DNA from: Gemmatimonadota bacterium
Lineage (GTDB): Bacteria; Gemmatimonadota; Gemmatimonadetes; Palauibacterales; KS3-K002
Direction: 5' to 3'
Length of the DNA stretch: 64,000 nt
Assembly (NCBI GenBank): GCA_039586795.1
Contig: JBDHJS010000016.1
Coordinates: forward strand, 81,617-145,616
Below, one piece after another: positions 1 through 64,000 of the stretch. The translations under genes were made by a program, and so were the position numbers. The notes under the pieces were generated by a model that was given only the letters and a program-made list of their open reading frames with translations, had not been told where the DNA came from and made no database searches. Position 1 is the first letter of the stretch; each line of letters starts with the position of its first letter.

Positions 1-1841
1 TCGATGACCGGGCTCAGCAGGTTCTCACGATCTTCTTGGAACGAGATCCCGGACTGGAAGCCCTCGAGCCTAAGACCCAGGTCGATTGTCACGTTGTGCG
101 CGGCCAGCAGCGATATCTCGCCGTAGCCGGCGATCGTCTTCGGATAGAATCGCGCGTAGCTCGGCAGGTTGCCGGGCAGATAGGCCAGCGTTCGCTCGTA
201 GCTCTCGATCTCGTAGAAGCGCGTGTTGATCCCCGCGCGGAACGCGTGGCCTCTGGCGTTCAGAATCTCGCCGATCAGGTCGGCGGCGATGTAACCGGTC
301 CGATTCCAGTTGGCGAGCCCGGGCGTTCCCTCGGTGAAGAAGATCCCCGCAGCGGCCGGCCCGAACGGCGAGCCGGTCGTGCCGCCCGGTTGCTGGTAGC
401 CCGGCACGGCTTCTCCAGAGTCCAACTGGTCATCGATCGATGAACGGGCGAAGTCTTCTCCAAGGAAGCGGAAGCTCGATAGACCGAAGCCTGCGACTCG
501 GCTCCTGCCGTTGAACGTCCAGGGATCCAGCGCGCCCAGATAGCGGTCGAGCCGCACGGCCGCACCGCGGGCGATGACGTTGTAGATCTTGCCGGACTTC
601 TGCTTGGTCCAGTCGAGGGTCAAGTTGGCCAGAAAGCCCTCCTGCTTCTGGCCCAACTGATTCTCGGTGTTGTACTTGAATTCGGGCGTGTACAGCTCCA
701 ACTGGCGGCGGTTGTAAAGCAGGCTGCCCATCAGGTTGAACTCGCTACCGATCCCCTGGTCGAGTCTGAGGAAGCCGATGATCTTGTCGCCCCGTTGATA
801 AGGCACGCGTGCGGATGTATACGGGCAGTAGAGACTGGCCATCGCTGGATCGTTCTGCATCGCTTCGATGGCGTCCGTCAACGCCTGATCACCGTCGCCA
901 GGCTCCAGGCAAGTCAAGCCGCGCGCTCGCGAATCACCGTCGATCAAGCCCTGAAGGAGCACGTCGGCGAACATCGTCGTCTTGCTGCTGATGAACTTCA
1001 GCGGGCCACCCGCCGAGGCGGCAAGCTCGGTGAAACCCCAGGAGTAATCATCCGGCGCCAGGTGATCGCCCTGAAGGAAGAAGCGACCGTTCCAGCGTTC
1101 GGTGCTGCCGCGGCGCGTCACGTAGCTCACGACGCCGGACAACGCCGAGCCGTTATCGACGCCGAAGCCGCCAGTCACGACGTCGATCTCTTCGAGCGAG
1201 CTCGGCGAGACCTCGAGGCCGGCGCCGAGCGACGACGACTCCAGCTGGTTCTTCACTTCCAGCCCGTCGATCCGGTAGACTTCCTGCCCGACGCGGCCGC
1301 CCCGGAACCGACCCTCACTCACGCCGGTCGTCAGCTCGACGGCCTGTTCCACGTTGGAGACCGGCAACTCGATCAGCTCCTCGCCGCGGAGCACCTGATG
1401 GGTTTGTGTGACGTCCGGCTCGATCAGGCGGACCCGCTCGACTTCGGCGGTGATGCCCTCCACCTCGACGGGTTGCGTCTCCAGTTCGACCGTCAGCGGC
1501 GTCGCCTGGCCCGCGCGAACCAGGACGGTGACCAGCGTCGTGGCATACCCGATACGCTGCACCTGCAGTCGATGCTCGCCGATCGGCACGGACAAGAAGA
1601 CGAACTCGCCCTTCTCGTCAGTGAGGACGCGTAGCTCAGTCCCTTCGATATGCACATCTGCTGTCGCGATGGGCACTCGGGTTCCCTTTTCCAGGATCCG
1701 CCCCAGCACGCGGCCGGTGTTCTGGCCCGTTGCCGGGACCGCCGCCGCCGTTAGCAGTGTCAGAGCGGGGAGAATCGCGATCAACGCCCGAGCGATCGGG
1801 CGAGAAGGGTGGAAGTGAGTGAGTGAAGAATCCCGTGTCAT
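1..1841 (-). CDS. TonB-dependent receptor with N-terminal carboxypeptidase-regulatory-like domain and plug; runs off the left edge of the window
   Basis: Not in the ORF track because there is no stop in the window. Manual translation from ATG 1841: MTRDSS...ALIAILPALTLLTAAAVPATGQNTGRVLGRILEKGTRVPIATADVHIEGTELRVLTDEKGEFVFLSVPIGEHRLQVQRIGY...ELIELPVSNVEQAVELTTGVSEGRFRGGRVGQEVYRIDGLEV. This is a signal peptide, a CarboxypepD_reg-like domain and a plug motif. Confidence 0.85.
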   Translation of the reverse strand, partial: MTRDSSLTHFHPSRPIARALIAILPALTLLTAAAVPATGQNTGRVLGRILEKGTRVPIATADVHIEGTELRVLTDEKGEFVFLSVPIGEHRLQVQRIGYATTLVTVLVRAGQATPLTVELETQPVEVEGITAEVERVRLIEPDVTQTHQVLRGEELIELPVSNVEQAVELTTGVSEGRFRGGRVGQEVYRIDGLEVKNQLESSSLGAGLEVSPSSLEEIDVVTGGFGVDNGSALSGVVSYVTRRGSTERWNGRFFLQGDHLAPDDYSWGFTELAASAGGPLKFISSKTTMFADVLLQGLIDGDSRARGLTCLEPGDGDQALTDAIEAMQNDPAMASLYCPYTSARVPYQRGDKIIGFLRLDQGIGSEFNLMGSLLYNRRQLELYTPEFKYNTENQLGQKQEGFLANLTLDWTKQKSGKIYNVIARGAAVRLDRYLGALDPWTFNGRSRVAGFGLSSFRFLGEDFARSSIDDQLDSGEAVPGYQQPGGTTGSPFGPAAAGIFFTEGTPGLANWNRTGYIAADLIGEILNARGHAFRAGINTRFYEIESYERTLAYLPGNLPSYARFYPKTIAGYGEISLLAAHNVTIDLGLRLEGFQSGISFQEDRENLLSPVI

Positions 1842-2039
1842 GTAGCCAATTGCGTGACCGCCTGTCAGTCGGTCTAGCCGTCGGGGCCTTCGCGTGACGA
1901 CGAGCCTGAAAATAACGATCATCGACCGGGAATGGCTACCAACGGGCCGATATCCGTGCGACGCGTGTGATCTTGACGCCGCTGTTACCCCGGACCGGCT
2001 CCTGCTATAGTAAATGCCTTACTCAGAACGAGGAGAAAG

Positions 2040-3221
2040 ATGGCGAAAGCCGGTGCGGACCCGCGAGAGATCATCACGCCTGACGCCTTTTCCGTAGCGC
2101 CGGAACTGTTGGGTACGCCTCTGGCGCGGCCCTGGCGGCGCGGCATCGCCATGGGGGTCGATCTGCTGGCGATCGCGATCATCGCCGGCCTTAGAGTCTC
2201 CTGGGTGCTTCTGTTCCTGGCGATCACCGTGCTCGCCGTGCGGGCGGCGCTGCGGCCGTCGGCGACACGTCTTCGCACCGGTACGCGATGGGCCGTCTTC
2301 GGATCTATCGGCTTCGCCGGCCTTTTGGCGACGTTCGTAGCGACGGTGGAGCTCATCGAGAACTTCAATCCGTTGGGGCTGATAACGAGTGGCATGCTCT
2401 CGGATGAGGGCGGCGGCGAGGAGGCCGGCGGCTTTGACCTGGGCGGCGTCATCGGCACAGCGGCCGGCGCGGTGGCGATCCAGTCGGCAGAGAACGAAGA
2501 GGAGCTCGAGGCGGCGGTCCTGGAGTTCGCCAGAGGTATGGAGCGCCTCGGAGTCGACCCGGATTCGACCCGGGAAGCTCTGCTGGCGATGGTCGGGGGG
2601 CGGGAAGAGCCGTGGGCGCAAGACGGGCTGAACGAGGCGTTGGCCGAGCTGGGCCTCGCGGCGGCGACGCCGGCCAAAGCCAGCGAGCGTGATTCACTCG
2701 CACTGGCCTACGCTGAAGCGGTCGAGTCCGGGGACACGTCCGCAACGAGCGCGCTGCATGACCCGATGGCCGAGGCCTTTGCCGGAGAACGGATCTCGCT
2801 CCTGCGACAAGACAATCAAGAGCTGGAGGACGAGCTGGAAGCTCTCGAAGTCGAGATGAATCAGAGTGAGAGGACCGGCGTTCTGGCCTTTCTTCTCAGG
2901 ATCTTGGACGAAGTCGGTATCGAGCTCGGTTGGTCAGCCCTGTACTTCTCCATGTTTCCGGTCTTCTGGAGCGGCAAGACGCCCGGCAAGCGACTGATGC
3001 GGTTGCGCATCGTGCGTTTGGACGGGAAACCGATCGGCTGGTGGGTGGCTCTCAACCGTTTCGGAGGCTACGCAGCGTCGATTTTCACAGGGCTGTTGGG
3101 GTTCTTCGAGATGTTCTGGGACGCCAACCGCCAGGCTCTGCAGGATCGTATCGCATCCACGGTAGTGATCCACGACGTGAGAGGCGGACTCGTCGCGCCC
3201 GTGGGCGACGCGAAACCGTAG
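2040..3221 (+). CDS. RDD family membrane protein (RDD motifs at both ends, long acidic helical insert)
   Basis: N-terminal LARPWRRGIAMGVDL; C-terminal GKTPGKRLMRLRIV...RQALQDRIASTVVI; RBS AGGAG upstream. Confidence 0.85.
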   Translation: MAKAGADPREIITPDAFSVAPELLGTPLARPWRRGIAMGVDLLAIAIIAGLRVSWVLLFLAITVLAVRAALRPSATRLRTGTRWAVFGSIGFAGLLATFVATVELIENFNPLGLITSGMLSDEGGGEEAGGFDLGGVIGTAAGAVAIQSAENEEELEAAVLEFARGMERLGVDPDSTREALLAMVGGREEPWAQDGLNEALAELGLAAATPAKASERDSLALAYAEAVESGDTSATSALHDPMAEAFAGERISLLRQDNQELEDELEALEVEMNQSERTGVLAFLLRILDEVGIELGWSALYFSMFPVFWSGKTPGKRLMRLRIVRLDGKPIGWWVALNRFGGYAASIFTGLLGFFEMFWDANRQALQDRIASTVVIHDVRGGLVAPVGDAKP

Positions 3222-3289
3222 CCGGGCGTGGTCTCGTACGGGTAGGTGTCCCTACTGTGGCAACACGGCATTCAGCGAAATAGCAGGAG

Positions 3290-3868
3290 GTGGCGGTGAA
3301 CGAGAAGAACTCGGAAACCGAGAAGACTACGGAGGCGGCAGGACGCGGAGCGCTGGCCGAATTCCGTGAAGCGGTTGGAAAGGTGTTCGATTCCGTGGCC
3401 AGTATGGCGCCCGACTTCAGCATCGGAGCCGAGTGGCCGCGCCACGAGCTCGTGGTGGAGGACGAGGAGTACCTCGTTCATGTGGAGCTTCCCGGCTTCA
3501 AGCGGGACGAGGTGGAGGTATCGGTAGCGGGCCGCAACCTGACGGTGTCCGGTGAACGAAAGAAATTCGATCCTCCCGCGGGCGCGCGGCTGCTGCGCAG
3601 CGAGCGACGCTCCGGAACGTTCGAGCTCAGCATCCGCCTCCCCGCCGAGGTCGATGCACTCAGCGTGATCGGTCAGATGCATGACGGTATTCTCGAGATC
3701 AAGCTCCCCAAGGCCAGCAGCCGTGGTCGCTCGATCGATATCGAAGAGACACCGAGCGACGCCGGGGCGACCGAGGTGAAGAGGACGAGCGAAGCAAGGA
3801 AGAAGCCGGCAGCGGAGGAATCGACTTGGGAAGACTCGCCGGTATCCGATTCCGGTGACGAAGGATAG
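3290..3868 (+). CDS. Hsp20/alpha-crystallin small heat-shock protein
   Basis: VELPGFKRDEVEV...LTVSGERK...ERRSGTFE...LP...DGILEIKLPK; RBS AGGAGG. Confidence 0.9.
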   Translation: MAVNEKNSETEKTTEAAGRGALAEFREAVGKVFDSVASMAPDFSIGAEWPRHELVVEDEEYLVHVELPGFKRDEVEVSVAGRNLTVSGERKKFDPPAGARLLRSERRSGTFELSIRLPAEVDALSVIGQMHDGILEIKLPKASSRGRSIDIEETPSDAGATEVKRTSEARKKPAAEESTWEDSPVSDSGDEG

Positions 3869-3877
3869 GGGGCGATC

Positions 3878-4267
3878 ATGAACGCCGATAAAGACGAACT
3901 CCGCGACGTCGAGCAGACCGTTTCGCCAAAGGAAGAACGGGAAGCACGTTTCCGCCGGCGCAACTTCGTTCGGCCAGCCGTCGACATCTATTCCACAGAC
4001 AAAGAGATGGTCGTGCTGGCCGACATGCCGGGCGTCCACAAGACAGATATCGACATCACCATCGACCACGACGACCTCGTCATCGAGGTGCCCGTCGCCG
4101 GTCGCGCCGACGCCGAGAGCTCGCTGCCCTGGGGCTATTACCGCCGCTTCCGGCTACGCACCAACTTCGAGCGCGACCATATCAACGCGAACCTCGAGGG
4201 TGGGATCCTGACCATCACACTACCGAAAGCAGCCAGCGAACAAACCAAGAAGGTATCCGTCGACTAA
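3878..4267 (+). CDS. Hsp20/alpha-crystallin small heat-shock protein
   Basis: PAVDIY...ADMPGV...YRRFRL...GILTITLPKA. Confidence 0.9.
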   Translation: MNADKDELRDVEQTVSPKEEREARFRRRNFVRPAVDIYSTDKEMVVLADMPGVHKTDIDITIDHDDLVIEVPVAGRADAESSLPWGYYRRFRLRTNFERDHINANLEGGILTITLPKAASEQTKKVSVD

Positions 4268-4330
4268 TAGGAACGGACGCCAACAAGACGAGCGCTCGAT
4301 GCCCGACTCAAAGTCAATGAGCTCGATGGG

Positions 4331-4414
4331 CGTCGAGCGTTCTGCGTCGACCGTCGATCGCCCAACAGGACTCGACCGCCGATGCGGGGAATATCGGCTG
4401 TCCGCAGTCGAAAT
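4331..4414. repeat. Single copy of a dispersed heptamer-periodic repeat, related to the 10336-10496 element
   Basis: The 23-mer CGTCGATCGCCCAACAGGACTCG is identical at 4352-4374 and 10441-10463; flanking CGTCGAGCGT and TCGGCTGTC are also shared. Confidence 0.75.
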
Positions 4415-4417
4415 AGT

Positions 4418-4454
4418 CTGCCAGACTGGCAGTCCTCTATGGCACAGCTGTTGC
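4418..4454 (+). promoter_or_regulatory. Putative sigma54 (-24/-12) promoter for clpB with an adjacent 15-bp palindrome
   Basis: TGGCAC-AGCTG-TTGC at 4440-4454 matches the TGGCAC-N5-TTGC consensus; CTGCCA-GAC-TGGCAG at 4418-4432. Confidence 0.65.
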
Positions 4455-4556
4455 CTTGTCTAGCCTTGGATAAGACTCTACGCTTGCGGTGATCGGCCGG
4501 CCGATGCGCCGGAGGGATCGCGGCACGCGAACATGCATGGGAGGCACGGAACATAG

Positions 4557-7175
4557 ATGATCTCATTTGATCGACTGACGGTAAAAGCCGGCGAGGCGCT
4601 GCAGACAGCGATCAGCCTGGCGCAGCGGCAGAACAACCCGGCGGTGGAGGACATCCACCTGCTGGCCGCGCTGCTGGATCAGGAGGGCGGGGTGGCGGGT
4701 CCGCTGCTCGGCCGCCTGGGCGTGCAGCCGCTTCAGCTGCAGAAGAAGGTGGACGAAGCCTTGGGTCGGCTGGCGACGCAGGAGGGCGGGTCGAGCCCGA
4801 TGCCTTCGCGCGAGCTGGGTCAAGTGCTCGATGAGGCTGACAGCGCGGCAAAGGAGATGGGCGACCAGTTCATCTCGAGCGAGCATCTCTTGTTGGCTCT
4901 CGATGCGAAAGCAGCGAGCACCACGGGGCCGCTGCTCAAAGGTCTCGGTGTATCGCCGGAGCAACTGAAGCAAGCGATAGAGTCGATGCGCGGCCCGCAT
5001 CGGGTGACGGATCGTGATGCGGAGGAGAAGTACCGGACGATCCAGAAGTACACGACGGACCTGACCGACATGGCGCGCCGGGGAAAGCTCGATCCGGTGA
5101 TCGGGCGTGACGAGGAGATCCGCCGGGTCATCCAGGTGCTGTCGCGACGGACGAAGAACAACCCGGTACTGATCGGTGAGCCAGGCGTCGGGAAGACAGC
5201 GATCGTAGAGGGATTGGCGCAGCGGATCGTCAACGGCGACGTACCGGAGTCGCTGCGCAACAAGCAGGTCATCCAGGTGGACATCGCGACGATGGTGGCG
5301 GGCACCAAGTACCGCGGCCAGTTCGAAGAGCGATTCAAGGCGCTGCTCAAAGAGATTACTGAAGCTGAGGGCCAGTACGTGGTCTTCATTGATGAGCTGC
5401 ACACGATTGTCGGCGCCGGCGCGGCGGAAGGCGCGGTGGACGCCGGCAACATGCTGAAGCCGCTGCTGGCGCGCGGCCAGTTACGCGTGGTCGGCGCAAC
5501 GACACTGAACGAGTACCGCGAGCATGTCGAGAAGGACACCGCGTTGGAGCGCCGCTTCCAGCCGATCTTCACCGCACAACCCAGTGTGGAAGACACTGTA
5601 GCTATCCTTCGCGGTTTGAAGGAGCGCTACGAAGTTCATCATGGTGTGCGGGTGACGGACGGCGCGCTGGTTGCCGCGGCGCGGCTGTCCGACCGTTATA
5701 TCACGGACCGCTTCCTGCCGGACAAGGCGATCGATCTGATCGATGAGGCGGCCTCGATGCTACGGATCGAGATCGACTCGATGCCCCTCGAGATCGACGA
5801 AGTCGAGCGGCGGATGGTTCAGTTGGAGATCGAGAAACAGGCGCTGCAAAAGGAAGAGGACAAGGAAAGCCGCAAGCGGTTGGACCGCCTGGAGAAGGAG
5901 CTAGCGGATCTGCAAGAGCGTTCCTCGGGCATGAAGGCGAAGTGGCAGGGCGAGAAGGAAGCGATCGAGAACATCAGAACGTTGAAGAGCTTGATCGAGA
6001 GTCTGCGGGTCGAGGCGGATCAGGCCACTCGCGAGGGCGAGCATGCGCGTGTCGCAGAGATCATTCATGGCAAGATTCCGGCGATGGAGACCGAGCTCAA
6101 CAATGCATCCGAGAAGCTCGCCGAGCTGCAGAAGGAATCCAAGTACCTGAAGGAAGAAGTAACCGAAGAGGACGTCGCAGCCGTCGTCTCGCGCTGGACC
6201 GGGATACCGGTCACCAAGATGTTGGAGAGCGATCGCGAACGGCTCGTCAATCTGGAGGATCACCTGCACCAACGCGTGGTGAATCAGAACGAAGCAATCA
6301 CTGCGGTGGCAAACGCGGTACGGCGCAACCGCGCCGGACTACAGGACCCCAACCGGCCGGTAGGTAGCTTCATCTTCCTCGGACCGACGGGTGTCGGCAA
6401 GACGGAAACGGCTCGAGCGCTGGCGGAGTTCCTGTTCGATGACGAGCAAGCGATGGTCCGGATTGACATGTCGGAGTACATGGAGAAGCATGCCGTCGCC
6501 CGGTTGATCGGCGCGCCGCCCGGATACATCGGCTACGAGGAGGGCGGCCAGCTCACAGAGCGGGTGCGCCGCCGGCCGTACAGCGTTATCCTGTTCGACG
6601 AGATCGAGAAGGCGCACCCTGATGTCTTCAACATCTTGCTGCAGATGTTGGATGATGGTCGGCTGACGGACAGTCACGGACGGACGGTGGACTTTAGGAA
6701 CGCCGTGATCATCATGACGTCAAACATCGGCAGCCACTACATCCTTGATCATCAAGAGACGGATGCCTGGGAAGATGTCGAGAAGCACGTCTGGGAGGCG
6801 ATGCGCGCTTCGTTCAGGCCGGAGTTTCTGAACCGGGTGGACGACATCATCATTTTCAAGCCGCTAGGCCGCGAGGAGCTTCGGCAGATCGTCGATCTGC
6901 AGCTGGTCCGCTTCCAGAAGATGATTGCCGAGCAGAAGCTGACACTGGATGTATCCGAAGCGGCGCGCGATCTTATAGCTGCCGAGGGTCACGACCCGGC
7001 GTTCGGCGCCCGACCGTTGAAGCGGGCGCTACAGCGGTTGCTGTTGAATCCGATGTCGGCGGCGGTGATCGAAGGCGGTTTCACGGAAGGCGATCGCGTG
7101 ATCGTCGATCGCGAGCCGGGAGAGGATCGGCTGAACTTCCGCCGTGCAGAGGGGTCGGCGTCGGCTGCCGACTGA
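4557..7175 (+). CDS. clpB: ATP-dependent chaperone ClpB
   Basis: Clp N domain, two AAA+ modules ([16 protein letters not shown]), long coiled-coil middle domain, [11 protein letters not shown]. Confidence 0.97.
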
Positions 7176-7184
7176 CGGGGAAGA

Positions 7185-7206
7185 GGTTCGGCGCTCGCGC
7201 CGAACC
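7185..7206 (+). terminator. Hairpin after clpB (no U-tract)
   Basis: GGTTCGGCG-CTCG-CGCCGAACC, 9-bp stem. Confidence 0.4.
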
Positions 7207-7238
7207 CACCCGAATCACTTAGACCGGGAGAGCTTGAC

Positions 7239-7742
7239 GTGCGTACGGCTGACAGAGTGGTGGTGGGAGCGGTGCTGAGTGCCGTCGTGGGTTGGACCGT
7301 CGGTTGTGGCGGTGGATCGACCTCCGGGACCGTGGCCCCGACGGGGCCCGAGGGTGAGTCTTCTCCGGAGACGGCGGTCGAGACGTTTCTCTTCGGAGCG
7401 AAGGAAGCCAACGATGCGCGGGGAGCGGGCGAGTTTACCGTAGCGGATCGGGCCTACGAGAGAATGGCGGGCGTGTTTGGTACCGAGAACGGGTCGATCT
7501 CCAGAAGCCAACCGGCCGAGGAGGTCCGCAACAGGATGCTCGTCCTTTCGGCGTGCCTGCGGCCGATCGAATTCACGATCGTCTCACACTCGGATCCCGA
7601 CGCGTGGCAAAAGAAACAGACCGTAGTAACCGTGAACCTGGCTCGGGACGTCGGTGGATCCACCTTGCCGTTCACAGTTACGCTGGGGCGCGGCGACCGC
7701 TGGTACGTAGAGCGGATCGACCTCAGTAGCTTCGCGTGTTGA
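7239..7742 (+). CDS. Hypothetical lipoprotein
   Basis: Hydrophobic signal ending VGC followed by a G/S linker; GGGAG RBS; acidic globular remainder. Confidence 0.7.
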   Translation: MRTADRVVVGAVLSAVVGWTVGCGGGSTSGTVAPTGPEGESSPETAVETFLFGAKEANDARGAGEFTVADRAYERMAGVFGTENGSISRSQPAEEVRNRMLVLSACLRPIEFTIVSHSDPDAWQKKQTVVTVNLARDVGGSTLPFTVTLGRGDRWYVERIDLSSFAC

Positions 7743-8460
7743 CGCCGGATCGCTTGCGGTAGATTCGCGCGAGGCGTTTCGGGGCTACACCAAGAAGGAA
7801 CAAGAGTCGCAAGCCCAGATGAGTCGCGATGGTGCGCAGGTATCCGTTCGCTCGCCAGCGGCGGTCCGATGTGTGTACCGGCGGTTCCAGAACCACCACC
7901 TTCCCCGATCGGCGCAGACTCCGATAAAAGATCACATCCTCGAATAGCTCGTCGACGGTGAAACCGCCTGAGCGCGCGTAGGCGTCGCGGCGACAGAAAA
8001 TCCCCTGGTCGCCGGTGGCCGTGCGAAAGGTCTTCGTGCGGGCATTGATGGCGCGGGTCAACACGCGCGAGATCCAGCGCTGGGCGGTGGGTCCGCGGAT
8101 AGCCAGATTGAAGCAGCCGCCGACGACGGAGGGATCGGCCATCGCCCGGGAGATGGCCGTACCTGCTTCGGGGTCCAGCCACGTGTCGGCGTGCAGAAAG
8201 ACCAGCGTTTCGCCGCGGGCCGCTTCGGCGCCGAGCCGCAGCTGATGGCCCCGCCCCGGTTGTGACTCGATCAGTCTGGTGCCCCGGTCTGCCCAGTGGG
8301 TGACGGTCTCCCGGGTCTTGTCCGAGCTGCCTCCGTCCACGATCACGACCTCCGTGGCGCCCAAGGCCGCGAATACCGATTCGAGGGTGGCCGACAGTTC
8401 ATCCGCCTCGTTCAGCGTCGGGATGACGACGGTTACGGCAGGAGTTGGTGTGGCGTCCAG
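7723..8460 (-). CDS. Glycosyltransferase family 2 (TIGR04283-like); probable CTG start at 8460
   Basis: In-frame AVTVVIPTLNEA lies upstream of the ORF-track TTG (8364); VDGGSSD, FLHADT, GDQGIF, FEDV and TSDRRW motifs. Confidence 0.85.
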   Translation of the reverse strand: MDATPTPAVTVVIPTLNEADELSATLESVFAALGATEVVIVDGGSSDKTRETVTHWADRGTRLIESQPGRGHQLRLGAEAARGETLVFLHADTWLDPEAGTAISRAMADPSVVGGCFNLAIRGPTAQRWISRVLTRAINARTKTFRTATGDQGIFCRRDAYARSGGFTVDELFEDVIFYRSLRRSGKVVVLEPPVHTSDRRWRANGYLRTIATHLGLRLLFLLGVAPKRLARIYRKRSGVNTRSY

Positions 8461-8462
8461 GA

Positions 8463-8873
8463 CTAGACCGCGGGTTCCGATAGCTCGATCAGCACGCCGC
8501 CGCTGCCGCTGGGGTGGAGAAAGGCGACTTTTCGGCCGCCCGCTCCGATCCGCGGGGCCGCGCCGACCGTCTTCAGGCCGGCATCGGTGCAGCGTAGAAT
8601 CGCTTCCTCGATATCTGGGACGTCGAAGGCGATATGGTGGAGGCCCGGCCCGCGGCTCTCGAGGAATCGGCCCACGGTCGTATCCGGGCCGGTCGGTTCG
8701 AGAAGTTCGATCCTTGGTCCGCCCAGATCGAAGAAGGCGACTCGAACGCCCTCGCTCTCCACTGTTTCACGCCCCGATTCCGGTTTCCCTAGAATGGCGC
8801 TATAGACGGCGATCGCCGTTTCCAGGTCGGAAACCGCTATCGCGACATGTTCGAGACGTGCATCCGGGACCAT
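8463..8873 (-). CDS. mce: Methylmalonyl-CoA epimerase (VOC fold)
   Basis: LEHVAIAV, IELLEP, GLHHIAF, FLHP...GGVLIEL; start chosen at ATG 8873. Confidence 0.88.
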   Translation of the reverse strand: MVPDARLEHVAIAVSDLETAIAVYSAILGKPESGRETVESEGVRVAFFDLGGPRIELLEPTGPDTTVGRFLESRGPGLHHIAFDVPDIEEAILRCTDAGLKTVGAAPRIGAGGRKVAFLHPSGSGGVLIELSEPAV

Positions 8874-9041
8874 CGGGAACCCCACGTGTTGGGCGGCTGT
8901 TCTTACGCCGGCTGGAGTCCTAGCCGGGGTGACTCCCGGCGCGAATAGAATAGATTATTGTGTAAGTTGAGGAGAAGGAAAGGGGTCGGCGAGCGGGATC
9001 GCCGACTGGAACAACGAGACGCGGGACGGGGGTTCAACAAG

Positions 9042-9365
9042 ATGGCATCTGTGATGGAAGTCACCGACGAGACTTTCGCTGACGAAGTGGAGGGCGTAGA
9101 CGGCGTGGCCATGGTCGATTTTTGGGCTGCGTGGTGCGGGCCATGTCGGCTGGTCGGCCCGATCGTCGATGAGCTAGCTCAGGAATACGAGGGCCAGGTG
9201 AAGGTGGCAAAGGTCGATGTCGATGCGAGCCAGCGGACGGCGATGCGCTTCAATATCCGGTCGATCCCGAGCATCCTGTTCTTCAAGGACGGGGAGCACG
9301 TCGACACCGTGATCGGGGCGGTCCCGAAGCAGGCGCTGGAGCAGAAACTGCGATCCTATCTTTAG
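9042..9365 (+). CDS. trxA: Thioredoxin
   Basis: DFWAAWCGPC and IRSIP; 107 aa from ATG 9042. Confidence 0.95.
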   Translation: MASVMEVTDETFADEVEGVDGVAMVDFWAAWCGPCRLVGPIVDELAQEYEGQVKVAKVDVDASQRTAMRFNIRSIPSILFFKDGEHVDTVIGAVPKQALEQKLRSYL

Positions 9366-9381
9366 GAGCCTTCGCTCCTGA

Positions 9382-9418
9382 AACAACGCCCCGGCGGCCT
9401 TGCCGCCGGGGCGTTGTT
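9382..9418. terminator. Strong hairpin, likely intrinsic terminator after trxA
   Basis: AACAACGCCCCGGCGGC-CTT-GCCGCCGGGGCGTTGTT, perfect 17-bp stem. Confidence 0.7.
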
Positions 9419-9423
9419 CGTTG

Positions 9424-9473
9424 GGAATCGACAATTCTCGTTCCTATTCCCTTGCTCCCGGAATCGACAATTC
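9424..9473. promoter_or_regulatory. Two identical 14-bp quasi-palindromic boxes upstream of rsmI, possible operator pair
   Basis: GGAATCGACAATTC at 9424-9437 and 9460-9473. Confidence 0.4.
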
Positions 9474-9486
9474 GATATTCCCAAGT

Positions 9487-10335
9487 ATGGCAGGCTCTTT
9501 GTACCTCGTGAGCACCCCGATCGGTAACCTCGGCGACATGACCCACCGGGCCGTCGAGGTCCTGCAGGCCGCGGATGTCCTCCTCGCCGAGGATACCCGC
9601 CGCACCCGCGTGCTCCTCGATCATTACGGCGTCGAGGCCAACACTCTGCGATCCTACCATGAGCACAACGAGGCGACTCGCGCCGAGGAGATGCGCGAGG
9701 TTCTGGCCGCCGGCCGAAGCGTGGCGCTGGTCAGCGATTCAGGTACACCACTCATCTCCGACCCGGGGCTGCGCCTCGTGCGCGCCGCCCTCGAAGTCGG
9801 GGCCCGTGTTGTGCCGCTGCCAGGACCCTCGGCCGGGCTCGCCGCCCTCGTCGCGTCCGGGCTCGACCCACAGCCGCATACGTTCTTCGGCTTTCTCCCC
9901 CGCGGTGGTCGCGAGCGCCAGGAGTTGATCGCGATGCTGGCATCGCTGACCCACACGGCGGTGCTCTACGAATCGCCCCAGCGCTTGGCCGATACGCTGG
10001 ACGATCTGGCAGCCGAGCTCGGCGCCGACCGCCGTGTGGTTGTCGCCCGGGAACTGACCAAGATCCACGAAGAGTTTCAGGGGGGCGGCTTGGGCGCGGT
10101 GGCGGCTCACTATCGTGAGAGCCCACCGCGGGGCGAGGTAGTGATCTGTCTGGCCGCCGCGGCGCCGCCGGAAGGCGCCAGCGAGGAAGAGATCCTGGCC
10201 GCGGCACGCGAGCTGGTGACCGGTGGAGCCACGTCAAAAGAGATCGTGCGTGAGCTACGCGATCGTTTCGGGATCGAGCGTAATCGCGCGTATTCGGTCG
10301 CGCTGCAAGCGGCCAAAGAGGAAGAATCTATTTGA
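9487..10335 (+). CDS. rsmI: 16S rRNA (cytidine1402-2'-O)-methyltransferase
   Basis: LYLVSTPIGNLGD, AEDTR, VSDSGTPLISDPG, YESPQR, RELTKIHEE. Confidence 0.95.
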   Translation: MAGSLYLVSTPIGNLGDMTHRAVEVLQAADVLLAEDTRRTRVLLDHYGVEANTLRSYHEHNEATRAEEMREVLAAGRSVALVSDSGTPLISDPGLRLVRAALEVGARVVPLPGPSAGLAALVASGLDPQPHTFFGFLPRGGRERQELIAMLASLTHTAVLYESPQRLADTLDDLAAELGADRRVVVARELTKIHEEFQGGGLGAVAAHYRESPPRGEVVICLAAAAPPEGASEEEILAAARELVTGGATSKEIVRELRDRFGIERNRAYSVALQAAKEEESI

Positions 10336-11207
10336 ACAGCCGACAGCCGATATCCGCCGCTCGACTCTCGAGTCCTGTTCGGCGCCCGACGCCCAACCCC
10401 CGACTTCCGACCGCCGTCTCTCCGTACGTCGAGCGTCGGACGTCGATCGCCCAACAGGACTCGGTCGTCGAGCGACCGCTGTCGGCTGTCGGCTGTCGAG
10501 ATCAGTCGGCGCGAATTCCCAATCGCATTCCGTACCTGATCGCACTGGCGTGCTTGCTCGCAGCAGCTTCTCCCGCAACGCCACAAGCGCCGTCCGACCC
10601 AACGCAACTGACCATAGGCCGCTTGCACTACGGCGGCGGCGGCGACTGGTACGCAAACCCATCCTCGCTGCCAAACTTGCTCGAGCGCATCGCCAGAGAC
10701 ACACGGCTGCCCGTCGCTACGCGTGAGGCTGTCGTCACGCCGCTTAGCCCGAACCTTCATGACTATCCGTTTCTCTATATGACCGGGCATGGCAACGTCC
10801 GCTTCACCGACGCGGAGATCACCGCGCTACGCGAGTACTTGACGACCGGCGGCTTCCTTCATGCCGACGACAACTACGGCATGGACGAATCCTTCCGACG
10901 AGAAGTCCAACGGGTCTTTCCCGAATCTGAGCTGGTGGCGATCCCTTTTGACCATCCCGTGTATCACATCGTGTACACGTTTCCAGACGGGTTGCCGAAG
11001 ATCCACGAGCATGATGGCCTGCCGGCAGAAGGGCTGGGCATCTTTTACCAGGGCCGGATCGTCATCTTCTATAGCTACCAGTCGGATCTCGGCGACGGGT
11101 GGGAGGATGCTGATGTGCACGATGATCCCCTTGACTCCCGCGACAGGGCGCTCGCTATGGGCGTCAACCTGTTCGCCTACGCGGTAGCTCAACGGAAGAG
11201 TCAGTGA
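10332..11207 (+). CDS. DUF4159 domain protein; the first ~55 codons are repeat-derived and the true start is uncertain
   Basis: RLHYGGGGDWYANPSSLPNL, PFLYMTGHG, GGFLHADDNYG, PKIHEHDG, DLGDGWED, MGVNLFAY. Confidence 0.85.
   Translation: MNSRQPISAARLSSPVRRPTPNPRLPTAVSPYVERRTSIAQQDSVVERPLSAVGCRDQSARIPNRIPYLIALACLLAAASPATPQAPSDPTQLTIGRLHYGGGGDWYANPSSLPNLLERIARDTRLPVATREAVVTPLSPNLHDYPFLYMTGHGNVRFTDAEITALREYLTTGGFLHADDNYGMDESFRREVQRVFPESELVAIPFDHPVYHIVYTFPDGLPKIHEHDGLPAEGLGIFYQGRIVIFYSYQSDLGDGWEDADVHDDPLDSRDRALAMGVNLFAYAVAQRKSQ
10336..10496. repeat. 161-bp imperfect palindrome (REP/MITE-like) built from 7-nt units
   Basis: Arms 10336-10405 and 10427-10496 are reverse complements at 55/70 positions by manual alignment, with a perfect terminal 15-mer ACAGCCGACAGCCGA. 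Confidence 0.8.
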
Positions 11208-11214
11208 GCGACGG

Positions 11215-14200
11215 ATGACCAAACGGGCGCGAAGACCAGAAGCCAGAGTGCGAGCTCTATGGCGCCGGGTGGCGGCGTATCTCGGCGCAGCGGCGGCCGG
11301 CGGCGCCCTGGCTGCCGCTGCCGCGTTGCTGCTCGCTAGTTGGCTGGCCCGTGATAGCGGGGCGTGGGCGCGCCCGTCAGCCCTGCCGCTACTGCTTTGG
11401 ATCACTTTGGCCGCGGCTCTGGCTGTCTGGCTCTGGCGGCTGGCCCGGCGAGCGTTCACGTGGAGTCGGCGGGCGGCGGCTTCCGAAATCGAACGCCGCA
11501 TCGGTCTACGTCGAGGTTCTGTTCAGGGAGCGATCGAGGTCAAGGCTCAAAGTAGCGGCACCTCCAGAGCCCTCGCCGAGTTGCAGCGCCGGAGAGTCGG
11601 GGAACAGCTATCGGGTCGCCGCGTGGTGGAACTCGGCGATACGCAGGCGGCTGGAGCCAGGTTCCGGGCACGTGCCGCGGGTGGAATCGCGGTCCTCCTG
11701 CTTGTCGCTACCGGGTCTGTTTGGTTCACGTCGCGGGACGATGCCTCTCGTGCCTGGGCCGAAGTACTGCATCCCGTCCGACATCTTTCCGCTCCGCCGC
11801 TCCCCGCAATTCATATTGCTGCAGGGCTGGATCGTGTTAGGCGCGGCCGCGACCTGCCGCTCGTAGTCGTCGCGCCCCTGCGGGACTCGGTACTCGTCGT
11901 ATGGCAACCCCGCGGCGCGGTGCCTGAGAGCCGTTGGCACACAGTCCAGGGTGGGCGCGCGGAAGCATCGGTCCGCCGGCTCGATAGTCCGACGAACATA
12001 TGGGCGATGGCGCTCGACGGTGCGCTCAGCGACACACTTCACATCACGCCATTCGATCCGTTGCTGCTTCTCGACGTTAGAGTCGATCTTCGCTTCCCGT
12101 CTTACACGCGGCGTGAGCGCGAGGTGTTCTCGACACCGCTGCCGATCATGTCAGTGCCCGAGGGCACACGTGCGATCGTGACGGGCACCGCGACGCGGCC
12201 GGTGGAGGAGGCGGCGTTGCGGACGGCCGCGGGTGCGTCGATTTCGTTCGAAGTGGTCGACGAGCGACGCTTCCAGCGGAACTTCACCGTGCGGCCCGGC
12301 AGCTGGGGCTGGGAGATAACCGGTGCGGCGCGCGTCGCCCTCGAGGGCGAACCGGACTCGCTTCAGTTCCTGGTGGTACCCGACAGCGCTCCGCTCGTCG
12401 ATGCGGTCTTCCCCGGCGTCGACACGTTGCTTTCGACGTCGATGACGCAGCCGCTGATCATCGACGCTCGGGACGACTACGGAATCTCTCGGGTCGAGGT
12501 CGTCAGCTGGCGCATCTCCGCATGGGGCGAGCGGTGGCCCGAGCTTGTACAGCCACTGCCACTCGATGGTGATGCGCCTCGTGCGAGCTTGCCTTCACTC
12601 CTGGACGCACGTGGCCGCGGCTTCATGCCGGGCGACACGCTGCGCTACTACGTCCGTGCCTACGACAACGCGCCGGAACCGCACGAGGGCAGAAGTCGGG
12701 AGTACGTGTTGCGACTCCCAACGTTGGATGAGGTACGCGACCGGGCTATCGCTGACGCGGACGAGCTCGTGGAGAGCACGGAGGACCTGGCCGAGCTCGC
12801 GCGACAGCAGGAGGAAGCGCTGCAAGCGCTCGAGCGCGCCAATCGCACGCAGCCAGCGCCGGGTACACAACAGCTGGCGGGTGAGAGCGGCGCGGAGTTC
12901 CGGGAGACCGAAGCGGCACGCCAGGCCCTGGAAGAAGCGTCCGAGCTGCTGCGACAGTCGGAGCAGGTTCTCGAGCAGCTCCGCGATCTACAGGATGCTG
13001 TCGAGGCATCCGGCCTCAACGACACGACGGTGCTCGAACGTCTACGCGAGATCGAGTCGCTCTACGATCGCATCCTCACCCCCGAGTTGAGGGACCAGAT
13101 CGAGGAGCTACGCGAGGCGCTCGCCGAGCTCGACCAACGGCAGATAGAACAAGCGATAGAGAACCTGTCGGATGGCAGCGCCGACTTTCGTGAACGCGTC
13201 GAGCAGACCGTCGAACTGCTCAAACGCGCCGCAATGGAGCAAGAGTTCAGCACACTGGAGACGCAGGCGGAGGAGCTGGCTGAAGAGCACGAGGAGTTGG
13301 CGGAGGAGTTGTCCGATAGGGAAGCTGCTGGCGACTCGTCTGACGCTCGTTTCGAGCAGCGCGCTAACGACCTATCGCAACGCGCCGAGCAAGTATCAGA
13401 ACGATCCGAGGATCTGGCGACCGAACTCTCGCAAGCGGACGAGAGCCAGGCGGCCGAACAAGCGTCTGAAGCCCAGCGCGCCGCGCAGCAGGCATCGCAA
13501 TCGGATCAGCAAACCGCAAGCCAGGTCGGGCAGAACTCGCAACAGGCGAATCAGTCCGCCCAACGGGCGGCATCTCAGATGCAGCAAGCGGCGTCTTCGC
13601 TACGCGAAGGGCGCGAGCAGATGCAGGAGAACTGGCGTCAGGAGGTCACCCAGGCGCTGGAGCGCGCGCAAACCGAAGCGCTCGAGTTGGCGCGTCGACA
13701 GTCCGAGCAAACCGAGCGGATGCGATCGACCGATGCGGGTGAACGGGCTCAGGCGCGATCGGAGCAGGGCGCCTTGAAACGCGCCGTCGATCAGATGCAG
13801 CAGGAGCTATCGGAGGCCGGTAATAAGTCGCTGTTGATGGATCCTCAGCTCAGCCAGCAGATCGATGAGGTTTCCAGCGAGATGGAACAACTACTGTCAC
13901 AGATGAGCGACGGTACTCGCCAGCGTCGTGGCGATCCACAACTCAGCGAACGGATCGCCGAATCGCTGAACGACGTCGCCTATCAGGCGATGCAGGCGGG
14001 AGAGAACGCCAGCTCGGCGCAATCGGGTACCGGGCTGGCCGAGGCCTTGCAGCAGTTGGCGCAGCTCGCTCAGCAACAGGGTGAGCTGAATGCGCAGGCG
14101 GGTGGCCTGGAGCCGGGCGACGCGCTCGACGCGATCATGCAGCAGCTTCAACAGCTAGCCGCCCAGCAGCGGGCGATCGGGAATCAACTCAATGAGCTCA

Positions 14201-14577
14201 ATCAGGAGATGGGTCCCCGGGGCCAGGTGCTGGGTCGGTTGGACGAGCTGAGCAGCGAAGCGGAAGAACTAGCGCGCGAGCTCGAGCGGGGCCGTATCAA
14301 CGAACAGATCATCGAACGGCAGAACCGGTTGTTCAACCGGTTGCTCGACGCGGGCCGCACACTGGAGCGTGACGAGTTCGAGCGCGAGCGTCGCGCGGAG
14401 CGTCCGGGCGACATCGAAGTGATGAGGCCCGGCGAGTTGGCGCCTGAGCTCCTGGAGGGTCCACGCTATCCGTTGCCTGACGCCGAAACGCTTAACCGCT
14501 ATCCACCGGCGATCCGCAGACTGATCCTCGAGTACTTCGATCGCCTAAACCGAGGAGACACGTCCGGTGGCTCGTAG
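11215..14577 (+). CDS. Large membrane-anchored coiled-coil protein (DUF4175-like)
   Basis: N-terminal TM helices, Ig-like region with ARDDYGI and GDTLRYYVRAYDN, long Q/E-rich coiled coil, C-terminal RLLDAGRTL...EYFDRL. Confidence 0.75.
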   Translation: MTKRARRPEARVRALWRRVAAYLGAAAAGGALAAAAALLLASWLARDSGAWARPSALPLLLWITLAAALAVWLWRLARRAFTWSRRAAASEIERRIGLRRGSVQGAIEVKAQSSGTSRALAELQRRRVGEQLSGRRVVELGDTQAAGARFRARAAGGIAVLLLVATGSVWFTSRDDASRAWAEVLHPVRHLSAPPLPAIHIAAGLDRVRRGRDLPLVVVAPLRDSVLVVWQPRGAVPESRWHTVQGGRAEASVRRLDSPTNIWAMALDGALSDTLHITPFDPLLLLDVRVDLRFPSYTRREREVFSTPLPIMSVPEGTRAIVTGTATRPVEEAALRTAAGASISFEVVDERRFQRNFTVRPGSWGWEITGAARVALEGEPDSLQFLVVPDSAPLVDAVFPGVDTLLSTSMTQPLIIDARDDYGISRVEVVSWRISAWGERWPELVQPLPLDGDAPRASLPSLLDARGRGFMPGDTLRYYVRAYDNAPEPHEGRSREYVLRLPTLDEVRDRAIADADELVESTEDLAELARQQEEALQALERANRTQPAPGTQQLAGESGAEFRETEAARQALEEASELLRQSEQVLEQLRDLQDAVEASGLNDTTVLERLREIESLYDRILTPELRDQIEELREALAELDQRQIEQAIENLSDGSADFRERVEQTVELLKRAAMEQEFSTLETQAEELAEEHEELAEELSDREAAGDSSDARFEQRANDLSQRAEQVSERSEDLATELSQADESQAAEQASEAQRAAQQASQSDQQTASQVGQNSQQANQSAQRAASQMQQAASSLREGREQMQENWRQEVTQALERAQTEALELARRQSEQTERMRSTDAGERAQARSEQGALKRAVDQMQQELSEAGNKSLLMDPQLSQQIDEVSSEMEQLLSQMSDGTRQRRGDPQLSERIAESLNDVAYQAMQAGENASSAQSGTGLAEALQQLAQLAQQQGELNAQAGGLEPGDALDAIMQQLQQLAAQQRAIGNQLNELNQEMGPRGQVLGRLDELSSEAEELARELERGRINEQIIERQNRLFNRLLDAGRTLERDEFERERRAERPGDIEVMRPGELAPELLEGPRYPLPDAETLNRYPPAIRRLILEYFDRLNRGDTSGGS

Positions 14578-16363
14578 CTTGGTACGATGTCTGATCCTCG
14601 TAACAGCCTTCGCGCTTGCCGCTGGTGATCTTTCGGCGCAGGCGGGAGGCGATGCGCTTCGACAGCGGTTGCGACAGATCACGAGCTTGGAGCAGTCGGG
14701 TCAACTCGTTCGCGCTTACAGTGAGTTGCAGGTGCTTCTGCGTGACTACCCGGCGGAAGCCGGCGTCGTGCTCGCCTACGAGCGCGTCTGCCGACGACTG
14801 GGAACGCTGGCTGACGCTCTCCCCGCCATCGAGCGTGCCATAGAGATCAATCCGGACAATCCGACCCTGTGGCAAGCGCAGCTACGCGTGCTGGGTGAAT
14901 TGGGGCAGACGGACCGACTGATAGACGAAGGCGAACGCTGGCTCGTTGTCGCTCCCCAGCTGGAGACGGCCTACCACGACTATGCCCAGGCGCTGCGCCG
15001 CGTCGGCGAGTTCGAGCGTGCGGAGGCTGTCCTGCTCATAGGGCAAGACCGAGCCAACAGCTCCGGCATGCTGACCGTCGCCCTCGCGGATATCTACCTT
15101 GCTGAAGCACGCTGGGCCGATGCTGTGGAGCATTGGCTCGCGCTCCTCGAGTCGGCGCCCTCCATGGGATGGGACGTCGTCGTATCGCGGTTCGAGTCGC
15201 GGGGGCAGGACCAGATCGTGGTCGCGGTCGCCGTGCTCGATGTGATAGGCGTCGAACCGCCATCCGTAGCACACGCCAGTCTCGGCGCCATAGCCGCGTT
15301 GTACGCTGACGATCCGCAGACGGCTCGCCGCATGGCCGACCGGGCCCTGAGGGACATCGAACCGGCGCAGCAACGAGTTTTCATCGATGGGTTTGCCAGC
15401 CTGGCTGTCAGACGCGATCAACCGTCGCTAGTGGCCTGGACCTACCGTCACCTGCTGCGCGAGCTTCCCAACGATGCCAACGCTTTCGATCTGGCCAAAC
15501 AGATCGTGCAGCACGACCTGAGCGCCGGTGACACATCCGCGGCAATCGAAATCCTCTACGACTTCATTGCCGATGCGCAGCCCGGCTCGACGGGACACCA
15601 GTGGGCCGCCGCCGTTTGGGTACGGCTGGTTGCCGCGCGCGGTGACGCCAACAGAGCCAGCGACGCGCTGGAAGACTACGCCCGACTCTATTCCGCAGAC
15701 CCAGAGCTCTCGGACCTCGCCCTTATTGTCGCCGAGGCCTTCCTGCGGGAGGGGAAACCCGACGAATCACGGCGCGTGCTGGAGCTGGTCTCGGCGGAGT
15801 TGGCGGATCGCGATGTCAGAGCTCACATGTCGGCGGTCCGCGCCTACCTGGCGCTGTACGCCGGCGAGTACGACGAGGCTCGCACTCAATTCGAGACCGC
15901 TGCCGCGACTTTGACGGGCAGCGAGCGTAGCGAAGCGATCCGGCTGCTCAGGCTGCTGCGCCACGCCAGTGAGCCGGAGCTCGAGGCCGTATCGGCCGCC
16001 CACGTCGCTCTCATACAGCATCAACCGGCGCAGGCGTTTGAGCGTCTGTTGAGCGGCTTGGAAGACGCGCGTCCCTCCGCAGCGCGGCCGGCCCTCCTCG
16101 TCTGGGCGGGCGAGCTGGCGATCGAATCGGGCGCGGTGGAGCGAGCGGAAGCCGTCCTGCTTCGTGTCCCCGAGCTCTATCCGGAGTCCGGCGAGGCGCC
16201 ATTGGCCTTGATGAAGCTGGCCGAAGCCCTCGCGGCTGTCGATCGGAAAGACGATGCCATTGTCATCCTCGAGACCCTGATCATCGACTACCCGGAAAGC
16301 GCCCTCACGCCCATCGGTCGCCGCCGACTCGCCGAACTAAGAGAGGAGCTCCCCCGCTCATGA
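14567..16363 (+). CDS. Exported tetratricopeptide-repeat protein
   Basis: Signal peptide and helical repeats ending YPESGEAPLAL...IIDYPES...RRRLAELR; overlaps both neighbours. Confidence 0.8.
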   Translation: MARSLVRCLILVTAFALAAGDLSAQAGGDALRQRLRQITSLEQSGQLVRAYSELQVLLRDYPAEAGVVLAYERVCRRLGTLADALPAIERAIEINPDNPTLWQAQLRVLGELGQTDRLIDEGERWLVVAPQLETAYHDYAQALRRVGEFERAEAVLLIGQDRANSSGMLTVALADIYLAEARWADAVEHWLALLESAPSMGWDVVVSRFESRGQDQIVVAVAVLDVIGVEPPSVAHASLGAIAALYADDPQTARRMADRALRDIEPAQQRVFIDGFASLAVRRDQPSLVAWTYRHLLRELPNDANAFDLAKQIVQHDLSAGDTSAAIEILYDFIADAQPGSTGHQWAAAVWVRLVAARGDANRASDALEDYARLYSADPELSDLALIVAEAFLREGKPDESRRVLELVSAELADRDVRAHMSAVRAYLALYAGEYDEARTQFETAAATLTGSERSEAIRLLRLLRHASEPELEAVSAAHVALIQHQPAQAFERLLSGLEDARPSAARPALLVWAGELAIESGAVERAEAVLLRVPELYPESGEAPLALMKLAEALAAVDRKDDAIVILETLIIDYPESALTPIGRRRLAELREELPRS

Positions 16364-17631
16364 GCTCCCGACTCTCGTTCCTGCTCCTGCTCGTGCTCGT
16401 GATCGGATTCGGCGCGCCAAGACCGGCACAAGCCCAGTATCTGCTGGCGCCTATGGACAACGCCCAAACCAATCATCTCCGCTCCTACGGGCTCGCTTTC
16501 TGGGTGCTCAAACGCGGCGAAACGGTAGAGTGGCTGCTCAACTACCGGGACGGTTCGTTCTTACTGCCCGACGGAACCGAAATCCGCCGTGAGGCGGCGC
16601 TGCGAGGCGTGACGATCGAACCATTGAGTGGAGGCGCGCTTTCGGCGATACGCGCGGAGATCGAGTCTTCCAACATGGAAGCCGTGATACTCGAGGCCGC
16701 GCCGGAGATTGCCGTCTACACCGTGCCGGGGGCGCGACCTTGGGACGACGCGGTGACGCTGGCGCTCGCCTATGCCGGCATCGAGTACGAACAACTGTGG
16801 GATCCAGAAGTCATCGCCGGTGACCTCGAGCGGTATGACTGGTTGCACCTTCACCACGAGGATTTCACCGGCCAGTACTCCAAATTCTTCATCACCTACG
16901 CGGGCTCTTCCTGGTTGCAGGCTGCCGTGTCGCGGAACCGCCGCGTCGCGGCCGAGCTCGGCTTCGCCGATGTGCCGGCTCTGAAGAAGGGCGTGGCGGA
17001 GCAGATCCGTGCTTTCGTAGAGGGCGGCGGCTTCCTGTTTGCCATGTGCACCGCAACCGAGACGATCGACCTGGCGCTGGCGGCGCTCAACGTTGACATC
17101 GCCGCCAGCTACGCCGACGGCGACGGCGTCGATGCGGACGCTCAGTTACGGCTGGATTGGGAGCGCACGTTCGCCTTCGAGGGCGCCGAGATCATGGCCA
17201 ATCCGTCGATCTCGGCGTTCAGCGATATCGATGGCCACCTGGTCAACACCGCGATGCGTCAGCCGCTAGGGTCGTTTCGCCTGTTCGACTTCAGTGCCAA
17301 GATCGACCCGGTGGCCAGCATGTTGACCCAGAGCCACCAACGCGTGATCGGTGACTTCTACGGCCTGACGACCAGCTACCGACGTACTCGGCTCAAGCCG
17401 TCGCTAACGGTGCTGGCGGAGGAGCCGGGCGCGCCGTGGGTGAAGTACATCCATGGTAACTATGGCGAGGGCACCTGGACGTTCCTGGGTGGCCACGATC
17501 CGGAAGATCCGCAGCACGTGATCGGCGACCCGCCCACCGATCTGGACCTCTATCCCCATTCCCCAGGCTATCGGCTCATCCTGAACAATGTCCTGTTCCC
17601 GGCGGCAAAGAAGAAACACCTGAAAACCTGA
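16360..17631 (+). CDS. Conserved exported protein, class I glutamine-amidotransferase-like (family often mislabelled asparagine synthetase B)
   Basis: PMDNAQTNHLRSYG, WLLNYRDGSF, PWDDAVTLAL, DWLHLHHEDFTGQY, GGFLFAMC, GGHDPED, PGYRLILNNVLFPAA. Confidence 0.75.
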   Translation: MSSRLSFLLLLVLVIGFGAPRPAQAQYLLAPMDNAQTNHLRSYGLAFWVLKRGETVEWLLNYRDGSFLLPDGTEIRREAALRGVTIEPLSGGALSAIRAEIESSNMEAVILEAAPEIAVYTVPGARPWDDAVTLALAYAGIEYEQLWDPEVIAGDLERYDWLHLHHEDFTGQYSKFFITYAGSSWLQAAVSRNRRVAAELGFADVPALKKGVAEQIRAFVEGGGFLFAMCTATETIDLALAALNVDIAASYADGDGVDADAQLRLDWERTFAFEGAEIMANPSISAFSDIDGHLVNTAMRQPLGSFRLFDFSAKIDPVASMLTQSHQRVIGDFYGLTTSYRRTRLKPSLTVLAEEPGAPWVKYIHGNYGEGTWTFLGGHDPEDPQHVIGDPPTDLDLYPHSPGYRLILNNVLFPAAKKKHLKT

Positions 17632-17767
17632 CTGGCCGCAGGGGGGCCGGGCGGGTAAATTTAGGGTTTGCGGTGCGAAAAAGTGCAAAACCGGGCGCCA
17701 AATGGGCGGCCCGGGCAGCCCTGACGCGAAGCGCTGGCCGGAGGGTCACCAACAGGAGCGGATATAG

Positions 17768-18928
17768 ATGCCTCAGTTTTCAAAGCAGTTCTCGGTTTTG
17801 CCGCCATATGCGCTGGCTGACGTTCCCAAGATCAAGGCGGAGCTGATCGAGAAGGGCGTTGATGTGATCGACTTGGGAGCCGGCGATGCTGATCAGATGC
17901 CGCCGGCCCAGACGATATCTGCGATACAGGAGGCGGTTACGGAAGAGCGGATGAGCCGCTATCCGTTCCAGCGCGGCCTACCCGAGTTCCGGCTGAAGAT
18001 CTCGGAATGGACGAAGTTGCGTTTTGGAGTCGATGTCGATCCTTTCGAAGAGGTGCTGCCACTCATCGGGACCAAAGAGGGAATAGCGCACCTGCCGCTG
18101 CTGTACATCGATCCGGGCGATGTCGCGATCGTCCCCGATCCCGGGTACTACCCCTACTTTGGCGGTACGCACATGCTGGGTGCGGAAGCGATCATGGTAC
18201 CGCTACGCCGTGACAAAGGGTTCTTGCTCGACTGGACTGAGGTCCCGGCGGAGAAGTTGAAGCGAGCGAAGATTCTCTACCTCAACTACCCGAACAACCC
18301 GACGGGAGCTATCGCACCCGATAAGTACTGGCAGGACGCCATCGCTTTTTGCCACCAGCACGATCTGCTGCTGGTAAGCGACAACGCGTACTCCGAGATC
18401 GCGTTTGACGGTTATCGGCCGCCAAGTGTCTTAGAATATGACGGTGCGCGGGAAGTCGCCGTAGAGTTTCACTCGCTTTCCAAGACGTTCAACATGACCG
18501 GTTGGCGGATCGGTTGGGTGGCGGGGAACAAGGAAACCGTGCAGGCCCTGGCCAAGGTGAAGGTCTACTACGACACGGGCGTCTTCCTCGCCTGCCAGGC
18601 TGCGGGCGCTGCCAGCCTCGACGCGTGGGAGGAGTTCCTCCCCCGTCAGGTGGCCGTCTTCCAAGAACGCCGCGACGCGGCGGTGGAAGGCTTTCGCGCA
18701 GCCGGTTTCGAGGTCGAAGTGCCGAAGGCGACCATGTACCTGTGGATCCCGATCCCCAGCGGCGAGCCGTCACTCGAATTCGCGCGGCGGATCCTTCAGG
18801 AGTCCGGAGTGGTTCTATTCCCAGGTGCCGGGATGGGCCAGGGTGGCGAGGGCTTCTTCCGTGTGGCACTTACCAAGTCGGCCGAGCGCTTGCAGGAAGC
18901 CGCGCAGCGCGTGGCCGAAGTACTGTAA
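17768..18928 (+). CDS. dapL: Class I/II PLP aminotransferase, probably LL-diaminopimelate aminotransferase
   Basis: IDLGAGD, LIGTKEGIAHL, YLNYPNNPTG, DNAYSEI, EFHSLSKTFNMTGWRIG. Confidence 0.7.
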   Translation: MPQFSKQFSVLPPYALADVPKIKAELIEKGVDVIDLGAGDADQMPPAQTISAIQEAVTEERMSRYPFQRGLPEFRLKISEWTKLRFGVDVDPFEEVLPLIGTKEGIAHLPLLYIDPGDVAIVPDPGYYPYFGGTHMLGAEAIMVPLRRDKGFLLDWTEVPAEKLKRAKILYLNYPNNPTGAIAPDKYWQDAIAFCHQHDLLLVSDNAYSEIAFDGYRPPSVLEYDGAREVAVEFHSLSKTFNMTGWRIGWVAGNKETVQALAKVKVYYDTGVFLACQAAGAASLDAWEEFLPRQVAVFQERRDAAVEGFRAAGFEVEVPKATMYLWIPIPSGEPSLEFARRILQESGVVLFPGAGMGQGGEGFFRVALTKSAERLQEAAQRVAEVL

Positions 18929-18964
18929 GAGGAACAGGATAGACGTACAGGAGTATCACGGTCA

Positions 18965-19798
18965 GTGATCCTTTCAACCGTGCTCAGACCACCGGCGGCG
19001 CCGCCCGAGGAGAAACCTCCCAAGAAGGCGCCGCGAAGGAGCGGGGCGCTGGAGGCCTATCGCAGCCGCTCGCGCCGGTACGATCGCGCCATCGCCATTG
19101 GCGTGATCGGGTCGGTGCTCGCCCACGTGGTCTTCGTCTTCTTTTCCCGCGTGCTGATCGGATACCTGGAGCCGAATTACGACGTGCTGCCGCAGGCCGT
19201 GTCCCGACGCCTTCGCGATGAGGGCACGCGTATCATCGAATTCCAGGTGACGGAGAACATAGAAATCCAGCCGGTCCAGGTGCCTGAACCAGAGCCGGAA
19301 CCGGAAGTCGTCGAGCCGCTGGAAGAGGTCGATCCCGGGCCAACACTCTCGGCGGCCGAGCGCTTGCGCCCGCAGCTGGGCGACGAGCGCCTCAGGATCA
19401 TTCCGACGATCATCCTGCCGACGCGACTCGACATGACGCCCGCGGAACGGGCTGCCGAACTCCGTGCCCGGCTTTACGCGCTCATCGAGGAGTACGGCGA
19501 CAGCATAGCCGCAGCGATGGCTCGGGAAGCGGAGAGCATGGACTGGACCGTCGGCGAGGACGGGAACAAGTGGGGAGTATCGCCGGGCCAGATCCATCTG
19601 GGCCCGGTCACCTTGCCATTACCCTTCTATTTCGGCCCCACCCGCGAGCAGGCGGCTCAGGCCGGCGAGTGGGCGATCATCCAGCAGCAGGCGGGCCAAG
19701 GCGCGCTGGACGACGCGTTCGAGGACCGGGTCAGGGCCATTCGGGAGCGGAAAGAGGCCGAGGCCAAGGCGGATACGACATCGGGCGGCGGCGGCTGA
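18965..19798 (+). CDS. Hypothetical single-TM protein with a PE-rich linker
   Basis: SVLAHVVFV TM anchor (TonB-like SxxxH), PEPEPEPE, C-terminal WGVSPGQIHLG motif. Confidence 0.7.
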   Translation: MILSTVLRPPAAPPEEKPPKKAPRRSGALEAYRSRSRRYDRAIAIGVIGSVLAHVVFVFFSRVLIGYLEPNYDVLPQAVSRRLRDEGTRIIEFQVTENIEIQPVQVPEPEPEPEVVEPLEEVDPGPTLSAAERLRPQLGDERLRIIPTIILPTRLDMTPAERAAELRARLYALIEEYGDSIAAAMAREAESMDWTVGEDGNKWGVSPGQIHLGPVTLPLPFYFGPTREQAAQAGEWAIIQQQAGQGALDDAFEDRVRAIRERKEAEAKADTTSGGGG

Positions 19799-19948
19799 GC
19801 CGGCCCGGCCCAGACCGATTGCCACACCGTCCTTTCAAGATAAGTTTCACGCCATCACAGTGTTCACATGCCGACGCGGACCGCGCCCGGGCTCGGGCGG
19901 CCCCCGGGTTGGCGTACATCCTTTGAGGGAAAATTCGAGCTGGGTGAC

Positions 19949-22624
19949 ATGGGGACCGGGAACAAAGACACAGAGCTAGCGCCGCGATTCCAGCCGCAGG
20001 CCTTCGAGAGCAAGACCTACGCGCACTGGTGGGATCAGGGCTATTTCGGCGCTGACCGGCACGCCGAGGCGGACACCTACGTCATCGTCATGCCTCCGCC
20101 GAACGTCACCGCAGAGCTCCACATGGGCCACGGGCTCAACAACACCATCCAGGACGTGCTGATCCGTTGGCGACGGATGCAGGGTCGTCAGGCGCTTTGG
20201 GTCCCGGGGACGGATCACGCTGGGATCGCCACGCAGAACGTGGTCGAACGCCAGTTGACGGCCGAAGGGAAGACGCGCTGGGACCTCGGCCGCGAGGCGT
20301 TCGTCGAGCGGGTCTGGGATTGGGTTCGTGAGACGGGTGGCACGATCCTCGACCAGCTAAAAGCGATCGGCAGCTCCGCCGATTGGGACCACACGACGTT
20401 CACGCTGGACCCCGGACCGAGTCGGGCGGTCAGAGAGGTCTTTGTTCGCCTTTACGACAAAGGCCTGGTGTACAGGGGCCACTACATCGTGAACTGGTGC
20501 CCGCGCTGTGCGACGGCGTTGGCCAACGAAGAGGTCGAGCACGAAGACACCGAGGGCTCGCTGTACTATCAGCGCTACCCGGTCGTCGGCGAAGATACGT
20601 ATGTCGTGGTCGCCACCACGCGACCGGAGACGATGCTCGGCGACACGGCCGTCGCCGTTCACCCGGACGACGAGCGCCACAAGCATATGATCGGTAAGAC
20701 GGTCATGTTGCCGCTGGCTGAGCGCGAAATACCGATCATCTCCGACGACTTCGTCGACCCCGAGTTCGGCACGGGCTTCGTAAAGGTCACGCCGTCACAC
20801 GACCCAAACGACTTCGAGATCGGACTGCGCCACGATCTGGATCAGGTCGACATCTTCCACCCTGACGCCACGATGAGCGACGCGGTTCCCGAGCGCTTTC
20901 GAGGCAAGGACCGCTTCGCCGCTCGCGAAGGAGTGGTAGAGGAGCTGAAGAGCAAGGGGTTGCTCGAAAAGGTCGAAAAGCACGCGCACTCCGTCGGTCA
21001 CTGCTACCGCTGTGACACGGTGGTCGAGCCGCGCGTCTCGGATCAATGGTTCGTCAAGATGAAGCCGTTGGCCGAGCCGGCCCTCGATGCCTATCGGAAG
21101 GGCGAGGTCCGTTTCGTGCCCGAGCACTGGGGCGGCGTATACGAGAACTGGCTGAGCGGCGTCCGCGATTGGTGCATCTCGCGCCAGCTCTGGTGGGGTC
21201 ACCGCATACCCGTTTGGTATTGCGGCTCCTGCGACGCGATGCTCGTGCGGCGCGAGGACCCGACGACGTGTAGCGAGTGTGGTAGTGGCGAACTTCAGCA
21301 GGACCCGGACGTCCTCGATACCTGGTTCTCGTCCTGGCTTTGGCCGTTCAACACTTTGGGTTGGCCCGAGGAGACCGAAGATCTGAAGAGGTTCTATCCC
21401 GGGCACACGTTGGTGACCGCGCCCGAGATAATCTTCTTTTGGGTGTCTCGCATGATCATGGCCGGCCTGGAGTTCATGGGCGAAGTGCCGTTCAACGATG
21501 TGTATCTGCATGGTACCGTGCGGGACCATACCGGTCGACGCATGTCGAAGTCGCTGGGCAATGGGATCGATCCACTGGAGGTCGTTCGTATCTTCGGCGC
21601 GGACGCGCTCCGCTTCACGCTGACCAACGGAATGGGCATCGGCGCCGATCTGCAGCTCAACAACGAGGATCTCGAGGAGTCGTTTCACGTCGGGCGCAAC
21701 TTCGGCAACAAGATCTGGAACGCCATGCGGTTCGCGCTCCCGCACCTGGAGGGCGATGTCGATCCGCTTCCCGATCCCGATCAGTTGGAGCTCGCCGACC
21801 GCTGGATCCTCGCCCGACTGAACAGCGCCATCCGCGAGGTGACAGACGACCTGGAGCGCTTCCGTCTCCACGAGGCGGCCGCGGAGCTGTACCGCTATTT
21901 CTGGAACGAGCTGTGCGATTGGTATTTGGAATTGATCAAGCCACGGCTCTACAACGAGTCGGATGCGGAAGCCCGCGGAGTCGCTCGCTCCGTGTTGCGC
22001 GAAGTGCTCGACCTGAGCTTCAGGCTGCTGCATCCCATCATGCCGTTCATCACGGAGGAACTCTGGCAGCGACTCCCGAACCGGGCGGCGGATAGCATCA
22101 TGATTAGCGCCTGGCCGCAGCCGGTCGCAGAGTGGGAGGACGCTGAGGCGGAAGCGGCGATCGGGCAGCTGCAAGAGACGCTAGGTGCCGTCCGCAATAT
22201 TCGCAGCGAGTACAACGTTGCCCACGGCCGCCAGATCGACGTGATGATACGCGCTGCCGAGGCGCCACTCCTTCGCGCGCTCGATGCGGAAGGTGACGCG
22301 GCACGCCGGCTTGGCGGCATCGGGGGACTATCGTTTGATGGCGAGCTGCACGGCGCGGAGGCGACGGCGGTTCTCACTTCGGGAGCCGAGGTCCACGTCC
22401 CCCTCGAGGGCCTCATCGATCTCGAGCGGGAGCGTGCCCGGCTCGACAAGCAGGCCGACGAGCTCCGTAACCTCGTCGAGCGGTCGGAGAAACGCCTCGC
22501 CAGTGAGGACTTCGTCAAGAAGGCGCCCGAGGCGGTCGTCGCCCAGTCCCGGGACAAGCTCGAAGGACTGAAGGAGCAGCTCACGAAGGTCGATGAGAAA
22601 CGCCGGGCGCTGGATGCGCACTGA
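19949..22624 (+). CDS. valS: Valine--tRNA ligase
   Basis: PPPNVTAELHMGH, GTDHAGIATQ, DWCISRQLWWGH, RMSKS, C-terminal coiled coil; start chosen at ATG 19949. Confidence 0.97.
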   Translation: MGTGNKDTELAPRFQPQAFESKTYAHWWDQGYFGADRHAEADTYVIVMPPPNVTAELHMGHGLNNTIQDVLIRWRRMQGRQALWVPGTDHAGIATQNVVERQLTAEGKTRWDLGREAFVERVWDWVRETGGTILDQLKAIGSSADWDHTTFTLDPGPSRAVREVFVRLYDKGLVYRGHYIVNWCPRCATALANEEVEHEDTEGSLYYQRYPVVGEDTYVVVATTRPETMLGDTAVAVHPDDERHKHMIGKTVMLPLAEREIPIISDDFVDPEFGTGFVKVTPSHDPNDFEIGLRHDLDQVDIFHPDATMSDAVPERFRGKDRFAAREGVVEELKSKGLLEKVEKHAHSVGHCYRCDTVVEPRVSDQWFVKMKPLAEPALDAYRKGEVRFVPEHWGGVYENWLSGVRDWCISRQLWWGHRIPVWYCGSCDAMLVRREDPTTCSECGSGELQQDPDVLDTWFSSWLWPFNTLGWPEETEDLKRFYPGHTLVTAPEIIFFWVSRMIMAGLEFMGEVPFNDVYLHGTVRDHTGRRMSKSLGNGIDPLEVVRIFGADALRFTLTNGMGIGADLQLNNEDLEESFHVGRNFGNKIWNAMRFALPHLEGDVDPLPDPDQLELADRWILARLNSAIREVTDDLERFRLHEAAAELYRYFWNELCDWYLELIKPRLYNESDAEARGVARSVLREVLDLSFRLLHPIMPFITEELWQRLPNRAADSIMISAWPQPVAEWEDAEAEAAIGQLQETLGAVRNIRSEYNVAHGRQIDVMIRAAEAPLLRALDAEGDAARRLGGIGGLSFDGELHGAEATAVLTSGAEVHVPLEGLIDLERERARLDKQADELRNLVERSEKRLASEDFVKKAPEAVVAQSRDKLEGLKEQLTKVDEKRRALDAH

Positions 22625-22656
22625 GGATTCGGGGATTCGGGTATTACGGGATTCGG
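22625..22656 (+). repeat. Short tandem octamer repeat directly after the valS stop
   Basis: GGATTCGG GGATTCGG GTATTACG GGATTCGG. Confidence 0.6.
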
Positions 22657-22676
22657 GGCGTGGGAGTCGAGGGACT

Positions 22677-24026
22677 TTGATATCGCGTGTGGTTGCAGCT
22701 GCAGGACTGAGCGCTCTGGTAGTGGCTCTGCTGTTGCCGGTCACTGTCGGAGTGCAGAGCTGTGCTCACGTGATTGCGCCGGCAGGCGGGCCGCCCGACT
22801 CAACACCGCCGCTGCTCATTCTGGTCGATCCGGACAGCTTCTCGGTCATGACCGAGTTCAGAGGTAATCGTGGCGAAGTGCGCTTCGAGTTCGATGAGCC
22901 GATCTCGGAGCGGAACATAGTCGGCTCGACTATGGTCTACCCGTTCGATCTGCGGCCGCACACGTGGAAGGGCAAGCGCAATCTCCGCGTGCGCCCGAGG
23001 GAAGGTTGGGTCGAGGACAGGATCTACCACATCCGCGTTGAGCCGGTAATCCAGGATCTCTTCGGCAATCGCATACGCGAGCCAATCCTCTACACGATTT
23101 CCACAGGGCTGCCCATCAATCAGAACGTCGTGATGGGCACCGTCTACGACCGAATCACAGGTCTGACGCACACGAACTCGCGGATCGACTTGGTCACTCT
23201 GCCCGACACACTACGCTACGGCGGGGTCTCCGACTCGGTAGGCGATTTCTCTGTGGGCGTGCTGCCAGCGGGTGATTACTACGCCATCGGCTATGAAGAT
23301 GTGAACGGGAACCAACGCGCAGATGGCTTTGACCGGTCGGATACCCTGCGCGTCACGCTGGGAAGCCTCGACACCCTGACGCTCGAGTTCAACGTCTTTC
23401 ATCACGATACGCTCGGTCCCGTGCTCGGTCAGGTGGATGTCCTTGACTCGCTGACGCTGTCGCTGGGCTTCGATGGCTTCCTCGATCCGGATACTCCGCT
23501 CGCGATCCAGAGCGTGCAGATCTTCGTCGCTCAAGACAGCCTGCCCGTCGGCCCGCCGCTCGTCGTCGACAGCTTGATGCACAATTGGCAGTTCACGATC
23601 TACATGGACTCGATTCAGCAGGTCGAGCAGGTGCGGCTCGACTCGATCGCCGCGGCGGAGGCGGAAGAGGAGGCGCGTCGGGCGGTCGCCGCGGACTCGG
23701 CTGCCGGCGCGGATAGCGCGGCCGTCGTCGAGGCGCCGCCACCGGGGCAGGTCAGGGCGGGACCGCGTACGCTGCAGCTCGAGGAGCCCGCAGAGGACTC
23801 CGTAGTCGTGCCGCAGCGGCTGCCCGACCCGCGTATCTTCGTGATCATGGCCGAGGCGATTCCGCCGGGTACGTACATCGTCGTCGCGACGCGCATCGTC
23901 AATCTCAACCGGCTCGAAGGCGGCGGTGAGATGATTTTTGAAATAGAGGAGCCGGAGCGCGAAGATGCGGAAAATGAGGAAGGACCGCCGGGTTCGCCGG
24001 CCAGGCCCAGGGAGAACGATCTGTGA
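22677..24026 (+). CDS. Ig-like (Big_5) domain lipoprotein
   Basis: Signal plus QSCA...PAGGPPDSTPP, FEFDE, IQDLFGN; TTG start at 22677 with GAGGGA RBS. Confidence 0.75.
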   Translation: MISRVVAAAGLSALVVALLLPVTVGVQSCAHVIAPAGGPPDSTPPLLILVDPDSFSVMTEFRGNRGEVRFEFDEPISERNIVGSTMVYPFDLRPHTWKGKRNLRVRPREGWVEDRIYHIRVEPVIQDLFGNRIREPILYTISTGLPINQNVVMGTVYDRITGLTHTNSRIDLVTLPDTLRYGGVSDSVGDFSVGVLPAGDYYAIGYEDVNGNQRADGFDRSDTLRVTLGSLDTLTLEFNVFHHDTLGPVLGQVDVLDSLTLSLGFDGFLDPDTPLAIQSVQIFVAQDSLPVGPPLVVDSLMHNWQFTIYMDSIQQVEQVRLDSIAAAEAEEEARRAVAADSAAGADSAAVVEAPPPGQVRAGPRTLQLEEPAEDSVVVPQRLPDPRIFVIMAEAIPPGTYIVVATRIVNLNRLEGGGEMIFEIEEPEREDAENEEGPPGSPARPRENDL

Positions 24027-25429
24027 GAGACACGCGGCGGCAAATCCCTAGTGTCGACTCGATGTTGGGCTCGGATGAATTCGCGGAGCTCCTCGCTACG
24101 CGCACTCGCTCCCTCGTAGTCGAAGCCACGCGGCGCGCTCTGGCCCGTGCACGCGAGGAGATGGCGACGGGAGCTCGCGACCGAGCGCCAAGCACCGCGG
24201 AGGTCGCGGCCGAAACCCGGGCCGAGCTCGAAGCGATGGATCGTCCCTCGCTGCGGCGGGTGATCAACGCGACCGGTATACCGCTGCACACCAATCTGGG
24301 GCGCGCACCGCTCCCCGCTGTCGCCCGTTGGGCGCTGGAAGACGCGGCGCTGGGGTACAGCAACCTGGAGTACGACCTGGAGCAGGGCACGCGAGGGTCT
24401 CGCAACGATCACTGTACGGACCTGCTGTTGGAGCTGACGGGCGCTGAAGACGCGCTGGTGGTCAACAACAACGCCGCCGCGGTCGTCCTCGCCCTGAACG
24501 AGCTTGCCGAAGGGCTCGAGGTCATCATCTCTCGAGGCGAGCTCGTCGAAATCGGCGGCTCGTTCAGAGTGCCCGAGATCGTATCGAGGAGCGGGGCGCG
24601 CCTGGTCGAAGTAGGCGCCACGAATCGAACCCATCCCCAGGACTACGAGAAGGCGATCACCACAGACACGGCTGCGCTGCTGAAGGTGCATCGGTCGAAC
24701 TTCCGGCAATTGGGCTTCGTCACTGATGTCGCTGTGGAGCACCTGGTCGGGGTCGCGCACAGGCACGAGTTGCCTGTAGTTCACGACCTGGGTTCAGGGC
24801 TGCTGCCCGACGCGAACAAGGTGTTCGGCTTACCGTGGGAGCCGAGCGTCAGCGACTCGCTGAACGCCGGCGTTGATGTGGTAACCTTCAGCGCCGATAA
24901 GCTTCTGGGCGGTCCCCAGGCGGGGATCATCCTGGGTCGTGAAAAGCTGGTGTCTCGCATGCGCGCCAACCCTTTGCTGCGCGCGCTCCGGGTCGGCAAG
25001 CTGACGTTGACAGCACTCGAGGCGACGCTGCGGCTTTGGCGGGATCTGGGCAACGCGGTCACCGAGATACCGGTCATCACGATGATCGCGCAGAGCAGTG
25101 AACAGCTGCGGAAGCGCGCGGAGCGAATCTCGACAGCGCTTCGCGATCGAAACAGAGATGTGGATATCGCGATGTTCGAGGACACGACGGAGGTGGGCGG
25201 CGGTTCATATCCTGGCGTCCAGCTCGAGACGTGGGTGCTGCGAATCTCCGTCGAGGGCCGATCGGAGAACGACTTGGAGGCCGCCTGCAGGGCAGGTGAT
25301 CCTCCGGTCGTCGCCAGGGTGAGCGATGGAGCACTCTGCATCGACCCTCGCACCGTCCTGCCCCACGAGGAGCTCGACCTGATCAACGCCGTAACCAAGG
25401 TGCTGGGTGGAGATGAGCCAGGACCATAG
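24023..25429 (+). CDS. selA: L-seryl-tRNA(Sec) selenium transferase
   Basis: VINATGIPLHTNLGRAP, VNNNAAAV, SRGELVEIGGSFR, EVGATNRT, DLGSG, FSADKLLGGPQAG. Confidence 0.96.
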   Translation: MRDTRRQIPSVDSMLGSDEFAELLATRTRSLVVEATRRALARAREEMATGARDRAPSTAEVAAETRAELEAMDRPSLRRVINATGIPLHTNLGRAPLPAVARWALEDAALGYSNLEYDLEQGTRGSRNDHCTDLLLELTGAEDALVVNNNAAAVVLALNELAEGLEVIISRGELVEIGGSFRVPEIVSRSGARLVEVGATNRTHPQDYEKAITTDTAALLKVHRSNFRQLGFVTDVAVEHLVGVAHRHELPVVHDLGSGLLPDANKVFGLPWEPSVSDSLNAGVDVVTFSADKLLGGPQAGIILGREKLVSRMRANPLLRALRVGKLTLTALEATLRLWRDLGNAVTEIPVITMIAQSSEQLRKRAERISTALRDRNRDVDIAMFEDTTEVGGGSYPGVQLETWVLRISVEGRSENDLEAACRAGDPPVVARVSDGALCIDPRTVLPHEELDLINAVTKVLGGDEPGP

Positions 25430-25955
25430 GCGCATTGCCGCCTTTCTCGATCGGGACGGCACCGTCATCTACGAGCGGGGTGACCTGGGTCATCCGGACG
25501 GGGTGGAGCTGATCCCGGGATCCGCCGACGCGATCCGGCGACTGAAAGAAGCCGGGTTTCTCATCGTCATCGTCACGAACCAGTCGGGTATCGCACGCGG
25601 CTTGTTCACAGAGGACGATTTCCGCGCCGTTCAGGGTCGCATGATCGAGATGCTCGCCGCCGAAGGCGTCACGCTGGATCGCGTCTACTTCTGCCCGCAC
25701 CATCCGGATGTGGGCGGTCCGTGTGACTGCCGGAAGCCGGGGCAGGGGATGTACCGGCGCGCTGAGAAAGAGCTCGGTATAGATCTTTCGAGATCTCTAT
25801 ACGTCGGAGATCGGTGGCGCGATGTGGGTGTTACGGAGGATGTTGGCGGTAGGGCCTACCTGGTTGCGACGGGCGCGGGTGGGGCAGGGGCGCCGGAGGG
25901 GGTTGAGGTTGTGCGGGATTTGGCTGAGGCGGTTGATTTGTTTTTGGGCAGTTGA
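25413..25955 (+). CDS. gmhB: D-glycero-D-manno-heptose 1,7-bisphosphate phosphatase (HAD IIIA)
   Basis: FLDRDGT, VTNQSGIARG, CPHHP...CDCRKP, VGDRWRD. Confidence 0.85.
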   Translation: MSQDHRRIAAFLDRDGTVIYERGDLGHPDGVELIPGSADAIRRLKEAGFLIVIVTNQSGIARGLFTEDDFRAVQGRMIEMLAAEGVTLDRVYFCPHHPDVGGPCDCRKPGQGMYRRAEKELGIDLSRSLYVGDRWRDVGVTEDVGGRAYLVATGAGGAGAPEGVEVVRDLAEAVDLFLGS

Positions 25956-25986
25956 ACAGTGAACATTGTCCAATGTTCAGTGTTCA
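25953..25986. repeat. Near-perfect palindrome of heptamer units between gmhB and purN
   Basis: TGAACAGTGAACATTG-TC-CAATGTTCAGTGTTCA, 15/16 complementary. Confidence 0.75.
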
Positions 25987-26028
25987 CCCGACATTAAGAG
26001 ACGTTTCACGGTCAAGAAAGGCTCCACC

Positions 26029-26742
26029 GTGCCCATTCCCGCTGTTTCCGTCTTCGCCTCCGGCGGCGGCTCTAACCTGCAGGCGCTCCTCGACGCCTTT
26101 GGCGCCGACGGCAGCCCCGATGATTCGTGCCGCATCGCCCTCGTCATAGCCGATCGAGCCGAGATCGGTGCCCTCGCCCGCGCCGAAAGGCAGGGTGTGC
26201 CCACGGCGATCATAAGACCGAAGGACTACGACGGGCTCGATGCCTTCGGCCAGGCGCTGCTCGACGCTTTGAGCGAGCACGGCATTGATATCATCGCGCT
26301 GGCCGGATACCTGAAGCTAATACCGGAAAACGTCGTCCAGGCCTTTCGCAACAAGATCATCAACATCCACCCCGGCCCGCTCCCAGGCTTTGGCGGCTCC
26401 GGCATGTGGGGCCACCACGTGCACGAAGCCGTGATCAAGGCTAATGTGCAGGTCTCGGGACCCACGATTCACTTCGTCGACGAGCGCTACGACACAGGGC
26501 CGATCATAGCGCAGTGGCCCGTGCCCGTGTTCAGCGACGACACTCCCGACAGCCTGGCGGCAAGGGTGCTCAAGTACGAGCACCGATTGTACCCTTCGGT
26601 CCTCGGAGCCGTCGCCCGCGGCGACATACAGGTCGACGATGCGGGGCGGGTCTACCGTAACGCCGGTATCGAGGAGTCGGGATTTCAGCTGACGGAAGAA
26701 GAGGTGTCGCTCGCCAGCAGCGAGCGAGCTTGGAAGCGATAA
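26029..26742 (+). CDS. purN: Phosphoribosylglycinamide formyltransferase
   Basis: VFASGGGSNLQALL, LAGYLK, INIHPG, HFVDERYDTGPII; GTG start at 26029. Confidence 0.93.
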   Translation: MPIPAVSVFASGGGSNLQALLDAFGADGSPDDSCRIALVIADRAEIGALARAERQGVPTAIIRPKDYDGLDAFGQALLDALSEHGIDIIALAGYLKLIPENVVQAFRNKIINIHPGPLPGFGGSGMWGHHVHEAVIKANVQVSGPTIHFVDERYDTGPIIAQWPVPVFSDDTPDSLAARVLKYEHRLYPSVLGAVARGDIQVDDAGRVYRNAGIEESGFQLTEEEVSLASSERAWKR

Positions 26743-26766
26743 CCACAGGAACTCACGGAGGCTACC

Positions 26767-28347
26767 GTGCCACGCGCCGTACTGAGTGTTTATGACAAAA
26801 CAGGGATCGGCGAGTTCGCTCGCGGACTCTCGAATCTGGGTTTCGAGATCCTGTCCACCGGCGGCACCGCCAGGGCCATCCGCGAGGCTGGCGTCGAAGT
26901 GAAGAGCGTCAGCGACGCCACTGGTTTCCCGGAGATCCTTGGCGGTCGAGTCAAAACGCTGCACCCGGTTATCGCTGGCGGGATCCTGGCGCGTCGTGAT
27001 GTCGAGAGCGACGTCAAAGAACTCAAGAAGCAGAAGATCGAGCCGATCGACGTCGTCGCCGTCAATCTGTATCCGTTCGAGGATACGATCGCCAAGGAAG
27101 GCGTCACGCTGGGTGATGCCCTCGAGCAGATCGATATCGGCGGTCCGACCATGCTCCGCGAAGCGGCGAAGAACCACCCCCACGTCACCGTCATCTGCGA
27201 CCCATCCGACTATGATGATGCGCTTGCCAAGCTCAAAGCCGGTGAAGTCGATGCCGACTGGCGCCGTATGCTCGCCGTGAAAGTCTTCCGGCACACCAGC
27301 GGTTACGATTCGGCCATCTCCCATTATCTGTCGGAGGGAGCGGCAGAGTTCCCGCCCGATTTCTCGGTGCGCCTGCAGAAGATTCAGGATTGTCGATATG
27401 GCGAGAATCCCGACCAGGCGGCGGCGTTCTATCGACTCGCCGACACACCCGGTCTGCGTGGCATCGCCGCGCTCAAGCAGCATCACGGCAAGGAGCTCTC
27501 CTATAACAATATCCTGGACCTCGACGGCGCTTTGATGTCGCTGTCACCGTTCGCCAAGTCGAGCCGGCCCGCCTGCGCCATCATCAAGCATACGACACCT
27601 TGCGGCATTGCGGTGGGCGACACCGTAGTCCAGGCCTACAAGCGCGCGTTGTCGACGGACCCCACCAGCGCCTTTGGGTCCGTCATCGCGATGAACCACG
27701 AGGTCGACGCCGAAGCCGCCGAGTCGATTGCCGAGCTGTTCGTCGAGTGCCTGGTCGCGCCCGGCTACACCAGGGACGCGATGGAAGTCCTCACCGCGAA
27801 GAAGAACCTGCGTATCCTCAGCTTCCCCGACGTAGCGGCGACGTACCTGGTCGATCGCGGCCACCTGGAAGGCAACCTGGAGCTGCGTGGCGTGCCGGGT
27901 GGCGCGCTGTTGCAGACCCGGTCCGACCCGCCGTACCCGGGCGAGGACGAGGGCTGGCGGACCGTGACGAAGCGGAAGCCGACGGACGAAGAGATGCGCG
28001 ATCTGCGTTTCGCCTGGGCGGCTATCTGGGGCGTCAAGTCGAACGCGATCTTGCTGGCCCGGGACGAGATGGCGATTGGGATTGGTGCCGGCCAGATGAG
28101 TCGCGTGGACGCTTCCAAACTATCCGCGATGAAAGGCTCGGAAGCCGGACACAAGCCGGAGAAGGGGTGCGTGATGGCGTCCGATGCGTTCTTCCCGTTC
28201 CGTGATGGCATCGACGCGGCGGCCGCCGCGGGCGTGACAGCCGTGGTTCAGCCCGGTGGCTCGATCCGTGATGAAGAGGTCATCGAGGCGGCCGACGAAC
28301 ACAAGATCGCCATGGTGCTCACGGGTCGGCGGTTGTTCCGGCACTAA
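26767..28347 (+). CDS. purH: Bifunctional AICAR transformylase/IMP cyclohydrolase
   Basis: [57 protein letters not shown]. Confidence 0.97.
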
Positions 28348-28484
28348 GATTGGGCCAGGACGCCTCCTATACGGCGTTACAGCACAACTCTCCTGTTCGC
28401 GGCACTGGCTCTCGGATCTTCGAGGTAGCCTCCGCGAATGGCTCGGTATCGGCCATGCAACCATACCCGTGAAGGAATGGCGAT

Positions 28485-28787
28485 ATGAAACTCCTGATCG
28501 ACGTCGGGGGCTGGATCGGGGCCGCGATGATTCTCCTGGCGTACTTTCTGGTTTCAACGCGCCGGGTTCACGGGGCCTCGGTCCGTTACCAGTCCCTCAA
28601 TGTCGTCGGCAGCATTCTGGTCGGCGCCAATGCGCTCTACTACCGTGCGCTGCCGTCATTCAGCATCAACCTTGTCTGGATCGGTATCGCTGTCATGGCG
28701 TTGGTTACCAGACCGCACGGCCCCGAACCGCAGACGATAGAGGGAGAGCCATGGAGAGAGGGAAGGTCGAGCACCCGGGAACATTGA
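28485..28787 (+). CDS. Small membrane protein (CBU_0592-like)
   Basis: GWIGAAMILLAYFL...YQSLNVVGS...INLVW; three TM helices. Confidence 0.75.
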   Translation: MKLLIDVGGWIGAAMILLAYFLVSTRRVHGASVRYQSLNVVGSILVGANALYYRALPSFSINLVWIGIAVMALVTRPHGPEPQTIEGEPWREGRSSTREH

Positions 28788-28980
28788 AATTGCCCGGGTG
28801 GAAGGCGGCTGTAGGTGTCAGAGCGTTAGCGGTGCTATCAGCAGTGCCGGTCGCAGCGCAGTAAATGGAGAGTCCGAACACTTCGCCACTTTGGCGAGCG
28901 CCAGCCTCACGCGCGATGACGAATCAGCCGGAGTGGAAGTCTTACTCCCCATCGCCTACGCGTTCTGATCGGAGGGTGCC

Positions 28981-29994
28981 ATGTCTAGGAATACGATCGA
29001 GGGCATCAAGCCTTACGTTGACAGGAAAGCAGCGGATCGATGCGAGCCGGGCATCTCCCATGCCTACATGGCCAGCCTGGCGACGGCTCTCAACCACATC
29101 GCCGGTGACCTCGACCCTGCCTGGTTGATGGGCGCCAGTGCGTTCGCCTTTCGGTCGTTCATCAACCAGACCTTTTGTCCCAGCGCTATGAGCATCTCCG
29201 ACTGGTCGGTGCTGCCGGAAGCCGTCGAGCAGGCAGGATACCACTGCGTGTATATCGAGCGGTTGTGGAACCAGGAAGAACTGGAGCAGGAACGGCGCGA
29301 GCAGGCACAAGCCGCTATCATCGAGGGGACCGAGAGGGGCTCCGGCGCCGTCGTTTGGGATGTATACGATGACGATTGGGGACTCATCGTCGGATACAGC
29401 GACAAGAAGAAGCGGTACGCGACGTTGTCGGTCGAAGGCAAGAGTTCGACCCTGGCGTATGATCGACTCGGACGGAACGGTATCGACATACTTTCTGTGG
29501 CGATCCCCGGCGAGCCCAACGACCGGGGCCGCGATCAGATCGCGATCAACTCGCTCAAAGCTGCGGTCGCCCATGCGGAGGGTAAGGAGTGGACGGAGCG
29601 GCCAGCCTACGAGAACGGCCTCGCTGGATACGACATGTGGGCCGAGTCTTTCGATAAGTGGGCCCTCATCGTCGGGGCCGGACGCGGCGAACGACTCCCC
29701 AGAGATCTGCCTGACCGGGTACGCTACTACGCCGATGTCCACTATTCGGCACGCTGCTATGCCCGGGATTATCTGCGGGAACTTGCAGCTGACGATGGCG
29801 CTTTACAAGAGGCAGCGTCTTGCTACGAGCAGGTAGCATCCTGCTTGAGACCGGTATGGGAGCAGAGTCCGGAAGTGCCGCGACCTGACGCCGAACTCTT
29901 GCGCGAGTTGGCGGATGCCCTGCGCAGTACCCGGGTCGCGGAAGAGAATGGGGTCACGCGGATCAAGGAATACCTCGCCGCGCATGGCAACTGA
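28981..29994 (+). CDS. Hypothetical protein (possibly BtrH-N/papain-like)
   Basis: 337-aa ORF with GGAGG RBS; LMGASAFAF...CPS and WGLIVGY motifs. Confidence 0.65.
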   Translation: MSRNTIEGIKPYVDRKAADRCEPGISHAYMASLATALNHIAGDLDPAWLMGASAFAFRSFINQTFCPSAMSISDWSVLPEAVEQAGYHCVYIERLWNQEELEQERREQAQAAIIEGTERGSGAVVWDVYDDDWGLIVGYSDKKKRYATLSVEGKSSTLAYDRLGRNGIDILSVAIPGEPNDRGRDQIAINSLKAAVAHAEGKEWTERPAYENGLAGYDMWAESFDKWALIVGAGRGERLPRDLPDRVRYYADVHYSARCYARDYLRELAADDGALQEAASCYEQVASCLRPVWEQSPEVPRPDAELLRELADALRSTRVAEENGVTRIKEYLAAHGN

Positions 29995-30003
29995 GCTGGA
30001 GAG

Positions 30004-30549
30004 ATGAACGAAAAGAGTCCGACCGAGATCGCAACCCTGGGTGGTGGTTGCTTCTGGTGTCTAGAGGCCGCCTTCGAACAGTTGCAGGGTGTTCGCGGAG
30101 TCCAATCCGGCTACTCGGGAGGCGCGCGCCCCAACCCGACCTACGAGCAGGTCTGCAGCGGAGCGACGGGCCACGCGGAGGTCGTGCAGGTCGAGTTCGA
30201 CACCGATACGATCTCATTCCGCGACATACTGGAAGTCTTCTTCACGATCCACGACCCGACCACACTCAATCGTCAGGGCGCTGATGTCGGGACGCAATAC
30301 AGGTCGGTTATCTTCTATCACACGCCCGAGCAGAAAGCCGCGGCAGAGGGATTGATCGGTGAATTGCAGGAGGCGGGCGTGTTCGCTGATCCGATCGTCA
30401 CCGAAATCACCTCCCTCGATGCCTTCTATCCGGCGGAGCACTACCACGACGAATACTTTAGAAGAAACCCACAGCAGCCTTACTGCCAGGTCGTCATCTC
30501 CCCAAAACTCGCCAAGCTAAGGGAGAAATTCGCTGATCGTCTGAAATAG
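30004..30549 (+). CDS. msrA: Peptide methionine sulfoxide reductase A
   Basis: GGGCFWC, GHAEVVQV, HDPTTLNRQGADVGTQYRS, AEHYH. Confidence 0.96.
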   Translation: MNEKSPTEIATLGGGCFWCLEAAFEQLQGVRGVQSGYSGGARPNPTYEQVCSGATGHAEVVQVEFDTDTISFRDILEVFFTIHDPTTLNRQGADVGTQYRSVIFYHTPEQKAAAEGLIGELQEAGVFADPIVTEITSLDAFYPAEHYHDEYFRRNPQQPYCQVVISPKLAKLREKFADRLK

Positions 30550-30562
30550 CGTCTATCCGGGC

Positions 30563-32029
30563 CTAACTCCCGCTGCGCAATTGCTCCTTTATCCTTGCCA
30601 ACATCGCCCGACCATTTGTGTTGTCTGGATTCAGCTCCAACGACTTTTCGTAGTAGACGATCGCCGCCTCCAATTGGCCCGCTCGCATGAACGCCTCTCC
30701 CAGCGAATCGTATGGATTCCACGCGTCCGGATACTCGTCTACATTCAGCTTGAAGATATCGATTGCCTCCCCGAACCTCTCCTCGCCAAGGAGATTATAG
30801 CCCAGACTGTTGAGGACGTATTCGTCGAACGCCTCGGCCGGCGACGACCTCTTCAGGTCGTAGTACTCTTCGATCGCCGCCTTCACACCCCTGGCCTCGA
30901 TCGTGCGCCACAGAGCGGCTCGCGTCAGCCGCGTTGGCGCGTTGTACTGCTCGTACCCCAGCCACTCGGCGGCGGGGTGCTCACCGCCGACCGTCGCGGC
31001 GAGCAGTCCCTCCAAAATCATCTGGCCATTCTCGCTATTGGTGAACCAGACCATGCCGACGCCGCGCTCTGGGTAGGCCAGTGTGTAGGCCTTGTAGCCC
31101 GTGTTGTCGCCCCAGTGCCAGAATCCCCGACCGTACTCGTTGTCCTGTAGCCCGATCCCCAGACCCCAGGTCAACCCCGTGTCGACCTCCACCTGCGGCG
31201 TCAGGTACGCGAGGGCGAGGGTGTCGGAGAGTAGTTCACCCTGCATCGCGGCATGGATGAATCGCGCGAAATCCGACGCCGTCGTGTGCAGCGAGGCCGC
31301 GGCATTGCCGCGCCCGGCGCGGGGCCGGTACTTCCGGCCTACGCTACCTTCGTCGTCATGGGGCATCGCCACTCGCTCCTCGAACCGGCTTTCCCAGATG
31401 TAGCCGCTCGACGTCATGCCCAGAGGCTCGAAGACACGTTGCGCCACCAGTTCTTGAAGCGTCTGATCGGTGATGTCCATCACCGCCATCTGCAGGTAGA
31501 CGAACCCTTCGCCTGAATAGCTGAACTCCGAGCCGGGATCGAAATTGATGGTGAGTTCGCCACCTCGGGGTCGCCAATTGGGAAAGCCCGGCGTGTGCGA
31601 GAGGATCATGCGGGGCGTGATGAGTCGGAAACGTTCGTCCTCGACGTAGTCGTAGTCCCAATACTCGACGATGGGGCGGTCGAGATCCAGCAAGCCCTCG
31701 TCAACCAGCTGGAGTACGGCGTAGGCAAAGACGGGCTTGCTGAGGGACGCTGCCTCGAACACCGAATTCTCGTCCACCGGCTCCCCGGTTTCCACGCTTC
31801 TGACGCCAAAGCCTTTGGCCCAAGCGATCCCGCTGTCATTCACGATCGCGATGGACAACCCGGTCACCGATCCGCTGTCCATCAAGGAGGGGATCACCGA
31901 ATCGAGTTCGGCTAACCGATCTTGCTGAGACAGAGTATCGACGCGGTCCGGTTGCGGCGTCTGCTGTGTGCACGCCAGCACGGAGGTGGAGAGGAGAATC
32001 GGAAGCGCATATCGAATACAGTTCATCAT
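30563..32029 (-). CDS. Serine hydrolase (beta-lactamase/PBP class C family) lipoprotein with C-terminal TPR
   Basis: SxxK (ASLSK), ILSHTPG, YSG, HWGDN, TPR tail NPYDSLGEA; lipobox VLAC; ATG 32029 with GGAG RBS. Confidence 0.88.
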   Translation of the reverse strand: MMNCIRYALPILLSTSVLACTQQTPQPDRVDTLSQQDRLAELDSVIPSLMDSGSVTGLSIAIVNDSGIAWAKGFGVRSVETGEPVDENSVFEAASLSKPVFAYAVLQLVDEGLLDLDRPIVEYWDYDYVEDERFRLITPRMILSHTPGFPNWRPRGGELTINFDPGSEFSYSGEGFVYLQMAVMDITDQTLQELVAQRVFEPLGMTSSGYIWESRFEERVAMPHDDEGSVGRKYRPRAGRGNAAASLHTTASDFARFIHAAMQGELLSDTLALAYLTPQVEVDTGLTWGLGIGLQDNEYGRGFWHWGDNTGYKAYTLAYPERGVGMVWFTNSENGQMILEGLLAATVGGEHPAAEWLGYEQYNAPTRLTRAALWRTIEARGVKAAIEEYYDLKRSSPAEAFDEYVLNSLGYNLLGEERFGEAIDIFKLNVDEYPDAWNPYDSLGEAFMRAGQLEAAIVYYEKSLELNPDNTNGRAMLARIKEQLRSGS

Positions 32030-32187
32030 GAAATAGCTCCAAGCAATTTGAGCGGTGGGGCTCATTCGTTTGGATGCGCGGCTTGGCGGAATCGTTGTAG
32101 GGTCGAGCGCTACCGCCTCACAACGTTTCCTCCGTATACTCCATCCTATCGGAAGTAGGCACCTGACGATAACAGCTGGGGGGGACC

Positions 32188-33411
32188 ATGCGCTTCGATT
32201 CCGTTGCGGTTGCGACTGTCGCAATCACTGTTGCTGTGCAAGCCGGGATCGCACAGGAGCTGCCTTTTGATTCGCTTCTCAGGGCTCATAGCCATGAGCT
32301 GACGATACAGGCTGGCCGCCTCGAAGGGCCCGGACACGACCTTCTCTTGGAAGGGGCTCGCGGCGCCCAATTCTTCACAATCGCGGAGGAGCACAATCTC
32401 CGGGAGCTGAACCAGCTGACCACGCTCCTCTTCTCGGAATTGCATGATCAGTTCGGCTTCCGGTACCTGGCGCTGGAAACGGGATCCGTCATCGCCTCCT
32501 GGCTGGGCGATGATAGCCGCAGGGGAGACCTGGCCGCCATCGCCGCCCTCGTGGGCAGGTACCCGGTCGCGCCGACGTTCGCCACCGATGAGGAACTGGA
32601 GTTGATCGCCGCGGTGGGAGCGATCTCGTCCGCTGCCACGAACCCGATCTGGGGCGTAGATCAGGAATTCGGCGCCCTTCACATCCTTGAACGCCTTGCC
32701 CAACTCGCGCCATCAGAGGAAGCCCAGGCGCGCTGCGAAGCACTGGCCGAACAGGCCAGGCCATATGATGAAGACCGTACGCACGATACGCACTACGTGT
32801 CGCAGGTTGCCACGCCGGCTGCGTACAGCGATCTGGAGGCGCTATTCCAGCCAACGCCGGGCAGCGAAACCGATTTGCTCATCCAGGCGCTCCAGAGGAC
32901 TCTGCGGATCTACCACAACTACTTCCTCTCGACGCAAGGTCAGCCGACTGCCTACGAGAACGGGCGTGAGCGGGAAGAGAGCATGAAGCTGCGATTCATG
33001 GAGTCGTACAACCGTGCACGGGTTGCGGGCGATAGCCTGCCGCGCGTGCTGGCGAAGCTAGGTCACTGGCACACACTCCGAGGATTCGCGCGGTCGAATG
33101 TCCTCACGCTTGGCAACTTTCTTTCGGAGTTTGCCATCGCCAATGGGATGCGAGATTTCATCGTCTCGACGTATGTGGTCGAGAGTCCGGAAGCCTGGCG
33201 GAATACACGAGGGCCGCTTGCGGCCGCGGCGGGGGAAGGTCAGTTCACGGTCGTCGATCTCCGGCCGCTCAGGCCCTATGCACATCAGGGGAAGATCGCC
33301 GATCTCAGCGATGGGTACCGAAGATTGATCTTCCGGGCGGACGCCGCGCTAATCGTCCGGGGCGGCCAGACGGGCAGCTACGACATCGCCCGCGGTGGTG
33401 GCGGTAGCTAG
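32188..33411 (+). CDS. Exported protein, erythromycin-esterase/TraB/Tiki-superfamily-like
   Basis: Signal peptide; AEEH, LALE, GVDQE, RE..M, KLGHWH motifs. Confidence 0.6.
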   Translation: MRFDSVAVATVAITVAVQAGIAQELPFDSLLRAHSHELTIQAGRLEGPGHDLLLEGARGAQFFTIAEEHNLRELNQLTTLLFSELHDQFGFRYLALETGSVIASWLGDDSRRGDLAAIAALVGRYPVAPTFATDEELELIAAVGAISSAATNPIWGVDQEFGALHILERLAQLAPSEEAQARCEALAEQARPYDEDRTHDTHYVSQVATPAAYSDLEALFQPTPGSETDLLIQALQRTLRIYHNYFLSTQGQPTAYENGREREESMKLRFMESYNRARVAGDSLPRVLAKLGHWHTLRGFARSNVLTLGNFLSEFAIANGMRDFIVSTYVVESPEAWRNTRGPLAAAAGEGQFTVVDLRPLRPYAHQGKIADLSDGYRRLIFRADAALIVRGGQTGSYDIARGGGGS

Positions 33412-33421
33412 ATGGGCTTAG

Positions 33422-34525
33422 CTAGCCGATCTCGACCCGAGCTTTGCCCAGAACATCCAGGCGCGGCGTGATGCCCAACCCGGCGTTCGTGGAAGCGCTC
33501 AAGCGCCCACCTTGCCGCTGCGGCGCGCCCTCGGCGATGCTCACTGTGACGTAGCTGTTGAAATCCGTGGCGGTGAACAGGAACTCCGGCGGCGTGCTGT
33601 GGGCCAGGTGGGCGATCGCCGCCGTGACGATGTCGCCGCCCCAGCTGTCCTCGATGGTCATGGCGATTCCCAGCTCGACGCACAGGTCACGCGCCTGTCG
33701 CGCCTTGGTAAGGCCGCCGAACTTGCTGATCTTGATGTTCACTACATCCATAGCCTGGTCAGCGTGCCCGCGGAGCAGGATCGGGATCCCGTCGATGTTC
33801 TCGTCCAGCACGAACGGGTGATCGGTTCTTCGGCGGATCGACAGACACTCCTCATAGGTAAGGCAGGGCTGCTCGATGTAGACATCGATGTCCCGGACGC
33901 CGCGCACGACTCGAACCGCCTCGTGTTTTAGCCATCCCGTATTCGCGTCCGCTACCAGTATGTCGCCGGGTTCCAGCACATCGCCCACAGCGCATATCCG
34001 CGCGATATCGGTTTCTACGTCGCTTCCCACCTTCAATTGGAAACGCCGATAACCCTCGGCGCGGTAGCCTGCCACGTTCTTCGCCATCGACTCTGGCTCA
34101 CCCTGCGATATCGCTCTGTAGAGCACAAAATCTTCACCGTAGCGCCCACCCAGCAGCTCGCAGACCGGAAGCCCGGAGACCTGGCCCAGGATATCCCAAC
34201 ACGCCATGTCGACGGCGGATTTCACGTAGGGGTGCCCCAGCAATGCTCGGTCCATCATCCGGTTCAAGCGTCCAAGCTGGGTCGGATCCTCGCCGATTAG
34301 GTGTGGCCCCAGCTCGGCGATACCGGCCCGGGCTCCCGCTGCGTAGGCCGGGAGATAAAACGGACCCAGCGGGCAGACCTCGCCGTGGCCGATCACGCCC
34401 TCGTCGGTCTCGACGCGGACGACCGTGCTGTCGAACACTTCTACCGATTTGCCGCCTGACCACTTGTAACTGCCCTCGTGCAGTGGGAGGTCGACCTGAT
34501 ACGCGGCGATCCGGGTGATCTTCAT
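33422..34525 (-). CDS. Enolase-superfamily (mandelate racemase/MLE) enzyme resembling cis-3-hydroxy-L-proline dehydratase
   Basis: [56 protein letters not shown]. Confidence 0.8.
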
Positions 34526-34730
34526 TGGCACTCCCTTGTGGCTGGGCTACTCAACGGCTCGTCCATACGGGACGCTAAGATGCCGGGGCCACACAAGCTA
34601 GCCCGGGGCGAAGACGAATCTGGTCGCCAGCGGGAACAGCAGTTAGCTTGTTTCGCTTTAACACGGTAAAACGTACGGCAGCCGAGGCGGAGTCCGCCGC
34701 CCGAGCAGCCGGCATACGGGAGCCTATTGC

Positions 34731-35528
34731 ATGCGCAAGCTAGCCGCAGAGGGATGGCATCGGCCATCCATAGTGCCGATCGCCGCACTCGTGTCACTGG
34801 CCCTGGCGGGGTGCCGGTACGAGTCGGAGGAAGAAGTATCGACGCCACCGCCGCCACCGCCGATCGAAGAGTTGGCGCCTCCGGAGGAAGTACTGGGTCG
34901 CATGGTCGATTTCATGATGGCGCAGCGGGACTTCTCGTTCCAAGCGTTCGTCACGTACGAGGCGGTTCAGGACGACGGCCAAATAATCCACTTCGATATG
35001 GTCCAGATCGGGAAGGTGAGCCGGCCGGACCGCATGTTCTGGGCGGTCCTCTACGATGATGCCAGCGTCGATAGCGCGTGGTTCGCCGACGGGATTCTGT
35101 CGGTCGTCAAACGCCCGGACGATCTCTACACTCAGCTTGACACGCCGGACAATCTCGCCGGTATGGTCGACTTTGCGGACGACTTCGCACTCGTGGTGCC
35201 GTTCGCCGACATCCTGCGTGGTAACGCAAAGGAACTCTTTCTGTCAGAATCAGAATCGTCGATCAACGTCGGACAGGCCTGGGTCGATGGTGTTTGGACG
35301 GATCACATCGCCGTCCGTAAGGCGGACGTCGATATCGAGGTCTGGGTTCGCAGCGAAGGCGACCCGGTGCCTGTAAAGCTGGCGATCATCTACAAGCTGG
35401 AGGAAGGTGCGCCTAGTTTCCTGGGTCGCATGCGTGGCTGGGACTTCACGCCGAACTTCGACGAATCGACCTTCACGTTCGCTGTACCACAGGATGCCGA
35501 TCCAGTCGAGGTCGCCCCGGTCCACTGA
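34731..35528 (+). CDS. DUF2092 family lipoprotein
   Basis: Lipobox LAGC; VSRPDR, PFADIL, DIEVWVRSEGDPVP, WDFTP..DESTFTF. Confidence 0.75.
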   Translation: MRKLAAEGWHRPSIVPIAALVSLALAGCRYESEEEVSTPPPPPPIEELAPPEEVLGRMVDFMMAQRDFSFQAFVTYEAVQDDGQIIHFDMVQIGKVSRPDRMFWAVLYDDASVDSAWFADGILSVVKRPDDLYTQLDTPDNLAGMVDFADDFALVVPFADILRGNAKELFLSESESSINVGQAWVDGVWTDHIAVRKADVDIEVWVRSEGDPVPVKLAIIYKLEEGAPSFLGRMRGWDFTPNFDESTFTFAVPQDADPVEVAPVH

Positions 35529-35570
35529 CGCGGGAATGGCCGTGAATAGACCGTATAACGGAGGTTCTAG

Positions 35571-36743
35571 ATGAAGGCCGTCAGCCGTTCAATCGTGTAC
35601 GTGCTGCTCGTCGCGCAGGTCGGGATGATCGTGCTGCCGACCGTGGCCCATGCTCAGCGCCGGGGTGGCGGGGGCAGCAAGGGTAGAACTTCAAGCGTCA
35701 ACCGCAGCAGCCCCGCGCGTTCGGGCTCGGCGCATACTCGGAATCGGAGCAGTGCGAGTCGCAGCAGCGCCAGCCGCAGCAGCGCCCATCGCACCAGCGC
35801 GAGCCGCGGCACGCGCACGACCAGGGCCCGACGAAACACGCCACGACGTACGACTCGGCGACGCTCCACTCGCCGGACACGCCACGCCTATCGCGCTGGC
35901 TTTCGGCGCGGTTACCGGCACGGTCGCTGGTGGCATCATCGCTACTGGCATCACCGTCGCTGGTACTGGGGTTGGTGGGTCGGTGCGCTGTTTGTCACCG
36001 CGGCCGCCTTCACGGTGATCGTCAGCAGTTCCAGCAGCTCCCAAGAAGCGCAGGCATCGGGTACCACGTACTACTACATCGATGGAAAGTGGTACAAGCA
36101 GACCGTCCATGACGGCCAGTCCGGCTACATCGAGTGCGTCGGTCCTCCTGGCTTCGAAGTGGAGAGCATCCCCGAGGACGCGGCCGTCGTCGTCTACGAA
36201 GACCAGACGTATTACAGCGCCAACGGCACGTTCTACGTCAAGCAGCAGAAGGACGGCAAGGAAGTCTACGTCGTCGTCGATGCGCCCCCCGGCGCCGTCG
36301 TCCCGGCTATTCCGGAGGAGGCGGTAGCCCACGATGAGGGCGACGAAGATCTGTACCAGTACGACGAGACCTTCTACAAAGAGAATGAAGAAGACGAGGG
36401 CTATGTCGTTCAGCCGCCACCTCCCCAGGAAGAGGTGTCAGAGATCCCCGATGACGCCACGTCCTTCGTCGCCGACGGCGAGACGTTCTACTACTATGAG
36501 AACGCGTTGTACGTCCAGTACGAGGAGGAAGACGGCACGACGGGCTACGTGAACGCGGAGCCCGATCTAGATGCGGAAGTCGACCAGCTGCCCGAAGGCG
36601 CCACCATCATCAACGAGGATGGCGTGACCTACTACCAATTCGATACTGTCTTCTTCGAAGAGGTCTACGATGAAGAGGGCGCACGCTACTATGTGGTGAT
36701 CGCACCGCCGGATGGATCAGAGGTTGTAGAACTGGAGGAGTGA
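35571..36743 (+). CDS. Exported protein with a basic low-complexity N-terminus and DUF6515-like repeats
   Basis: Signal peptide (AHA); RSSAS-type 15-nt repeats at 35745-35804; several YYY..G..Y...YVVV.PP.G..V..(I/L)P repeats. Confidence 0.75.
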   Translation: MKAVSRSIVYVLLVAQVGMIVLPTVAHAQRRGGGGSKGRTSSVNRSSPARSGSAHTRNRSSASRSSASRSSAHRTSASRGTRTTRARRNTPRRTTRRRSTRRTRHAYRAGFRRGYRHGRWWHHRYWHHRRWYWGWWVGALFVTAAAFTVIVSSSSSSQEAQASGTTYYYIDGKWYKQTVHDGQSGYIECVGPPGFEVESIPEDAAVVVYEDQTYYSANGTFYVKQQKDGKEVYVVVDAPPGAVVPAIPEEAVAHDEGDEDLYQYDETFYKENEEDEGYVVQPPPPQEEVSEIPDDATSFVADGETFYYYENALYVQYEEEDGTTGYVNAEPDLDAEVDQLPEGATIINEDGVTYYQFDTVFFEEVYDEEGARYYVVIAPPDGSEVVELEE

Positions 36744-36770
36744 AGCCGGCCCTCACAGCGTTGAAGATCA

Positions 36771-36802
36771 AAGGCCCGGTAGCCTGATCGGCTCCGGGCC
36801 TT
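36771..36802. terminator. Hairpin between convergent genes
   Basis: AAGGCCCGG(T)AGCC-TGATC-GGCTCCGGGCCTT. Confidence 0.55.
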
Positions 36803-36806
36803 GCCT

Positions 36807-37295
36807 CTACTCGTCGGGATTCGGCAGCGGGACTGCCGATGTCTCCTTCGACGTCGTCAGCACGATCGAAGAGTTCGTCCGCACGACCCCCGGGACCAGG
36901 CGCAGCCCGCCGTTGAGCACCCGCTCCAGGTCCTTACTGTCCTTGCACCTCACCTTGAGCAGGTAATCATGAGCGCCGGCGACGACGTGGCACTCCTGAA
37001 CCTCGACCGCCGCCCGGGCCCACCGTAGAAGGTCGTCCTGGTGCATCGGACCCGATATGCTGACAGATACGAAGGCGAGCAGGCCGTAACCCACCGACTC
37101 CGGACTCACCTGCGCCGTGAAACCCTGCAGTACGCCGACCCTTTCGAGCTTTCGTACCCGTTCGGTAACCGACGGCCCGGACAACCCAACTTCCGAGGCG
37201 AGCTGAGCCCAGGTTATTCTGCCGTCCGCCATCAAGCGGGCGAGCAGTTTGAGATCCAAGTCATCCAAGTCAATTTTCCGTGGTAAATTAGTCAT
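36807..37295 (-). CDS. Lrp/AsnC family transcriptional regulator
   Basis: LDDLDLKLL..L..DGR...LA.EVGLS...V.ERVRKLE; QECHVVAG.HDYLLKV; ATG 37295 with GGAG RBS. Confidence 0.92.
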   Translation of the reverse strand: MTNLPRKIDLDDLDLKLLARLMADGRITWAQLASEVGLSGPSVTERVRKLERVGVLQGFTAQVSPESVGYGLLAFVSVSISGPMHQDDLLRWARAAVEVQECHVVAGAHDYLLKVRCKDSKDLERVLNGGLRLVPGVVRTNSSIVLTTSKETSAVPLPNPDE

Positions 37296-37482
37296 ACTCC
37301 AATATATTCCTTGTTGTTGTAAGTCGCAAGCGATGTCACCAGTATCAGTGGCGGGACGGACCATCCCAATACGCTCATCGCTCAAGAACCTACGCGCTTC
37401 TTCAGAGCGACCAGTCGAGTCGATCCGCTGAGTCTCTTGCGAGAGTAGCTGCCAGGACTCTGTGGGGATGTGCTGTCCGTCG

Positions 37483-37975
37483 CTAGCCGCTTGCCTCTCT
37501 TGGCAACGGCACGGCGCACGTCTCCTTGGACGTTAGCATTGCGATTGTCGATTTGGTCCGAGCCACACCGGCTATGGAACGGACTTCCTCCCTCAGGATC
37601 CGCTCTAGGTCCTTTGAATCCTTGCAACGGATTCTCAACAGGTAGTCGTAGTCGCCGGCCACAATGTGGTACTCCTGGATTTTCCGGTGTAGCCGCCGCA
37701 CGGCGTCGCATCTCCGGATGGTGATTCGGATCGGTCAGCCCCACCGCCACGAAAGCCAGCAGACCGTACCCCACCACCTCCGCGTAGACTTGCGCGCTGT
37801 AACCGTCGATCACTCCAAGGCGCTCGAGCTTGCGCACGCGCTCCGTGACCGAGGGTGCTGAAAGCCTGACTTGGGTGGCCAGCTGCGCCCAGGTGATCCT
37901 GCCATCCTCCATGAGGCGGGTGAGGATCTTGCGATCCAAGTTGTCTAGTCTAACATTCTGCTCGGTCGTAGCCAT
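37483..37975 (-). pseudogene. Second Lrp/AsnC regulator with a +1 frameshift (pseudogene or sequencing error)
   Basis: The HTH half is in ORF 37382..37975 and the RAM half (IQEYHIVAGDYDYLLRIRCKDSKDLERIL) in ORF 37483..37701; extra base in the T4 run at 37680-37683; span 493 = 3n+1. Confidence 0.85.
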
Positions 37976-38250
37976 GAAATGCGATCACCTTTAGAATCAT
38001 AAGTAGTGAACGAGAAAGCCCCACAATGGCTGTCCCTCACCATCGGAATCATAGTCTCGTTCTTCTCGAGTGGCGTGGCGCCTCGTTGGAGCCGGGTGAG
38101 ATCTTTGGAGAAGTGCCGCTCACCGCGACAGGCGGTTTCTCCGATTGGATTCCAACTCTTGGACGCTGTGGGGTGATCCAACCGGAGTAGCGGAGTACTG
38201 AACAGGCATCGGTTCTTCTTGGGATCGTCGGAAGACTGAGGATACAGAAC

Positions 38251-40680
38251 ATGAAGAGTCTTTGGCAGGATATACGTCTGAGCATCCGAATGCTGCGTCG
38301 CAATCCCGGGTTCACGTTGGTGGCGGTCGTGACGCTCGCCCTCGGGATCGGCGCGACCAGCGCCATCTTCTCCGTGGTGAATGGGGTGTTACTCAGGCCG
38401 TTCCCGTACAGCAATCCAGGTCGCCTGGTCGTTGTATGGGAAAGCAACGTGACCCGAGGCCTGCCCTACATGTTCGCATCACCGCCGAACTACGCGGATT
38501 GGCGCAGCCAGAACGATGTGTTCGAGGAGATGGGCGCCTTCGGACGTGGCCGGTTTCTGATCGACCAAGAAACAGAGTCGAATGTCGTCCGCGGTGCTCG
38601 AGTGACGGCTGGCACGTTTTCGATGTTAGGCGCCGCTCCGCTGTTGGGTCGACATTTCACCCCGGAGGACGATCGGGTCGGGAGCGCACCCGTGGTTTTG
38701 CTCAGCTATGGCGCTTGGCAGAACCGCTTCGGCGGCGATCCTCAACTGATTGGACGGTCGATCAGAGTTAATGCTGAGGACTACACCGTGGTCGGCGTGA
38801 TGCCGCCCGGGTTCGAGTTTCCGCCGCCAATCTCGTTGGAGGGAGCGATCCCCACGGAGCAGACCGAGCTGTGGGTGCCGTTTGCCATGGACATGGAGAA
38901 TGGCAATCGGAGCGCGCACTTCATGACGGTCATCGCGCGATTGAAACGGGGTGTCGAGTTGCCGGCGGCGCAAACAGAGATGAACACCGTCGCCTCCCGG
39001 CTTCGACAGGAGTATCCATCGAGCAATGCCGGGTGGGATATCACCTTGACGTCATTGGACAGGCAGGTACTGGGAGATGTAAGCCTGCAGCTCATGATCC
39101 TCATGGGCGCCGTCGCCTTGGTGTTGCTCATCGCTTGCGTCAACGTCGCGAATCTCTTGCTGGCAAGAGGAACAGGGCGACTCAAGGAATTCGCACTGCG
39201 TGCTTCGCTCGGCGCAGGCCGTGGTCGATTGATCAGGCAGCTGCTCACCGAAAGCCTGGCGCTGTCGATTCTCGGAGGTATTGCCGGCCTGGTGATCGCG
39301 GTTTGGGGGTCGGGCGTTTTGGTCGGATTGGCGCCGCGCGACATACCACGGCTGGGGGAAGTCGGCCTGGACGTCCGGGTGCTGGGGTTCACGCTGATCG
39401 TGACGATCCTCACCGGCGTGCTGTTCGGGCTGGCACCGGCGTTCCAAGGGATCACCGAAAACCTCAGCGGACGATTGCGAGAAGCCGGGCGCGGTCAATC
39501 CGAGGGCCGCGGTCACTCGCGCCTCCGTTCGTCTCTCGTGGTGGCGGAAGTCGGCCTCTCTCTGGTGCTGTTGGTCGGCGCGGGTCTGCTGATTAGAAGC
39601 TTCGTCAACTTGCGTGGTGCGGACACTGGGTTCGAGGCGACGAACCGAGTGACCATGCGTATAACCTTGCCGGGTTCGCGATACGAGGAAGATCCGCAGC
39701 GAGTAGCGGCGTACAGCGAGCTTGAGCGAAGGCTGAACGAAGCCCAGGGAATAAGCGCGGCCGGTTTCATCAACAGCATCCCATTGGCCGTGGACCGCGG
39801 TGGTACTTCGTTCATCAAAGAAGGTGAGACGGAGGTTCCCGAAGGTGAGAATCGCTCGGTCAACTTTGCTACTGTAACTCCGAACTACTTCCAGGCGATG
39901 GGGGTGCGACTGATCAGTGGACGCGGTTTCACGGACCGTGATGGCCCCGAGGGCGAGGGCGCCGTCATAGTCAACGATGCGTTTGTCAGTCGGCACTTTC
40001 CTGGTGAAGACGTGATCGGCCGGCGTCTGGGTCTTCATGGCCAGCCGTTCACAATCGTGGGTGTGGTCGGTGGCGTTCGCCACAACACGATCCGAGATGA
40101 CCCCAATCCCAGCGTTTATGTCCCCTATGCGCAGGTCACGATGTCGCGAAGCTTGTACCTGGTTGTTCGCAGCGAGACCGCTGCCGGCCTCGACATCGCG
40201 AGAGGCGTCGTCCGCCAATTCGACTCGACTTTGCCGATCTACGACGTGAAATCGATGGATCAGATCCTCGGCGAGTCACTAGCTCGAATGCGCTTTTCGA
40301 CGACTCTGATGCTTGTCTTTGCTTTCGTGGCGCTGATTCTCGCTGCCGTCGGCATCTATGGAGTTATCGCGTACTCCGTGAGTCGGCGGACTCAAGAGAT
40401 CGGAGTCCGCGTCGCTATCGGCGCCAGCACGGCCGACGTGATCCGGCTCGTGTTGGGGCAGGGGCTACGCCTCGTCGCCATAGGGGTCCTGGTCGGCGCT
40501 GCGGCCTCGCTCTTGCTTTCCCGGTTCCTGAGTAGCCTCTTGTACGGGATCGATTCCACCGACGCTCTGACGTTGGTCGGCGTCGCGCTGATACTGGTAA
40601 TCGTAGCCGTACTGGCCTGCTACCTGCCAGCGCGACGTGCTACAAAAGTCGAACCCGTAGAGGCTCTCAGGTCCGAGTGA
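38251..40680 (+). CDS. Duplicated MacB/FtsX-type ABC permease (ADOP-like orphan permease)
   Basis: QDIRLSIRMLRRNPGF..VAVVTLALGIGA, LLIACVNVANLLLA, RRTQEIGVR.AIGA, PARRATKVEPVEALRSE. Confidence 0.92.
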   Translation: MKSLWQDIRLSIRMLRRNPGFTLVAVVTLALGIGATSAIFSVVNGVLLRPFPYSNPGRLVVVWESNVTRGLPYMFASPPNYADWRSQNDVFEEMGAFGRGRFLIDQETESNVVRGARVTAGTFSMLGAAPLLGRHFTPEDDRVGSAPVVLLSYGAWQNRFGGDPQLIGRSIRVNAEDYTVVGVMPPGFEFPPPISLEGAIPTEQTELWVPFAMDMENGNRSAHFMTVIARLKRGVELPAAQTEMNTVASRLRQEYPSSNAGWDITLTSLDRQVLGDVSLQLMILMGAVALVLLIACVNVANLLLARGTGRLKEFALRASLGAGRGRLIRQLLTESLALSILGGIAGLVIAVWGSGVLVGLAPRDIPRLGEVGLDVRVLGFTLIVTILTGVLFGLAPAFQGITENLSGRLREAGRGQSEGRGHSRLRSSLVVAEVGLSLVLLVGAGLLIRSFVNLRGADTGFEATNRVTMRITLPGSRYEEDPQRVAAYSELERRLNEAQGISAAGFINSIPLAVDRGGTSFIKEGETEVPEGENRSVNFATVTPNYFQAMGVRLISGRGFTDRDGPEGEGAVIVNDAFVSRHFPGEDVIGRRLGLHGQPFTIVGVVGGVRHNTIRDDPNPSVYVPYAQVTMSRSLYLVVRSETAAGLDIARGVVRQFDSTLPIYDVKSMDQILGESLARMRFSTTLMLVFAFVALILAAVGIYGVIAYSVSRRTQEIGVRVAIGASTADVIRLVLGQGLRLVAIGVLVGAAASLLLSRFLSSLLYGIDSTDALTLVGVALILVIVAVLACYLPARRATKVEPVEALRSE

Positions 40681-41375
40681 AGATATCGGTACTCAAGAAC
40701 CCCAGACTCGTTCTCGCGATCACGTTGGTTGTGATAGCGGCGGTTTTGCTCGTGCTGTCCGTGCAGATGGAAGAGGGAGGCCGGGCGTCCGATCTAATGA
40801 TGGGCTTCGCCACGGAGGTGTTCGGGATCCTGGTGGTGCTCGCCGTCGTGGATTGGATGCTCGAGCGGCGGCGTCGCCAGGAGCGAGCCCGGGATCTGGC
40901 TTGGGCCGTCCTCCACTCACTCGAGCGGGCTGTGTGGGTCTGGCAGGGCGGCCCCCGTCGCACCACGAGTGATGAGCTGCTCGGGATTATCCGAGGTATT
41001 GAAACGAAAGACGAGCTTCTACCTTTCACGCGTTCGCTCCTCGCTGCGGTAGGGGCGCGGAGCGTCGACGTGCTGGACCGGGAAGCGTCCTCTGTGCGCA
41101 CAATCCCCGGATTCGCTGCGGCGCTGCAAGAGCTCTCGAGCATCCACTCCCTGTCGAACGAGAAGGCGCCGGTCTCGGTCAGCTTGGTCCGAGAAGTGTT
41201 GTGGACTGCGACTCAAGGATTGGCCCGCGTCCTCACCCTCCCCAGCCAGGCGATGCTCTCCGCGCTGATCCGCTATCGAGATGCAAGCCCCACTGCGCAG
41301 CAGGAGCGCTATGAGCGTCTTCGCTTAGGTCTTGCGGAGGCCGGTGGCCATGGAGACGTGATGGCGTCGTGGTAG
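40677..41375 (+). CDS. Hypothetical membrane protein
   Basis: Two N-terminal TM helices; GTGA overlap with the permease stop. Confidence 0.7.
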   Translation: MKISVLKNPRLVLAITLVVIAAVLLVLSVQMEEGGRASDLMMGFATEVFGILVVLAVVDWMLERRRRQERARDLAWAVLHSLERAVWVWQGGPRRTTSDELLGIIRGIETKDELLPFTRSLLAAVGARSVDVLDREASSVRTIPGFAAALQELSSIHSLSNEKAPVSVSLVREVLWTATQGLARVLTLPSQAMLSALIRYRDASPTAQQERYERLRLGLAEAGGHGDVMASW

Positions 41376-41681
41376 ACCGCTTCCCAGCTGTTACTTCACC
41401 CCGATGGATTCCCACGCTGCCCACCTCGCTTACTCCTGCGGGTCTCCAGCATTGCCAGTCGGCGACAGGGAGAAGTAGGGTCCGCTGTGGTCCCTAAAGT
41501 AATACCCGGCCTGAGATACCTAAGTGAATGGCATTACCGGCCTAACGCCTTGATTAATGGGCCACATTTCGTCATTTTGCCTATGTTTCATAGCAAAGGT
41601 CAACGCTGTACCGCTAGCGCCGGGGCTCATAGAGGTCTGGATAGCTATCGATGGGGTTAGACAGTCACAGGAGGAGTTCGC

Positions 41682-43544
41682 GTGAAACATCGTCTTGCCG
41701 TCGCATTCCTTGGTGTTCTTTTGCCAGGGCTCTTCGCCTGCTCGGAGCCCGGCGTTCCGGTTCAGCAGGTGTTGATGTTCCGGGGTGATCCTGCGCACAC
41801 CGGAGTGTACAACACGCAAGGCGTCGATGAGCTTGGCGGACTACTCTGGCGATTCTCAACCAGGGGAGCTGTTCGGTCGTCACCGGCAGTATCAGGAGAA
41901 AGGGTCTACATCGGCAGTACCGACGGCAACCTATACGCGCTGGACCGAGCAACGGGCGTGGAGAACTGGCGCGTCGATGTTTCCAGCCCGATAAGCTCTT
42001 CGCCGGCCGTCGCCCGCGGCCTCGTGATCTTCGGGTCGCGGGATGGAGCGTTTCACGCCGTCGACAGCGGTTCGGGAAGGGCCGCGTGGCGCTTTGACAC
42101 CGGCGCCTTGATTCCGTGGGAATGGGGATCCGAAGGCTGGGACGTTTACACGTCTTCACCGGTCGTGGTGGATTCGGTTGTCATCTTCGGCGCCGGCGAC
42201 GGTGTTGTGTATGCCCTGGACCTAGACACGGGCACCGAAATCTGGCGCTTCGCGACCGAAGGGAGAATCAGGTCGACCCCCGCCGTCGGCGATGGGCACG
42301 TGTTCGTCGGGAGCACGGACGGGATCGTCTACGCGTTGGAGTTCGACACCGGTGAAGAGACCTGGCGTCACGCGACCGACGGCGCCGGATTGAAGTCCGA
42401 GGACCTTCGCGTAGACCGCAAATCGATCATCCCCGCACTCGCCGTCGCTGACAACGCGGTGTATGTCGGTTCGCGTGATGGCTTCATGTACGCCCTGGAC
42501 AGCAGCACCGGTGAGCGCAAGTGGATGGCGAGTCACAGCGGGTCCTGGGCGATGTCGGCACCGGCCATACTGGGTAACGCGATCTACGCCGGTACTTCGG
42601 ATGGGCGGTTCGTTCACAAGCTCGACGTGAACAGCGGTGAGGAGCTCTGGAGACTCGTCGGCGTAGGATACACCTGGTCGTCCCCCAGTATCGTGGGCGG
42701 CACGGTCTACATCGGAGACGGCGAAGGGTACCTCCGGGCGATCGATCGAGATACCGGCCAGGAGCGTTGGAACTACTGGGTCGAGGGAGGCGTCTACTCG
42801 AGTCCCGTGGTCGACGGGGGCGTCGTTTTCTTCGGTGCGGACGACGGGAACGTGTATGCGCTGCACGGTGAAGGGGTAGGCCTCCTCAGAGGCGTCTACT
42901 GGGATGAAGCGTTCCGTGACTATCAGACGCTCATGCCCCATCTGCAAACGCGGGTCTACTTCGAGCAGCGCGGGTATCGAGTGCTGGACGCCACTGCGCT
43001 TCAAGGGTTCTTAGAGGCACGAATAGCGGACCGCGCCCCGAGCGTGGTCGTCTTTGCGATGGAGTACCTGCCGGCATCGATCGCGGCTGAGCCGTCCGAC
43101 ACCGTGCTGTTCCGTCGCTATCTTGACGCGGGTGGAAAGGTCGTTTGGCTGGGGCCGCCGCCGCTGGCGCTGGGGTGGAATGAGGAGGGCCGAATCAACG
43201 CCTATGACATCGGTCGGGCAACAACGCTCCTCGGCGTCGACCATTCGAGCGCGAACTTCGACTTCTACGGGAGTGCGCCCACGGAACTCGGCGATAGCTG
43301 GGGGCTCGAGCGAGGCTGGTTGAGCACCTTCTCGATAGATGTCGCTGATGGCATAGAGGTGCTCGGCGTCGATGAGAATGGCAGGGCGGGCGCTTGGGTG
43401 AAGAACTTCGGTGGCCCGGCCGGAACCGGGTACATAGGCATGGGGCTCCATCGTGCGACGCTGACGAATCTCGAAGCCGCGTACGTTACTGCCGAGCACA
43501 GAGGCGGGCGGCAAAGGCCCTCAGCCCGTAGCGACGAGAAATGA
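41682..43544 (+). CDS. PQQ-type beta-propeller repeat lipoprotein (BamB-like repeats) with an extra C-terminal domain
   Basis: Lipobox LFAC; repeated SSPAV...VY.GS.DG..YALD..TG...W; GGAGG RBS. Confidence 0.85.
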   Translation: MKHRLAVAFLGVLLPGLFACSEPGVPVQQVLMFRGDPAHTGVYNTQGVDELGGLLWRFSTRGAVRSSPAVSGERVYIGSTDGNLYALDRATGVENWRVDVSSPISSSPAVARGLVIFGSRDGAFHAVDSGSGRAAWRFDTGALIPWEWGSEGWDVYTSSPVVVDSVVIFGAGDGVVYALDLDTGTEIWRFATEGRIRSTPAVGDGHVFVGSTDGIVYALEFDTGEETWRHATDGAGLKSEDLRVDRKSIIPALAVADNAVYVGSRDGFMYALDSSTGERKWMASHSGSWAMSAPAILGNAIYAGTSDGRFVHKLDVNSGEELWRLVGVGYTWSSPSIVGGTVYIGDGEGYLRAIDRDTGQERWNYWVEGGVYSSPVVDGGVVFFGADDGNVYALHGEGVGLLRGVYWDEAFRDYQTLMPHLQTRVYFEQRGYRVLDATALQGFLEARIADRAPSVVVFAMEYLPASIAAEPSDTVLFRRYLDAGGKVVWLGPPPLALGWNEEGRINAYDIGRATTLLGVDHSSANFDFYGSAPTELGDSWGLERGWLSTFSIDVADGIEVLGVDENGRAGAWVKNFGGPAGTGYIGMGLHRATLTNLEAAYVTAEHRGGRQRPSARSDEK

Positions 43545-44824
43545 TGATTGGGCTCTTCTACAGGCCATTCGTTCTGGCCATCTCGATCCTAGTTGTCGGG
43601 TGCATGGTCGAAGGTGGGCGAACGCCTGACTCCGACGACATCCAGGTGCTCGTCGTCGCTACCGTACACGGCCAACACCGGCGCAACCCGAATTACACGT
43701 ACGAAGATGTCGTTAGGATCCTCGACACATACGACCCCGATGCCGTATGCGTGGAGATTCGCCCGGAAGACTTCCGCCGGCGACCGTACCTCAAGGAGAT
43801 GATGCTGGCCACGGCGTGGGCGGTGGTCAACGAACGCGAGGTTTGCGGTTTCGACTGGTACGACGGCACGGCGCGCCAAAACCGGGCCCGGCTCATGGAG
43901 CAACCGGAGTACGTAGAGAAAGAGCGGATGGTCGACAGCCTCATCGCGGCCAACCCGATCACCGGCCCGTTCAGAGAGCGGTACGGTGACTTCTGGCGCG
44001 GAGAGATGGACCTTCGCTTCTACAACGGTCCCGAGTACAACCGCTATATCGAGGAGGTCTATCGTATATCGCTCGCCGTCTTCGGTGACAGCCCAATCAA
44101 CTTGCACTACGAGTTTCGTAATCGTCGGATGATGGATCTGGCGTGGGATGTGATCAGCCGGCACGCCGGCGGTAAGGTGGCGCTGTTGACCGGCAGTGAA
44201 CACAAGCACTACTTCGATCGCGATCTCGAGGCCCGTGAGAACGTCAGGGTCGTCGATCTCGATGAGTTCCTACCGCTCGTTGACGACCCGTTGCACGCGG
44301 TGATCGCTGACTTCCTCCGGGAAGAAAACGACCTCGTCTATTACGAGAGCGGATTTCCCTCGGACACGAATCGCTATTATCAGTCCAAACTGGTGCCGCT
44401 CGTTCATGGCCCGAACATGGACTGGTATCCGGACACCATACCCGCCAGGAACATCGAGGTAGCCGGGAAGGTGCTGGAGCGTTGGCGCGTATCTCAGCCG
44501 CGATCTCATCGCATGACGTTCGACGAGGCATGGCTAGATTTTCTGACCGGGAATTGCGAATCGGCCGTCGAACGGGTAGCGGGTTTGGTCGAGGCGATCG
44601 AGAGCGGTCGCGTCGAGGATCCGTTCATCAGGGTCTACACGTATCGAAATCGCGGGCTGTGTCAGGACCTGCTAGGAGAACGACCGGCGGCGCTCGAGTC
44701 GTACGCTCGTGCCAGGGCGCTCGCCCAGGGGACGCGAACGGAAGGGAACATCGACCGTGCTCTTCAGAACTACGAAACCGTCCCCTACCAGCGCCGGCGT
44801 GCTGAAGAGTCGTCAGGCCGCTAG
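43541..44824 (+). CDS. Lipoprotein with TraB/Tiki-like domain and C-terminal TPR
   Basis: Lipobox VVGC; TVHGQH, VEIRP, RNRRM, GSEH; TPR-like tail. Confidence 0.6.
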   Translation: MMIGLFYRPFVLAISILVVGCMVEGGRTPDSDDIQVLVVATVHGQHRRNPNYTYEDVVRILDTYDPDAVCVEIRPEDFRRRPYLKEMMLATAWAVVNEREVCGFDWYDGTARQNRARLMEQPEYVEKERMVDSLIAANPITGPFRERYGDFWRGEMDLRFYNGPEYNRYIEEVYRISLAVFGDSPINLHYEFRNRRMMDLAWDVISRHAGGKVALLTGSEHKHYFDRDLEARENVRVVDLDEFLPLVDDPLHAVIADFLREENDLVYYESGFPSDTNRYYQSKLVPLVHGPNMDWYPDTIPARNIEVAGKVLERWRVSQPRSHRMTFDEAWLDFLTGNCESAVERVAGLVEAIESGRVEDPFIRVYTYRNRGLCQDLLGERPAALESYARARALAQGTRTEGNIDRALQNYETVPYQRRRAEESSGR

Positions 44825-44837
44825 ATGCAGAGGTACG

Positions 44838-46070
44838 TCACTGTAGCTTGAGGAGGCTGAAGAGCAATACCCGCTCCACGCCGAACTCGTCGAGCGACAC
44901 GCCGAGCACGAAATCGCCTCCCACCTGCACGATCCGGACGCCGCGAGGAATCTGCACGGCGCCCAACCACCTACCGTCGGCATCGAAGACCTGCCACGAC
45001 TGGGCCTGCCTGGCATACTCTCCCAGCCAGACTCGGCCGCTGGGGTCTATGAGGAGGCCGAAGGCGGCCGGCAGTGCCTCTGGCAACTCCATTCGGGACC
45101 AAATCCGTTCAACGGAGCTTCGCTCATCTGGCGTTGGATCATCGCCCATCCATTCCGTCTTCATCGCACCGATCAGGCTGTCCGTGACGGGCTTGGGGTC
45201 ATACGCGCCGCGGATGCGCCGTATCAGAGCGGCGTCGACGGAGTACACATCGACGCCCAATTCACCGCCATCCAGGAAGTAGATCAGGCGCCCATCGGAG
45301 GCCAGCTCGGGAAAGCGACCCAGCGGGTGGTTGTTGATGGAGAGGCCGCCGTTGGACTCGACGGTGTAGCGATCCATGCCGGGAAGACGCATGAGCGCTT
45401 CTGGCTCCGATCCGTCTGAGCGGTACAGCGTGACGCGAATTGTATCTCGCCACAACCGCCACGGCTCGGCAGTGGTCAACAGCTCCGTGCTGCGCGCGAT
45501 GATCCTTCCGTCGTCCAGTGCGGCTCGTGGTGACGGAAAGGCGCCGCCCTCGTTCCCAGCCAGGCGGCTCACGCGACCAAGGCGTCCCTCTTTGTCCAAT
45601 ACGGTGGCGCGCTGTTGTGATCGGTCGTAAACGAACAGCGAATCGCCGCGGTATTGCGCCAGCAGCCCGATATCTTGAAACTCGCCGGGGCCGCCGCCGC
45701 GACCGCCCACAGACGACAAGTGCATCCCTTGAGAGTCGTAGAACCGAATCTCCTTCGTACCCCCGTCTGCCACGACAACGCGCCCGTCCGGTAGTCGGAG
45801 CGCGCCGGCGATCTGGAAGAACAGGTACGCGTCATCTCCCTCAGCAACACCGATGGTCAGGTCGGGTTCGGATGCGAGGTGCAAACCTTCAGTGCTGTCC
45901 CACGCTGGCGCCGCGCTCTCCACGATGGTGACTCCTGCACTGTCGCGAGTCGCGACGACAGGTTCACCGTCCCGCTCGGCACTGCAGGCCAAGAGCGGCA
46001 CTGAAGTGGCGGCCAGCAGGTGGGCGACGGCGAGCCCACTCGGGCGCGATCTTCCAAAGCTTCGATTCAT
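44838..46070 (-). CDS. 6-bladed beta-propeller (NHL-like) lipoprotein
   Basis: Lipobox LLAC; RDSAGVTIVE, GGRGGGPGEF, VFDADGRWLG, DEFGVERV; ATGA overlap with the upstream gene. Confidence 0.82.
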   Translation of the reverse strand: MNRSFGRSRPSGLAVAHLLAATSVPLLACSAERDGEPVVATRDSAGVTIVESAAPAWDSTEGLHLASEPDLTIGVAEGDDAYLFFQIAGALRLPDGRVVVADGGTKEIRFYDSQGMHLSSVGGRGGGPGEFQDIGLLAQYRGDSLFVYDRSQQRATVLDKEGRLGRVSRLAGNEGGAFPSPRAALDDGRIIARSTELLTTAEPWRLWRDTIRVTLYRSDGSEPEALMRLPGMDRYTVESNGGLSINNHPLGRFPELASDGRLIYFLDGGELGVDVYSVDAALIRRIRGAYDPKPVTDSLIGAMKTEWMGDDPTPDERSSVERIWSRMELPEALPAAFGLLIDPSGRVWLGEYARQAQSWQVFDADGRWLGAVQIPRGVRIVQVGGDFVLGVSLDEFGVERVLLFSLLKLQ

Positions 46071-46609
46071 CGCACTCTTCTGAACGCGGAGGGTGGATTC
46101 TCCTGCCAGGCACCGTCGCTGAAGACCATGACCTGGTCGATGTACTCCTCCGGGTTGTCGCATCTTACCGTCCAGACCCAGTGATCGGCGCTCCCGTCAG
46201 GGCTGTAAGCGGACCCATTGATGACGACGTGCGAATCGGATGATTCAATCTCCTCACCTATTTGGAGGGAGGCGAAGGAATTGACCATCTGCACAAGTAT
46301 ATTTCCTGTGTGCGGGTGCTGGGAAATTATGCCATGCATGTCTTCCCAAAGCGCCCCGTCGACCCAGATCTTGACGTCGATGTATACTGACAGAGGCGAA
46401 GCTCCTTCCGAGTATCGGATCTCGACCCTCACTTCCTCTCCACTGTCCCTCGTCCTCTCGACTGCCCAGGTTCCACCCACGAGCTTGCTAAACACCCCCA
46501 GCGCGGCGCCCGCCTCCACCTCAGGTGATGCCGGGTCTTGTGCGCGTACTGGCTCCGCTGCAGATACGATCAGCAATGCGGCCGTAGCGAGAGTCTTAAT
46601 TTTGTTCAC
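46067..46609 (-). CDS. Hypothetical exported beta-rich protein
   Basis: GTG 46609 followed by a signal peptide (VRA-Q); LVGGTW motif. Confidence 0.6.
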   Translation of the reverse strand: MNKIKTLATAALLIVSAAEPVRAQDPASPEVEAGAALGVFSKLVGGTWAVERTRDSGEEVRVEIRYSEGASPLSVYIDVKIWVDGALWEDMHGIISQHPHTGNILVQMVNSFASLQIGEEIESSDSHVVINGSAYSPDGSADHWVWTVRCDNPEEYIDQVMVFSDGAWQENPPSAFRRVR

Positions 46610-46689
46610 CTTCTGTTTCCTTCTAGTTGGTATGGAGTACATGCGTCGTGCATGCCGCACCCTAGTGATCACGGCTCGACGTAGAGCAT

Positions 46690-49176
46690 TCACTCCGCCC
46701 GAAGCACCTCCATCGGCTCGATCCGTGTCGCTTGGTTTGCTGGTACGTAGGCGGCGACGGTGGTCACGCCAACCAGAACGGCGGCCGCGACGCCAAGACT
46801 CAGCGGGTCAAGAGGACTCACGTTGTACAACAGGCTCTCGAGCGCACGGGTCGCGAGCCAGGCGGCCAAGGCTCCGATGGCGATCCCAGCGCCCGCCAGC
46901 ATCAGGCCTTGCCGCACAACCCGTCTGATGACGCTGGCGGAATCCGCACCCAGTGCCATGCGGAGGGCCAACTCCCGTTGTTGATGCGTCACCCTGTTTG
47001 CCACCACTCCCCATACACCCGATGCCGCCAGGATCAAAGTCACCGCGGCAAACACTGCGAATAGCCTTCTGAGTAGTGCTGTGTCGGAGACAGATGCTGC
47101 TGCAATTTGCTCCAGCGTCCGAACGTTGGAGATCGGGATGTTCGCGTCCAGGTCATTTAGCGTCGCTCGGACCGCTTGCAGCGCCCCAAGAGGTTCACCG
47201 CTCGTGCGGACGACGGCCGTCGAACCGAACCCATCCTGCGTCATGCTCACATATGCGTCGGCGGTGATCCCCTGTTCGGGTTGGTCGTATAGCACATCAG
47301 CCACAACCCCAATCACCTGGGCCTGCTCACCGGCGAATGCACCACGGTTCAGGGCAACAGTTTGGCCAACCGCATCGGTCTCGGGAAACAGAATGCCGGC
47401 GGCTCTCTCGCTGATGATCAAAGCCGGCGGCGAGGAAGCACTGATCAACCTATCGAACACTCGGCCCTGTACCACATCGATGCCAAAGGTCTCGAAGTAC
47501 CCCTCGCGAACGTATTGGACGCCGATGAGGGGTGCGCCGGAGCTTGCATCGTACTCAGTAGATCCTGCGCTCGTAACACGGCTGAACATGCAGTGTCTTT
47601 CAAGAGGCGGCGTGCAGGTGACGGACGCCGTGACGACGCCCGGCACCAGCCGCAGCCGCTCGAGAAACACGGTCTGGAATTCGATCGGACTCTCACCCCA
47701 GCTGCTCCACCTCGAAAGGGCGTAATCGAAAATCAACACGTTCTGTGCTTGAATCCCGCGGTCCACCTCCTGTAGGTGGTGTAGGCTGCGGACCAGCAGA
47801 CTTGCGCCCGTCAGCAATAAGAATGCGAGAGCGATCTCGAGGATCACTATGGCACCGCTAAGATCGACCTTCGTCCGGCGACCCATGATCCGGTCTGTGG
47901 AGCTGCTCAGCACCTCAGCGATGTTGGTGTGCGTGCAACGGATAGCCGGCAACAGTCCAAATACGAGGCTCGTGACGAGCGAGAGCCCGACGGCGAAAGC
48001 CAGAACTCCCCCATCGATCCTGATCGCGTCCAGATCCATGGAACTGAGGTTCCAGCCGCCGGAGAGAAACTCGCTCGGCCATGTCGCGACAAGCAGCTCT
48101 ACTCCGTACCGCGCCACCCACAGCGCCACTACGCATCCGAGGGCCGATAACAGGACGCTCTCGCTGAGGAAGTTCCAAACGACACGCAACCGTCTACCGC
48201 CGATTGCCAATCTGATTGCAGCTTCTCGGCTCCGTTCCAGGGCCCGTGCTAGCAAGAAGGCGGCGAGATTGGCACAGGTGACGAGCAGCACGAGTGCCGC
48301 ACCTACTGTGAGAAGAAGCAGCGAAGTGCGTGTCTTGGGAGATACTCGGGCGTCCAGCAACCCGCGCGCACTTCCCCCGTGAATGGCATCGGGATCCGGG
48401 TCCGGAAATGCGGCCCGAACCGCGTTCGCGACCGCGGCCATTTGTGCCTGGGCGGCTTCGAGCGTGGCGCCGTTCCGAAGGCGGCCGACGACGCCGAACA
48501 AATGCGCCTGACTGTTGTTGAAGATTGCCATGTCCAGAAGTCGCTCGGCAGTCCGCGTGGGCACCCATAACCCGGCCGACCCGCTGAGTCCGGTGAACCC
48601 GGTCGGCGCGACGCCAACGACGGTTACCGGGCTGCCGTTGAGCGTCACGGTCCGACCGACAACAGAGGAATCAGCTCCGTAGTGATTGATCCAGATGGAA
48701 TGAGCGATCATGGCCACCAACGGCGCGTCTACCTCTTCATCGCTCGCCATGAAAGCTCGCCCCAGTGCGGCGCTGATCCCTAGCATACTGTGGTACTCGT
48801 GCGTGACTACTTCGCCCATCGACAGAACGGCGCCCTGCTCAGCCGCCAGGTTGAACGAGAAGGCCGCGTATGCCGAGATCGGATCCGCAAGTCGATTTGG
48901 GGTCTCGGATAGGATCAAGAACTCTGGATGAGTCCACAGGTAGGCGCGCTGAGGCCCCGGCCGGGATTGGGAAGAGACCGTCAGGTCCAACAGTACTAGC
49001 CTATCGGGATCTTGATAAGCCGGCGGCTCAAACAGGGCAGCTTTCACGGCCGTGAAGACGGCAACGTTCGCCCCGATTCCAACGGCCAGTACCGTTACTG
49101 CTGAAACGACGAACAGCGGCCGCTTCCGAAGGGTTCGGGCGGCGAATCTCAGATCGTTCCAGATGGTTTGTATCAT
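46690..49176 (-). CDS. Duplicated MacB/FtsX-type ABC permease (ADOP-like), divergent copy
   Basis: NDLRFAARTLRKRP, LLVTCANLAAFLLA, RELALRMALGA, PANQATRIEPMEVLRAE. Confidence 0.9.
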   Translation of the reverse strand: MIQTIWNDLRFAARTLRKRPLFVVSAVTVLAVGIGANVAVFTAVKAALFEPPAYQDPDRLVLLDLTVSSQSRPGPQRAYLWTHPEFLILSETPNRLADPISAYAAFSFNLAAEQGAVLSMGEVVTHEYHSMLGISAALGRAFMASDEEVDAPLVAMIAHSIWINHYGADSSVVGRTVTLNGSPVTVVGVAPTGFTGLSGSAGLWVPTRTAERLLDMAIFNNSQAHLFGVVGRLRNGATLEAAQAQMAAVANAVRAAFPDPDPDAIHGGSARGLLDARVSPKTRTSLLLLTVGAALVLLVTCANLAAFLLARALERSREAAIRLAIGGRRLRVVWNFLSESVLLSALGCVVALWVARYGVELLVATWPSEFLSGGWNLSSMDLDAIRIDGGVLAFAVGLSLVTSLVFGLLPAIRCTHTNIAEVLSSSTDRIMGRRTKVDLSGAIVILEIALAFLLLTGASLLVRSLHHLQEVDRGIQAQNVLIFDYALSRWSSWGESPIEFQTVFLERLRLVPGVVTASVTCTPPLERHCMFSRVTSAGSTEYDASSGAPLIGVQYVREGYFETFGIDVVQGRVFDRLISASSPPALIISERAAGILFPETDAVGQTVALNRGAFAGEQAQVIGVVADVLYDQPEQGITADAYVSMTQDGFGSTAVVRTSGEPLGALQAVRATLNDLDANIPISNVRTLEQIAAASVSDTALLRRLFAVFAAVTLILAASGVWGVVANRVTHQQRELALRMALGADSASVIRRVVRQGLMLAGAGIAIGALAAWLATRALESLLYNVSPLDPLSLGVAAAVLVGVTTVAAYVPANQATRIEPMEVLRAE

Positions 49177-49236
49177 CGTCCGGCGCTTACTAAGTGGTTG
49201 GTTTGTCGCTAGCGATCATGAAAGCACGCGTTTGGT

Positions 49237-50544
49237 CTATCCCAGCACGGTTAGGCTGCTGTCCGGATTGATCTGCCGATTCCGCGAGAAGAAGCCCACA
49301 TCGAAATCGTAGTCAGTGTAACGGCCATTCACGCGAACGGGGTCGCGATCGTGATCGTGCCCTAGTTCGCACGCCGTGATCAACTCCGCCATCATCAGAC
49401 CGGCCATCGGCGCGTTCTTGTACTGATTGCCGCTTGTACCGACGGCCATGTAGAAACCGTCGAGGTCTGACCGGTCATAGATCGGCATCCAGTCATCGCT
49501 AACGTCGTACAGGTCGGCGAAGCCCTTCGGTTGGCTGGGGATCCTGAGCCCGGGCATGCGTAAGGCGAGGCGGTAGACCTGCGATCTCCATTGTTCATCT
49601 GTCACTTGCGTATTGAAGTCATCGGGGTCGTCGATCCAGTCCTTGGCGTCGCACTCCGGGTCCTGGCTGCCGGTCATCAGCATCTCTCCCACTTCCGGTC
49701 GGGCCCACCCGCCGATGTCTTCGTCCGAGATGAAGGGGCTGGAGTCGGCCATCCCGCTGTTCTTCGGGCGCGCCAGGTAGTGGACTTCGTGGCGCAACGG
49801 CCGCGTGCTCAGCTTCATGGCATCGTCGACCCCAGCCATCCGATTGACGATGAACGAATGCGGGCCGGCGACGTTGACGACGATCGGCGCGGCGATCGTC
49901 TGACCATCCTTGAGGGTGACGCCGCTGACCCTGTCGTCGCGCTTGCTGATTTCGATGACCTCCGCGTTGAAGATGAACTCCGCACCGTGTGCCTCCGCCG
50001 CTCGCTGGAGGTTGTGCGCCGAAAGCTGCGGGTCGTTGATGTAGCCTGCCGTCGGGATGTAGATGGCGCCGGGAACCGTGCCGCCGGTCGTCTCTCCGAA
50101 CTGGTCATCGTCGGCACGTCGTGGAGGGTAGAACTCGCTCACATCGAGGAATGGAGACTTTGCCTTCAGCGTCTCCGCGTCCCACTCCTCGTAGTCGATT
50201 CCCAACTCGTCGTGGTGTCGAAGGTGTTTCTGGAAGTCGTTCGCCTGCGATTTGACCACGACCATGCCGGTCTCTACCAACCTGGCAAACCCTCGTTCGT
50301 CCTCCACTCCGATGTAATTGGGCCAGTCCTTCCAGTGAAGGAAGCTCTCGTAGGCAAGGGCCGTGCCTTCCAGGTAGGAGTAGTGAGTGCGGACGATAGC
50401 GCACGTGGCGCCGGTAGACCCGTATCCGGCTGCAGGGAGCTTGTCGACGCTCAGCGTGTGATAACCCTGCTTGGCCATTTCGAAGGCGGTGGCCGCTCCG
50501 ATCGCTCCTGCGCCGATGATGACGGCGTCGTACTTGGAGGTCAA
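49237..50544 (-). CDS. FAD-dependent oxidoreductase (DAO/sarcosine oxidase beta-like)
   Basis: IIGAGAIG, VVNVAGP, YDVSDDWMPIYD, GTSGNQYK; TTG start with GGAG RBS. Confidence 0.88.
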   Translation of the reverse strand: MTSKYDAVIIGAGAIGAATAFEMAKQGYHTLSVDKLPAAGYGSTGATCAIVRTHYSYLEGTALAYESFLHWKDWPNYIGVEDERGFARLVETGMVVVKSQANDFQKHLRHHDELGIDYEEWDAETLKAKSPFLDVSEFYPPRRADDDQFGETTGGTVPGAIYIPTAGYINDPQLSAHNLQRAAEAHGAEFIFNAEVIEISKRDDRVSGVTLKDGQTIAAPIVVNVAGPHSFIVNRMAGVDDAMKLSTRPLRHEVHYLARPKNSGMADSSPFISDEDIGGWARPEVGEMLMTGSQDPECDAKDWIDDPDDFNTQVTDEQWRSQVYRLALRMPGLRIPSQPKGFADLYDVSDDWMPIYDRSDLDGFYMAVGTSGNQYKNAPMAGLMMAELITACELGHDHDRDPVRVNGRYTDYDFDVGFFSRNRQINPDSSLTVLG

Positions 50545-50729
50545 GGCAGGTCTCCATCCATACTATACAAGGTTTTCGACGCAATATTGCATGCATGTGC
50601 ATAAAAATATACACTATGTGCCTTGAGATCATAGGGTACAGCTGAAGCAACCTTTTCTTTGTTGTTGCCGTCTCAGGGGCGGTGAGAGGTAACGAGTTGA
50701 CCCCCTCTTGTGCCTAAGGAGAACGCCCG

Positions 50730-51884
50730 ATGGCTAGAATCATGACGTTCCTTGCCACTTTCCTGTTCCTCAACGCATGCGACGTCGCTGACCGCAGTAG
50801 CATGCGGGAATTCGACCGTTTGCGAGGCGAGATCGATCTGATGATCGGTGAAGTGGACGGCCCGGACGAGTTCGTATTCGGACGGATCAGCGGGCTGGCC
50901 CAGGACGCCGCCGGACGGGTCTTCGTCGTGGCTCAGCAGGCGGACGAGATCCGTGTCTACGACAAGGAAGGCGGCTACCTCTTCCGGTTCGGCCGAAAGG
51001 GAGGGGGACCGGGCGAACTGGACGGACCATGCTGCCTGGCGTTCGCTCCCGACGGGAAATTGTGGGTACGGGACAACGGTAACGCACGGTATAACGGCTA
51101 CTCGGTGGCCAGCAACGCTCCGAACTTTGAGTCGTCCGTGCGCATGCGGCAGGCCGCCGCCAACATGGAGGCGACACTCACCTTCGACGAAGAAGGGTTG
51201 CTGGTCGACATCGGGCCGCGACCGGATCCGCAGTCGGGCCAGATGAACACCGTTCGTATTCATGTCGACGCCCAGGGTTCTGAGGATCGTGTCGATGTCA
51301 TAGCCAATCCACCGCAAGATCGCCTCGGCCTCCATCAGGTCGAGAGCGACGGTTCGATCTACTATCTCTACCAGCCGTATGGAGCTCGTCATCTGGTCGC
51401 TCACGCGCCGGGCGGGGACTGGGCGGACGCCGTCAGCTCATCATATCGCATCGTCTGGCGCTCGCCGGAGGGTCGGGAAACGATCATCGAGCGGGCAGAG
51501 GCTTTGGGGCCAGAGTTGAGTCCGGCGGAGCGGGAACGGGGCGAGGATCAAATCGCTTCATACCAGCAGTATCTCGCGTTGAATCGTAATGAGATTCCTT
51601 TCGACATTCCGGATCGCAAGCCCCCGATCCGCGATATGTTCTTCGATCAAGACGGCCGTCTCTGGGTCGAGCTGAGCGTTCAGGAGGGCGCCAACCGCCA
51701 GGCGGATGTCTACCTCCGTGACGGCACTCTCGAAGCTCACTACCGCTGGCCGGCCAACGTCAGGCTGCGACTTCCCGGCTGGATCGGAGACGACGTCGCT
51801 TTGGGCGTCGCCCGGGACGATCTGGACGTGGAGCGGGTTGTCCGGCTCCGCTTCGTCCGGGACTTGGTCAGCGAGCCCGACTGA
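50730..51884 (+). CDS. 6-bladed beta-propeller (NHL-like) lipoprotein
   Basis: Lipobox LNAC; GRKGGGPGEL, DQDGRLWV, DDLDVERVVR; AAGGAG RBS. Confidence 0.82.
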   Translation: MARIMTFLATFLFLNACDVADRSSMREFDRLRGEIDLMIGEVDGPDEFVFGRISGLAQDAAGRVFVVAQQADEIRVYDKEGGYLFRFGRKGGGPGELDGPCCLAFAPDGKLWVRDNGNARYNGYSVASNAPNFESSVRMRQAAANMEATLTFDEEGLLVDIGPRPDPQSGQMNTVRIHVDAQGSEDRVDVIANPPQDRLGLHQVESDGSIYYLYQPYGARHLVAHAPGGDWADAVSSSYRIVWRSPEGRETIIERAEALGPELSPAERERGEDQIASYQQYLALNRNEIPFDIPDRKPPIRDMFFDQDGRLWVELSVQEGANRQADVYLRDGTLEAHYRWPANVRLRLPGWIGDDVALGVARDDLDVERVVRLRFVRDLVSEPD

Positions 51885-51993
51885 CGGGCGCGTGTCCGAG
51901 GGGCGAGGGTAGGGCCGCCACACGGCCACACAAGTAATACAAAGGAAAAGTGAGATTATTTTATTGTATTACATGGTAAATCAGCCTTAATCC

Positions 51994-52023
51994 TTGACAA
52001 AGCGGTACAATAATCCCTAATAT
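51994..52023 (+). promoter_or_regulatory. Sigma70-type promoter ahead of structured RNA copy 1
   Basis: TTGACA (51994-51999)-18 nt-TAATAT in an AT-rich island. Confidence 0.65.
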
Positions 52024-52029
52024 ACCTAT

Positions 52030-52264
52030 GGTTCATAGCCTCAGGGTCGTGGATTGGGAACAGCTGCGCTGGGGCAAACGGTTTTGCCGGGTCCGAAAGA
52101 GCGGACGACGCGTCCTAACGGTGCCTCCTAAGAGGGGTCGAACGGTGAGAAGCCCCCGCCCGGCGCAACTTGGGAGGGAGCAGTCCTGGCTTGCTACGAA
52201 CGGAAATCGAGAATCCGACGCGACTGAGAACGCAAGCAGGCATGAACCGGGGCTGTTCTCTCCC
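52030..52264 (+). ncRNA. Putative structured RNA or riboswitch-like leader, copy 1 (family not recognised)
   Basis: Core 52086-52164: GCCGGG-TCCGAAAGAG...AGAGGGGTCGAACGGTGAGAAGCCCCCG-CCCGGC; 18-bp duplex 52172-52189/52247-52264; homologous to 58755-58992; the 5' end is estimated. Confidence 0.65.
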
Positions 52265-52874
52265 GACCTCTTTCCTGGACCGAGCTCCCTCGACTCTTCC
52301 TTTCCTTGCGCTGATTTCGCTATTGGCCGTCGCTTCCTGTGACGACGCATCGGGGCCCGCTCTCGTCGTCGATGCGGATCACCCGCTCGAACCATGGGTT
52401 GTCAGCCAGGACTTTGGCGCTTGGAACGACTTCTTCAGTGGGTACCACCTCGCCGAAGACGCCGAGGCCGAGCCCGGCGACCCGGTGTTCGCGATGGCCG
52501 ACGGCGTGGTCAAGGAGATCTACATCACCCAGGTGGAGCCAGGCTACGGCGCCGTGATGCTGATCGAGCACCGTTTCGAGAATCAGCAGCTGGTTTCGCT
52601 ATACGGTCACCTCAGCCAGAGCCGCAACTTTCCCGTGCGCGCCGGCGACGCCGTGTCGAAGGGTCAGGTCGTCGGTTACATCGCCGACGATGATGAGGAC
52701 GGTGGCCCATGGGGGCCGCACCTGCATTTCGGCATCCGGCGTGGCGCCTACTCGACGGGTTCGGTCTGTGGCGCCTGGCTCTATGTGGGCTATACGCGGG
52801 AATGCGCCGAGATGAGCCACGAGGAGTACATGGATATGTGGCTGGATCCTACCGACTTCATCTCTGACCACTGA
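52242..52874 (+). CDS. M23 family metallopeptidase lipoprotein
   Basis: HLAED (HxxxD), PVFAMADG, SLYGHL, GPHLHF; lipobox VASC; alternative TTG start at 52191. Confidence 0.85.
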   Translation: MNRGCSLPTSFLDRAPSTLPFLALISLLAVASCDDASGPALVVDADHPLEPWVVSQDFGAWNDFFSGYHLAEDAEAEPGDPVFAMADGVVKEIYITQVEPGYGAVMLIEHRFENQQLVSLYGHLSQSRNFPVRAGDAVSKGQVVGYIADDDEDGGPWGPHLHFGIRRGAYSTGSVCGAWLYVGYTRECAEMSHEEYMDMWLDPTDFISDH

Positions 52875-52975
52875 CACACCGGCAACCGCTTTTCCGTTTT
52901 AGGTGTCTAAAGGCAGTGAGCTAAGCGATACCGCGACCAGAAGGGTTCACCGTGCCAGCCGAGGAGCGTTTGGGA

Positions 52976-54355
52976 ATGATGCGGTTCCTCCTCTTTGTCA
53001 GCATGATCGTCGTGTCAGTGAGTCCGGTGGTCCGGTGTGCCAGACCCGAGGCGGAGCGTTCCATCACGGACAGCGCGACGGTCAGCTGGGAAGTGAGGAT
53101 CACAGAGCCCGCCAGCGGCCTGGTCGAGGTTCGCGGACGGATCCCCGGCGAAGCGATCGACGGCTCCTCCCTCATACTCAGATTCCTCGACCTGCGTCGT
53201 TTCCCAGAAGGCTTGCATTCGCTGGAAGCGCGGTCGGTTGGCCAGGCGCTCACCGTCGAAACGGGTGGACCGTCGGAGGAGCACGTTCGCCGAGTCGCTA
53301 CCGACGGCACCTCTGAGGTCGTTGAAATCGAGTACACGATCGACCCTACCTATTATCCGCCCGGCAGTCGGGTCGAGAATGTCGCCGATGCTCGAAGTCG
53401 CGTTGGTGGGGAGCTAGCCGTGCTTAGGTCCACCAGCCTGTTTCCTGCGCTGAACATCGATCCGCACCCGGCGCACGTGACGTTCGTGCTTCCGGAGGAT
53501 TGGGTTGCCGTAGCTCCGTGGAGAAAGGCGTCGGACGGGCTTGCGGTCGATCCGGAGGATGGTACCAGCGTCGAGTATATCGGCGTTGGACCTCTCGAGG
53601 TTCGGGAACTCAGGATCGAGGATACCACGTTCCGTGTCGCGACAGTTTCGGAGCAGGCCGTGTTGAATTTGGAAAGCGTGGCCGCCGCGATTCAGTATCA
53701 CGTGGATCTGCTCGGCGCCCCGCCCACGCGGTGCTCTGGCGGTCGGGCGGTGATCATCGTGACCTCGCGGTTCATGAGAGGCGGCGCGGCAGGAAGGTGC
53801 TCCATCGTGCAGTCGCCGTCGCCCGAGGTGCTTTCACACGAGGTCTTTCACTGGTGGACGCACGCCGCGTTGGTGCGCCCCGAAGCGCGCTGGTTCTCTG
53901 AAGGTTTCACCAACTACTACGGAATAAAGGCGGCTCGGGAGAGTGGCCTGATGAGCGAGGAACAGGCGGCGCTTTGCCTGGCTGACCTGTGGGGAGAGAT
54001 GCTGTTTTTGGAGGCGGAGCGGCGTCAAAGCCTCTCGGCCGCGTCGGTAGACTACGATAGTGACGGCCGTGCGAGACGACTGGTCTACAGCAAGGGAACG
54101 TTGTTTGCGCTCGACCTCGATCGAAACCTCCAGGAGCGCAGCCGCAGCCTGGACGAAGCGATGGGTGCAATCCTGTCCGAGGCGCGAAGGAGTCTGACGA
54201 ACGTCGATTTGCTCGAGTTGTTCAACCGCGTCTATGGGAACGGCGTCGATGCGGAATTCGATGCTTACGTAGAGAACAACGAGGCGCTTCCTGCCCTCGG
54301 TCTCGGGCCAGCGACGGGTCGCAGCGGCTGCGCCCGTTACCTGCCGGACAACTAG
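52976..54355 (+). CDS. Exported zinc metallopeptidase (M61/M1 gluzincin-like)
   Basis: LSHEVFHWW (HExxH), WFSEGFTNYY, LVYSKG; signal peptide; GAGGAG RBS. Confidence 0.8.
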   Translation: MMRFLLFVSMIVVSVSPVVRCARPEAERSITDSATVSWEVRITEPASGLVEVRGRIPGEAIDGSSLILRFLDLRRFPEGLHSLEARSVGQALTVETGGPSEEHVRRVATDGTSEVVEIEYTIDPTYYPPGSRVENVADARSRVGGELAVLRSTSLFPALNIDPHPAHVTFVLPEDWVAVAPWRKASDGLAVDPEDGTSVEYIGVGPLEVRELRIEDTTFRVATVSEQAVLNLESVAAAIQYHVDLLGAPPTRCSGGRAVIIVTSRFMRGGAAGRCSIVQSPSPEVLSHEVFHWWTHAALVRPEARWFSEGFTNYYGIKAARESGLMSEEQAALCLADLWGEMLFLEAERRQSLSAASVDYDSDGRARRLVYSKGTLFALDLDRNLQERSRSLDEAMGAILSEARRSLTNVDLLELFNRVYGNGVDAEFDAYVENNEALPALGLGPATGRSGCARYLPDN

Positions 54356-54380
54356 TTGTCATGACTGAGCGGAGAGTGAG

Positions 54381-56792
54381 ATGCTATACGCGTGGTGGAT
54401 AGAAGCTCAAACAGCGATGCGTTCACTACTACGGCGTAAAGGGTTCACGGCGGTGACGGTGATTACTCTGGCCGTGGGGATCGGCGCCACGACCACTCTG
54501 TTCAGCGTGGTCTACGGTGCCCTGTTGAAGTCACTGCCTTACGCCGAGCCGGACCGCCTGATGCGGATTGGAGAGCGGGGCGAGAGCGCGGCGCCGGACG
54601 CCATATGGTCCATTTCCGTGGCCAACTTCCTTGACCTCGAGGCCGGCACCGATGCCTTCGAGAATCTGGCGGCGTACTCGTTCCACGGCTTCAACCTCTC
54701 GGGCCGGGGCATCCCCGAACGATATCGAGGACTGCTGGTAACCCATGACTTCTTTGGAGTGCTCGGTATGCCGCCCGAGCTTGGCCGCGACTTCCTGCCG
54801 GAGGATGATCGGCCCGGTGCAGAACCGGTGGTCATCCTCGGCCGCGCCTTGTGGCGGCAGGCGTTCGGAGGCGACCCGTCGGTTATCGGGGAGACGGTGA
54901 CGCTGGATGGCATTCAGCACCGCATCATCGGGGTGGCCAACCGTGAGTTCGGTTTCGTGGCCGACCCGCAGCTGTGGGTCCCGTTCGCCTGGAGTGAGGA
55001 GCAACGTGCCGGCCGGCGCGGCCGCTGGATCGAAGCGATTGGCCGGCTCGCTCCGGGGGCGACGGCCCAGGCGGGCCTTGCCGAGCTGAGAGTACTGTAC
55101 GCCGGTCTCGCCGATGCCTATCCGCGGGTCAATGGCAACCGCAGCGTCGGGGGACGTACGTTGCGAGACTGGCTCGTCGGGCGAAGCGCTCCACGGCGTC
55201 TGCTCCTCTTCGGCGGCGCAGCGGTTCTCGTGCTTCTCATCGCCTGCGCGAATGTGGCGAATCTGGGGCTGGCGCGGGCGGAGACGCGAAACCAGGAGTT
55301 GGCGGTGCGCGCTGCCCTCGGTGCCGGCCCCTACCGGCTGGCCAGGTTACTCATGTCGGAGAGCGTTATTCTTGCCCTGCTGGGCGGAGCGCTTGGGACC
55401 GTGCTTGCCCTTGTGGGAGTGGATCTACTGCTGGCAAGAGTCGGGCAATGGATCCCGCGCGCGCTGCAGATTTCGGTGAGCGGTATGGCGCTGGCTTTCG
55501 CGCTATCGCTGTCGGTGCTAACCGGGGTGTTGGTAGGAATCGTACCCACGCTTCGCCTGAAGTTCGAGAATCTTCAAGGGCACCTGGGCCAGGGACGAAG
55601 CGGGTTGGCGTCACTGAGAACGTCGGCACGTCGCGTTCTCGTTGTGACAGAGATCGCTCTCGCGTTGGTGCTGGTTGCCGGCGCCGGATTGATGATTCGG
55701 TCCGTGTGGCGATTGAGTCGGGTGGACTTGGGCGTGGACACGAAGGGTCTCGTTACTTTTGTCCTGGCGCTCCCTGATTCGAAGTACCCTGATCCGCCGG
55801 CGGCGCTCGCGTATTACGATGCCGCGCTGTCAGAGATCGCTGCCATTCCGTCGGTGAGCGCAGTAGGGGCGCAGAATCGCAAGCTTCTGTACGGTGGCGG
55901 CAATGCCAGGATAACCGTTCAGGACGAACCGCACCTCGGCTTTGAAGGACTGGTTGAAACGCGGGAGACGACGCCGGGACTCTTCACAGCGCTCGGTATG
56001 CGGGTCATCATGGGCCGGTCGTTCACCGAACAGGATCGACGCAACGGTGGTGTCGTGATCGTTAACCGGGCTTTCGTCCGCGCGGTGTTCGGCAGTTCCC
56101 AACCGCTGGGGCGTTCCTTCGCCCCCAGCAATAGTGAGGGCCTCTTCACCATCGTCGGCGTCGTCAATGACGTTCGCGACTTCGGGCCCGACGAAGCCGC
56201 TCCACCCATCGCGTACTACCCTTACGGTGCCGGTCCGTGGGGTACCTGGCCGTATCTTGTCGTGGCCGCACGTGTCGAGGGCAATCCGCTCCGCGCGGTG
56301 CCCACCATCCGTGAACGTCTTGCTGTCATCGATCCGGAAGTTCCGCTTGCCGAGATTGCCACGATGGAGGATATCGCGACCGAGACCTTGGGTGCGCAGC
56401 GTCGAACGGCACTCTTTCTGTTTGGCTTGTTTGCCGTCGTTGCCCTCGCACTTGGTGCCGTCGGCATCTACAGTGTGATGGCGTACACGGTCGAACAACG
56501 CACGCGTGAGATGGGCATCCGCCGAGCCCTCGGGGCTTCGGCGGACAGCGTCATCCGATTGGTGCTCAGGCAGAGCCTGTGGCTGGCCGGCATCGGAGTG
56601 GGCATCGGGCTGTTAGGCGCGCTGGCTCTCGGCCGCGCCCTGTCTAGCCTGTTGTTCGATGTAAGCCCGTTCGATCCGATCACTTTGGCCTCCGTCGCAG
56701 CGATTCTGGTGGGGGTTGCACTCGCTGCTTGTTACTTACCGGCGCGACGGGCGGCGTCGGTGAGCGCCATGGAAGCGCTCCGGCACGACTGA
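54381..56792 (+). CDS. Duplicated MacB/FtsX-type ABC permease (ADOP-like)
   Basis: RSLLRRKGF..VTVITLAVGIGA, LLIACANVANL, QRTREMGIR.ALGA, PARRAA. Confidence 0.92.
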   Translation: MLYAWWIEAQTAMRSLLRRKGFTAVTVITLAVGIGATTTLFSVVYGALLKSLPYAEPDRLMRIGERGESAAPDAIWSISVANFLDLEAGTDAFENLAAYSFHGFNLSGRGIPERYRGLLVTHDFFGVLGMPPELGRDFLPEDDRPGAEPVVILGRALWRQAFGGDPSVIGETVTLDGIQHRIIGVANREFGFVADPQLWVPFAWSEEQRAGRRGRWIEAIGRLAPGATAQAGLAELRVLYAGLADAYPRVNGNRSVGGRTLRDWLVGRSAPRRLLLFGGAAVLVLLIACANVANLGLARAETRNQELAVRAALGAGPYRLARLLMSESVILALLGGALGTVLALVGVDLLLARVGQWIPRALQISVSGMALAFALSLSVLTGVLVGIVPTLRLKFENLQGHLGQGRSGLASLRTSARRVLVVTEIALALVLVAGAGLMIRSVWRLSRVDLGVDTKGLVTFVLALPDSKYPDPPAALAYYDAALSEIAAIPSVSAVGAQNRKLLYGGGNARITVQDEPHLGFEGLVETRETTPGLFTALGMRVIMGRSFTEQDRRNGGVVIVNRAFVRAVFGSSQPLGRSFAPSNSEGLFTIVGVVNDVRDFGPDEAAPPIAYYPYGAGPWGTWPYLVVAARVEGNPLRAVPTIRERLAVIDPEVPLAEIATMEDIATETLGAQRRTALFLFGLFAVVALALGAVGIYSVMAYTVEQRTREMGIRRALGASADSVIRLVLRQSLWLAGIGVGIGLLGALALGRALSSLLFDVSPFDPITLASVAAILVGVALAACYLPARRAASVSAMEALRHD

Positions 56793-56827
56793 CGCGAGTA
56801 TCGACCTGTTTGTCATCAGGAGAGGTG

Positions 56828-58048
56828 ATGCGGATAAAGCTGACACCAAGAATCGCCGGCGCCGCCGTGCTGGCCCTCGGTTCCATGTTTGCGGGTTACT
56901 CGTGCGGTGCGGAGCAGGGAAGCGACTGGGGTGGCACCGTGGACACGTTGGCTAATGGCGCACTGGCCGTGCGCAACCCGAATGTCGGTCTCTGGAGTGA
57001 TGAGACGGCCTGGGTTGTCGTTGACAGCCTTCGCATTGGCGCGCTCGACGATGAGCACGCTTCGTTCAGCCGGATTTCCGACATCGCCGTCGATCTTGAC
57101 GGACGGATCTACGTCCATGAATTGGGCTCCACCTTCGTGAAGGTCTTCGATCCACAGGGCCGATACGTTCGCACGATTGGAGAGCGGGGCGGCGGCCCGG
57201 GCGAGATCCTCAGTGGCGCTGGCATAGCTGTCGACGATGAAGGCCGTCTGTGGTTGGCTGATGCGGGGAACGTTCGTTACAGCCTCTACGACCGGGAAGG
57301 CGGATTCCTGAGTAGCTCGCGTTGGACTGATGCGCGCTACCCCATTCCTCGCCCGCTATCGTTCGATGCCGCCGGAAATCTGATTTGCTGGGCGGCGGAG
57401 CGCGTGAGCCGAACCGATGTCGTGGACGTGGTGGTTCAGTTGGACTCTGCGTTTCAGATCGCCCAGGCGTATGCGCTTGCCGAGTTCAAACCGGAGCTGT
57501 TCGAGTTTCGCGACTCGAACAACCGATTGCGGATGGTCGATGCGGTGCCGTTCTCGCCGCGGCAGCATTGGGCCGTCGATGCGGTAGGAGATCTGTGGGT
57601 CGGCATCAGCGACCAGTACCGCATCGTGCGGCAATCGCCCCGCGGTGACACGCTCCTCGTCCTTTCCCGCGACGCTGATCCCAGTCCGGTGACGGACGCG
57701 GACAGGGATGCGGCCCTTTCTGAGTTCAGCTGGTTCACCGATGGCGGTGGCAAAATCGATGAGACCCGCATCCCGAGCACAAAGCCGCATTTTCAGAGCA
57801 TCCATCTCGATGACCGGTCGCATGTCTGGGTCAGAAGATTCGTCGACCCGGGTGCAGCGTACTCGCATTTCGACGTCTTCGACCCTGAAGGTCGATACTT
57901 GGGAGAAATCAGGATTCCCTATGTCTTTGAGGGGCGGCCGAAACCGTTGATGAAGAACGGCCATGTGTACGGCGTTGTACTTGACGAGCTCAACGTGCCT
58001 TACGTCGTCCGCGTGGCGTTCGGTGCGCTGCGAAATGCTGAGGGATGA
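56828..58048 (+). CDS. 6-bladed beta-propeller (NHL-like) lipoprotein
   Basis: Signal plus GYSC; VDTLANG, GERGGGPGE, DVFDPEGRYLG, DELNVPYVVR; AGGAGAGG RBS before ATG 56828. Confidence 0.82.
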   Translation: MRIKLTPRIAGAAVLALGSMFAGYSCGAEQGSDWGGTVDTLANGALAVRNPNVGLWSDETAWVVVDSLRIGALDDEHASFSRISDIAVDLDGRIYVHELGSTFVKVFDPQGRYVRTIGERGGGPGEILSGAGIAVDDEGRLWLADAGNVRYSLYDREGGFLSSSRWTDARYPIPRPLSFDAAGNLICWAAERVSRTDVVDVVVQLDSAFQIAQAYALAEFKPELFEFRDSNNRLRMVDAVPFSPRQHWAVDAVGDLWVGISDQYRIVRQSPRGDTLLVLSRDADPSPVTDADRDAALSEFSWFTDGGGKIDETRIPSTKPHFQSIHLDDRSHVWVRRFVDPGAAYSHFDVFDPEGRYLGEIRIPYVFEGRPKPLMKNGHVYGVVLDELNVPYVVRVAFGALRNAEG

Positions 58049-58070
58049 ACACGGAGAGGCGCCACTCTAG

Positions 58071-58601
58071 CTAACCGGGTCTCGTTCCGAAGAACAGCTG
58101 ATGGCCGTCGGGGTCTACGACTTCGAACATCCGCATCCACGGTCGGTCGATCAGCGGCCCAGCCTCGATGCCCCGCCCCGTCACCATGCCGTAATGCGCG
58201 TCGATATCCTCTACCAGGAAGTAGTGCCGGTTGCCGACGACTACGAGCTCGTCGCCGCTCTGGGTGAGATGGAGCGCGAACTCGAAACCGCCCGCCGAAA
58301 ACAAGGCCCAGATCGGACGCTCAGCCCTAGTCCACTCGGGCACCTCACGCTCCTCATCATAGTCGAAGTAATGTCTGAACTCGAACCCCAATCGCCCGTA
58401 GAACTCGACGCTTCGTCTCACGTCCGTGACGTAGAAAACCGGAAGCACCTCTCCGGTGAATCCTCCGTGCTGGTTCGCCGCGGCTGGCGTCCGTCGATTC
58501 GGCGAGATCCCTTCGGCCGTCACTCCCGTGACCAGGGCCTCTGAGACGATGACCGCCGCCGCAACCAGGGCGCAGACGGGCAGCAGGGATGAGCTTCTCA
58601 T
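58071..58601 (-). CDS. VOC/glyoxalase family protein with an N-terminal signal or TM segment
   Basis: PVFYVTDVRRSVEFYGRLGF, FLVEDIDAHY, PWMRMFEVVDPDGH; GGAGG RBS. Confidence 0.8.
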   Translation of the reverse strand: MRSSSLLPVCALVAAAVIVSEALVTGVTAEGISPNRRTPAAANQHGGFTGEVLPVFYVTDVRRSVEFYGRLGFEFRHYFDYDEEREVPEWTRAERPIWALFSAGGFEFALHLTQSGDELVVVGNRHYFLVEDIDAHYGMVTGRGIEAGPLIDRPWMRMFEVVDPDGHQLFFGTRPG

Positions 58602-58719
58602 GGCGGCACCTCCAGGGGAAGAAGAGCGCTCTGAGCGGATGCGGTGCCCATCGTTTGGTCATATCAAAGCCCAGATGGCCTTATAGTATAAGAAATGTAC
58701 GCAAAACGGCAACAAAACC

Positions 58720-58748
58720 TTGACATATGCAGCAAAGTGGGGGATATT
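58720..58748 (+). promoter_or_regulatory. Sigma70-type promoter ahead of structured RNA copy 2
   Basis: TTGACA (58720-58725)-17 nt-GATATT with an A-rich upstream region. Confidence 0.6.
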
Positions 58749-58754
58749 GCTTAT

Positions 58755-58992
58755 CGTTCGCAAGTAGCATTCGCCCCGTGGATGTTAGAACGGTGGACCC
58801 CGTCGGGACCGTAAGAGAAGCGCCCCCATTGCAACCCAGAGGGGTCGAGTCGGTGAAAGGCCCCCGCCCGACGGAATTTTTCTGAGTGAGGGAATGGTTC
58901 TGTCTATTCTTAAATAGAGGCGGGTTGGACGTTTTCAGGAACCGTTGAGTCAGTTCAATGACGCCCGTCACAGGGCCATTTCCTCCTCAGAA
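58755..58992 (+). ncRNA. Putative structured RNA or riboswitch-like leader, copy 2 (family not recognised)
   Basis: Core 58800-58874: CCGTCGGG-ACCGTAAGAG...AGAGGGGTCGAGTCGGTGAAAGGCCCCCG-CCCGACGG; 22-bp duplex 58880-58902/58971-58992; the 5' end is estimated. Confidence 0.65.
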
Positions 58993-59043
58993 TGGCCACC
59001 CGGCGAAGCGTCCCACTAAAAAGGCCGGGAGACTGGGAGATAG

Positions 59044-59175
59044 ATGAAACTCAATAAGATGAAGGCAGACGAGCGAGTGCCGGAGTGGCGTGATGTTATA
59101 GCAGATCCTTTCTTCTGGACTACGTTGTTTCTGATCGTTGTTCTCATGGTGAACATAGTCGCGACCAGAGGTTGA
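59044..59175 (+). CDS. Unannotated 43-aa single-TM small protein
   Basis: Manual translation MKLNKMKADERVPEWRDVIADPFFWTTLFLIVVLMVNIVATRG*; GGGAGA RBS just upstream; below the ORF-track size cut-off. Confidence 0.55.
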   Translation: MKLNKMKADERVPEWRDVIADPFFWTTLFLIVVLMVNIVATRG

Positions 59176-59206
59176 AGTTTGCGCCATCGTCGCGTTTAAT
59201 GAGAGC

Positions 59207-60013
59207 ATGAGCCAACGACAGCCAGACCCCTCGAGGAGTCTCGTATCGGTCCCCGCGGTATCGCGGCGGAACTTCCTGAAGACCGGTGTTGGAGCGGTGG
59301 CGGCACTTGCCCTTTCCGCGTGTGAAGATGCCACGGAGGCAGGTGGTGGGGAGTCGCGGCTCTCGGCGCGGCCGGGGGACCCGACTATCGCACCGGACAT
59401 CGGCGAAAGCCCGCTGGGCTTTGAGGCGGGTCGCGATGGACTCCTCTACGTGCCCAGCACTTACTCCGAGGACACGCCAGCGCCGCTGTTCGTTGCGTTA
59501 CACGGTGCCGGCGGCTCGGGAAGCGATTGGGCGAGCTATTATGGCCTGTGCGAGCTTCGCGGGATGGTTCTCCTGGCGCCGGATTCTCGATCGACGACGT
59601 GGGACCTGGTCGAGTTCGGCTTCGGACCCGACGTGGTCTTCCTGAATTGGGCGCTCAGTCACACGTTCAGTCGCTGCCGGATCGACCCCGAGCATATCGG
59701 ACTGGGCGGATTCTCGGACGGAGCCTCGTACGCCCTCTCGCTCGGACTCTCGAACGGAGATTTGTTCAGTCACCTGGTCAGCTTTTCGCCTGGTTTTGTC
59801 AGCGCGGCCAATCCGTTGGTGGGTGACCCGAGGATCTTCATCTCTCACGGGACGAACGACACAATCCTGCCTGTCGCCGGAACTCGTGATGGGATCGTTC
59901 CTGATCTGCGTGCCTCGGGTTATCGGGTGAGGTACGAAGAGTTCACTGGCGGCCACGTGCTTCTCCCTACGGTCTCGGACCTGGCGTTCAACTGGTTTCT
60001 GAGAACGACCTGA
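59207..60013 (+). CDS. Tat-exported phospholipase/carboxylesterase (alpha/beta hydrolase) lipoprotein
   Basis: SRRNFLK Tat motif plus LSAC; ALHGAGG, GFSDG (GxSxG), HGTNDTILP, GGH. Confidence 0.85.
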   Translation: MSQRQPDPSRSLVSVPAVSRRNFLKTGVGAVAALALSACEDATEAGGGESRLSARPGDPTIAPDIGESPLGFEAGRDGLLYVPSTYSEDTPAPLFVALHGAGGSGSDWASYYGLCELRGMVLLAPDSRSTTWDLVEFGFGPDVVFLNWALSHTFSRCRIDPEHIGLGGFSDGASYALSLGLSNGDLFSHLVSFSPGFVSAANPLVGDPRIFISHGTNDTILPVAGTRDGIVPDLRASGYRVRYEEFTGGHVLLPTVSDLAFNWFLRTT

Positions 60014-60019
60014 GACCGC

Positions 60020-60775
60020 TTAGCGACTCGCTAGACCTCCGGCGGTCTCACCTCCATCGATGACGTAGACCTGGCCAGTAAGGTACGCGGCTTCATCAGA
60101 GGCGAGGAAAGCGAACAGCGCGGCGACTTCTTCCGGTCGGCCGTGTCGCCCAAGGGGAATCTTCGCGTTCACCTCTTCGAACATCTCCGGCGTATACTCC
60201 GCCTCCTGCATCGGCGTCATGATGTAGCCGGGACAGACGACGTTCACCCTCACGTCTGGCGCCAGCTCGAGCGCCATCGATCGCGTTAACTCGACGACGC
60301 CCGCCTTTGCCGAGTTGTAATCGGCGTAATGTCGGTAACCGACCAGGGCGTTCGTCGAGCCCGTATTGAGGATGACGCCGCGACGTTCCTGCTTCATGCG
60401 GACCGCCGCCTGCTGCGCCACGTAGAACACGCCGTTTAGATTGACATCGATCACGCGCCGCCAGTCCTCCGGGCTGATCTTGCCGAGGTCGTCGTGGCGG
60501 ATGCTGATCCCGGCGTTGTTGATCAGCACATCGATGCCGCCGAGTAGCTCGTCCAGTTCGTCGAACGCGCCTACCACCCGCGCTGCGTCGCTGACGTCGG
60601 CCTGAATGACGCCTGACAGACCCGGCAGTTCCTGTTGGATCTTGCGGCAGCCGATGTCGTCGCGGTCGAGCACCACCACCCTGGCGCCCTCCTCGAGAAA
60701 GCGCGCCGCCGTCGCCGCCCCGATGCCACTGGCGCCGCCGGTGATGAGCACCCGGCTATTGTTGAGCCCTTGCAT
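60020..60775 (-). CDS. Short-chain dehydrogenase/reductase
   Basis: TGGASGIG, NNAG, YNSAK, VNVVCPG. Confidence 0.92.
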   Translation of the reverse strand: MQGLNNSRVLITGGASGIGAATAARFLEEGARVVVLDRDDIGCRKIQQELPGLSGVIQADVSDAARVVGAFDELDELLGGIDVLINNAGISIRHDDLGKISPEDWRRVIDVNLNGVFYVAQQAAVRMKQERRGVILNTGSTNALVGYRHYADYNSAKAGVVELTRSMALELAPDVRVNVVCPGYIMTPMQEAEYTPEMFEEVNAKIPLGRHGRPEEVAALFAFLASDEAAYLTGQVYVIDGGETAGGLASR

Positions 60776-60784
60776 GTTCTCTCC

Positions 60785-61579
60785 TTAGCCCGATCCGGCC
60801 AAGCCGCCGCCATCCACGACCAGCGAGATCCCCGTCACCGAGGCCGACGCGTCGCTCGCCAGGTAGAGCGCGGCCTGAGCTATGTCTTCCGGCTGCAGGA
60901 TTCTCTTCAGCGGTCGATCGGCCGCTTCGGCCAGAAAGCGGTCAACCGGCTCGCCCAGCTGCTCCGCCTCGTCTCGCAGCATCGGCGTGTCCGTGTCGCC
61001 GGGGCAGATGCAGTTGACCCTGATGTTCTGTGGGCCGTGGTCTAGGGCCATCGCCTTGGTCATGACGACGATTGCGCCTTTGGACGCGCAGTACGACACG
61101 GCGCGGCGACCGCCTGCCAGTCCCCAGCCGGATGATGTGTTGACGATCGACCCGCCGCCCGCGCGCTCCATGTGCGGAATGGCGTACTTTGACATCAGGT
61201 AGACCGATCTCACGTTCACCGCCATTACACGATCCCAGTCGTCTTCGTCGAGTTCCGTGGTCGAGGCGCGGCGGATGATGCCCGCGTTGTTGAATAAAAC
61301 GTCTAGCGTGCCAAAGGTGTCGACCGTCTGGTCCACAGCGCGCCTGCAATCCTGTGATTCGCTCACGTCGCCCGCTACGAACAGCGCTCGGCCGCCGCCG
61401 CCCGTGACCTCGCGGACCACGGCCTGACCGCCCGCCTCGTCCAGATCCATCAGCGAAACTGCTGCGCCCTCACGAGCGAAGAGCTTCGCCGCCGCGGCGC
61501 CGATTCCTGAAGCGGCTCCGGTGATGAGTGCCACCTGGTCTCTCAGCTTGCCGTCCCGGGACTTCTCAACCTTCGACAT
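60785..61579 (-). CDS. Short-chain dehydrogenase/reductase
   Basis: TGAASGIG, NNAG, YCASK, VNCICPGDTDTPML. Confidence 0.92.
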   Translation of the reverse strand: MSKVEKSRDGKLRDQVALITGAASGIGAAAAKLFAREGAAVSLMDLDEAGGQAVVREVTGGGGRALFVAGDVSESQDCRRAVDQTVDTFGTLDVLFNNAGIIRRASTTELDEDDWDRVMAVNVRSVYLMSKYAIPHMERAGGGSIVNTSSGWGLAGGRRAVSYCASKGAIVVMTKAMALDHGPQNIRVNCICPGDTDTPMLRDEAEQLGEPVDRFLAEAADRPLKRILQPEDIAQAALYLASDASASVTGISLVVDGGGLAGSG

Positions 61580-62894
61580 CGATCAGCGCTTTCTTGACGG
61601 CCTCCAGCGTGAACGCCACGTCGTCATCTGTATGAGCCAGCGAAGTCAAAGAATGTGTCCCGGCGCCCGGCGACATGTAGACGCCATGCTTGAACAGCGC
61701 CAGGGCGAACCGCTGGTACTTATCCCGGTCCACGTGTTCGCAGAAATCTCGGTAGTCGCTGATCTGGTCCCGCTTGGTGAACATGATCTGAAACATGGGA
61801 CCGACCGCCTGCACGATCGCCTTCACTCCGTTCACGCCCAGAACATCCCGTAGCCCGGCGACCATCTTCTCGCCGATGTCCCAGACATGTTTGAAGTAGG
61901 CGCCGTCCGCCTCGTTCATCTCGCGCAGACACGCCCGGGCCGCATACATGCCGATCCGCGCGGCATTGTAGGTTCCGTAGTGAAGCACGCCGCCCCAGGC
62001 CAGCGCTTCCATTATCTCCGCCCTGCCGCAGAAGGCGGCTACGGGAAGACCGCCGCCCAACGCCTTACCGAACGTCGAGATGTCCGGGTCCAGGTTGTAA
62101 TACTCCTGGCAGCCACCCGGGGCGATCCGGAAGCCCGTCACCATCTCGTCGAGGATGAACAAGATGCCGTTGTCCCGTGCCAACTGCTGCAGCCCCTTGA
62201 GGAAGTCCCGGCCCGGCGGGATGACGCCTATGTTTGCCTGGATTCCCTCGCAGATTACTGCCGCGATCTGTCCGCGGTGCGCATCGATGGCTCGCTGCAA
62301 CGCGTTCAGGTCGTTCCAGGGGACGACGATCGTGTCGTGCAAGGCGCGTCGGTTGAGCCCCGAGCTGTCCGCGATCTTGATCGGATCGTTTCGGTGACCC
62401 AGCGAAGCCAGCGGATGCGGGTGGGCGTTGGCCAAGAAGTCGTCGTGCCAGCCGTGGTAGTGCCCTTCGAACTTGATGAACTTCGGCCTGCCCGTGTAGC
62501 CGCGCGCCAACCGGATCGCCGCCATCGTCGCTTCGGTTCCGGAGTTTGTAAATCGCACTCTTTCGGCGCTCGGGACCATCTGCTGTATGAGCTCCGCTAC
62601 CTGAACTTCTGTCTCGGTTGCCGCGGAGTACTGCGTACCTCTCGAGGCGCCGACGCTCAGGGCGTGAACGATCCGTGGGTGCGCGTGACCCAGCGGCAGC
62701 GCTCCGTACGACATCATCCAGTCGACATATTTGTTGCCGTCGACATCGTAGATGTGGCTTCCCTCGCCCCGATCGATGAAAAGCGGGTACTCACCGTAGT
62801 TGGCGGGTCCGCGCGACGGTGAGCTGCCGCCTTCTACCAGAACGTTGAGGGCCCGCTGGAATAGCTCCCTGGACTTCTCGGTAGAGTAGGTCAT
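61566..62894 (-). CDS. Class III PLP aminotransferase (glutamate-1-semialdehyde aminomutase-like paralog)
   Basis: DVDGNKYVD, RFTNSGTEATMAAIRLARGYTGR, KFEGHYHG, DEMVTGFR, TFGKALGGG. Confidence 0.85.
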   Translation of the reverse strand: MTYSTEKSRELFQRALNVLVEGGSSPSRGPANYGEYPLFIDRGEGSHIYDVDGNKYVDWMMSYGALPLGHAHPRIVHALSVGASRGTQYSAATETEVQVAELIQQMVPSAERVRFTNSGTEATMAAIRLARGYTGRPKFIKFEGHYHGWHDDFLANAHPHPLASLGHRNDPIKIADSSGLNRRALHDTIVVPWNDLNALQRAIDAHRGQIAAVICEGIQANIGVIPPGRDFLKGLQQLARDNGILFILDEMVTGFRIAPGGCQEYYNLDPDISTFGKALGGGLPVAAFCGRAEIMEALAWGGVLHYGTYNAARIGMYAARACLREMNEADGAYFKHVWDIGEKMVAGLRDVLGVNGVKAIVQAVGPMFQIMFTKRDQISDYRDFCEHVDRDKYQRFALALFKHGVYMSPGAGTHSLTSLAHTDDDVAFTLEAVKKALIDVEG

Positions 62895-63049
62895 AGTCTG
62901 TCGCTTGTTGTTGGTGCAGCCGGTCCCACATCCTGTCACACAGCGAATCACGCCGCAACCGGTTGGCCGCGACTTGTGGCCCCGGGCCTATGATCCCAGA
63001 TTGGTCCGCTGTACCTCACGTGGCGATCCACTGAACAGGAGCGAGCGGT

Positions 63050-63979
63050 ATGAAACTCACCCGTCGTGAGATGCTGAAAATATCCGCTGGCGCCGGCGCG
63101 GCGATGGCGCTGGGCCCGCGGCTGCCAGCATTCGCCCAAACCTCAGAGATCGTGAAGCGTCCGATCCCGTCGAGCGGTGAGTTGGTCCCGGTCGTTGGCG
63201 TGGGCACGGCCCGGACCTTCAATGTGGAACCGATAGATGAGGCGCTGGCTCCGCTGCGCGACGTCATGCGGAAATTCGTCGAGATGGGCGGCACCCTGCT
63301 CGACACCGCGACGGGCTATCGGAACTCCGAGATGGTTTCCGGCCTGCTGGCCGAGCAGACAGGAGTGAACGACCAGCTATTCGTTGCCACAAAGGTCGGA
63401 GCGGACGACTCGGCGACCGGCCAGCAACAGATGGAGAAATCGTTCGACCTGCTGAAGCGTAGCGTCATCGATCTCATGCAGGTCCACAACCTGCGGAACT
63501 GGCAGGAGCAGCTGGCCATGTGCCGGGAGTGGAAAGCGGCAGGTCGCTTCCGCTACATCGGGATCACTACATCGAACGCCCGGCAGTACGAGAATTTCGT
63601 AGCGGTGATGGAACAAGAAGACATGGACTTCATCCAGGTGAACTACTCGCTTGGGCAGAGAACGGCGGAGGAGCGCATTCTGCCGCTGGCCGCCGATCGC
63701 GGCATGGCCGTCCTGGTCAACTTGCCGTACGGGCGCGGCCGGTTGTTCCAGGCCGTAGAAGGCCACGAATTGCCGGAGTGGGCGGCTGAGTTTGATGCGA
63801 ACAGCTGGGGCCAGTTCTTCCTCAAGTGGATCATCGGGCACCCGGCCGTGACCTGTCCGATCCCGGCAACGACCAAGGTTCACCACATGGAAGACAATAT
63901 GGGCGCGGCGTATGGTCGGATGCCGGATGAGCAGATGCGCCGTCGGATGACGGAGTTCTTCGATGAGATCGCGGGGTAG
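63050..63979 (+). CDS. Aldo/keto reductase with a Tat signal peptide
   Basis: TRREMLK signal; GVGT, DTATGY..SE, ATKV, DLMQVHNL, IPAT; AGGAG RBS. Confidence 0.9.
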   Translation: MKLTRREMLKISAGAGAAMALGPRLPAFAQTSEIVKRPIPSSGELVPVVGVGTARTFNVEPIDEALAPLRDVMRKFVEMGGTLLDTATGYRNSEMVSGLLAEQTGVNDQLFVATKVGADDSATGQQQMEKSFDLLKRSVIDLMQVHNLRNWQEQLAMCREWKAAGRFRYIGITTSNARQYENFVAVMEQEDMDFIQVNYSLGQRTAEERILPLAADRGMAVLVNLPYGRGRLFQAVEGHELPEWAAEFDANSWGQFFLKWIIGHPAVTCPIPATTKVHHMEDNMGAAYGRMPDEQMRRRMTEFFDEIAG

Positions 63980-64000
63980 TTCGACGGTCGATGACCGACG

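Follow-up and report, generated by a model that had tools for sequence, protein, structure and literature searches.

A family-restricted structured noncoding RNA of uncultured Gemmatimonadota as the probable output of a LytTR two-component system

The stretch of DNA analysed here (the window, 64,000 nt of the 4.68-Mb Gemmatimonadota genome G000) raises the question whether it carries an RNA of a new class and, if so, whether this RNA controls the genes behind it or is a gene in its own right. A preliminary description had placed two structured RNA elements at 52030-52264 and 58755-58992, each behind its own promoter, and both are present as placed (Table 1). The TTGACA motifs at 51994 and 58720 belong to the two best sigma70-type matches (10/12 each), and five such matches were obtained within 51800-59300 versus 1.6 +/- 1.2 in shuffled sequences. 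Around the promoter of copy 1 the A+T content is 69% (51930-52030), and from its -10 position a transcript start is predicted at about 52030; the same promoter layout precedes the orthologous copy in genome G002. The contigs of three RNA runs with only 5-10% of words reach neither window core, while one contig, from an RNA run that may be DNA, spans 58896-59062. The two cores are alike at 83% over 42 nt (blastn, E 6e-4), and no third core was found in G000. An 18-bit match on contig C8 was considered as a third, decayed core and dropped, because the orthologous loci lack a core at this place and share a promoter-like motif to which the matched stretch corresponds. Copy 2 folded better than its shuffles (z -4.0) and copy 1 did not (z -1.2). 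The predicted folding agreed with the long duplexes described for both copies; the 5' hairpin closed by GTTC/GAAC was recovered in the minimum-energy fold of copy 2, but in that of copy 1 the GAAC closure was missing.

Table 1. Features of the two RNA copies and of the genes behind them (window positions).
Feature	Position	Strand	Detail
Copy 1 promoter, sigma70-type	51994..52023	+	TTGACA, 18-nt spacer, TAATAT; AT-rich surroundings
Copy 1 5' hairpin with CGTGGA	52030..52061	+	folding
Copy 1 core	52086..52164	+	P1 52086-91/52159-64
Copy 1 core pseudoknot	CCG 52093-95 with CGG 52143-45	+	
Copy 1 core, runs		+	central G-run 52134-39; 3' C-run 52152-56
Copy 1 core, T-loop-like UGAGA	52146-50	+	
Copy 1 domain 2, long hairpin	52170..52266	+	folding
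M23 peptidase gene, 210 aa	52242..52874	+	Pfam Peptidase_M23, E 1.9e-18
Copy 2 promoter, sigma70-type	58720..58748	+	TTGACA, 17 nt, GATATT; 10/12 match
Copy 2 5' hairpin with CGTGGA	58755..58793	+	folding
Copy 2 core	58800..58874	+	P1 58800-07/58867-74
Copy 2 core pseudoknot	ACCG 58808-11 with CGGT 58851-54	+	
Copy 2 core, runs and loop		+	G-run 58841-46; T-loop-like UGAAA; 3' C-run 58860-64
Copy 2 domain 2, long hairpin	58880..58992	+	folding
43-aa ORF, one hydrophobic stretch	59044..59175	+	first gene 3' of copy 2
TAT-signal carboxylesterase-like gene	59207..60013	+	Abhydrolase_2, TAT_signal; second gene 3' of copy 2

The suggestion that the elements may be undescribed was supported by a search of the window against Rfam 15, which gave no match at the gathering threshold. 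At E up to 10 three weak unrelated matches were obtained in the window, none of them on copy 1 or copy 2; nine loci of the RNA family gave one weak miRNA match only, and 20 further loci gave none at E up to 1. Further homologues, sought with a covariance model, were found in 18 other genomes and at 13 metagenome loci, so that the elements exceed what chance would produce. Within the Gemmatimonadota family to which the window belongs, 19 of the 31 genomes carry the RNA, 18 of them once and only G000 twice; it was undetected in the other 12, including three single-contig genomes (87-93% complete). The model found no RNA in 114 genomes of the sister family, nor, with tighter filters and 28 scored candidates for each genome, in 147 genomes of the class that lie outside the family. 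Viral contigs likewise gave no match. Candidate members outside the family were rejected: a loose pattern matched 12 of 401 outside genomes versus 16 for the reversed control, none of 13 outside places rescored by the covariance model reached E 0.01 (best 22 bits, E 0.024), and the G048 and Nocardioidaceae matches lacked the 5' strand. In the accessible literature the RNA is undescribed, with a listing possible among the 1274 candidate motifs that supplement PMC11109978, in other motif supplements or in subscription papers. Its accessible parts, including those of PMC10469786, likewise yielded no structured regulatory RNA for this lineage. Taken together, these results support a conserved structured noncoding RNA that is new to Rfam 15, a folded RNA restricted to one family of uncultured bacteria and apparently undescribed.

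A divergent housekeeping RNA (SRP or 6S RNA), missed by Rfam in this lineage, would agree with the mostly single copy per genome and with the finding that neither SRP model nor 6S RNA was detected in G000. This identity is nevertheless extremely improbable: the RNA is undetected in the three single-contig family genomes and in the sister family, and its fold is not rod-like. SRP and 6S RNAs frequently stand near dnaX and behind zapA; here about 290 nt separate dnaX from the end of a contig, and zapA is followed by a long hairpin.

To describe the structure, 30 of 33 loci were aligned as anchored rows (L051, which is cut off, and the duplicates L062 and L065 were dropped). The core forms a compact three-way junction with a pseudoknot and near-invariant unpaired residues, and a UGNRA loop is present in 29 of 30 cores; the UGAGA of copy 1 is T-loop-like. 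The proposed covariation of the closing stem P1 was found, although modest, with 99% of cells paired and two-sided change in three of seven pairs. The pseudoknot held as well (92% paired), one of its pairs being A-U in 20, G-U in 4 and G-C in 3 cores. A covariation score of 0.177 compares with 0.146 +/- 0.010 for shuffles and at most 0.078 when the pairing was slid, with the caveat that the sequences are related and that such alignments may exceed shuffles through kinship alone. The conserved compact fold is aptamer-like, with modest covariation. P1 contains 14 G-U cells, which on the opposite strand are mismatches, and the core lengths spread over all three frames, a noncoding pattern. The possibility that the core encodes a small conserved peptide was dismissed, as an ATG occurs in some members only and the frames disagree. 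In a tree of the 30 rows copy 1 groups with the G002 sequence (89/81) and copy 2 stands on a long unresolved branch.

In the previously proposed core consensus, AAGAG after the 5' CCG and GGGGTCGA proved local rather than typical of the family; GGGGC is present in 25 of 30 cores. The proposed inner GGGGT/GCCCC hairpin was outside the minimum-energy pairing of both window copies. Across the family the central G-run has two competing C-rich partners, with which 150/150 and 146/150 cells pair; these pairings were counted on anchored blocks because some rows have the G-run misaligned in both the MAFFT and the model-fitted alignment. Between the two folds the median energy difference is 0.0 kcal/mol and each is favoured in 15 of 30 cores, near-equal energies being partly expected for G/C runs, and two-sided change was seen in neither pairing.

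A small mobile element or dispersed DNA repeat would account for the differing sites, for the two copies in G000 and for a usual locus that is vacated in G000 and G002. We regard it as very unlikely, given that 18 of 19 genomes hold a single copy, that the wobble pairs are strand-specific, that viral contigs contain no match and that transposase, integrase or reverse transcriptase genes were unseen among the examined neighbours (23 proteins by Pfam, the rest by eye).

Outside the core, the RNA consists of a short 5' hairpin and a long 3' hairpin (domain 2), about 200-240 nt overall. CGTGGA occurs within 70 nt before the core at 4 of 33 loci and the TTGAC promoter at 3 of 33. Domain 2 is a long duplex whose arm sequence is conserved, degenerate in L047 and L066; a long-range pairing of its loop with the 5' G-run was discarded, as no covariation was visible by eye. 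A second conserved element of 90 nt was found 3' of the core in 11 distinct loci. Both the 90-nt element and the conserved duplex could suit a core that serves in processing, either by cleaving itself as a ribozyme or as a substrate of RNase III, and so matures a downstream RNA such as this element. Small ribozymes are similar to the core in size and compactness, the twister, twister-sister, pistol, hatchet and HDV-like ribozymes sharing its compact pseudoknotted size class and the twister-sister ribozyme a similar loop. They differ from it in that no Rfam ribozyme match was obtained at E up to 1 or up to 10, and P1 closes the whole core, unlike the strand order of those folds. Moreover, core and domain 2 are kept where the 90-nt element is missing, and the most conserved 90-nt element stands elsewhere, with promoter-like motifs of its own and no core; processing is therefore an unlikely function.

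The genomic context points to a different role. The RNA typically stands behind histidine-kinase and LytTR genes: among the genome loci, 14 of 20 have a LytTR response-regulator gene upstream on the same strand, as do 9 of 13 from metagenomes. The link holds for two groups of regulators, one sharing about 70% and the other about 47% identity with the query. Three prime of the RNA, a convergent HlyD-type efflux gene was found at 12 of 20 genome loci and 6 of 13 metagenome loci. A repeat box was detected 62-78 nt before P1 at 21 of 31 loci versus 3 of 1261 control windows. It consists of three direct repeats starting with TTC at a period of 21 bp; the autocorrelation is highest at lag 21, where it reaches 0.42, compared with 0.21-0.35 elsewhere. 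The box is kept in G019, G011, L066 and L060 (the last incomplete), where no regulator was found nearby. For RcoM1 and CoxC, both LytTR proteins, three 8-bp repeats at a spacing of 12-13 bp have been reported (PMC11347149). The likeness to these operators lies in three imperfect direct repeats starting with TTC, about two helical turns apart and beside a promoter (PMC11347149); here, by contrast, the consensus after TTC differs, an extra GTTC element is present and the candidate box is absent from the window copies (scores -14 to -24). A weight-matrix search of G000 gave no strong match to the box (best 15.1), and a genome-wide pattern search for a LytTR-type box was abandoned as too loose, matching 31 of 31 genomes, mostly in coding sequence.

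We therefore favour, as somewhat more probable than all rival views taken together, a family-restricted standalone noncoding RNA gene that is the output of a LytTR two-component system. The LytTR regulator would bind the three repeats and switch the RNA on, and the RNA may, more tentatively, act in trans. The core's G-rich strands leave one of its C-rich strands unpaired; the core might therefore alternate between two folds that are close in energy, or present the spare C-rich strand to a G-rich partner RNA, while pseudoknot and UGNRA loop would form a compact body that binds protein or RNA. Of the earlier proposal of a multi-copy cis-regulatory RNA or standalone noncoding RNA, the standalone half is supported, and the multi-copy half is unsupported as a general reading, the RNA being single-copy in 18 of 19 carriers. 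Cis regulation is likewise unsupported as a general reading, as no same-strand protein gene lies 3' of the RNA at 12 of 20 genome loci: the convergent efflux gene leaves no protein gene there to regulate, which argues against a plain riboswitch.

The window copies themselves depart from this context. Neither is linked to a kinase and a LytTR regulator. The efflux locus of G000 lacks kinase, regulator and RNA, that of G002 has kept the regulator and lost the RNA, and that of G025 shows, by eye, a deletion remnant. In the window lineage the RNA is absent from the site usual in the family and occurs elsewhere under a sigma70-type promoter, in two copies in G000. The copies of G000, G002, G025 and G028 precede protein genes, which fits a cis role for these copies. 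The M23 gene begins within domain 2 of copy 1 and has a lipoprotein-like N-terminus (by eye); its G002 orthologue also encodes 210 aa and starts at the same position in its RNA. In the predicted fold the 3' arm of domain 2 is paired with the M23 ribosome-binding region and early codons, with the AUG in a bulge; the unpaired probability is at most 0.13 at 10 of 11 positions of 52231-41 and 0.94-1.0 at 52242-46. Judged from this folding model, copy 1 may damp M23 translation in cis. The 43-aa ORF behind copy 2 also occurs in G002, there without a preceding RNA; across 119 nt the DNA is 75% identical, and the frame is open in both genomes.

Alternatively, the RNA would be a cis-acting leader and the convergent context secondary, a set of relics that remained once the regulated gene or the RNA had been lost. 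A same-strand gene immediately 3' of the RNA at 5 of 20 genome loci, the degenerate domain 2 of L047 and L066 and the remnant at the G025 efflux locus are consistent with this. It is nonetheless quite improbable: the gene-less context is the commonest, spans several genera and retains core and promoter box intact, and 99% pairing of P1 is unexpected in relics. The core could instead be a ligand-sensing aptamer, either a new riboswitch class or a sensor that acts on its own transcript, with the G-run pairings as on and off states. The pseudoknotted three-way junction with its near-invariant unpaired residues and UGNRA loop, the two G-run folds of equal predicted energy, the pairing of the 3' hairpin with the M23 ribosome-binding region in G000 copy 1 and G002, and a nitroreductase gene 3' of the RNA in G025, G028 and L064 all agree with sensing. 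The ZTP, THF, c-di-AMP, cobalamin and FMN aptamers have a similar size, a pseudoknotted junction and a UGNRA-type loop. The present RNA differs from them in lacking an Rfam match, in lying mostly outside 5' leaders and in its mixed downstream pathways. We consider an aptamer rather unlikely, as there is nothing protein-coding to control at the 12 convergent loci, the downstream genes that exist have no pathway in common, neither window copy is followed by a terminator-like site and no pairing that would let the core switch domain 2, or the reverse, was established. A combination of these elements, in which the core is a new two-state functional RNA (ligand sensor or ribozyme), standalone under two-component control and later turned into a leader by promoter swap, is likewise conceivable at low probability. 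If true, a free-standing switch RNA and a cis-acting derivative would coexist in one family.

The one-family range limits the weight of the finding. Within that range the family yields an alignment of 30 sequences with a pseudoknot that can be tested, a core that may have two states and an upstream regulator that is predicted. In the window the promoter of this RNA is a different one and the RNA overlaps a gene start, which would make it a natural example of how a small RNA gene becomes a leader. For the favoured reading, an RNA output of a LytTR system, precedents exist: VirR is a LytTR protein, fasX lies directly behind fasA and RNAIII uses C-rich loops. AgrA drives RNAIII, FasA drives FasX and VirRS works via VR-RNA (PMC3673130). 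RNAIII (agr), FasX (fas) and VR-RNA (VirRS) are thus regulatory RNAs that form the output of two-component systems with AgrA/LytTR-type regulators, as proposed here. The present RNA differs from them in having no Rfam sequence or structure match, in belonging to another phylum, in its compact pseudoknotted core and in the lack of a conserved peptide. If the wiring is true, LytTR systems with an RNA output, known from Gram-positive pathogens, would extend to an uncultured phylum unrelated to these, with an RNA whose fold is far more compact than those of its Gram-positive counterparts.

Both elements claimed in the preliminary description are present in the window, each with the proposed layout, in which the core stands between a 5' hairpin and a long 3' hairpin (domain 2). 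The claim that each copy has its own promoter also agrees with the sequence, as a TTGACA match heads either copy and these two are the best of 5 such matches in 7.5 kb, where 1.6 are expected. Similarity between the copies is restricted to 42 nt at 83% (blastn), and no third copy was detected in G000, the window's own genome. Analyzed singly, only copy 2 folded better than its shuffles (z -4.0; copy 1, z -1.2), so that the case for an RNA rests on homologues.

Pattern searches of related genomes yielded 9 additional cores, and a first covariance model was built from 11 cores. The search of relatives proposed earlier found the RNA in 19 of the 31 genomes of the window's family, while the same model obtained no match in 114 genomes of the sister family; a covariance model also found none in 147 further genomes of the class. 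A second model returned the identical 19 genomes with a single copy each, except two in G000; that the RNA is a mobile repeat is highly improbable, and no match came from viral contigs. Six pattern matches were obtained in the genome collection, five of them in records of Gemmatimonadota, Gemmatimonadales or Candidatus Kutchimonas, and 13 loci were recovered from metagenomes. The titles of these genome records put the lineage in KS3-K002, an order that now bears the name Palauibacterales (PMC10469786).

In the Rfam scan no family reached gathering in the window, and neither copy was matched even with E relaxed to 10; nothing relevant was found for 29 homologous loci at E up to 1. The RNA is absent from Rfam 15 and the literature searched, one relevant supplement lying outside that reach. 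RNase P RNA and tmRNA of G000 are located elsewhere in the genome, and SRP and 6S RNA were not detected in this 97.8% complete genome. The patchy range of the RNA nevertheless counts against either of the latter identities, and a housekeeping role is the least probable reading of all. Two other G000 loci were recorded: a long hairpin behind zapA (L095, contig C23 84330-84640), and a dnaX gene starting about 290 nt from its contig end (L096, C96 1-290).

Core anatomy was analyzed in 30 distinct loci, with the extracted loci L051, L062 and L065 left out. The closing stem (P1), described earlier as covarying, is 99% paired over all cells, and 3 of its 7 pairs show two-sided changes. The proposed pseudoknot extends to 5 bp (92% paired), one of its pairs being A-U in 20 sequences, G-U in 4 and G-C in 3. 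Covariation scored 0.177, a value reached by 2 of 500 shuffles (slid controls ≤0.078); since kinship can inflate this score, the support that the alignment lends P1 and the pseudoknot is modest. The strand of the RNA is fixed by 14 G-U cells in P1. UGNRA, which we take to be the T-loop consensus, forms the loop behind the pseudoknot in 29 of 30 loci. A central GGGGY pairs with a 3' GCYCC in 150/150 cells and with an upstream GCYCY in 146/150, with no two-sided change in either pairing among the 30 loci. When one or the other was forced (nested folds only), the energy difference had a median of 0.0 kcal/mol, with 15 of 30 loci favouring each. With two conserved C-rich partners for GGGGY, one C-rich strand is always spare. 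In nearly all loci, domain 2 folds into a long hairpin whose 5' arm is rich in purines; a loop motif within it occurs in 15 of 30 loci (8% in shuffles), and the window copies fail this strict pattern. Core lengths are spread over all three reading frames, so that, judged from sequence, the RNA is noncoding. We consider it very probable that the family represents a genuine, conserved and structured RNA. No known ribozyme core was found in it, and a processing element or ribozyme is doubtful.

In 14 of 20 genome loci the RNA has a LytTR response-regulator gene upstream in the same orientation, preceded by a histidine kinase gene wherever the contig extends far enough. On the other side, 12 of the 20 loci have an HlyD-type efflux gene that converges on the RNA and stops within about 300 nt of it. 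On position, the riboswitch reading of the preliminary description fails; a ligand sensor is unlikely, if the foremost of the alternatives. Metagenome loci agree (regulator 9/13, efflux gene 6/13; two of the 13 duplicate genome loci). At 62-78 nt before P1, a box was detected in 21 of 31 loci (control windows, 3 of 1261); imperfect TTC repeats occur there three times with a period of 21, and the box is the last of them. Together, these gene counts and the box define the usual unit as kinase, regulator, repeat box and RNA, with no protein gene behind the RNA. The LytTR proteins RcoM1 and CoxC recognize 8-bp repeats in sets of three, spaced by about two helical turns (PMC11347149), and the TTC repeats resemble their operators in number and spacing.

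The likeliest reading, which we hold somewhat better than even, is that the RNA stands alone, is activated by the LytTR system next to it and acts in trans. That system would turn the RNA on through the box, whose position and period suggest an operator; action in trans is suggested by the lack of a downstream gene. As the weakest step, the spare C-rich strand might serve as a seed or second fold. A point against every reading is that no transcript appeared, the three RNA runs found covering neither window core.

The window departs from this arrangement. No box lies upstream of its copies, which share a TTGAC promoter and a CGTGGA hairpin with the related genome G002. At the efflux locus, G000 lacks the kinase and the regulator as well as the RNA, and G002 lacks the RNA but keeps the regulator. 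We infer that in the window's lineage the RNA was retained but came to stand elsewhere, with a different promoter; the tree fixes no order for these events. In G000 copy 1 and in G002 alike, the start of a 210-aa M23 gene falls at one and the same point of the domain 2 3' arm, with its ribosome-binding region predicted to be paired in domain 2 and its AUG in a bulge. Behind copy 2 come a 43-aa ORF and an esterase gene, both of which G002 has without the RNA in front; a leader with relic context is improbable. The stretch 43541-58601 of the window holds unrelated envelope genes in mixed orientation, including two MacB/FtsX permeases, beta-propeller proteins, M23 and M61 peptidases and a glyoxalase-like gene, and G002 has a single GldB-like gene in place of the block at 52.9-59.0 kb.

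Features of the window and of related loci
Feature	Location	Strand	Remarks
Copy 1 core	window 52086-52164		
Copy 2 core	window 58800-58874		
43-aa ORF	window 59044-59175	+	unannotated, single hydrophobic stretch; G002 counterpart L035:8634-8765, ahead of esterase gene
90-nt element	L069:1274-1363 (G000 contig C8)	-	paralogues such as L041:1664-1756 (+)

A conserved 90-nt element without Rfam match follows the RNA in 11 distinct loci, these copies being diverged (76-84%). Its fold comprises a closing stem of 10 bp and a multi-way junction, with CCCUCC left unpaired. Identity is 93-98% in 21 other family genomes (some match in 25/30), and the element usually stands behind a thioesterase-like gene, with a hairpin downstream and two conserved promoter-like motifs, presumably ECF-like, upstream. 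Short matches to its 3' end at window 51914-51923, upstream of copy 1, and on G000 contig C55 near 89500, just behind a LytTR gene, are possibly relics or chance. In G025, just past the efflux gene stop (L129), the start of domain 2 is joined by eye to the end of the 90-nt element, an apparent deletion; another copy of the RNA is kept behind a different LytTR gene. Box-like repeats (autocorrelation 0.45 at lag 20) also occur on G000 contig C4 53330-53400, between another LytTR gene, which they follow directly, and a protein gene.

The family is real and testable, but its range is narrow and its function only proposed. RNAIII, FasX and VR-RNA are described as RNAs wired to two-component systems (PMC3673130). 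The RNA analyzed here is like them in its proposed wiring but belongs to none of their families, and is rated as a probable effector RNA of a two-component system whose fold is new.
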